NCBI GenBank assembly: GCA_051362555.1
Contig: CM120641.1
Span: forward strand, 16,244,001 to 16,308,000
Direction of reading: 5' to 3'
Length of the DNA stretch: 64,000 nucleotides
From: Lingula anatina
Lineage: Eukaryota; Animalia; Brachiopoda
Part shown: positions 1-64,000 of the stretch, one piece after another
Position numbering within the stretch: position 1 is the stretch's first letter
Layout of the letters: every line of letters begins with the position of its first letter
Notes under the pieces: generated by a model
The model's input: only the letters and a program-made list of their open reading frames with translations
Databases searched by the model: none
What the model was told of the DNA's origin: nothing
Made by a program: the position numbers and the translations under genes

Positions 1-254
1 ATTTGTTAATAGTTTTATTTACAAAGTTTAAAGTTCTATGAATTTTACTAATGTAGCTTTGGAAGTCATTTCCAGATGCTTGATATAAATGGTGTATTTG
101 AGATATTTGGTCTTGAAATATGGTGTTTGAGAATCGATGTGTAAAGCATGACGTTGAACTTTAAGTTCTTGTAAAGAACTGAAATATATTGAGAATGTTT
201 GTTCTACTGCAAACCACAGTTACAGTGTGTTGTTGTGTATGCAAGAATTATGTA

Positions 255-2735
255 TCAGCTTTCTGAGTTTGTATCAGCTTCCCAACCTTCAGGTCTTTTT
301 ACCCGCTTCATAGTGTAATCATTAGATTTTTGGCTCACCTTCTCTGACAATCTCTGAAAACAAGAAAATGGTATGTTTAGAAAAAAGAAACAACTTTCTT
401 TAAAATCAAGTAATCTGTTTAATATATATAAATGATATAAAGACTCAGTGCAGGTAAAAAACACAAGGGGATATTTCCTTTTTTAATCTAGACTTTCTGA
501 CAATCAGACTTTAGACACCTGAAGATTTTGGATTTTTTGTCACAGATAAGGTAATTTCTTGTCAGATTCATACAAAGTACAAAATGAATATATCCATTAT
601 TTGAATATACATTCATCAACTTAGATAATGCAGAAATAAACCTTGTTATGTAATAAGATAATTTACATAAAGTAAATGGAGAAACAAAAGCTATTTTGAC
701 CAACTCAGGACATTTTAACAAATCTATCTTAATTATGGTCATAAAAAATTTGTATTAATGTGAGGGCTTGTTTTACATATATATATATTATGATTTATTT
801 CACTTAGCAAAACTTAATTTCAAACCATGTTACAACCAGAATAAAACTAAATGAGCTTTAGATCAAATGGGCTCAAAAAATCTTTGGAATTTTTTATTTC
901 TTTACTTGATTGTATTTTTACAAATTTTCCAGATTTCACCGATTTAAATGTTCTTATTTCAATGCCACCAACTCTAACAAAAAAGTATCACTAACAGTTA
1001 TATTTACCCACTGTGTACCATAAACAAGCAACTCAAACCTTATTATCTTTAAAAAGAGTCATATTCCTTCCTTCTCTGTAACACCAACATCTTACTCGGG
1101 TAACTTCAATGACACATTCAACAGCAATATGCCCACCTGAAAAAATTCACTCTCCCCTTCCTCCTCCTCTTTTTCCTTCACTTCAGTTTTATTCATCACT
1201 CTTAACTTCTGGAGGACCACATGTTGTATTTGCTGCAAAAAAAATAATAATATAATTGTCAAGTCCTTAAATCTTTATTGTTCTAGTAAAACTTGGAAAA
1301 TTTTACAGAATGATGAATACAGTACAGTAGGAACATCTGTGGTACTGTTTATTCAGGAGACCATGGTGACAGTGACTCAATGAAAAAAAAACCTGTAGCT
1401 GTCTCCTCATGGAACCAGCTGCACGATGACTGGCGATCTTAATCAATATACAAATAGATCTTCATTGTCAATGGCTATGGATATAAAAAATTAACTGAGT
1501 TTTACCAGCAAATATTTCTCTATAGCTATTGATACATGAAACTATGTGCTTATTGAAAAACCATAGTTAAAGAAACTGTTTACATTATCTCTGGTCTTTA
1601 TCAAAATTTGACTCTATGAATAGCAGTAACTACTTTCCTTTTTTTGTCCGAAGTGAGAGTGGGGCACAGTCTTGGGAAGTTTGAGTACATATCCTTAAAC
1701 ACTTTTCACATGTAAATATTAACCTTAGATAACAAGTATGATTACTCTCAAACACCATGCATAAAAGAGATACAGCGTATCAGTCCTAGAAATGCTCCTT
1801 ACTGTTGCACTAAGTTTCCTACATTAGGGCCCTCATTCACAGTTTCTGTTGCGTGTTATTTATGCAAATATTAGAAGGGGTGTCAATGCATTAAACTTTG
1901 CCAACCTTACCGGTTTCTGTTTTTTTCCTTTTTCCTCGTCGTCAGTCCGAAATCTCTTCTGAGTGAATAAAGTCATCACATATGATCCAACTGTTAATCC
2001 TCCCTAGAAATTTCAAGTAAATATCTTTCTGAATAAGCAATTACATTATTCCTACATATAACACCATATTTTATAAATAGAAGTTAGAGAGCCTTTAAAT
2101 GTAAAAACATTTCTGTGCTCAATAAATTATTGTAAAATAATATGTATTCTGGAGATTATCAAGTACTTTGCACATAATCAATGTAATTTATATTATGATT
2201 TAAAATTACTGGGCACTGTACTGTACTGGAGTACTACATAATGATAATACGGTGCCCTCCACCTGGGGTCATCACAGTCTTCTCCAGTACAGTACAAATT
2301 TGGACAAATGGCTTCTGTCCAATTCTGGGTTGGCTAAAGATACTTAATTACTTACTCACTCAGTCCTGTTTAGAGACTAGTCTCACTAGAGTATAGTGCT
2401 CAGAGGGTAATGACTAGCATACAAAAACAAGCAGATGGATATTACCTAACTTACAGCTGGTTGGTTTTGCAATTACAGGAGTGTGCGGGTTGAGATGAGA
2501 ATTGAAAGGGATCATAAAAATTTGAGAGCTCCCGCATCGCGGCTAGTTTGGAAACTTTTCTTCAATTTGAAGCCTTTTCCTTTCAAGCACTGCGTATGTC
2601 AATAGGAATGCTAACGCATGAATTTTGTGCTAGTAGTAATACTATAGTACCTACCAAAAACAACGAGCCAAACCAAAAGTTTTTATTTCTCAACATGTAT
2701 TTTATTCGCCAGAGCATCGATGGATAGTCGTCCAT
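255..2735 (-). CDS. COX16: Cytochrome c oxidase assembly protein COX16-like, 4 coding exons, ~122 aa
   Basis: Exons 2735-2655, 2003-1911, 1232-1137, 353-255 join with GT-AG, all phase 0, giving MDDYPSMLWRIKYMLRNKNFWFGSLFL|GGLTVGSYVMTLFTQKRFRTDDEEKGKKQKP|QIQHVVLQKLRVMNKTEVKEKEEEEGESEFFQ|RLSEKVSQKSNDYTMKRVKRPEGWEADTNSES*. The single N-terminal TM segment followed by F-x-Q-x-R, and the C-terminal K-R-V-x-R-P-x-x-W-E, match COX16 as I recall it. The start could also be the in-frame ATG at 2717 or 2696. Confidence 0.72.
2217..2295. repeat. Short inverted-repeat (MITE-like) element in COX16 intron 1
   Basis: TGTACTGTACTGGAG at the left and CTCCAGTACAGTACA at the right are perfect reverse complements ~50 bp apart. 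Confidence 0.5.
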
Positions 2736-3121
2736 GTCACTTCTGTAAGGGAATGTCCCTCCGTAAATAGGCTATTCTTTGAATCTAGCTAATTTGTTTC
2801 ATTAAAGCGCTAGTGTCTGTGTGTTGGTCGTTTCTCTACGACCTTCACACGAAATTGGGTCATTCAAGACAGACTAATTTGAAGTTTATTCGTTTCCATT
2901 TTTAACGCCTATTTCTATCTATAGATGATGAAAAAATATAATTGTGTGTTTTGCAGCTAAAATCCGCTAAAATATCCCTTCGTTATTCTCTTATGTCACA
3001 CAAAGATGCACAGCTGTACGAGCTGGTTCAATGTGTTAGTTGAGAAAACCGGAACATCAATCGCGCTCTTCTCTACTGCAGTGGGAATCAACACCCGAAC
3101 GCACGTGTGAGGCTAACAGGC
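2736..3121. promoter_or_regulatory. Bidirectional promoter between COX16-like and TMA16
   Basis: Under 400 bp separate two divergent start codons. The stretch is locally CpG-rich, with an ETS-like CCGGAA (~3049) and an E-box CACGTG (3102). Confidence 0.6.
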
Positions 3122-6100
3122 ATGGTATGGTCCAGTTTAGTTCATTTGAAGTATTCTTACGGTTTTTACGTTCTTTTTGTTATTCAGGGAAGTGGTGAAG
3201 CTATTGACTTTGAATCTGTTGTGCGGGAAAAGTAATTGATTCAAAACAATGAAAACTGTAAATGAAGCAAAGGCTAAAGTAATAAAGACAAAATCTTTTC
3301 TCTCTAGAGTGAATGATTTGAGTTCAGTGTTACTTGTACATAGTTAAGCTTGCATAAAGAGTATGGTTGTATGTTTCTTTTCCTCAGCCTAAGGCACCAA
3401 AGGCCAATATCCCAGGGCGCCAGAAACCCATCCACCCTCAAAGCAGGAAGGCAGCCCAGTTGGCCAGGCAAGCAAACCACGAACAGAGAGTTCACCGGGC
3501 TCATGGAGACCAGGCTACCAAACTGGAGGTCCTGGGAAACAAGTTACTGTGGTTCAAAGAGAACGTGGATCTCCAGAAGACAGTGTACTCCAAGCTGGAA
3601 CTTTGTTTGCTGGTTGAAGAGTATGTGGGGTTATTTTATTTTATAATTTTTATAGTTTAAATGTTGTTTGTGCCTTTACAATTTATACTGCACTTGTCAG
3701 GTAGGGTATGATGTGTGATGGAGTTAAATTCATGTGATGCATGCACTTTGCTCAGGGTATAAGTTTGCCTGTATTCATAGAATGGTATTTTATTTTGTCT
3801 CTGCAGATATCTTCATAGATTTGATGAGGAAATGGAACAGATAGAGCTTATCAAGAATAGTCTTAAAACTCGTCAAGGGGGGCAGCACATGTCAAGGGAG
3901 ACTGCTATCAAGACAACTCTTGAGAGAGACAAGAGAGAGTATGAAGAAATGGGTATTGGTATGTATAGGGCATAGATAAACTTAATCACAACACTTTTTG
4001 GGTAACTATCTCTATAGGTTTCATTTTGATGTATAAAATTTTAATTACATTGCCATTGGGGGAATTCCAAGCAAAAATTCACTTGGTTATTGTAGTTGTT
4101 CTTAACAAAGGTAAATTTTACTGTGCGTGTTTGTGTCTGTCATAAGAGTAATATCATACAGGAAAGACTGTGCTGTGAGTTAATAGTCCTGGAATGATTT
4201 ATCTTTTTATGTACAGACACAGATGTGTCTGTACATATAGCCATCATCTGCGTCTGTCGTCGCCGTCGTCGCCGTCGGCGCCGTCGTCGCCGTCGTGCAC
4301 TTTTACCGATAACACGATAAGTGGAACACCGTTTTTGCTTTTGGCTTGAAACTTACAGAACTGGTGAATATTCATAATACGCAGGTCAAGTTTGAAAATC
4401 AGCATGATCGGGTCACTTTTAGGGGATTTATGCTGTTTTTTCACTTTTTTCAGCATATATGCAGCACCGATAACACGATAAGTGGAAAACCATTTTACCT
4501 TTTGACTTGAAACTTACAGAACTGATGAATATTCATAATACGCAGGTCAAGTTCCAAAATCAGCATGATCGGGTCACTTTTAGGTAATTTATGCTGTTTT
4601 TTCACTTTTTTCAGCATATATGCAGCACCGATAACACGATAAGTGGAAAACCGTTTTACTTTTTGACTTGAAACTTACAGAACTGATGAATATTCATAAT
4701 ACGCAGGTCAAGTTCGAAAATCAGCATGATTGGGCTATTTTGAGGGAATTTATGCTGTTTTTTCACTATTTTCAATATAAATGCAACACTGATAACACAA
4801 TATAAGAAAAACGGATTGGCCAATTGTAATTATACTCACAGGAGTGGTCAATCTTACTAAAACACAGGTTGAGTTCGAAAATCAGCATAATCGGGCCATT
4901 ATTTTAGAAGTTATACTGTTTTTTTCACATTTCCTCAGATTCAATTCTTAAGCATGTTAACAGTCTCATTATTGAACTAATAAGATACGTAAAAGTGTTT
5001 GTTTGACATTTCCTGCATCTTTACAACATTGTTAGTTGATTTTGTAAAAATGAAGGTAAACTTGTTATCATGTATTGTGTAATAAAGTGTCAAAAATGGA
5101 AATAAACTCATATCATTGCAGTTTTTCAGATGCATTCATCCACTATGTTCAGAATCTCAGAATGGAGGAAGTTGGACATTTAACACTGTTCTATTGATAC
5201 TTTTCCCATCTCATCAATTTTCTTCATTGGTCATATAAAAATGGCAGTAAACTGTTTATTTTGTTTTATGTTAAAAAAGTGTTAAAAATGGAAATAAACC
5301 CATTTCAGAACAGTGCTGTCTTGTTTACATTTTGGCATTTTCAATATGTGACTTTGAAGTTCCATGGGCCTGAAGACTTTTGCTAGTTACATTTTCTGAA
5401 TAACCATGATACTAATATTTTATAATTAAAAATTGATGGTCATTATGCTGTAAAACATTATGTAATATTGCATCAAAATTTGAAGAAACCCCTATTTTGG
5501 GCAGTGCTCCCATGATGACCATTTAAGGAAAATCATGTCACTTACTGTTCTCAAACTTACAGGAAAGAAACATGGGACTAAAATACAGCTTCAGTAGGCA
5601 ATGCAGTCTGTTTGGTAAATTTTTCTGGCAATTAAACAGTTTTTTGTGAAAATTTAATTTTTCACATATTGGCATTTCCAAGGTGTGACTTAGAACCTCC
5701 ACGGGCTTGAAGACCCATGCTAGTCACATTTTGTGAAAATCCATGACACTTATATTTTATTATTAAAAATCGATGGTCAGTATGCTGTTAAGCATTATGT
5801 AATGTTGCATCAAAATAGAAGAAAACACAATTTTTGGTGCTGCTGCCTTGATGACCATTATGGGAAAACCGTGTTACTTATGACTGTCAAACTTTCAAAA
5901 AAGAAACACAGGACTAAAATGCAGCCTGAGTTAGAAAAGCAGTCTAATTGGCTTCTTTTTCTGGAAGTTATACATTTTAGTGTAATATTCATTATCTTTT
6001 TGGCATATTCATTGTGGGACTCGGAGCTCCCATGGACATGAAGCCAAATGGTAATCATATTTTCTACATGTCCATCCTATTTATGGTCAATAAACAAAAA

Positions 6101-8370
6101 TTGGTGATAATAATTCTCTAATTTATTATGTAATGTTACATCAAAATTGACAACAATCTTTTTGCACTGCTACTGCAAACATTATGAAAAGAAAACTGTG
6201 CTACTTATTATAATTTTAAACTTACAAGTACGATTTTTAGGATTGGCCTTCAGCTCATGAGAAAACCAGCTCTATTGGATTATCATGTTTATTGTATTTA
6301 TGCATTTTTTGTGAAATTTTCATTTTTCTCATTCTGGCACTTTCTAAGTATAAACTTGAACTCTGATGGGCCTGGAGCCTTATGCTTTTACTTTCGTCTG
6401 TGTTACCTGTTGTGCATAAGTTGATGTTGACTGTGCAGTTAAACATAATGTATTATTGCATCAGGATTGGTAGTCTCCTATTTTGGGCATTATGGTTTTG
6501 TGCTTTTCTTAAGGTGTGACTTATGGGCCTGAAGAACTTTGAGTGGGTCAGTCTGTAAATTACCCTTGGGTATCACTAGATTAATTTCAGAGTTATAAAG
6601 TCATTTGCTTTAATAGGCCATTAAATGAGATTACGTAAAGCACACTTGTTGATATTTCCCTGTAAACTCCCAAAGGTAAAGCTCTCTGCTAGATTAATAA
6701 TAAGGAAGCAGTGATAATTATGCAGGTAAATTTTGTTTAATATTGCAAATAAGTTATATATATATATATCAAACTGGAAGATTAAATGTTTGAATAGCAT
6801 CTTCATTGGAATTATATTTACCTCAAGCTCTGCCAAGGGGGTTATATTTTCACCCCTGTTTGTCTGTCATCCACATAACACAAAAAGTTATGGACCAATT
6901 TTGCAGAAATTTTCAGGAACTGTCGGAAGTGGGCCAAAGAGGACAATGATTAATTTTTGGTGGTGGTCCGGATCAATAATCAATCAATTATCAATAATAA
7001 TCAACAATTGCTGCCTTGGCAGAGGTCTGCACTCTCAAAGTGCTTTTCTAGTTTTGTTGTTTTCCTTTATAATTTTTTCTCAAACACTTGCATTTGTGAC
7101 TTTTAACTCTCATCTGCCTGGGGCTCTGCACATTTTCTGTATTTCTACATAAGCAGTTGTATTGTTTTTTATGTCTTTAAACATTATGTAATATTATTTT
7201 ATGCACTGTCATCATTTTTCAAATATTGAGACTTTCATAATGTGAATTTGAACTCTCATGGTCCTGAAACTGTAATCTTATTGAAGGGGTGGATTGAGAC
7301 CATCTTCTGGGTCTTCCGGAAGACAGTCAGGTTATTAACTTTATATTGACTGGTATCTATTTTTTTCTGTTGGAAGACCATCAAAATGGAGGATGGATCA
7401 ACATAGATACTTTGTAATACTGTCAGAAAATACCTCTGGGTCTGCTCCTGTTATTGACCATGTTACCCGTTGTGCAAGATTAAAATTCAGTGTTGACTGA
7501 CAGTGCTATTAAAAGCATTATTTATTATTGCATCAAAATTGACAAAATGACCTTTTTTGCATCTTTATTTTCTGTTTTTTGTCTGTACATTTGACAGCTT
7601 TGCTGCCTTGTTTCTCTTTTTTTACTCAAAGGACATAATATAAATGTGTATGGTATACATTTGGTGGAATTTTACTTATTATTTACAGAAGTGCCAGATA
7701 TCTTGAATGGAAAGAGACTGAAATATTTCAGGTGAGTTAATTTGATATTCTAAAAGATGCATTTACCGTGAATAGTATGTACAGTGCACTTCACAAAGCT
7801 TATAAAGCATACTAAGAGGCTAAAAAAACGTTATCATGCAACAACACTCCTTAACACATACTATTTGTAAGTGGCTAAATTGGAGCACAATGTAACAAAT
7901 ATAAATGGCAGTGTGATGAAAGATTTATGTTTGGGCAGTGAAGTACTTCTTCTAATTGCCAAATTCCTTGGGTAATGTTGTGACCCCATTTGTAAGTGCA
8001 AGGGACTACTTCTACATATATACCTCCAAAGAAACTCACAACATCTGGTAGATGTGTAGTTGTTCTTTGTTGTTATTTGGCAGATACATGTACATGTATG
8101 TGAAATACTTATTTATGTTTGCAAATGCATTTTGTTTTAAGGGAGTGGAATGGAGAATTACGATACATACAGAATATAAAAATGAGGAAAATATCAGCAA
8201 AGGACAAGGAACAGTGTGAGTCCAAAGCATCCCAGATGGATGTCATAGAGAAAAGAGTAGAGTTGGGGGAGTCAAATGTTAACAGCAAGACTGAGTCTTT
8301 AGAAGATGAAACAAAGACAGAAAATGTAGTGGGACAGCAGGTATTATCTCAAGTCATGGAGACTGGTTAA
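3122..8370 (+). CDS. TMA16: Translation machinery-associated protein 16, 5 coding exons, 219 aa
   Basis: Exons 3122-3124 (ATG only, then GTATGG), 3388-3620, 3807-3958, 7689-7731, 8142-8370 total 660 nt in frame. Protein MPKAPKANIPGRQKPIHPQSRKAAQLARQ...KLLWFK...YLHRFDEEMEQIEL...HMSRETAIK...GIEVPDILNGKRLKYFREWNGELRYIQNIKM carries the Tma16 hallmarks (IHPxSRKAxQL, YLxRFxxELEQI, PD...WxG). Confidence 0.93.
4305..4930. repeat. 161-bp tandem repeat, ~4 copies
   Basis: ACCGATAACACGATAAGTGGAA recurs at 4305, 4466 and 4627, and in degenerate form at 4788 (period 161). Confidence 0.9.
5330..6540. repeat. Diverged ~335-bp tandem repeat, ~3.5 copies
   Basis: The anchor TGGCA...GTGACTT..AAC/GTTCCATGGGCCTGAAG recurs at 5333, 5670, 6001 and 6335 (periods 337, 331, 334). 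Confidence 0.75.
6817..7051 (+). mobile_element. Small non-autonomous Helentron-type element nested in the larger element
   Basis: 5' TTTACCTC..CTCTGCCAAGGGGGTTATATTTTC and 3' CCTTGGCAGAGGTCTGCACTCTCAAAGTGCTTTTCTAG form an inverted subterminal pair (CTCTGCCAAGG / CCTTGGCAGAG) plus a terminal GCACT..AGTGC hairpin and CTAG end. Confidence 0.7.
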
Positions 8371-9702
8371 CTGAAAATATATAATGGATAACATATCATT
8401 TTGATAAAAAAAAAATGGAAACCCACATAATTTTATGTTCATTTCCTTGATAATTTGCAAGTCTGTTGTCACTGTTAGATCATTCTGGAAGGAAGTACTT
8501 CAACTTAATCAGTTGAAATAATTATTTATTTTATTAAATTTAGCTTGGAAACCTAATGACAAAAAGATTTTGGGAAGAGGAGAGAGTTTTACCATCCCAG
8601 ATAGCATGCACCAATGGCCCACTTTTGGGCTTCCAATGTCTTTACTATTGGGTCATCAGTGGCAGTCACCAGTAGCCCCATCAATTTTTGTTCAATGGGC
8701 CTCTGATTTTCCGATATGGCCCATTGGTGATATTCCATCAATCACCCGTCAGTCCCCCCCCCCCCCCCCCCCCGGTGGATAACAACATATGTGCCTCCTG
8801 TGTTCTATCTGGATAATGTATACACTTATTAATTGACCTTACCAGGAAGTCGCATATCACTGATTGATACTCCACTTATACAAGAAAACAATGATCTACA
8901 CAAGTTATTTTGTTTTTACTTTTTGTTATTTTTCGTTTTATTTTTTTTTCTCCTATGCATTAAGTAGGGCTACTGCATTGTACCAGTGTATGCAGTATCA
9001 ATAAGATGTTAAAAGCTCACCGATCTGTATTGATCCAGTGCCAGAATTGCTGCCGTCCCCTTTAAATTTCTGATGACTGTCTCCTTTTTCTCTTTTTTTT
9101 TCTGGGTATCAAACACACTTGCCATTTTAAAAAGCCAGACATAGTGCGAGCACATGCTTCTTGTCCTTACATAAAATATTATGGAAACAGATGATGCATA
9201 AACAAATGATAATAAAATACAACAACATAGTGAATCACAGTGATATAATATTATGTCTTTATATGCAGAGTTGTGCCATGCAACATAAATGTAAAATAGG
9301 ACTTTCTAAACCCATTTGGGCTAGTTGTAGCCTCTTGCACTCCTTGATATAAGAACAGCCTTCTCGTTTTAACTGAATGTTTATTGATCCAATCGTAAAC
9401 CAAAAACCAAATACCGTCAACTATAAAATAAAATAGAATTAAATTAAAACGTTAAAATAATGTCACGTGTGTCTGCTTTCTTTAGTTAAGTATAAGTCAT
9501 TGAACATCTCCAAACAGTAATAACCTATAACGTGTATCTGCTTTCTTATATGCCTGATCTCTTAAACATCTCGGAATACGACTATCTTATTTTTTCCATT
9601 CTCATATCACGTGTGGAAAACTGCGTTCTATCCCATAATATCAATGTAAAAACTAACATTGTGCAATGTACTCCTGACTAAACCATCCTTACTAAAACGT
9701 AC

Positions 9703-10445
9703 TTACTCAGCAATAGCTATAGGCCATTGACCCCTAGGGGAGTTTGAATTCATAATCATAACCAAAAATCCATTCTTGACATTTTTCTGAGGTAAATTCC
9801 ATTTGGATCTGTGTTGTAGAATGGGTAAGTATTCTTTCGTCCAACGTTTCCAGAAATGATCAACAATGAAGTGAACATGACGCCAGATTTTTCTGTACGT
9901 ATCAGAGAGAGAGAAATCACCCCAAGGAAGTGAAGGGTTATTTTGAAAAATCAACAAATGATTCTGAGTGAGAGCATTGAAGTTGGTGTAATCATCACTA
10001 ACCTTAGTGATGGGTCTGCTATTTATAATGTTTTTGACTTAACATGTCACTGTGACAAGATCCCAGTCCGTTAATGATCTGTTATCAACCAAAAGTGCCA
10101 CAAGTATTTTCTGGATAGTTCTAATCATTCTTTCCCAAACTCCCCCAAAATGAGACCAGTGAGGAGGGTTGAACACCCACTCCACACTCTTGCGCTTCAT
10201 GTGGTCGATGATCTTGTTTTTGGTCAGCCGTTTGAAACTAGCAGTCAATTCATTTACTGCACCAACCAAATTTGTTCCATTAACACTGAAAACTTTCAGT
10301 GGGTATCCACATCTTGCCACAAATCAGATAAATCCATTAATAAAGGCATTACTTTCTAAACTCTCTAAGATTTCAATGTGAATAGCCCTAATTTTGAAAC
10401 GTGAACACACATCCATAATGTTTTGCAGAAGCACATCCAATTTTG
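9703..10445 (-). mobile_element. BEL/Pao LTR retrotransposon integrase fragment (decayed)
   Basis: RAIHIEILESL...FIRFVARCGYPLKVFSVNGTNLVGA...WVFNPPHWSHFGGVWERMIRTIQKIL (rve core) and FWKRWTKEYLPILQHRSKW...PRGQWPIA (BEL C-terminal, DUF5641-like), broken by frameshifts. Confidence 0.9.
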
Positions 10446-10452
10446 ACATTAA

Positions 10453-11890
10453 GGTGAGACTCTACACCTAAAAATTGGAATTTTTGGACCTAGCTGAGAC
10501 ACCTCAAAATGTTTTCCAAATGTCAGGGTATGATGAAAAATATTAAAATTAACAATTTTAAAAGCTCATTATCATATAAAAATTAGGTTATGCAAATTAG
10601 GCTAATTATGCATGTTTTTGGGGAAAATTTTAAATCATTATATCTCAAAAACCATAACACCTTTTTAATTTTTTTTTTTTTTTTTTTTTTTTTTTTGCAA
10701 AAAACAACTTAAAATAGATTTTAACAGCAGGAATTCTGAGATTATAAATTAATAATAAAATTATTTGAATTTTAAAAAAATTTTATGTCTTTTGTAGCGG
10801 TCACTGATACAGAATTACCTATAAAATTGACCCCTTACTTGCAAATAAAAATACCTTCTGACAAAATGAAGAAAGAAGCATAACACACATAGTTTCCAAG
10901 TTTTATTCAGATATAACAAGCCAATTCTAAGATATAAGCTCATGAATTTTACGATAAAGACCAAAAATGCAATTTCGAGATTTTTACATTTTAAAGTTTT
11001 ATTTGCATTATAAATGCATAGTGACAGGGGTCTTCATCCAGGTTTTATATTTTTGCACCACTGAATAAAGAGGAAATTATTTGCAAAGCCCAAGGCATAT
11101 ATTTGTGGTGTTTATGAAAAAAATAAATCTAAAAACTGTCTTTGGATCAGGATTGGTAATGGTTCCACATCTGAGGATGTTCAATTTATAGTCATTATAT
11201 TTTATTTTATCAATTTATTTTCAAACTTTTACATTTTGTACATAGCACTTTATTATTCATTTAAAATGCCCCTGCTGCATATGTTGGTCCTTCTTGGGCC
11301 TCCTGCACAGCTAAACTTCTTTTCTTCTGCTTGTTTTTGACTTTCCTCTCCTGGCATGCCCGGTAGTCAGCTTGCAGGTTGCTCTTTTTCATTGGCAGCT
11401 CATTTGCCCTAGCCAGAGAGGCCATGCAGATTTCTGTTGGTTCTTCAGCCATGTTTAGCATGACTTGAGCAAGATGCTTGTTACCTCTATTGAACTAACC
11501 AACAGCTAGGGCAACTGCAGATTCCACTCTGTTCTTCCCAGCAAACAGGGTTTTGGGGCAATGAATCCAGATTAGATTATTTAGCGATTCATTGGCATTG
11601 CTGATTTTCCCATGGGTCATTTTTTTGAACAAATTTTCATCAGTCATTCTTTTATAAATAGGCACAAGGACTGATTTATAGGACAAGTAGGTAGAATTTT
11701 TTCCTTCTTGTGGTGGGGGTTCTTCCCCTTTAGCTATAGCTCTGTTGTAAAAACACCACGAGTCCTAACCCATGGGGCACCTGCTGTGATGTGGACCATC
11801 ATCAGTGGACATAGAGTGAAACAATGTGGCCCATATGGCATCCTTCATGGCATGGAGATCATGCAGATTACTCAAAATAGCTCCCCTACA
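10453..11890 (-). mobile_element. 3' half of a Kolobok-type / Mutator-like DNA transposon with one terminus
   Basis: Remnant peptide MKDAIWATLFHSMSTDDGPHHSRCPMG*DSWCFYNRAIAKGEEP...PIYKRMTDENLFKKMTHGKISNANESLNNLIWIHCPKTLF...EGPTYAAGAF*. The element ends at TTAA|GG (10449-10454), the target and terminus pattern known for Kolobok. Superfamily assignment is from memory. Confidence 0.7.
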
Positions 11891-12049
11891 GTATTCTGTT
11901 CATTTTGCATTCTATTTTTTCTATTTTATTTTATTATTCTTTATCTCACTACATATTTAATTTTTAAAAAACCCATCATATCTGAAAATCTATGCTCCAA
12001 ACATTGATAATATAATTTTAAAAATTAACAATTTTAAAACATCCAGTAC

Positions 12050-12308
12050 CTGAAGTGAGATTTTGTTACACCAAAACACTGCTCTATACAGCTTCAGGTC
12101 TTTGTATGATGTGTTGTACCTTTCTTCTGCCCTGTTTGCTGGGTTTGCCTTTGGTGTCAATAAATAAGGAGATAGAGCATAACCACTATCCCCCAGCAAA
12201 TACCCCTGGGGCATATCGCCACTGATCAATTTTTCAAACAACATGCTATTGTGGAATACAAAGGAGTCATGGGCACTCCCAGGCCATCTTGCTGTGACAT
12301 TGGTAAGT
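12050..12308 (-). mobile_element. Harbinger/PIF transposase (DDE_Tnp_4) exon, catalytic C-half
   Basis: LTNVTARWPGSAHDSFVFHNS...GYLLGDSGYALSPYLLTP...AEERYN...IEQCFG, bounded by an acceptor (ttatttcAG, 12310-12309) and a donor (GTACTG, 12049). Confidence 0.88.
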
Positions 12309-12375
12309 CTGAAATAATTGAGAAAAAATTCAAAACACTGAAAAACAGAGATGCTGTCAGAAAAAAGCCACAGAG

Positions 12376-13300
12376 GATGACTTCAAGCCTTGATCCCGAG
12401 ATTGCCACATACTTTGTTGCGTTTACATTCTCAAATTCTGCCTTATGTCCTTCTGTTGTCTGTCGGTATGCTCGGGACAGAGTGTCTGCTAGAGTCATCT
12501 CTTTGCCAGGTGTGTACGATACAGATGCATTGTATTGCTGCAGTCCCATAAGCATGCTCTTTTTGGTGCATTAGCCAAAGGCTTCTTTATGATGCTTTGT
12601 AATGGCTTGTGGTCTGACATCACATTAATCTGACGACCGAAAATATACTGATGGAACTTCTCAGTGCTCCATACAATCGCCAACATCTCCTTTTCTATCT
12701 GAGCGTACCTTGTCTCTGTATCGGTGAGTGCTTGACTGGCAAAGGCTATCAGCTGTCCTTCTTAGAGCAAGGCTGCCCGAGTCCAGTTTTGCTTGCATCA
12801 CACTGGATGGTCAGCTCTTTTTCTGGGTCATAATAGCGCAGAATCGGTGCTTTGCTCACAAGTTTTTTCACCTCTCGTAGTGCCTTGTCTTGAACACTGG
12901 ACCAGTTCCATGGAACATCTTTTTTTATCAGCTGCCTGTTTGGTCCCATGGCATCAGATAGTCTTGGGAGGAACCTAGCTAGGTAATTGACAAATCCGTT
13001 TAGTTGCTGCACTCCTTCGACATCCTCTGGTCTCTGCATCTGCATCACCGCTTCCACTTTCTTCGGGTTGGGCTTCAAGCCTTCATTGGTGATCAGATGT
13101 CCTAGGAAGTTGACTGACTTCTGGTGTAGTTTCATTTTGTTGGCATTTAGACGTATGCCCAATTCTTGACATCGTTTCAGCAGATTTCCGAGTTTCTCGT
13201 CATGGTCTCTTAGAGCTTCCTGGTCTGTTTCTCCTGTTCCATAGACCATTAGGTCATCTGCGACGCAGATCACACCATCTAAACCGTGGATGCATTCATC
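12376..13300 (-). mobile_element. Ty3/Gypsy pol fragment (RT C-half and RNase H), frameshifted
   Basis: GVICVADDLMVYG...DHDEKL...GIRLNANK...VNFLGHLIT..GLKPNPKKVEAV...APILRYYDPEKELTIQCDASKTGLG; MLAIVWSTEKFHQYIFG...DHKPL; YTPGKEMTLADTLSR. Confidence 0.93.
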
Positions 13301-13304
13301 AAGC

Positions 13305-13635
13305 TTCCATGTATGAAATACTATCTGTAAGGCTGTATAAAATGCCATCCAAATCTCATGAACCTCTTTCATTGTGTATTGAGGGGATTATTATTTCTTG
13401 AATTTTTTTGAGCTCTAATGTTCTTGTAGTGGATTTGCTAAAATAACGAAACAGTTCCTGTAATGTATCTTGAAATACATCCTTTAAATTAGAACACCTT
13501 CAGCTGCCTTGGCTGAGCACAAGTTAAGTCTATGTGTCATACAATGAAATGATATGCATTGTGGACTTGTGTCCTAAAATTTTGTAGCCACACCACTCTG
13601 TGACCCAGTCTTGATTGAGGCGCCATCACTGAACA
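13305..13635 (-). mobile_element. hAT transposase catalytic fragment (ZNF862/ZMYM1-like)
   Basis: Reverse-strand translation FSDGASIKTGSQSGVATKF*DTSPQCISFHCMTHRLNLCSAKAA contains the hAT D-G-A...GV...H-C-x-x-H-R-L-N-L motif. It is not in the ORF track because of stops. Confidence 0.8.
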
Positions 13636-13871
13636 GTGAACAGTGGCCCATTTGCAAGATTTTGTTATGTAGTAATTTGTTACAGATACTAGTATAATCA
13701 TGGTTTACCTATTATTATTATTGTTTATTTATCTTTTTACGTTACATTATATTTTATGTAATGTTTAATAAACATTGTGTTATATTCTGATTCTTAGTAT
13801 TTGGACTAAATATTTAATCGGGCAATGGGCCACTGTTCAAAACAGTACATGTAATTACAGTCATGTAACTT

Positions 13872-14667
13872 TCAAGTCACTGTGGATATTCTTATGTGCT
13901 CCAGGATGTTTTGAAATGGATTATCTCCCAAAGAAAGGCCCCACATGAACTCAGTCATATTACTTTCCAGCTGGGACCTGGCTGTCCCACTCTTCTTTTT
14001 GTTTTGCCTCTTGGCCCTCTGCCACATGTTCTCTACAAGTGTTAGGGTGAACAAAGTTGACTTGGTGATTCACTGTCAAGTGTTGATATCCCAGATTGTC
14101 TATAGTGTTATAGGCTGCCCACAGGTCTGACACCACTGTTTTACCTGGAAGAACGAACTGTTGCAACATTGGTAACAGGGTGGCAGCACTGTTATGTTTC
14201 TGACGAACAAAGTGGGATTTGTCAATCTGAACTGTTCTCCCAGGGCCTTCTATTCTCCATTGATTGGTGACAAAATATTGAACACATATATCTCAAAGAA
14301 AGTTCCTCCAGTCTGTGAATGTATGACTAGACCAGGACATCTCATGTTGCACCCTTATGAATGTACACTCTTTATATGCCCAAAAGTATATAAAGTTCAC
14401 AATGTTGCTTATTGATAGCTTGCTGCCTTGAGAAAAAGTGCCCTCGCGAATTGAAAGTTCTCTGCGACAAGGTCTGGGGCATGTCTAGCGGCAGTTGTCT
14501 GATGTGTTACCTCCATCAAACAGAACCATTTGGTTTCCACATTTGGGACAGATCTTGTTATTAGCAAGAAGGCCATGGTGCTGGCACCAAGCTATTGTAG
14601 CTTGGGTAGTGGTTGTTGCTGCTGACAACTCTCTGAATGTTAGAAGACTTGCATCTAGATAATTCAT
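13872..14667 (-). mobile_element. Merlin / IS1595-family (ISXO2-like) transposase remnant
   Basis: AWCQHHGLLANNKICPKCGNQM (Zn ribbon), QFVLPGKTVVSDLWAAYNTIDNLGYQHLTVNHQVNFVHP, VENMWQRAKR...LESNMTEFMWG, with frameshifts. Confidence 0.88.
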
Positions 14668-15298
14668 CTTGGTGACTGATAGAAGTTATGAAATTGGGCC
14701 ATATTTATAGTGAAATTCTGAGAACAGGATGTCCTTCTGATTCTCATAGTGAATCAAAATTAAAGTTGTAACTTTTTGGAATTGAGAAAATCTTGATGTC
14801 TTTGAAAGATTACCATATACATGTATTAGTTTGATCACGTGAACTTATGTTGAATATAGAAAAAGAAGTTTATGACAAATGGACAATCTATTGCATAGTG
14901 TAATTAAGACGACAATTTACATGCAGGATTTTGGGGCCATTTGGTGGGAATCCCGCAATCGAGAGCTCTGGGAGCTTCTCTGGAAAAGTGCTTGGTATAT
15001 GCTAATGGCAAGACGTGATAAAATGCTCAATTATAAAAATTATGTATTTTCATAACAGCCACAAATCATTTTGTCAATTTCTCATCCTTCTATAATAAAA
15101 AAACTGCTAATTAATACAACTTTGTTCTTATATCCATTGATGGTACTTCGTGTTTGTTAAGGAATTATATTTTACATTCTCCTTTAATTACCAAAATAAG
15201 TCATCCCCATTATAACTTAATATAGAGATTGAAACAGTTGTGATTGCGATAGTAGTGTAAAGGTAAAATGTAAACATTAAAACGAAAGTTGCACTTAC

Positions 15299-15845
15299 CT
15301 AAGTGTGGAATCACCCACAGCCTGTATGTTTAGTGCATGATAACCCTTGCAGCAAACCTACAGATTCTCCTCTCTGTGTGGTGCAACTATTGGAAATAAT
15401 GTAACGTCTATAGCCCCAGTCACATTTGGGAAGCTATCAATGAGGTGAAAACCACCCTTCAAGGCTCTAACCTGGGCTGGGGTTCACAGAAATCTGATGG
15501 TTAATGCAGGGTCGCTGCTCTCCAAGATGGCTCCCACCACTTTGTGGACTGAGCAAGAAACAGAGGCAGTGGAGATCCTAAGGCTACCTCCAATCACAGC
15601 CTGAAAACTCCCTGTTGCAACCACGCCAAGACAGGCAAGGACTTGTGTTGGGGGGCAGGGCTTGGGATCTTGCTGTTCTATGCTGCAGCTGGCCTTCTAT
15701 CTTCTCCATCAGCAGTCTGATGCCCCTCTTGGATAGCCTGTACCTCCTCAGCACACCCCTCTCTGTCAGCTCTTCCAAAACGTCTCATTGAGGCATGTAA
15801 ATTCACCTTCTTTCATTACAAACAAAAAGATGAGCGGCAGCCATT
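15299..15845 (-). mobile_element. Harbinger/PIF (HARBI1-like) transposase exon, N-half
   Basis: RRYRLSKRGIRLL...QLQHRTARSQALP...ATGSFQAVIG...FPNVTGAIDVTLFPI...KGYHALNIQAVGDSTLR, followed by a GTAAGT donor at 15298. Confidence 0.85.
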
Positions 15846-15889
15846 GCGCTACATGATGAAATGTTATTACATTTATTTGATGGAAAGAT

Positions 15890-16085
15890 AAGACCTAGAT
15901 TGATATTACATTTGAAAAGTATCATTGATAGCACTTTTACGCCTTCTGCAGTAACCACCTGGACAACAGTAAAATGTTTCTTTCTGGCACCAGTTAAGAT
16001 TATCTTCACATCTTTCTCACAGTATCTTTGCAGGGAGAAGAGCATGGGTACCTCGTCCATGTTTATTACCATGCTGGACACCTCT
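15890..16085 (-). mobile_element. pogo/Tigger DDE_1 transposase fragment
   Basis: VINMDEVPMLFSL...EKDVKIILTGARKKHFTVVQVVTAEGVKVLSMILFK matches the pogo N-M-D-E-x-P ... F-T-V-x-L...G-x-K-L-P-P-M-x-I-F-K pattern. Confidence 0.82.
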
Positions 16086-16094
16086 CGTAGGTAC

Positions 16095-16220
16095 CTATGG
16101 TAGTGGGTATGCGAACTTCCTTGTCTTGGCACTGAGTGCCCTGTAATCAACACAGAGTCTTAGTCTAACATCTTTCTTTCTAACTGAAACCACAGGCGAT
16201 GCATATGGACTGCTTGATTT
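16095..16220 (-). mobile_element. Ty3/Gypsy reverse transcriptase N-terminal fragment (~40 codons)
   Basis: [40 protein letters not shown] matches the canonical S-P-x-x-x-V-x-K-K-D-G-x-x-R-x-C-V-D-Y-R-x-L-N...Y-P-L-P. Confidence 0.88.
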
Positions 16221-16364
16221 TTTGCCAGCCTTACGACAGAGAATGCAAAACATAACATTGTTCTTTGAATCATACTCTAGCCATGAAGAGTGTAATTTCA
16301 GCCAACTTGGCTGGAATTTTCTGTGAGTTTCACATGTACTAGTAGGGATAGCAGAGGATATCAT
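16221..16364 (-). mobile_element. hAT-type N-terminal zinc-finger fragment (ZnF_TTF-like)
   Basis: [30 protein letters not shown] (R-x-F-x-x-x-W...W-L-x-Y...F-C-x-x-C). A hAT-like terminus CAGAGTTGCCAAC begins at 16381. Confidence 0.7.
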
Positions 16365-16689
16365 TTCACAGCTAGTATTGCAGAGTTGCCAACCTTAGCT
16401 TTCATAAAATCAGGAGCCAAATAAAAAGAACAGTAATTTCAAACAAAAAACAGTATCATTAAAAATATCTTATATTCACTCACAGAGAGTACAATCCATG
16501 ATAATAATTATCAATATCTACAGAGCAATCTACAGAGCATCTTTCTGAACAATTCATTGGCGTGGTCACTCGCCGCCAGGGAAATGTTGTGTTCTATAAG
16601 GAAATCGGTGAACGAAAGCTCCTCTCTGGTGACATTTTTCTGAAATGCGGTTTCTCAGTTTGTAAAGGCTAACAACCAACCAGAGACGT

Positions 16690-16870
16690 GTTTTTGTGAG
16701 CCCCATGATTCAAATGGACTATAATGTCTGTTGCAACCCCCCCTTAGATTGACAAATCTTTGTCATATACCTGACAGTACGCAAACAATTTCCCCTTTTT
16801 CGAAGGTTTAATTCACAGGAATGTCTGACTCCAATCACTCTGGTACTTATGTGTGATTTTCTTCCAGTTA
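16690..16870 (-). mobile_element. hAT transposase N-terminal BED-like finger fragment
   Basis: Reverse-strand translation KKITHKYQSDWSQTFL*IKPSKKGKLFAYCQVYDKDLSI*GGVATDIIVHLNHGAHK resembles the K-Y-x-x-x-W...A-x-C-x-x-C...S-I-x-x-G-G-x-x-D-I-x-x-H...H-K hAT N-terminus. Confidence 0.65.
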
Positions 16871-17914
16871 GCAGCAGGTACACTTACACCCTCTGTCTCA
16901 CATTGGTGAAACTACAGAAGAAAAACTAACTTCCGAAATTATGGCTGTTTATTGCGGGCAAATATTTGGCGATTCAGAGTCGGTGATTTGAAATGAAATA
17001 AAGCTTTGACTCATATATCAAAATCAATAGGATAGTGTTGTTTGTTCAATGCTTATGTAAGATGAATTCCACGAACCCCAAACTACTAGTTTTTATGTGC
17101 AGTTAGGCCTGCGACAAGGAATTCATTTTCGTCACTTCTGACAAGTATGCTAAATGGTGCGGGGCGCGTTCCTTGATTAATCTCTGCATTGCTCTGGGCA
17201 TGCTCTATATAATCCCTTGATGCAGTCAAGCAATACATTATTATTATTATTATTATTGGCATATTATAAGCTTGGTGTAGTATCCAATATCTTGACAAAC
17301 ACCTTAATCTTTTCTTGAGACTTTTATTGAATCACCACAATGAATACGTTCTGAAATAATAACAATGAAAATACTGTTAACTATAACTACACAAATAAAG
17401 TTTAAAATAGACATGTTCTTATCTTGTTATGAGATACTGAAACATCTATGCTTTACTTTCTTTACATAACCTACATGCATGTATACTTACAGGGGTATAT
17501 AATTGAATATCACTCTTATAAATTTAATTTTCATACATGCATTACAAAGCTTAAAAGAACAAAATTTAACTTAATAAATAAGCAATAATATACATAAGCT
17601 AGCAACTTACTAGACTTGTATAACCTCTTGAACTTGTAATAGCTTAAATGAACTTGCAGTCTCTTACAGTACACAAGACTTGTAAAACATGACATAAATA
17701 ACTTTGACTGCTGACCTGGACTTTTGTCTTTTTTTTAACCTTCTTTATACATGTACATATGAGGTGTCGCATGTCCTCCGTGATTCTGTACGTGTCGCTT
17801 CGTTAGTTCTCTTTGAAAACCTTAAACTTGTTCCTTGTCATGGAAAACATACTCAACACGTGCATCGTAAGTCAGCCATATTTTCCTTGCGACCTGGACC
17901 TTGACCCTGTTTCG

Positions 17915-18840
17915 TCAGCAAGATTGTTTCTGCAGGGCCCAACTAATGCAATCTACATTTAGACTTAACACTTGGAGAGTCCAGTCCAAGTGACAATGGC
18001 TATCGAAAGCGGGGACTCCAATTCCCATCACTACATCCACCGCTGTTGTCCGTTGGAGACCTGCAGGCACCTTGAAGTGGTTGAGCCATAAGTCCTGCTG
18101 GGCTGGGTTCATGCATGAAGATAACTTCAGCACAGCTTGACAATGCACAAGTGCCTCCACAGAGTTTGCTGGCTGAAGGGTTTCTTGCTGGGATAGAGTG
18201 GCACCAAGCTCTTTTCAGGGGGCTTGCTCGATCTAGCCATTGGGCTTCGCCAAACCCCCTGATTTTTTAGGCCAAATTTATCACCTGATGCAGATATAAA
18301 ATAGCATAGGTTTTCAAAGGGTTTATTAATGCTGAAAATCAGCGAGGTAGCTCACTCCAAAGCCCTCACTCTGAGGGCCACAATCTCAGGGACTGTACCC
18401 AAACCCTTGTCAAAAATATCAGGAATATGTGTCATGGCATTAGCTTTAACTGCAATATTGGGGTTATTACATCCAGGATCTTGACATTTGGTCATTTTGG
18501 GTCCAACCTTAGCCACTTTTAGGCTAGGCTCCCCCACAGACTCAGTCAGAGACTCTCGTTTCTGAGATTCCCCAGATGCAGCAACAGTCGTTGGCTTCTG
18601 CACGGATTGACCTGACTTCGATGATTTTGATGATTTAGGTTTTCTTTTCTTACTCCTGCGTTTTCTCGGTTTGGGATTTCTCCTCCCTACTTCTTTCAGA
18701 AAAGGGAGTTTTTTCCGGCTTGGGATACTTTCCCGACTGAATTGGCTTTCTCCCCCGTATTTGGAATAGAAGAGAAGGAGAGGCTCATGAGAGATGGAAT
18801 TGGCCTTTTGTCCTGTTTTCTCAATTGGGGTACTTGCCAA
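17915..18840 (-). pseudogene. Disrupted ORF with a TatD-like metal-binding N-terminal motif, probably TE-derived
   Basis: A Lys/Ser-rich region and C-x4-C...H (18352-18840) precede VPAFDSHCHLD (18007-17984; D-x-H-x-H as in TatD DNases). Stops, frameshifts and truncation just after the motif. Confidence 0.45.
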
Positions 18841-19938
18841 ATTGAATGGGCTTCCTCTCCCATACTTGCAGAACCTTGCTTTCCGGCTTGGGATACTGGC
18901 CCAAATGAATGGGTTTTTGTAGCAGCACGCGTCTTTAAATAAATAAATAATAAAAACTGCATCAAGTTGGTGGTAAAATCTTTATTCCCATTCGGTTCCG
19001 ACAAAATATTATTCCCGTGGAACTAAAATAAACATAAAACATACATGTAGTCCTACGAACACATACGCTGACATGGAAACTTCTTAAACTAACAATAATT
19101 CTAAAATTGAGTGATAAACAACTTGTAAATCGAGACGATAACTTCAAAGTTTTGATTTCTAATAAAAATAATAATATAATGAAAGATTAAATCTTGATTT
19201 ACCTCGTTTGGGGCCTAAACCTTCTAAGAGCGTCGGACGCGTGCCGCCGTCAAGTAAAAGCTAAGTGACACTACGTGGCAGCACTATCGGATCCAATATA
19301 CAAGAGAAGCGCATGCGTAGTTACTGTTACAGTTTTCTCCCCTGAACTAACAAAAAAAGAGTAGGGTGAGTTTGTGGCAATATCCGCCAAAGCTGCCAGT
19401 CTACTACCCTCCATTGAGAAAACAAGTCTTGGGGATTTTTTCTGAAAGAGAATCATGGGGCTTAGGACTCCCTTTGGAAGCAGATCCATCTAAAGATCCA
19501 AGCAATTCCGAAGAATTGCAAGACTCCGCAGAATAGACCTCCTCCTCCAGGACGTCCACCTCCATGGCCTCTGATGTTGGAATTGGTGTGGCATTCCCTC
19601 CTCTCCCAGACACCACAAAAGAGGTTTGGGTAATGTTGGGGTTGGTTCCCAACCTTATATGCCTGACTGGTCCTGAAAAAGTTCTTGATTCCCCAGTATA
19701 TCTGGGTCATATTGGCTTCTTGGGTTTCCCAGGATTAGGTGGGAGCTTTGAGATGTATTTTTCCACCCAATTTTTAGAGGAAATCCCCTTGGAGAGTACT
19801 TCAGACGCTAAGATGCACGGCCACGAATAGTACTCACCCTTCTTCTTATCTTTGGCCATTTGGGTCTTGCACAGGTCCACAATGTCTAGTACTGACTGTT
19901 GTGTCTTGTCAGTATCTCCGGGCAGGGCTTCTACCAGA

Positions 19939-20250
19939 TCATTGACAAATGCCCCAGGTTGGATGGCTGGAAATATGCGGTAATTCTTTCATGTGGCCAG
20001 CTTTAATATCACTTCTAAGAGCTGCACAAGCATTAGTCTGTTGCTTTTCAAGGTCATTTTTCATCTTAAGTTTCAAACACTCACCAATGACAAGACCTTT
20101 TTTCTTACAATAGTTACAAGTTGGAAGCAACCCTACACCCTGTGAAGCTTCTAAACGTCCGTACTTTTGAGGGGGTGTAGAATCACTATGACATGGTGAC
20201 TTGGGACTTGTGGGTTTGGGAGACTGAGACTCTTGAAAATTTCTCTTAAA
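19939..20250 (-). mobile_element. LTR-retrotransposon gag zinc-knuckle fragment
   Basis: PTCNYCKKKGLVIGECLKLK is C-x2-C-x4-(H>L)-x4-C, preceded by a Ser/Pro-rich linker. Confidence 0.6.
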
Positions 20251-20858
20251 ATAATCTGAATATTTTAAAATGACACCAGTCTGATTTCTGGACAATAAAT
20301 ATTTTCTTATGAGTGAAAAAGTAAGTATCTGAGATGACTGTGACCTCTTCAAGAGTTTCAACATATTTATCCTCTAAGGGACCATTTACACGAAAAATCT
20401 ATTTTCTAAAAATCTAAAAATCTATTGGTGGTATCTTGTGATCATGGTCTGTGCCCTGAATTCCCTGTGGCATAATTACTGGCAGCACGAGCAAGTTACT
20501 TCCAAAGCTGTAATTAATTCTCGGCTGTGCTCGGAAGAGATTCTGACACCTTGACGCATGGGCAGTAGTATCTCTAAGCTTGTTGAAACATTCCCTGTTG
20601 ATAAAAATAGCAAACATTACCTTTCCCAAGACCAGACCCAAGGGGTACTCTGACCTGTAACAGAATGTTGTTGGTGACACTGCACTGGTGACCCTTCAAA
20701 AGCAACCCAGTGATCTGCCATCCTGGTTGGTGTTAACTTTACAACACCAGTGGTCTACTGTTATAATACTTCCATTTTTTATACTATTTTAGAAGTCTCT
20801 GATATCAGAGAGTGCCAGTGGCATAACAGAGGCAGGCCACCCGGACTACCAGTATGCC

Positions 20859-21691
20859 CAGGGATGCTAGTGGGGTCCGGAAAGAAAACCTGACCTTTTT
20901 TTTGGCAAAGACCGGGGGGGGGGGGGGGGGGTACAAATTGATTATGAAACAATTACTATATTTCAATTTTTATTTAATAAATATATTGCAATATATGTCA
21001 TCACAACTTCATGGTAATTTTCAACAGTTGTTTCCAAGGATAATCTTGACATTGACAAGATGGAAGTGCCATCAGTACATAAACACCTACCACCCATAGT
21101 AGACAGTAATGATCCCTCACGTAAGCAACAACTACGTGCTTTGGCATGCTTAGTTGTTTTAGCATGGTTTTTCAGAGCTTTTTTACCACTGCTTCCGCAC
21201 CGGATCACGTCGTTGGACCATACACACCAAGCTTCTCCGGGGGACTTTCGCTTCCGAACATAGGTAGAAAAAAAATCGTCATTATTGTCCTTTTCCTCCA
21301 GCCAACTCCAACTAAATCTATTTTTGACAGTAATGTCGATGTTTCTAATATCGTCTGTTCCCCACTCCGCGAAATCCATTTAGTTTGGTTTAGTTCAAAA
21401 TTCCGCGCACGCGGTGTCAAAACTTTCCACATGGGTGCCGACATTAAAGCCTACATTTCCAACCAATCAAGCGCCATAAATAAATCACGTGCTACGGTTG
21501 TGACTAGATATTGTGTTGAAACGCAGCTCTGTCGCAATGGTTGAAATGCGACGTTCCTCTGACGCATCGTTCGTCCAGTCCGCGCCCACGTTAAAAACGA
21601 GAATTCCGGAACAAAATATAGTACCAGAAAATTTTATAACTGGACGCAAAAAACCGGAATTCCGGTAAAAACCGGAAGACTAGCATCCCTG
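20859..21691 (-). mobile_element. Intact 833-bp non-autonomous hAT element (internal-deletion derivative) with 6-bp TSD
   Basis: TIRs CAGGGATGCTAG (20859) and CTAGCATCCCTG (ends 21691); direct repeat TATGCC at 20853-20858 and 21692-21697. Internal minus-strand ORF KNRFSWSWLEEK...VRKRKSPGEAWCVWSNDVIRCGSSGKKALKNHAKTTKH is a hAT transposase N-terminus. Confidence 0.88.
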
Positions 21692-23889
21692 TATGCCACC
21701 AGTGGCCCACTGGCAAATGCTATCTGAGGTGTTTATATTTCAACAGAAAACACATACTATAGAAATTACTACACAGAAAAAATTTATTGCTAAAAATATA
21801 TTACATTGTATAGCACCAGATATTTTGACTATAACAACCAAAATTAAAACAATATAATACATGAGTTGCACTTTCGAATTCAGAGATGATATATGTTACA
21901 ATAGATTTAATAAATAATTTTGTTTTGTTTGTTCTACATACAGTGAAAAAGAACAAGAATGCTGCTTTGGTACAACAGTTTGTTAGTATAATAATGTTTA
22001 TGAAATATATTGTGCTTACTAAATTATTTGATGTCTGTAAGATATGTTGATAAATAAATATGAAAAGTTCAATTTTTTACTATGGGAACTTTGTCTTTTT
22101 AAGTATTTATAACATATTATCTAAAACATGCTGTCATTAAATGATGCATTATTGAAAAAGATCACATTGCAAGCATTTTGGCGAATCCAGTTAAGCTTAA
22201 GGGAGGAGGCACATGGGCGAAGCATTCTGTAAAATTGCTTTGTTATGTCTCTATTTATTATTATACTTTTTTGTTGGGGGGGGGGGGTGGGGGGTGGGAG
22301 GGGGTTGGGGTGGAAAGGAGATACCCCTTAAGTTAGGGGAGGGGCATCTGCCCACTGTTCCCCCACTAGAGCCACCAATGAGCATGTAAATATGGAGATC
22401 AATTTTGTTTTCTGTACAAATATGATGCATTGTTGGTTTGGCACAAAGTAATTGGCAATAAACACTGATACATGTCATATAGCTTATCCTTAAAGACTTT
22501 ACTGTTATGGCATTATATAAAGAAGGCGAAATAGATGGAATAAAAGAGGAATTACTTTGAAATGTCTTTTTAACTTTTCATTGAATATGACATAAAACAA
22601 TAGAAACCTGACAGCAAGACTAACTTATGAAAGTAACCTATTTATGATGATTTTTTAACTTGGTTTGCATTTTGGGCCCTGCATTTTTACCAAACAAGAC
22701 TTCCCAATTTTATGAAGTTAAACAAAATACAGCTGAGCAGTTATAGTCTGGATGAGGTAGGTGGCTGAGACAGATGACATGAACAGAAAATAATGATTAA
22801 GATAAATGCAGACACTTACAGTTGGCACATGTTGGTCTTGTGCTAGATAAATTGTTCAATATTAGGTAAATGTTTTTGTCTGCCAGTGATTGTCAGATGT
22901 ATGTACTTTCCAGTATTTATATTATGATATGATAACTCAAAATTTTCATATGAAATAATGTGAAGATGAGTGAAACGCTATTAAATTAAATAAGATTAAT
23001 GATTTCCAGGTATAATCCAGTTAACACATTTTCCTAGGAACACGTATTCATACCATATTAGTAATTGATGAGTAAATGACTAGATACTGATGCTATATGA
23101 CTAGAGTTTGGATCAAACATTTGACAAAAAAATGTGAAACTTTTTTTACGTTCCTATATACAAATATATCAGAGAGATTAGTGGATTATTCATAAAGTGC
23201 AAGAAACTCCATCACATTAGAGATAAACACCAAGATACGATATAAATAATGTTGTGAAAAGTGCAGCATGCAGAATTAAGACATCAGACTATGGACCTTC
23301 TGGATTAATATTTTAAATATCTTACAGGAATTAAAACTTAGATCCTGACACATGGTATCCCACTTGCACACTTCCCATTCATCATGATTACAATACCCAG
23401 GACTATAATATACTATACAATTGCTCATTAGCTGTAATACGTGTCTCATCAGTGTCTTCCTTGTTTACTATGATGGATGTTTGATTGGACAAACATCCAT
23501 AGCCCTTTGAAAAATGTACATTTGTCACTCAAAAATTAAGCCGACCATAAATTACAGGCCAGTGTTATCACCACATAAAAGCATCCTCAATTTAAAAGTT
23601 TAGTGGCAACCAACTTCAGTATATGTCTCTGTGGTTTTCTTTAAGGACTGAATCTCTGCATCTGCACATAAAGAAAATGAAAGATATGGCAGTAACATTT
23701 TCCCAGTCCATTCCCATTGTTTAAGTTAATTCAAAAATTGTCTCATGACAACAGCCAGCAATTTATTCCAAGTGTTTCTATTGCAATTAGCTTTTCATCA
23801 TCATTATTGCCAGCCATGCCTTTAAGAGTGGGGACAGCCGTATCTTCCGAAGACTGTAGGAGCCAAGTTAAAAAATCGACTGCTGTTTT

Positions 23890-25655
23890 GAGGGCCTGAT
23901 ATTCCAAAGGCCAGAAGGTCCGATATTCCAAATGCTTTTAGTCCAAGGATATGCTACGGTAATTCTCCAATCTATACGAACGCCGCAATAATTACGAACG
24001 AAACGTTTTTTCTCTGAATCTGAATTTTTTGTCTCCGTTCTGTACGAACGATCACTAAACTCACCTTGGGCACAATTTAAATTTTCCGAACGCCAGAAAG
24101 TGTGCCCAATTGAAACTCGCCCCATGATTCGTCAAAGCGAGTTTTCAGACCACCGTTCCAAACAAAGGAACTGCCACTTGACAGGAGAGATTGTTATCAT
24201 GTATTTGTGCTGTTTTTGAATGAGACGATAGAAGGACTCAACCTGCCCGCCGGCAGCTGCAGGCCAGTTTTAAAACCCTGTTGTTATTTAGAAATTATTG
24301 AAAGCATCAGTACACATAAATTACTTACTGTTTATTATCATTTCTTAACTTCTGCCGGCCGACTGGATCATCAACATCCACCATCGGTGTTTCACCGATA
24401 ACTGGTTTCCAGTAAAATCTATAAACGTGAAACCCACGCACAACAGAAGAGTATGAGAAATCCATAGTCAATGATCGAGTTTTTCTTTGTTTTTGGTAGT
24501 CATTAGGAAATTAAATTTTTTAAGAGGAGTTCTGTCTTGTATTGTATTTATTTTTCTAATTTGAGTTGTGATAAAGTTCATGTTTTTTTGTTTGTTTGTT
24601 TGTATTACTGATATTGGTGATTGTGAAAAATAAAGATGCCGTATGACTTTATACAAATTTGCCTGCAGTTTTCTGTATTTTTTCTAATTAAGTTTACATT
24701 GATTGCGTGCAAATTAATATGCTGTAAAAAACTTTCATAAATAGACGTGAATTGAGCTGATGTTATTTTTTATATCAAGTATAATCTCTATTAACGTCAG
24801 TGATATCTACTGTGAGGAGTTTCAAGTATTTTGTTTTGGCGGAAGAAATTTTATGTAGGCCTAATGGGGGGGGGGGGGGGGTGACATTATTAATATTGCA
24901 AATTTTCTATATGTGAAATCATATTAAAAGTAAACACGCATTAAATAAAATATGCAACTGGATACGCAAATATTCTTGTCTGTTTTTGACAGAAGTTGGG
25001 AAAAACGATGTTGTCCTGTCTTGGTAAAACATAACAGGGAAAAACGATGTTGTCTTGTCTTGGGAGAAATGTACCTCTTTAGTATGAAGAAATTGTTTCT
25101 TAACTTGAATTCCCGACTTTTGTTTAGTTTGTTTTAATTCATTGCAATATCGCAAGAATAATTTGTTTGTGCTAAAAGCTGATCACAGTGATTTAATCTG
25201 AAAGTAATGCTTACACTTAGCAATGTATGTAAGTGGAGATAACTTCCGGTACAGCCGTATTCCATTCGTATTTCAATGGATACGAACATGTGGCAATTTT
25301 TAGCAGACTGAATTTCAAGCCTTACGAACAAAATGATTATCTTCCAAAAATAATTAATTTAAATCGTTCGTATAGATTGGAGAATTACCGTATTCTGAAA
25401 AAAGTTATTAGCCGCACTTAAACGCAATGGTATTACTTGCATGTGCAGAGAGGCGCTTTTAACTATTTTATGCTATGACATTTTCTGCTCTCCCCTGTGC
25501 CATTTTGTTGTCTTCACTCATGTAATTTGGCTCATATACTCAAATACATATAGCAGACCCTCGTAATAGGGGACCCTTGGATGAATGGTACCTTGGAACA
25601 GCGGTCCTTCAGAACAAAAGCCCCCCTGGAACAAAAGACCTTCGGAATTTAGATA
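23890..25655. mobile_element. Probable non-autonomous DNA element with inverted arrays of ~17-bp units, downstream of the kinase stop
   Basis: Left end has GG(T/C)C..ATATTCCAAA units and right end has TT(C/G)GGAA....GACC units in the opposite orientation. The interior is CpG-richer than the flanks. A related short array lies at 37370-37500. Confidence 0.45.
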
Positions 25656-25915
25656 TGCACCCCTAAGGGTTAAGGGCAACAATTTGAAGTTCCCAAGTTT
25701 CAGTGTTATTGGCTTTTGTCTGGAGGGTATCCATTTCTTCCCATCTGTTTCTGTTCTGCAATTGTCTGGCCATTGGAGATTAAGCAATGCTCCACACTGT
25801 CGATTGATCCCAAACCATCTCCTTCGATTAGGTCTTTTGTTGAAGCGTACTGAATACAACAATTCCACTGGAAGTTTTTTTACTTTTTTACCCCTCCTTC
25901 AGCTGATGTACAAAG

Positions 25916-49164
<23,249 letters not shown>

Positions 49165-52100
49165 CTTTTCTCCTGTTGCTGTATGTAAGCCAGTGCTCGC
49201 TGTGTGTTTACACTTGCTGGGCGACGGAAACGGCATTAAGCGGCCTTCACAGGGACTGACGTCACCGAGATATTTGCTGTGATAGGATAAGCTGTGAATT
49301 CTTGGAACCGTCCGTGAAAGCAGAGAAGAGAAGAGCTTTCTGTTCTGACACCCCAGGATGCTTTTACAGGTGTAAATTTGTTCTGGAACAAGACGCAAAT
49401 TTTCTTCTCACGTCCTTAGGGCCTCGCATACCTTGACAATAAGAAAAAGATGGATTAAGCCTACTTTTCTGAAATAAGCCTTTACGGAAATCTGCCCTCA
49501 TCCATCCATCACTTTTTGACTTGTTTCAAATATGACAACCGTTTTATGATTATTACTTACATGCAGTGACTGCTATTTTTTGTGCGCGCGCGTACGTAAA
49601 TTCGTACGTGTATAGGCGCCTTGTAATGTGTGAATGACTGAAGCGCGATAGGTGAAGAATCTAATATAAGATAAAAAACAAGCATTTGTCATTGTTCAGA
49701 TGAATGAATATGAAACATCTTCACAATACAGTGTCACGAAAATCCATCACTATTATATTTGCGCAGTTGCAATCAGCCATCTTTAGCAATCCGGCGCATG
49801 CTTTTAAGGATTTAATTTTATATTAAGTTTGTGCACGTACAACCCTGTGCGCGTGCTTTGCAGTGCTTTGCAAGCAATACTTTCAGGGATTGCTCGAGAA
49901 GGCAGTGAAAAGCAAACTGAAATTTAAAAAAAAGGCCCTCGACATGACTTCCTTTACCCAGGGTCACTTAAAATGGAAGAAAAGTGCTTCCGTGTATAAT
50001 GATAACATTCCGTATTAATATACCACTTGAAAACTTGTACCAGCTAACAATTTCTGGCTACATAGTTGTCCAAATGCACTGGTAATAGGTTCGAGATGGC
50101 GATATGTATTCAAACAGCACATTAAGCCCGAGAAATGGACTTGCGTTGCCTGATGTATAAGTTCAGAAACAGCTGTGTGAAGCCATGAACATCAACGCTC
50201 ACCTCGCACTATTACCGTTTCAGTGAACAAAACAGTGCAAACCACACGACATCTTACCACAGCATCGAGTTTCGATTATAAAAAAAAAAAAAGCTTCAAC
50301 CTCGTGGCAAAACAAGACCATCAGATTCCATATTGCTTCAAAGTATATAAACCATAGCTGGTTGTATAATACGTTTTTCCGTTGCTACGTGCGTATGCGC
50401 GTGCCGCTTGTATCCTCGGAGCTCATAAAGCTCTTGATTGGCACTTTTTTCTGCCTTTCTGTCTTATTGACTGAGTACCGAGTGCACAAACTTGCCTGCT
50501 TCTCGATGCCTTGTGTTGAAACCTCATTAATTGACTGATTCATTGCACTATTAAAACCATTCTACGATTTGTTTAAATATCCATCAACCACTTAGATAAG
50601 GACGGCGCACGAGCCGTGTAAACCTAGGATGCAGTGTCTACGGACCTAATGCAAACATCATACCTGATTAACGAACAGAATCCACCTTAAGCCTGACAAA
50701 CAAAAATGTCTGAACACTTTAAATCAAGTAAAACCAAGTTCACAACTGTGGCCCACAAAAAATGAGGCAGCAGAATTTAAAAAAAGACGCCTTGTTCTGG
50801 ACTGCTAACTGACGCACTTGAATTCCCTACTTCATTAGCGTGGTATGTAAATTTATTCTGCCGAAGTCTTGGTCTTCTTATTTCGAGGGAAGGAGAGTTT
50901 TCAATATTATGTTGATTGAGGAATGACTGTTTCTTATGGGAAATTGTTGTTGTAGGTTTAGAGGGGAAGTTACATATGGATGCTACAGGGATTTAAGGTG
51001 GATGGGGATTTGAGAGGATTTCGGGCGATCCTCCGGGCCTTCTCCAAGATAAAAGTGTCCTTTAAAGACGCTTCTATTTGGTGAGAATGGTGCTTTGATT
51101 ACTGATTTAACTTTGGAAGACTGTCGATCTAACTGGAAGACTGTCAGCTTGGACTGCTGGCCCTCCTAGATATAGAGGTTATCAGGAATATATTGTGACA
51201 TTGTGTAAAATACGCTACTTTGTCTACTTTAAGCTTATCTGAAGATATGATGAAAAATGCACCGATTTAATTTCCTAGAACTTTTTTATTTGTGTCTTAT
51301 TGAAAATACCAAGATTAATTTCATCTATCAATGTATGTCTTTTTGTACATTTTCAGTCTTCGTTTGGCTTTTTTGCTGACTTCCATTGACAGGAAATTAC
51401 AGTGAAATTATCGACCGAAAACATTCCTTTATATTTCAAGCGAGAGTTCTTGATAATAAAGACGTTATACAAGGGACTTTATTGCCCCATTCAAACTTAC
51501 AAGCGATGTTCATAGATGTATACAGGCAATCCCGGTACTATCAGTGCAATGGGGAAAAAAGATATGGCTATTTTCCCACGCAATCTGCCGTAGATCTTGG
51601 CATTGCAACATGCATCTATATACAACTTAATACTTTACCTCTTGTTATTATTATCTGTCGTCCAGACAAGGTTTATATCATTCCCGTCCCTTTCTTTTGG
51701 CTGGTGAGCAAGGTCGTGGCTATGACGATGGAATGTCACACCATCGTAACAATGGCTTCACTGCCGCATTAGAGATAATGACTTTAAACAAATATATGCT
51801 TAAAATCGACAAATTTAAGTCCTTGAAAATATCGAACAAGTAACCCACCTTGTGCTTAAAGTTATTCCGTGCCCCGGCCCTTTTTTATGATTTGAAACGC
51901 ACCACTGCCGAATAATGGAAAATGCAAAGATTGCCTGTAAGTCGTGTCTTAACATAAAGAGAGTTGCAAATGCTCCAGCTCAGCAAAGTTGACACTGCAG
52001 ATTAGACACCTGCCTGACTTATAAGTGCGCTGGCTGCATAACGACATAACTAGGGGTCGGGAAGGTAAATTAAAAACGCATATTACCAACTGTTTAACTG

Positions 52101-52409
52101 CCGCTCGTATATATTGATCGGTGTTCTCTTGGTGTTCACATAGATTTAACACGAGTGATTTGTGTCGAGAAAGAGAGGACGGGAAAAAAGACAATTTCGG
52201 CTGCTAGTACCCCGCATATATACTTTGATATAGCTATATCATGACACAAAAGCTCAAAGGCATAATCCCGGAAGATGCATGTACATCTGACATTTTCGGG
52301 GCTTGGGTTGCAATATTGATAAAAACGAATTTTCACTATCGCTGGATTACCCCATCGGATCATTTGGTTCACGTCCAATCACGAACTGATCGACTGTTCA
52401 GCACTTGCA

Positions 52410-52546
<137 letters not shown>

Positions 52547-54671
52547 CAAATAAATAAATAATTAAAAAAATAATAATAAATACATCGCTAATTTTACTTT
52601 CCCTGAAATTGGTGGTTTTATTTTTAATCTGTTATGTGGTGAAATATTTACAGTTCGCCAAAAGCCAGTATAATTAGATAATTAGAATATTTTATGGCAT
52701 TTTTATGAACTATAACTTGGTTTTATACCCACTTCTCTGACTGATAATTTATATCTTAAAAGAAACGCCTTAGCCTTCATTCAAATTTTATTCCATTTTA
52801 TATTGAAATAAAAAATCTCCTACCGTACAGTTAATGGGCTTATCAGAACGTCCAATAAAATTAGTCTTTACAGCGCGTTTAGGCGCAATAGAGTTTTTAT
52901 GGAAGTGGCCTTACGCATTACCTTGCTTGATAACACAACGAGATTTTAATTGATTTTCACATTCATCGGATCTACAAGCTCATGTTTTAATCCGTCGACC
53001 TTTTCTGCTTTCCCTGCCATTACATTGGTGGTAATTAACTGTTCACTAGTAATTGGAATGCGCCCAGAAGCGTAATATCCAAGCTTATGTCTTTTAATAT
53101 ACTAAAAAAGATCTAACAAAATTGCCTATAGTTAAAAAAATACCCAAAATATTGGAAGGTCAGATATATCCGTTAACATCTCTCAATATTCAAGGTGTAA
53201 GGAACTTACAAAATAGGGTATCTTTAAAACAGCTGCCTAGTGGCCTTTAAAAAAGACTGTTATCCTTCAGAAACCTGGCCTGGGGATAAAACTGAACAAT
53301 CTTTTCATGTCAAATAGGCATACCGCTCTTCCTTCTTGATTCTGCGAATACTAAACAAATGCTGTCATTACCCTTAGGGGCTTCTAAAATAGTCCATAAA
53401 ATTAAAATGGGAGGTACAATAATTTGTAACCGGCTGGGCCCCTACTAGTGCACCCAGTGGCCAGAGAGTATGCTGTCACAATGAGGCGCATATGCGGAAA
53501 AAACAGTTGTCTCTAATATGTGCAATGCTGTACCTGTTCAAGATGGTGAGAAAACGACGATAACCTATTTGTACCAGTATTTGAATCCAATCTCACATGC
53601 GCATGGATAGCAGGTGTACGAATTTATGGCGTTTTATGGCGATTTTTAAAAATTAAATGCGTGAAAAAAAATACTTAATCGATTTTATTATTATTTTTTT
53701 TTTAAATTCTTGTTCACTAATGTGTTATCCTGTCTTTTTGTGGGTTTTTAGAGTCATTAACCCATCAAGATGATAGCCGAGCGTGACTATATCCTGTGAC
53801 AATTCTGAATAGCGTGTCAGATGTTACTATTTCAGTTTTGGGAAATGAAATTACATTTTATTTATATAGGCCAATTCACTCTGCAACACTGGACTGTTGG
53901 GTGGACCAAGGAGTTATAACAGAAGGAGATTACACGCAAGCCTCTCTATTGTCCGATGTCTGTTACGGTGGGCGGAGCTAGCTACGGGGGGCCTCCGGTC
54001 TCAAGGTTTCGTCTGCGTCGCTCTCCTCAGCTTGGAGATAAATTTCATATGCGTTATTTCGCGTTAGAATTCGAGATCAGTAATGTCAAAGCGCCGCTGT
54101 ATGCTGACGATTTTTTTCACAGGTAATTATTTGGACGATGTGCTGGAAGGGAACGATATCATAGAAAGCGATTATAAGGTGGTGACTGAGGATGGTCGCC
54201 ATGAGCTTTTTTTAGTCGGTGATAGATGGCTTTTTTATGGCACAACCCGGTGAAAAATCACCAAGGAGAAGTCAAAAGAAAACGTCCCAACTGTGGTTTG
54301 TGAAAATGACATTCAAGTGAACGTCTGTCCTCACTGCCAAAGGACATAATATTAATACATTAACGTTTGGAACCTCCTGCCCTTGGGTCCCATAAACATA
54401 TACATTGTGACAGTGCCTACGCTTTGTGTCTGGTTTTAAATTTCTTAAAGTATTTTTTCTCTCACTCGGTATAATTCTAATATTATAATGCATTTAATTA
54501 AAATTTTAATCCAAGGTTGAGGCAATGCCACGACACGTCAGTTTACTGAATACTCGTTATAAATTTCTTTATCTTGGAAATTTCCCTTTTTTTCAGGATT
54601 ATTTGACACGTACAAAATCTGTTCATATTTGTCGGTAAACAAGTGCACAGTGCTATACATAAAGAATAATT

Positions 54672-57573
54672 TTTATTCATTCATAAATATATTTATGTAC
54701 AAAATATATCAGAAATTTTAGTATTCACTGAGCTCTTTAAAGTGAAACAAATAAAGATGAGAATATTGAATTTCAAACTATTATTTACTATATTAACTTA
54801 AAATATCTTTTAAGTCAACTCTATACTCAAGCACTCTATACTCTATACTCATGAAAGTAGCATCTGTGAGTAAAACCATTTTATTATATCAATAGAAGAA
54901 CAAAAACAAAAATTTTACACATAAGCAGTAATAAATGAAGTCATAAGAATGATTAAGTTGCTACAGTTTTCCAGTTTTATGCAGTCTATGATGGCATTTT
55001 TTTCAACCGTGCAAGTAGAAATAATTATATTCTTTTTTATCTGACTTGCTGATACCAGTCTGTGCCAGATACTATTCCACTTACAGGCCAGCAAGGTCTG
55101 AGAATCTAATGGGCCGAATGAAAAAAAAATCCAAGAAGATAAAGTGGTTAATTCTTACAAATAGGATAAAAAACATGGGATTTTCAAAAGGTTATTATAG
55201 ATCAAGACAACACTTAGTAAGAACATTTATAAAATGTAACAGCTGAAAAAATTAACTGGTAAGTAAGCAGTAAGTGACTGCTTTAAAGAAATTTCACTGA
55301 AACAGAAATTTCACTGGCAATCAGGTAGACTGTTATACCATGGCACTCAACAATTTATATATAGGTTTTGAATTTTTTTCCACGTAACAGTAACATAAAA
55401 TTTATGTCCACTTTTGCAATGTATAGAGTCAGTTAGGTGACTGAAAATATTTTAAAATGTCATAAAGGAGCACTATTAATTTAATGCAATCTCTGTTGGC
55501 CAATCTTATCCAGTTTCTTCTCCAAAAAGGACAACTCAAGTGAGAATTTCTTCAGGGCCTTTTCTTCTGCCTTGCTAATGCCATGCCACTCAGAAAAGAG
55601 AGAAACCTGTAGGTTAGAAAAAAAAACATAATAATAGCATTATGAACTACTAGTAGCCATGTAGACATTATGGAATTACGCAGTGAAGTTTAATATGTCT
55701 TGTTATGACTTGACTGAAATAATGTTCACCACATAAAAGATATTTTACAACTAAATTTATATAGAACATCAAGATTCATGATCACAAGCTAATAACCCCA
55801 AGAAATTGAAAGAAATTGTACTTATTACAAGAAATTATTTAAATCCGCCCTGGTTCCTACTCTTCTGACAGGACAAAAAGGGGATTTCAGAGAGGCTGGT
55901 TGCTAAAAGGAAAATGCCCAAGGTTGTTGTATTTTGAAAAAAAAATTAAAAAGGGTACTGTTGTTAGTGAATGTTTAATGCATCTTAGGCATTATGACAA
56001 AAGTAACTTACCCCAGACACACTGACCTCCTTTTTTCATTGACATATTTTAATTTTTTCCAGCCTGACCATAATTCATATATTCAATGCAGCCTTCTCCC
56101 ATATCTATAATAGAAAAAAAACTTGAGTAGTGTTAAGATATGCATGTCAAATTCATTATCAATTTTGAGAGAATTTCTGTTTCAACACTACAAGATGAAA
56201 TATTTAATTTCAAGTAATGAATAAACCTTAATAGAGTTCTATTCTATTGTAACCACCAAGGCAAAGCTTCTTTCTTAAAATGAACTGAAACATCCAAGCT
56301 TGCCACCTAACATGCCAAAGTAGTGAAGTATAATTTAAGTAGAGAAGCAAGTACCCCTTAATTATAGAGGTGTCTTACACAATAAGGTGTGTCTTACACA
56401 CCTTGACTCAAAGAGAGATGTGCAGTGAGATAACAGGTAAAGTAATTGGTGGAGCCTAGGTGAACTTAAAACCTTAAGACTTTAAATTAAGAAGCACCAG
56501 TATTCATGTGTGTTCTTTTTTCAAAGGTTTAATATGAATTAAAACATATATATGTAAAAAGAAGACTAAATAAGTTAAAAATAACTATACCAAAGACACT
56601 GTGAAGTCAAACTTCCTGTTAGACCGCCATGATGGAAAATGCTGGGTGGAGGCAAAATTTTCCAGTCAAAAAAACTGAGCACTTTACTTTAACAACAAAG
56701 TTACCACTCCAAAGCCACCCACCATGGTGAGAAGAAAAATGATGACCAACTGTCATGATAAGTCTTTTTAGATTTAAACATGAAAAAGGTAAAGGCCAAA
56801 ATGGTACATTTACCCATAACACTAGAGTAAAAAATTGGTATTCTGAACAAATCAGGTTATTTTTTTCAAGAAATATTGGAGCAGTATCCATGCAATATAT
56901 ACCACGCCACGACCAAGATGTTCAAGAATCTAAACACACCAAATTTTTTTATAATCTTGCATTTGAAAAGTACAAAAAGCGGTAAGGCTTTTGGCCGTAA
57001 CAAGCGTAACGCTTTTTGATCGGAACTCATGAAAATTGTCAATTGTCGTATCCAAGCTAGACCACATGTAAAATCGCAAAAATAAACAATACTGCTCAAG
57101 CAAGTGTGTTGCACACATAATAATTAGTTAAATTTTATGACTGTCATGTGACACAAGTTTCAAAAAGTAGGAGGAAAATGTCTTTTGGAGTAATTTATTT
57201 TCGAAATATTAACAAGATGGCGGCTTAAGCATCTGCTTGTTATTCGGCTACTGAAAGTGCACCTAAGTTTTATTCTTTGCTATTGCCACAAATTACTTAA
57301 CAATTGTAACTGTATAAAGACCAAACTTTCTTCATCTGATACTATAATTATAGGCACTTGTTATGAGTGGGAAATATTTTTCGTGCAATATTTATTCTCC
57401 ACACACCACCTCGCGAGATCAACGTGTAGCTGGACACTTACACAGTGAGACCCTACGACATAAAAGTTGCAATTTATCTTCATATTTCGTGTAGTTATGC
57501 ATTTAAAAGCACTTACCTGTTTTTTGAAAACCTTGTCCAACGTACTATCATATAAATTCTGTATTTCTCTCAT
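54672..57573 (-). other. Putative 3-exon spliced transcript (microprotein or non-coding)
   Basis: Strong splice signals define an exon ending at 57517 (CAG|GTAAGT), exon 56104-56012 (ttatAG...GG|GTAAGT) and an exon from 55606 (ctacAG). AATAAA lies at 54677-54672 on the minus strand. The middle exon has stops in all three frames. Confidence 0.4.
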
Positions 57574-57699
57574 TTTTTAGAAACTTGGGACTCCGTTTCT
57601 GTTTCTGTCCTCAAAAATCAACAGACGAAGGCACAGATACTAACAAACGAGATTTAAACGAGAGTAATTAAGCGTAACAGAGATAGACATCCATTGTTC

Positions 57700-58330
57700 T
57701 CTGGGTTCTATTCATTCCGACCAATGAGAGACCGTAATACGGGCTCCGCCCCCACGCGTGTAATCTCCTTCTGTTATAACTCCTTGGGTGGACGGACTTT
57801 AGGAGTCTTTTTATCCAACTTCTAGGAGGGAGTAAATTCTGATATATCGGGATACTGACAATTTTGAAATTAAAAGTCATTGTGTGTCTACGCGCTTAAA
57901 CCATTTCACAGGGGTAACGTGCGTTTGAATTAAGTTATTCGGCATGGCTATCGTTAATTCTTGTTGGGATTTTTTATATTATTTGTTAATATCATTTGGT
58001 GTTTATCATATCGCCCATTATTTCAAAGAACTGGGATAACGTTTAGCCTTGGACAAATAATACGAATCTTTTTTTTTTTCCAAGATTTAGCTCAAAATTG
58101 AAGTTAGTGCAGCACATTTTAAGCACTGCCAATAGATGTCAGCACGTAAGAACTTGCTTGACTAATGAATTTTAAACAACTGGTTAACCGTAACTTTAAG
58201 TTCCACGTCGCTCGTTTTTTGAAATGTGCTGTGTCATTTGCAGTAGATTAATCTTTTTTTTTTTTTTTTTTTTTTTTGCAAGTTCTCTTCGAATTTGGAG
58301 CGTCTTGGTAACCGGAAGTGAAAGTGGCGT
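57700..58330. promoter_or_regulatory. Probable bidirectional promoter
   Basis: CCAAT (57721) and GC-box CTCCGCCCC (~57745) face the minus transcript. ETS ACCGGAAGTG (58311-58320) precedes a 5'UTR exon ending at 58423 (GTAAGT). The region is CpG-rich. Confidence 0.5.
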
Positions 58331-58642
58331 CTTGTATCCAAGAAATCGATACAACATTATCACATTTTAGATAAAATCTTGTTTTATCTTGTCAGATAAT
58401 GTTTTACAACTAGCAGAGTGTTGGTAAGTATGCTTTTTTATCTTTCCCTCTAAATACTAATACTCGGAGCTGATTAACTGGCTACAGGCACTGGCTGCAG
58501 ATTTGCTCAGTGTAGCACGAGTCACAAAGTTAGGAATTTAATATTCTTGCTCCAAAACCTAAACAAAGAACGGAAACGGGCTCGATTTACCTAGTCGTCA
58601 TAAATAACCTTTTTTTATTTCTATTTATACAGGTATGTCAAC

Positions 58643-60692
58643 ATGGCTTCCCAGAAGGTGTATTTCATCTTGGTTACAGTCTTGGTGATTTTGGTCTCAG
58701 TGCTGTATCAAAAGGAACATGATGGTGACATTGAATTGCTCAATAAGGCAGTTGTACTGCAGGCAGGAAGACCAACAGTTTTTAATTTTATATCTAACAT
58801 GGATAAGTACAGTCAGGTACAAAAGGAATTCTTCATTTCAACATCTACATGTCAGTGACATGTACACCAAGCCCGTAGCCAGCAATTTCAAAAGGGGGGT
58901 TCTTTTTCTGAAAAAGTGGACCTTTTCCCATAAAAACTTCATGTACCTAGATCAAATTTTACCCAGAGTGGACCTTTTCCCAGCAAAAGGGGTGGTTCTT
59001 CCGAACCCCCTGAACCCCTTCTGGCTACGGGCCTGTACACAAACCTGCCATGCAAACGAAAGTACATGTACTGGGTAGCTGCAAAGTATATGAATATGAT
59101 TTTTTCTTTTTTTTATTTCTTTCTTTATTTATTTGTCTGCATATATAATAATAAGTGAACTGTAGCACTAACAATGCACTGTTCACCATTCAACCAATAG
59201 TTGATCGAGATACCTACTGTACAGTCAGTGTTCAGTAGATGTGAAGTAAATGTTTTTTACCTCAATCAGATTTAAATGACATAGCATCATCTACATGTAG
59301 TACAACATGATTGTGACAGTGTTTACAATAAAACATGCCATCATATTTTTCTTACATATCATGAATAATAGCCACTTTTCTAGCTAGAGTATGAAAAAAC
59401 AGTGAACATGATAAACGAGTAGATAATTTCTAAACAGATTAACAGTATTTTCTAGCTGGGGCTTGATCACATGATTGACTCACTAACATGCCACATAGGA
59501 AGAAAAAAAAGCTTCCTCTCTTTAGAAATGAATTACTTTCTTTTTTATCATCTTTACACAGGAGACAACAAAAATACTGTGCTGCTGCATAAGGAGCATT
59601 CATCTACATTGTTTTCCATTTTCTGTGATCGCACATAAAAAATAAAAATTTTGACACTTTATACTTTCAAGATCTGTATATTACATATTTATCTTAACAG
59701 CCTGTGGCTATTGAGCATATGTGCAGTTTTGTTGTATATCTTATTTGTAATCATTCTATTACAGTGGTTTCCAGAAGTAGGCAAGATAGAAGCCTATGAT
59801 CCCTCTCCTCTTGATATTGGAAAACAGTACAAAGAAACAGGACAGTTTCCAGCTTGGGGTGAGCACACCATTAATTGCAAGTGACAGTTGGTAGTGAATA
59901 TTTCATCTTTTTTATAGTTTACAAATGATGTAAATTACAAAGCAGTTATCACTGGTAACAGTAGAAATTTTCCCATCATTCTTTCTCTTCCACAGGTGAT
60001 ATAGAGTACAATCTTGTCATCACTGGTTTCAGTCCACCAGAATATTTCAGCTTTACCTCAGGTTCGTGGATGCTACTTCATATAGAAATGTTGCTTATAT
60101 ATGAGAAAGATGATCAGACAAGGCTGGAGTGGAAACTGCTAAGCAACAGGAGGAGTTACTTGTTTCAGGTGAGAGAAAAAAAAATTGTGAAACTATGAAG
60201 CCACACTTTCACCCTGAGATTACTTGTTACAATAACTTTTTATATGCCATTCTGTGGAGGAAAATCATCACCACCAGTCCAAATTTCAGGGCACATGTAC
60301 CAGGAAAGGCAGAATCAGGTGTCTGTCTTTTAAAAACTTAATAATGCTATTATAAAATCAGTAGACTATATTTTAGGTCAGGACTTTCAGGTACTTTTGT
60401 TTTCATGTGATAATATAAGCTTGCATTGTCTCTCTATGTTCCAATAAATGTTGCAACATTGTCTAAATGTTTACTCAGCAATAGCTATTAAAGTAATATT
60501 AGAGATATAAACTTAAATGTAAATTTTATTGAATTAATATACAGTACTTTTCAAGCCTGACAAGGAATGACCATGTTTTCTTTTTTATTTTTCTAATTTT
60601 AGTACACAATGGCTCCAATTGTGAGGTTATTTTACGAAGGACGTGTAAGGCAAGCATTATGGAATCTCAAGTATACTTTTCGTTCCCGGTGA
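58643..60692 (+). CDS. Uncharacterised SRPBCC/START-like (polyketide cyclase/dehydrase-like) protein with N-terminal signal/anchor, 4 coding exons, 176 aa
   Basis: Exons 58643-58816, 59765-59858, 59996-60168, 60603-60692 join GT-AG in frame (531 nt). Hydrophobic N-terminus, then VLQAGRPTVFNFISNMDKYSQWFPEV (SRPBCC V-F-x-F-x-x-D/N...W-x-P motif), IGKQYKE, ITGFSPPEYFSF and a C-terminal helix ALWNLK. AATAAA at ~60756. Confidence 0.8.
58868..59035. mobile_element. Small MITE in an intron
   Basis: Inverted termini GCCCGTAGCCAG ... CTGGCTACGGGC. Confidence 0.6.
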
Positions 60693-61989
60693 TATCAAAG
60701 AAACAGAGGTTATTTTCTATTTAAATCAAGTAATTTGAGTGCAATGTTTCTATGCAATAAATGGTCAATGAAATGAGACAGCATTGTATTGATGCACCAA
60801 AACTGAACGCTGGCTTTTCTGTGCATTTTGGTATTGCACTATGTGTAGTTCAAAGTAATATTTACTAGGAGAAAAAGAATGCCTTACATTTTCTCAGACA
60901 TGAGCCTAGGTTTCAAAAAAAAACAAAAAAAAAAATAAACCTCTGAGCATTTATCATGGGACCCAACACCTAACCAGCAGGGGGTCCGGGGGCCGACTGA
61001 AAATTGAATTAAAAAATGCAGAATTCCACGTTTTCTTGGAAAAAGCTCATGTCTGTATTCTGTAAGTCTGCAAAATGCTGAAGAAATGTGCTGTTTAGAT
61101 CATAAATGATTAAGATTGAGCACCATTTTAGATACCATATTTATGGACTTGGTGGACCTCAGGTTTGATTGCTGTTCTTAAAGCAGCTTCAATTACCTGC
61201 AGAATGATGTATTCCTTTCTTTTCAAAAGCTAAATTTCCCTTCATAAAAGATCATAGCGCATGTTTAGAGAATACATGTACCTTCAAGGTAAATATTGCC
61301 AGCTCAGTTGCAAACATAATTATTTTCTAATTTAATAACAGAAAACATAAAGCATCGCAGAAAGAGGGCCAGTCCTACATCTCCTAACATATTTAACTCT
61401 TTATGACAAACCATTTTGGTTTTGTCAGACAATGATACATTTTGCACACATAATGAGCAACAGTAGCTGTGGTAATTCCGAAATGATTTAGACGTAGCAC
61501 AAGTTTGTGGTAGTTGTACCACCTTGTGATGAAGATGTGTGACACATCTAGATCGTGTCAATATCTGTCAAAAAACCTTTGTACCAGTAGAAATCTTCAC
61601 CTCATTTACCATCATTATGATGAATTGGAAGAAATCATGTGATCTCATTTTTTTATTTATATGTATGTGTACTAGTATAGATGTTGTGATGCATGTTACT
61701 TTGTTAAAATTCATTAGACAAAAAAGGTTTTACTTTTCCATGATGGATGCTATGGTTCACATACATTTATTATTTTTTTTGACCACTTGTATGTGGACTG
61801 ATATTTGTAATCACATCATAATGTGATCAATTTGAGAAGTATACAATAAAAGCAAATAATGAAACATTGCCAATGATTTTTTTATCGTGAAATGTATCCA
61901 ATTCAGTTTGATATATTTACATACAAAAATACAATCTGCCTTTTTCATTATTCGCATATAATGCATAAAATTCAAACATAAACTAAAGG

Positions 61990-62804
61990 TCAAGAAACTT
62001 TTTGCCTCTTGGCTTTCATTAGCCTGTATGTTTCTATAGCTTTTTCTCTTTCCCCATCTACGAGTCTCTGCTGTGCAAAAGATAAATGTTTTCTTTTAAC
62101 AGTTTGTCCAACCTCTCTTGACTTTGGTCCAAACACAGACTTATTAATATTGTGAGACTGATTGTCCCGAATAACTTCTTTCAGTAGTAAGGATTTTCGT
62201 CCAGGCTGAAAAGAGAAAATTGTAGCAAATGAATCGATCAACCAGTTATCATGGCATTCCATGTTATCAATCAAGAAAACTATCATTAAAAAAATTGCAA
62301 AACAATCAGAATATGTATGTATGCTGTAGTTTTGACATTATTTTTGAGAATTCAGTTGTAGGAAGACAATTTCTACATAACCACGATTTTCTTTTTTATT
62401 TTGTGGCAAAGAATTTATAGAAACAAAAATGTACTTTGTGCATACCCCACACATAAACCTATACATGCACAAATATATCCAGAGATTGAGAGTATTGGTT
62501 AACACTTGTCTAATATTTTAATTCAGACGCTAAGCACCAAGCACATCAGGCCTTACGAAGATCTGAAAATCAATATATTATGCACAAAAATCCCAATTAT
62601 CAAGCTTCTAGATATATTAACTGCCTTTACCTACAAAATGTATTTCATTAGTATTGTTTACATGGAGACAAAATGGATATAATAGAAACACCAACCTTGG
62701 CAATGTCAGAAGCTTGCTTGGGTTTTGCTGTCAATGTTGGGGGCTCCATGGCTACTTCGCCAAATTTCACATTATCTAAATTCAATAAAAAAAATAATAA
62801 TCAC

Positions 62805-62847
<43 letters not shown>

Positions 62848-63591
62848 TTATAATAAAAACAAATATAATCCTCAAATTAACATTGGATCACCTACAAAAT
62901 TTGATAACAATAATCATGATAAAAACTCATTAAGAGGTCAAATATTGGATCCAAATCAAAATATTATAAAGATTTAAGTAAACAAAAGATCAAAAGTAAA
63001 CATCTCATGTAACACATTTAAATTAGATAAACTCCTGTTTTATGCAATACTCTTACCCTCCAGTTTTTCAAAGCCTGTTGCCTTTTTTTCAACTTTATTT
63101 GTCTTCTGTATTTTCTGTTTGACTTTTCTTTCCTTCTGCCTCCTGAACAAGAATTTGTGTAAAATTTTCCACAAAGTTAGCATAATAATAGTAATAATAA
63201 CATTACTATTATTATTATTATTGTTGTTGTTGTTTTAAGCCTATAATCCAAATTTTGTCTGTAGACTTTACAGTGCAACTTGAATAAGGAATAAAAAAGG
63301 CCAGTAAAAAATTGATTAAAATAGGAAAAATTGATAAAAAAACAAATAATATAAAATTAAAAAATGTGACTTCATCACTCACTTTGAAAAGTCAAAATTT
63401 GTAAAAATTCGATTCATAAATTTCTAAAAAAGGTTGTTATCCCTTTACAATAAAATTTACTCTAAATTGAATCTGAAATTAATTTTTGGTTTCAAAAGAA
63501 ATTTTTGTACTCACTCCCTTTTTCTTTCACTTATTTTTTTCTTTTTCTTCTTGACTTTAACTTCTCCTTTTTCAATGGCATTAAGATCCAC
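61990..63591 (-). CDS. CCDC137: Coiled-coil domain-containing protein 137, last four exons (gene continues beyond the window)
   Basis: Exons 63591-63515, 63142-63057, 62775-62696, 62205-61990 join in frame: a Lys-rich segment, DNVKFGEVAMEPPTLTAKP, PGRKSLLLK and LSFAQQRLVDGEREKAIETYRLMK, matching the recalled CCDC137 motifs D-x-V-x-FGEV-x-x-x-PP-x-L and E-R-E-x-A-x-x-x-Y-R. Confidence 0.85.
62808..62845. repeat. (AAT)n microsatellite
   Basis: Directly visible, intronic. Confidence 0.9.
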
Positions 63592-64000
63592 CTGAAGATT
63601 AAAGCATACACAGTGGGGGATATACAAATCCATGTGCAATTCTAAATATGCAAGCATTTGAAAGATTGCAGAAACATATCTAAGGTTAACGGCATCTTAC
63701 AATGTTAAATTATGCTGTCGTTTTTGGTTTTTTCAAAATTATTTTCACAAAGAATAATGTTTATTTGTTTTTCAAAACTTTATAAAGTCATCACCAATAT
63801 GTAGTGGAAGTGAATAATTACCTGTGTGCATATATACACTAGCACATAAATAATGACTTAAACACCAGAAATGTAATATTTTACTCTTCCATCTATTTTT
63901 ACTTTGATCTCAATTATTTAAAAACCTAATTAGCTTGATTGCATTGCTGGTGCTTGTAATGCATACAAAAAATAACAAGTTACTTTATATTTGTCTTCAA

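Follow-up and report, generated by a model that had tools for sequence, protein, structure and literature searches.

Mosquito core piRNA clusters, as described in the accessible part of Qu et al. (10.1101/2022.08.22.504762), are read-through clusters located in intergenic sequence directly after an expressed, co-oriented coding gene. They contain foreign sequence in antisense and are transcribed as a polyadenylated precursor, and the host gene also terminates normally. Mammalian piC-DoG clusters are transcribed by read-through past a poly(A) site (Konstantinidou et al., PMC11615739); the accessible sections of that paper also show, for the slug Arion, a cluster that is unistrand and antisense, and tie read-through to mammals only. 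The available portion of van Lopik et al. (PMC10643416) presents flamenco as a non-coding gene that has a discrete promoter, is dominated by Gypsy and is expressed in ovarian follicle cells. For Lymnaea, the available text of Jehn et al. (PMC6128900) describes clusters with an enrichment of Gypsy, Kolobok and hAT elements.

Within a 64,000-nucleotide stretch of Lingula anatina DNA (the window), a block of approximately 12 kb at 9.65–21.7 kb was densely filled with broken coding pieces from six kinds of transposon. Judged by the accessible parts of the same sources, the block resembles the mosquito core clusters in being intergenic, behind an expressed co-oriented gene, and in holding foreign sequence in antisense; those clusters contain non-retroviral viral elements and were defined by small-RNA and chromatin data, whereas the block contains DNA-transposon and LTR pieces and is known from sequence and long RNA. 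Like piC-DoG clusters, it has antisense transposon fragments packed densely into the sequence just after an intact, spliced gene, but those clusters have LINE and ERV content and often exceed 50 kb, in contrast to 12 kb of DNA-transposon and LTR pieces. In flamenco and flam-like clusters, too, the transposon fragments point one way, antisense to a single long precursor (PMC10643416). Unlike flamenco, the block was not dominated by Gypsy (two of eight supported pieces), and its RNA apparently came from the coding gene Tma16. Molluscan clusters agree with the block in their enrichment for Gypsy, Kolobok, hAT, BEL and Harbinger and in size (2.7–17 kb), but are described as rich in young elements, whereas most block pieces were decayed (PMC6128900, PMC11067994). 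The first-pass view that the mixture of DNA transposons and LTR elements is unusual is not supported, given the Gypsy, Kolobok and hAT content of Lymnaea clusters in the accessible text (PMC6128900). In these partial texts, the words "strand" and "read-through" are absent from PMC6128900 and "readthrough" from PMC11067994. Insertions lying antisense in the 3′ UTRs of host genes, as far as the available part of Rafanel et al. describes them (PMC13226689), have a counterpart in the BEL piece, which in run X1 was antisense within the lengthened 3′ region of Tma16; the published cases are single recent insertions, whereas the block is a layered 12-kb archive.

Transposon pieces and flanking genes

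The following features were identified.

3122–8370, plus strand: Tma16, intact, 219 aa, five exons (3122–3124, 3388–3620, 3807–3958, 7689–7731 and 8142–8370)
8371–12860, plus strand: 3′ extension of Tma16 RNA into the block (run X1)
9655–10461, minus strand: integrase end of a BEL/Pao-type LTR retrotransposon, stop-broken (DUF5641, 1e-17 and 2e-19)
11264–11899, minus strand: last exon of a Mutator-like transposase with splice acceptor (12 relatives, E down to 9e-48)
12041–12308, minus strand: Harbinger transposase exon 2 (DDE_Tnp_4, 2e-9; 70 of 150 exon 1 relatives match it)
12376–13310, minus strand: end of a Gypsy reverse transcriptase (RT) plus RNase H, frameshifted, in the Harbinger intron (RVT_1 and RT_RNaseH, 3e-20)
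13320–13700, minus strand: probable hAT catalytic-region piece, weak, in the Harbinger intron (match 13514–13696, E 2.5e-4)
13963–14700, minus strand: Merlin (IS1595-like) transposase remnant, in the Harbinger intron (DDE_Tnp_IS1595 3e-9, NF033547 3.5e-6)
15299–15800, minus strand: Harbinger transposase exon 1 with a GT donor at its end (765 relatives; 12 of 12 tested carry DDE_Tnp_4)
15914–16097, minus strand: piece named pogo-like in the first-pass annotation (no Pfam or NCBIfam match)
16098–16220, minus strand: start of a Gypsy RT, ~40 codons (Ty3 RT 4OL8, 2e-6; weak matches to four Gypsy ORFs)
16221–16325, minus strand: hAT-type zinc-finger piece, joined to the start of the Gypsy RT in one reading frame (zf-C17orf113, 4.9e-7, just above the cut-off)
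16500–16870, minus strand: hAT-like N-terminal piece, recognised by eye (no match in Pfam, NCBIfam, short-ORF and six-frame searches)
17900–20000, minus strand: ORFs of 99, 209, 100 and 93 aa (no family found)
19942–20260, minus strand: piece named gag-like in the first-pass annotation (no match in Pfam, NCBIfam, six-frame or Gypsy-locus library searches)
20859–21691, minus strand: young, internally deleted hAT-type element, 833 bp, with a 138-aa ORF (13-bp inverted ends, 6-bp target duplication)
25900–49160, minus strand: cGMP-dependent protein kinase (PKG), convergent, bounding the locus from outside (Pkinase, cNMP_binding)

Tma16 was identified with Pfam (Tma16, 2.5e-14 and 1e-9) and retained one open frame and four GT-AG introns, three of which were also seen as RNA joints. 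The gene was expressed, spliced and co-oriented with the block RNA, and its stop at 8370 was approximately 1.3 kb from the first piece at 9655. It had been overlooked in the first-pass annotation. On the other side, the last coding exon and stop of PKG were near 25.9 kb. No Rfam family was detected at 8–26 kb.

Eight separate pieces were supported by search tools, counting the Harbinger exons once: BEL, Mutator-like, Harbinger, two Gypsy, Merlin and two hAT-type pieces. Five were thus DNA transposons, and the confirmed coding pieces totalled approximately 3.6 kb of the 12 kb. All eight were on the minus strand and none on the plus strand, in agreement with the first-pass description of a dense, one-stranded collection of decayed pieces. 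The two-sided probability of such co-orientation was ~0.008, or 0.004 once Tma16 fixes the direction, with the proviso that adjacent pieces may not be independent insertions; the clustering of seven pieces within 12 kb had a probability of 0.0003. The earlier figure of 0.0005 for 12 pieces was overstated, since the pogo, gag and one of the hAT pieces had no tool support; that count and its probability depended in part on pieces recognised by eye.

Pfam transposon families among all 130 stop-to-stop block ORFs of at least 45 aa (65 plus, 65 minus) occurred on the minus strand only. Neither all 141 block ORFs of 28–44 aa (80 plus) nor six-frame read-throughs of the block with stops as X yielded a further transposon family on either strand. 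The many plus-strand fragments that the first-pass annotation allowed it might have missed were not found with Pfam and three libraries (Gypsy-locus, Harbinger, Mutator-like); the strand count covers families recognisable by these means, and plus-strand pieces of other families are possible. Twelve plus-strand library matches were rejected as mirror frames of the same Gypsy piece. Outside the block, none of 283 ORFs of at least 50 aa contained a transposon family, consistent with the earlier statement that the rest of the window lacks transposon coding sequence, and the three libraries had no match elsewhere in the window. Non-coding repeats were present there. Since only conserved regions are recognisable without a species library, the earlier impression that the fragments came mostly from conserved catalytic regions may reflect detection bias.

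In the proximal part, the BEL piece was assigned by DUF5641, which we take to be a BEL/Pao family marker; its frame had only chance matches in the PDB. The Mutator-like piece had 12 related proteins (35–47% identity), 11 of them with PF20700, and these relatives occur as multi-copy clusters. The label Kolobok-type for this piece was given in the first-pass annotation. Splice sites were identified for the Harbinger intron (15298–12309, 2,990 bp), and in 59 of 70 relatives the stretches matching the two exons adjoined without a residue lost or gained between them. Searches of plasmids and the PDB with exon 1 gave no match. This intron held the co-oriented Gypsy and Merlin pieces and probably also the hAT catalytic piece. 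Related to the Gypsy RT–RNase H piece were 273 metagenome stretches, of which 80 were kept (best E 7.7e-101). The hAT catalytic piece (E 0.08 after correction for 309 queries) matched an ORF that carries Dimer_Tnp_hAT at 7e-5, and the Merlin remnant was read by eye above 14292. The nesting of at least two co-oriented pieces (Gypsy and Merlin) in one Harbinger intron indicates that the block content was built up in place and that orientation was fixed repeatedly.

In the distal part, the zinc-finger piece belongs to zf-C17orf113, a family presumably linked to hAT. A possible 75-bp Gypsy linker piece was located at 18367–18441 on the minus strand (E 0.002, uncorrected), and homolog searches with 17918–18214, Atlas included, gave no match. 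For the 833-bp element, the combination of inverted ends and target duplication occurred in none of 20 shuffles. Its minus-strand ORF resembled zf-BED/GT2D2 finger clusters (Atlas 0.97, both among the matches), and a homolog search with 20966–21379 found none. Throughout the block, many pieces adjoined each other without recognisable ends. Viral-contig scans and the first metagenome scan gave no relatives. Named relatives of the transposon pieces came from limpet, tubeworm, mussel and fishes.

CpG was depleted in the block as in gene bodies (observed/expected 0.30 at 9.65–16.7 kb; 0.34 in Tma16), with a value of 1.07 in the 833-bp element. The CpG profile looked like a mosaic. No clear CpG island was seen at the block start (0.34 and 0.09 at 10–12 kb). 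AATAAA was not depleted on the plus strand (20, against 15 on the minus strand), and T-richness of the plus strand was not significant (P 0.40).

RNA across the block

Nine RNA runs were listed, all long RNA-seq, and four of them (X1, X4, X5 and X7) were used. The stranded runs X1, X4 and X5 were summed, with approximately 5–6% of each read and counts that may include reads from paralogous loci; X7, unstranded and nearly blank over the block, was excluded from the strand sum. The strand convention was set with reads across Tma16 splice joints (29, 33 and 38 in X1; 11, 6 and 5 in X4; 22, 12 and 7 in X5), in which the first mate was always minus. The plus-strand RNA that the first-pass annotation had expected, its chief checkable claim, was present: over 9541–20164, 98.8% of bases belonged to plus-strand RNA (approximately 200 reads against 2–3) at low depth, antisense to the fragments there. 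For the distal part alone the value was 97%, with depths of 0–1.7. Bins from 20165 upward were excluded, those from 20829 onward being swamped by poly-G reads; at 20165–20828 the opposite-strand depth was 0.34, 0.62 and 0.64, against 0.70, 0.97 and 2.06. Read-through from PKG was rejected as the cause, as it predicts minus-strand RNA, which was nearly absent.

Continuity between Tma16 and the block was observed in X1 only, to approximately 12.8 kb. In consecutive bins from 8213 to 12860, X1 depth was 14.4, 14.3, 14.7, 7.2, 3.6, 1.7 and 0.3 with zero on the opposite strand, so that it stayed flat at ~14 from the last exon of Tma16 through the BEL piece. X4 and X5 had near zero reads at 8877–10868, yet plus-strand RNA beyond; of the 16 bins that make up 9541–20164, 14 contained such RNA in X5. 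Tma16 is the likely driver of the read-through RNA.

Discussion

Since the plus-strand RNA was antisense to all supported pieces and continued from Tma16 in one library, the block is probably a read-through (downstream-of-gene) unistrand piRNA cluster, as a candidate that fits better than a copy of flamenco. Of the earlier label flamenco-like, the single orientation antisense to the RNA holds; the position behind the coding gene Tma16 and the lack of Gypsy dominance do not suit it. Polymerase would pass the normal poly(A) site of Tma16 in some tissues and transcribe to approximately 21–22 kb, and the RNA would be cut into putative piRNAs silencing related transposons. Insertions landing in antisense would be retained since guides come from them, and deletions would then wear them down to internal pieces. 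The crowding of coding pieces in the block, compared with none in the ORFs elsewhere, speaks for a cluster, as do their shared strand, the repeated fixing of orientation in the Harbinger intron, and CpG depletion of gene-body type with no clear island at the block start. The layout is that of the published model in mosquitoes and mammals. Against it stand the gap in X4 and X5, the low distal depth and the decay of the pieces; the plus-strand AATAAA count and T-richness gave no support.

The low distal depth is also what ordinary leaky termination would give, and this fits a transposon graveyard with no piRNA role in a leaky 3′ zone, which we regard as rather unlikely. Sense insertions, whose poly(A) and splice signals would interfere with the RNA of Tma16, would be purged there, and antisense ones tolerated; it is well established that retroelements within transcription units show an orientation bias. 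Such purging leaves the pile-up unexplained, as none was found in ~23 kb of PKG introns and 14 kb beyond; moreover, most pieces were internal and up to 13 kb beyond the stop codon, and the undepleted AATAAA on the plus strand argues against it.

The RNA gap bears on a further explanation, a unistrand piRNA cluster that, like flamenco, is driven by a promoter of its own, here near 10.5–10.9 kb, and to which Tma16 adds a long 3′ UTR in some tissues. The X5 signal beyond nearly empty sequence, and the same gap in X4, are as expected from such a promoter, but X1 spanned the gap unbroken. With differences of several per cent between individuals in this region, the gap could also result from a 95% cut-off or from a deletion allele, and poly(A) selection gives more weight to 3′ ends (10.1101/2022.08.22.504762, accessible part). 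With the lack of a CpG-rich start at 10–12 kb, in itself merely suggestive, we consider a separate promoter improbable.

Helitrons capture co-oriented fragments, and the many pieces adjoining without recognisable ends could be expected of a single composite mobile element, of Helitron or Pack type, which would have picked up fragments in the direction of its own sequence before inserting behind Tma16. However, strict patterns, with which decayed ends would be missed, revealed neither a hairpin-plus-CTRR end on either strand nor, flanking the block, inverted ends accompanied by a target duplication. No host-gene fragments were recognised among the block ORFs with Pfam, one piece was bounded by ends and a duplication of its own and differed in CpG age, and minus-strand RNA would be expected; a composite element is thus very improbable. 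That nested insertions in an intergenic gap tolerant of them came to share one orientation by chance is hardly credible, even with only eight tool-supported pieces in a window chosen for looking odd, given the strand and clustering probabilities and a direction that agrees with the independent RNA result.

The design of read-through clusters is already published, and how piRNA clusters arise and gain new targets is an open question in the field. Should the block prove to be a cluster, the read-through model would apply to a non-insect invertebrate as well, in a compact example of 12 kb whose driver gene is named, whose read-through varies with the library and whose order of insertions can be read. 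A broader reading, which we find quite unlikely, is that animals in general, beyond mosquitoes and mammals, use read-through clusters behind housekeeping genes for defence, and that these clusters gain content by active capture of short internal transposon coding pieces (40–300 codons, without ends, fused seam to seam and nested in a resident Harbinger intron) rather than by insertion of whole elements and later decay. If true, this would imply a spacer-like acquisition step for piRNA loci.

Setting and strand of the transposon pieces

The block of decayed transposon coding pieces at approximately 9.65–21.7 kb is a real feature. Beyond its layout, it is supported by strand-specific RNA and by a likely driver gene. 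In this animal DNA (GC approximately 35%), the block sits between the converging 3' ends of two genes, neither of them noted in the first-pass annotation. These genes, and repeats located elsewhere in the window, are:

Stop at 8370, plus strand: Tma16, intact, five exons
Stop near 25.9 kb, minus strand: cGMP-dependent protein kinase gene (PKG)
4305–4932: 161-bp array in a Tma16 intron (3959–7688)
5303–6386: 337-bp-spaced family in the same Tma16 intron
41675–41995: 163-bp array in a PKG intron (41376–41995)
7285–7370 and 40071–40156: 86-nt inverted match

The intron repeats were multi-copy and non-coding and drew many RNA reads from elsewhere. The CpG profile of the window was a mosaic (approximately 0.2 over 26–42 kb and 59–64 kb, 0.6–1.1 over 43–55 kb), the pattern that gene-body methylation would produce. 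The interval separating the block from the end of PKG (23700–25500) was CpG-normal (o/e 0.90) and could hold a promoter, a small gene or a young repeat. Another small gene was suggested by exon-like plus-strand ORFs at 58604–60200, none of which matched Pfam at E 0.001.

Every stop-to-stop ORF on both strands was searched with Pfam. Among the 130 ORFs of at least 45 aa in 9.4–22 kb (65 per strand), transposon families were found at five places, all minus. The 141 ORFs of 28–44 aa yielded no further transposon family on either strand, and six-frame read-throughs (9.4–12.0 kb, 13.3–17.3 kb and seven candidate stretches) added nothing on either strand. The last exon of a Mutator-like element, a Gypsy reverse transcriptase (RT) start and Harbinger exon 1 were confirmed by targeted searches; an 833-bp element had 13-bp inverted ends, a 6-bp duplication and a finger-like ORF on the minus strand. 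All eight supported pieces were minus (two-sided P 0.008), a number raised by targeted searches that were aimed at minus-strand candidates and hence not strand-blind; the five pieces from the blind Pfam scan alone gave P 0.06. The first-pass annotation had placed every piece on the minus strand, which held for these eight, while the pogo, gag and 16.5–16.9 kb hAT pieces stayed unconfirmed. The strand-blind tests were the Pfam scans and tblastn across the whole window with three libraries (309 ORFs from 80 Gypsy loci, 150 Harbinger proteins and 63 Mutator-like proteins). These gave plus-strand matches in mirror frames only, and these were not counted as plus pieces. The same annotation's description of the remaining window as essentially free of transposon coding sequence agreed with the Pfam scan (transposon family in 0 of 283 ORFs of at least 50 aa outside the block).

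Structure and probable layering of the block

The two Harbinger pieces were a single gene, with a GT donor at 15298 (exon 1) and an AG acceptor at 12309 (exon 2); 70 relatives matched both exons, and in 59 of them the residues of exon 2 followed directly on those of exon 1. The 2,990-bp intron contained three pieces, all on the minus strand: Gypsy RT-RNase H, a remnant of Merlin and, probably, hAT. Given this nesting, the pieces most likely arrived sequentially, at the DNA level. Both Harbinger and the Mutator-like exon retain splice sites, which speaks against their having been captured as spliced mRNA. Several internal coding pieces were joined seamlessly, e.g. a hAT finger in-frame with the Gypsy RT start. 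CpG o/e was 0.10–0.51 in older pieces versus 1.07 in the intact-ended element, consistent with layers that differ in age and with a block that would have been methylated for long.

Two other stretches were observed. Approximately 2 kb of GC-richer minus-strand ORFs (17900–20000) had no family match; a CpG-rich patch within them (approximately 19150–19400) may be that element's own start region. Between the hAT-like and Merlin pieces lay a 203-bp unit (13637–13839) with 16-bp inverted ends, likely a miniature element, for which no target duplication was found.

RNA across Tma16 and the block

Reads of four of nine RNA runs were aligned to 2901–22800 at 95% identity. The first mate lay on the minus strand in Tma16 joint reads of the stranded runs X1, X4 and X5, which fixed the strand convention. 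In X1, plus-strand RNA had a depth of approximately 14 from the last Tma16 exon to 10.2 kb and had faded by approximately 12.8 kb, with zero on the other strand. The X1 joint counts (29–38) suggest, as a rough inference, that a large share of Tma16 molecules in this run reach that far. In X4 and X5, RNA ended near 8.9 kb, was blank to 10.9 kb and continued as sparse plus-strand RNA (in 7 of 16 bins for X4 and 14 of 16 for X5). With the three stranded runs combined across 9541–20164, leaving out the unstranded run X7 and bins from 20165, plus-strand RNA made up 98.8% of aligned bases. The plus-strand RNA predicted by the first-pass annotation was seen; a link from Tma16 into the block was seen in none of the 15 joints listed (of 101). 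The RNA data establish strand, as distinct from piRNA production or one continuous molecule.

The libraries contrasted over 8877–10868, where X1 depth dropped from approximately 14 to 7 and X4 and X5 were near zero; possible causes are poly(A) sites chosen differently between tissues, an allele that is divergent or deleted here, and a second transcription start.

Origin of the block and comparison with known clusters

The most likely reading, which we hold with moderate confidence, is that polymerase would read past the Tma16 poly(A) site in a tissue-dependent manner, giving a precursor antisense to the transposon pieces that would be processed into piRNAs; antisense insertions would be retained by selection and then worn down by deletion. 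Tests of poly(A)-signal depletion and T-bias gave no support. A neutral graveyard in a zone of leaky transcription would account for the strand bias but leaves the concentration of coding pieces unexplained, and we consider it unlikely. A promoter belonging to the block, which would account for the gap in X4 and X5, seems more doubtful still. A composite element is highly improbable, its ends not having been found around the block with strict patterns.

Read-through from Tma16 would have precedents. Published read-through clusters include those of four mosquitoes (10.1101/2022.08.22.504762) and of three mammals, namely mouse, human and hamster (PMC11615739). The mammalian study additionally reports a slug cluster that is unistrand and antisense. 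Clusters of snails and oysters show enrichment of Gypsy, Kolobok, hAT and BEL (PMC6128900; PMC11067994), and in flies antisense 3' UTR insertions are enough for piRNA output (PMC13226689). The label flamenco-like is imprecise: flamenco differs from the block in content and probably also in promoter (PMC10643416). No report of this locus was found in literature on TMA16 and piRNA, nor of a read-through cluster in the mollusc, annelid and sea urchin literature covered (few subscription papers); the tables of slug clusters in PMC11615739 may be relevant to this point. The block is probably a further instance of an already described cluster type.
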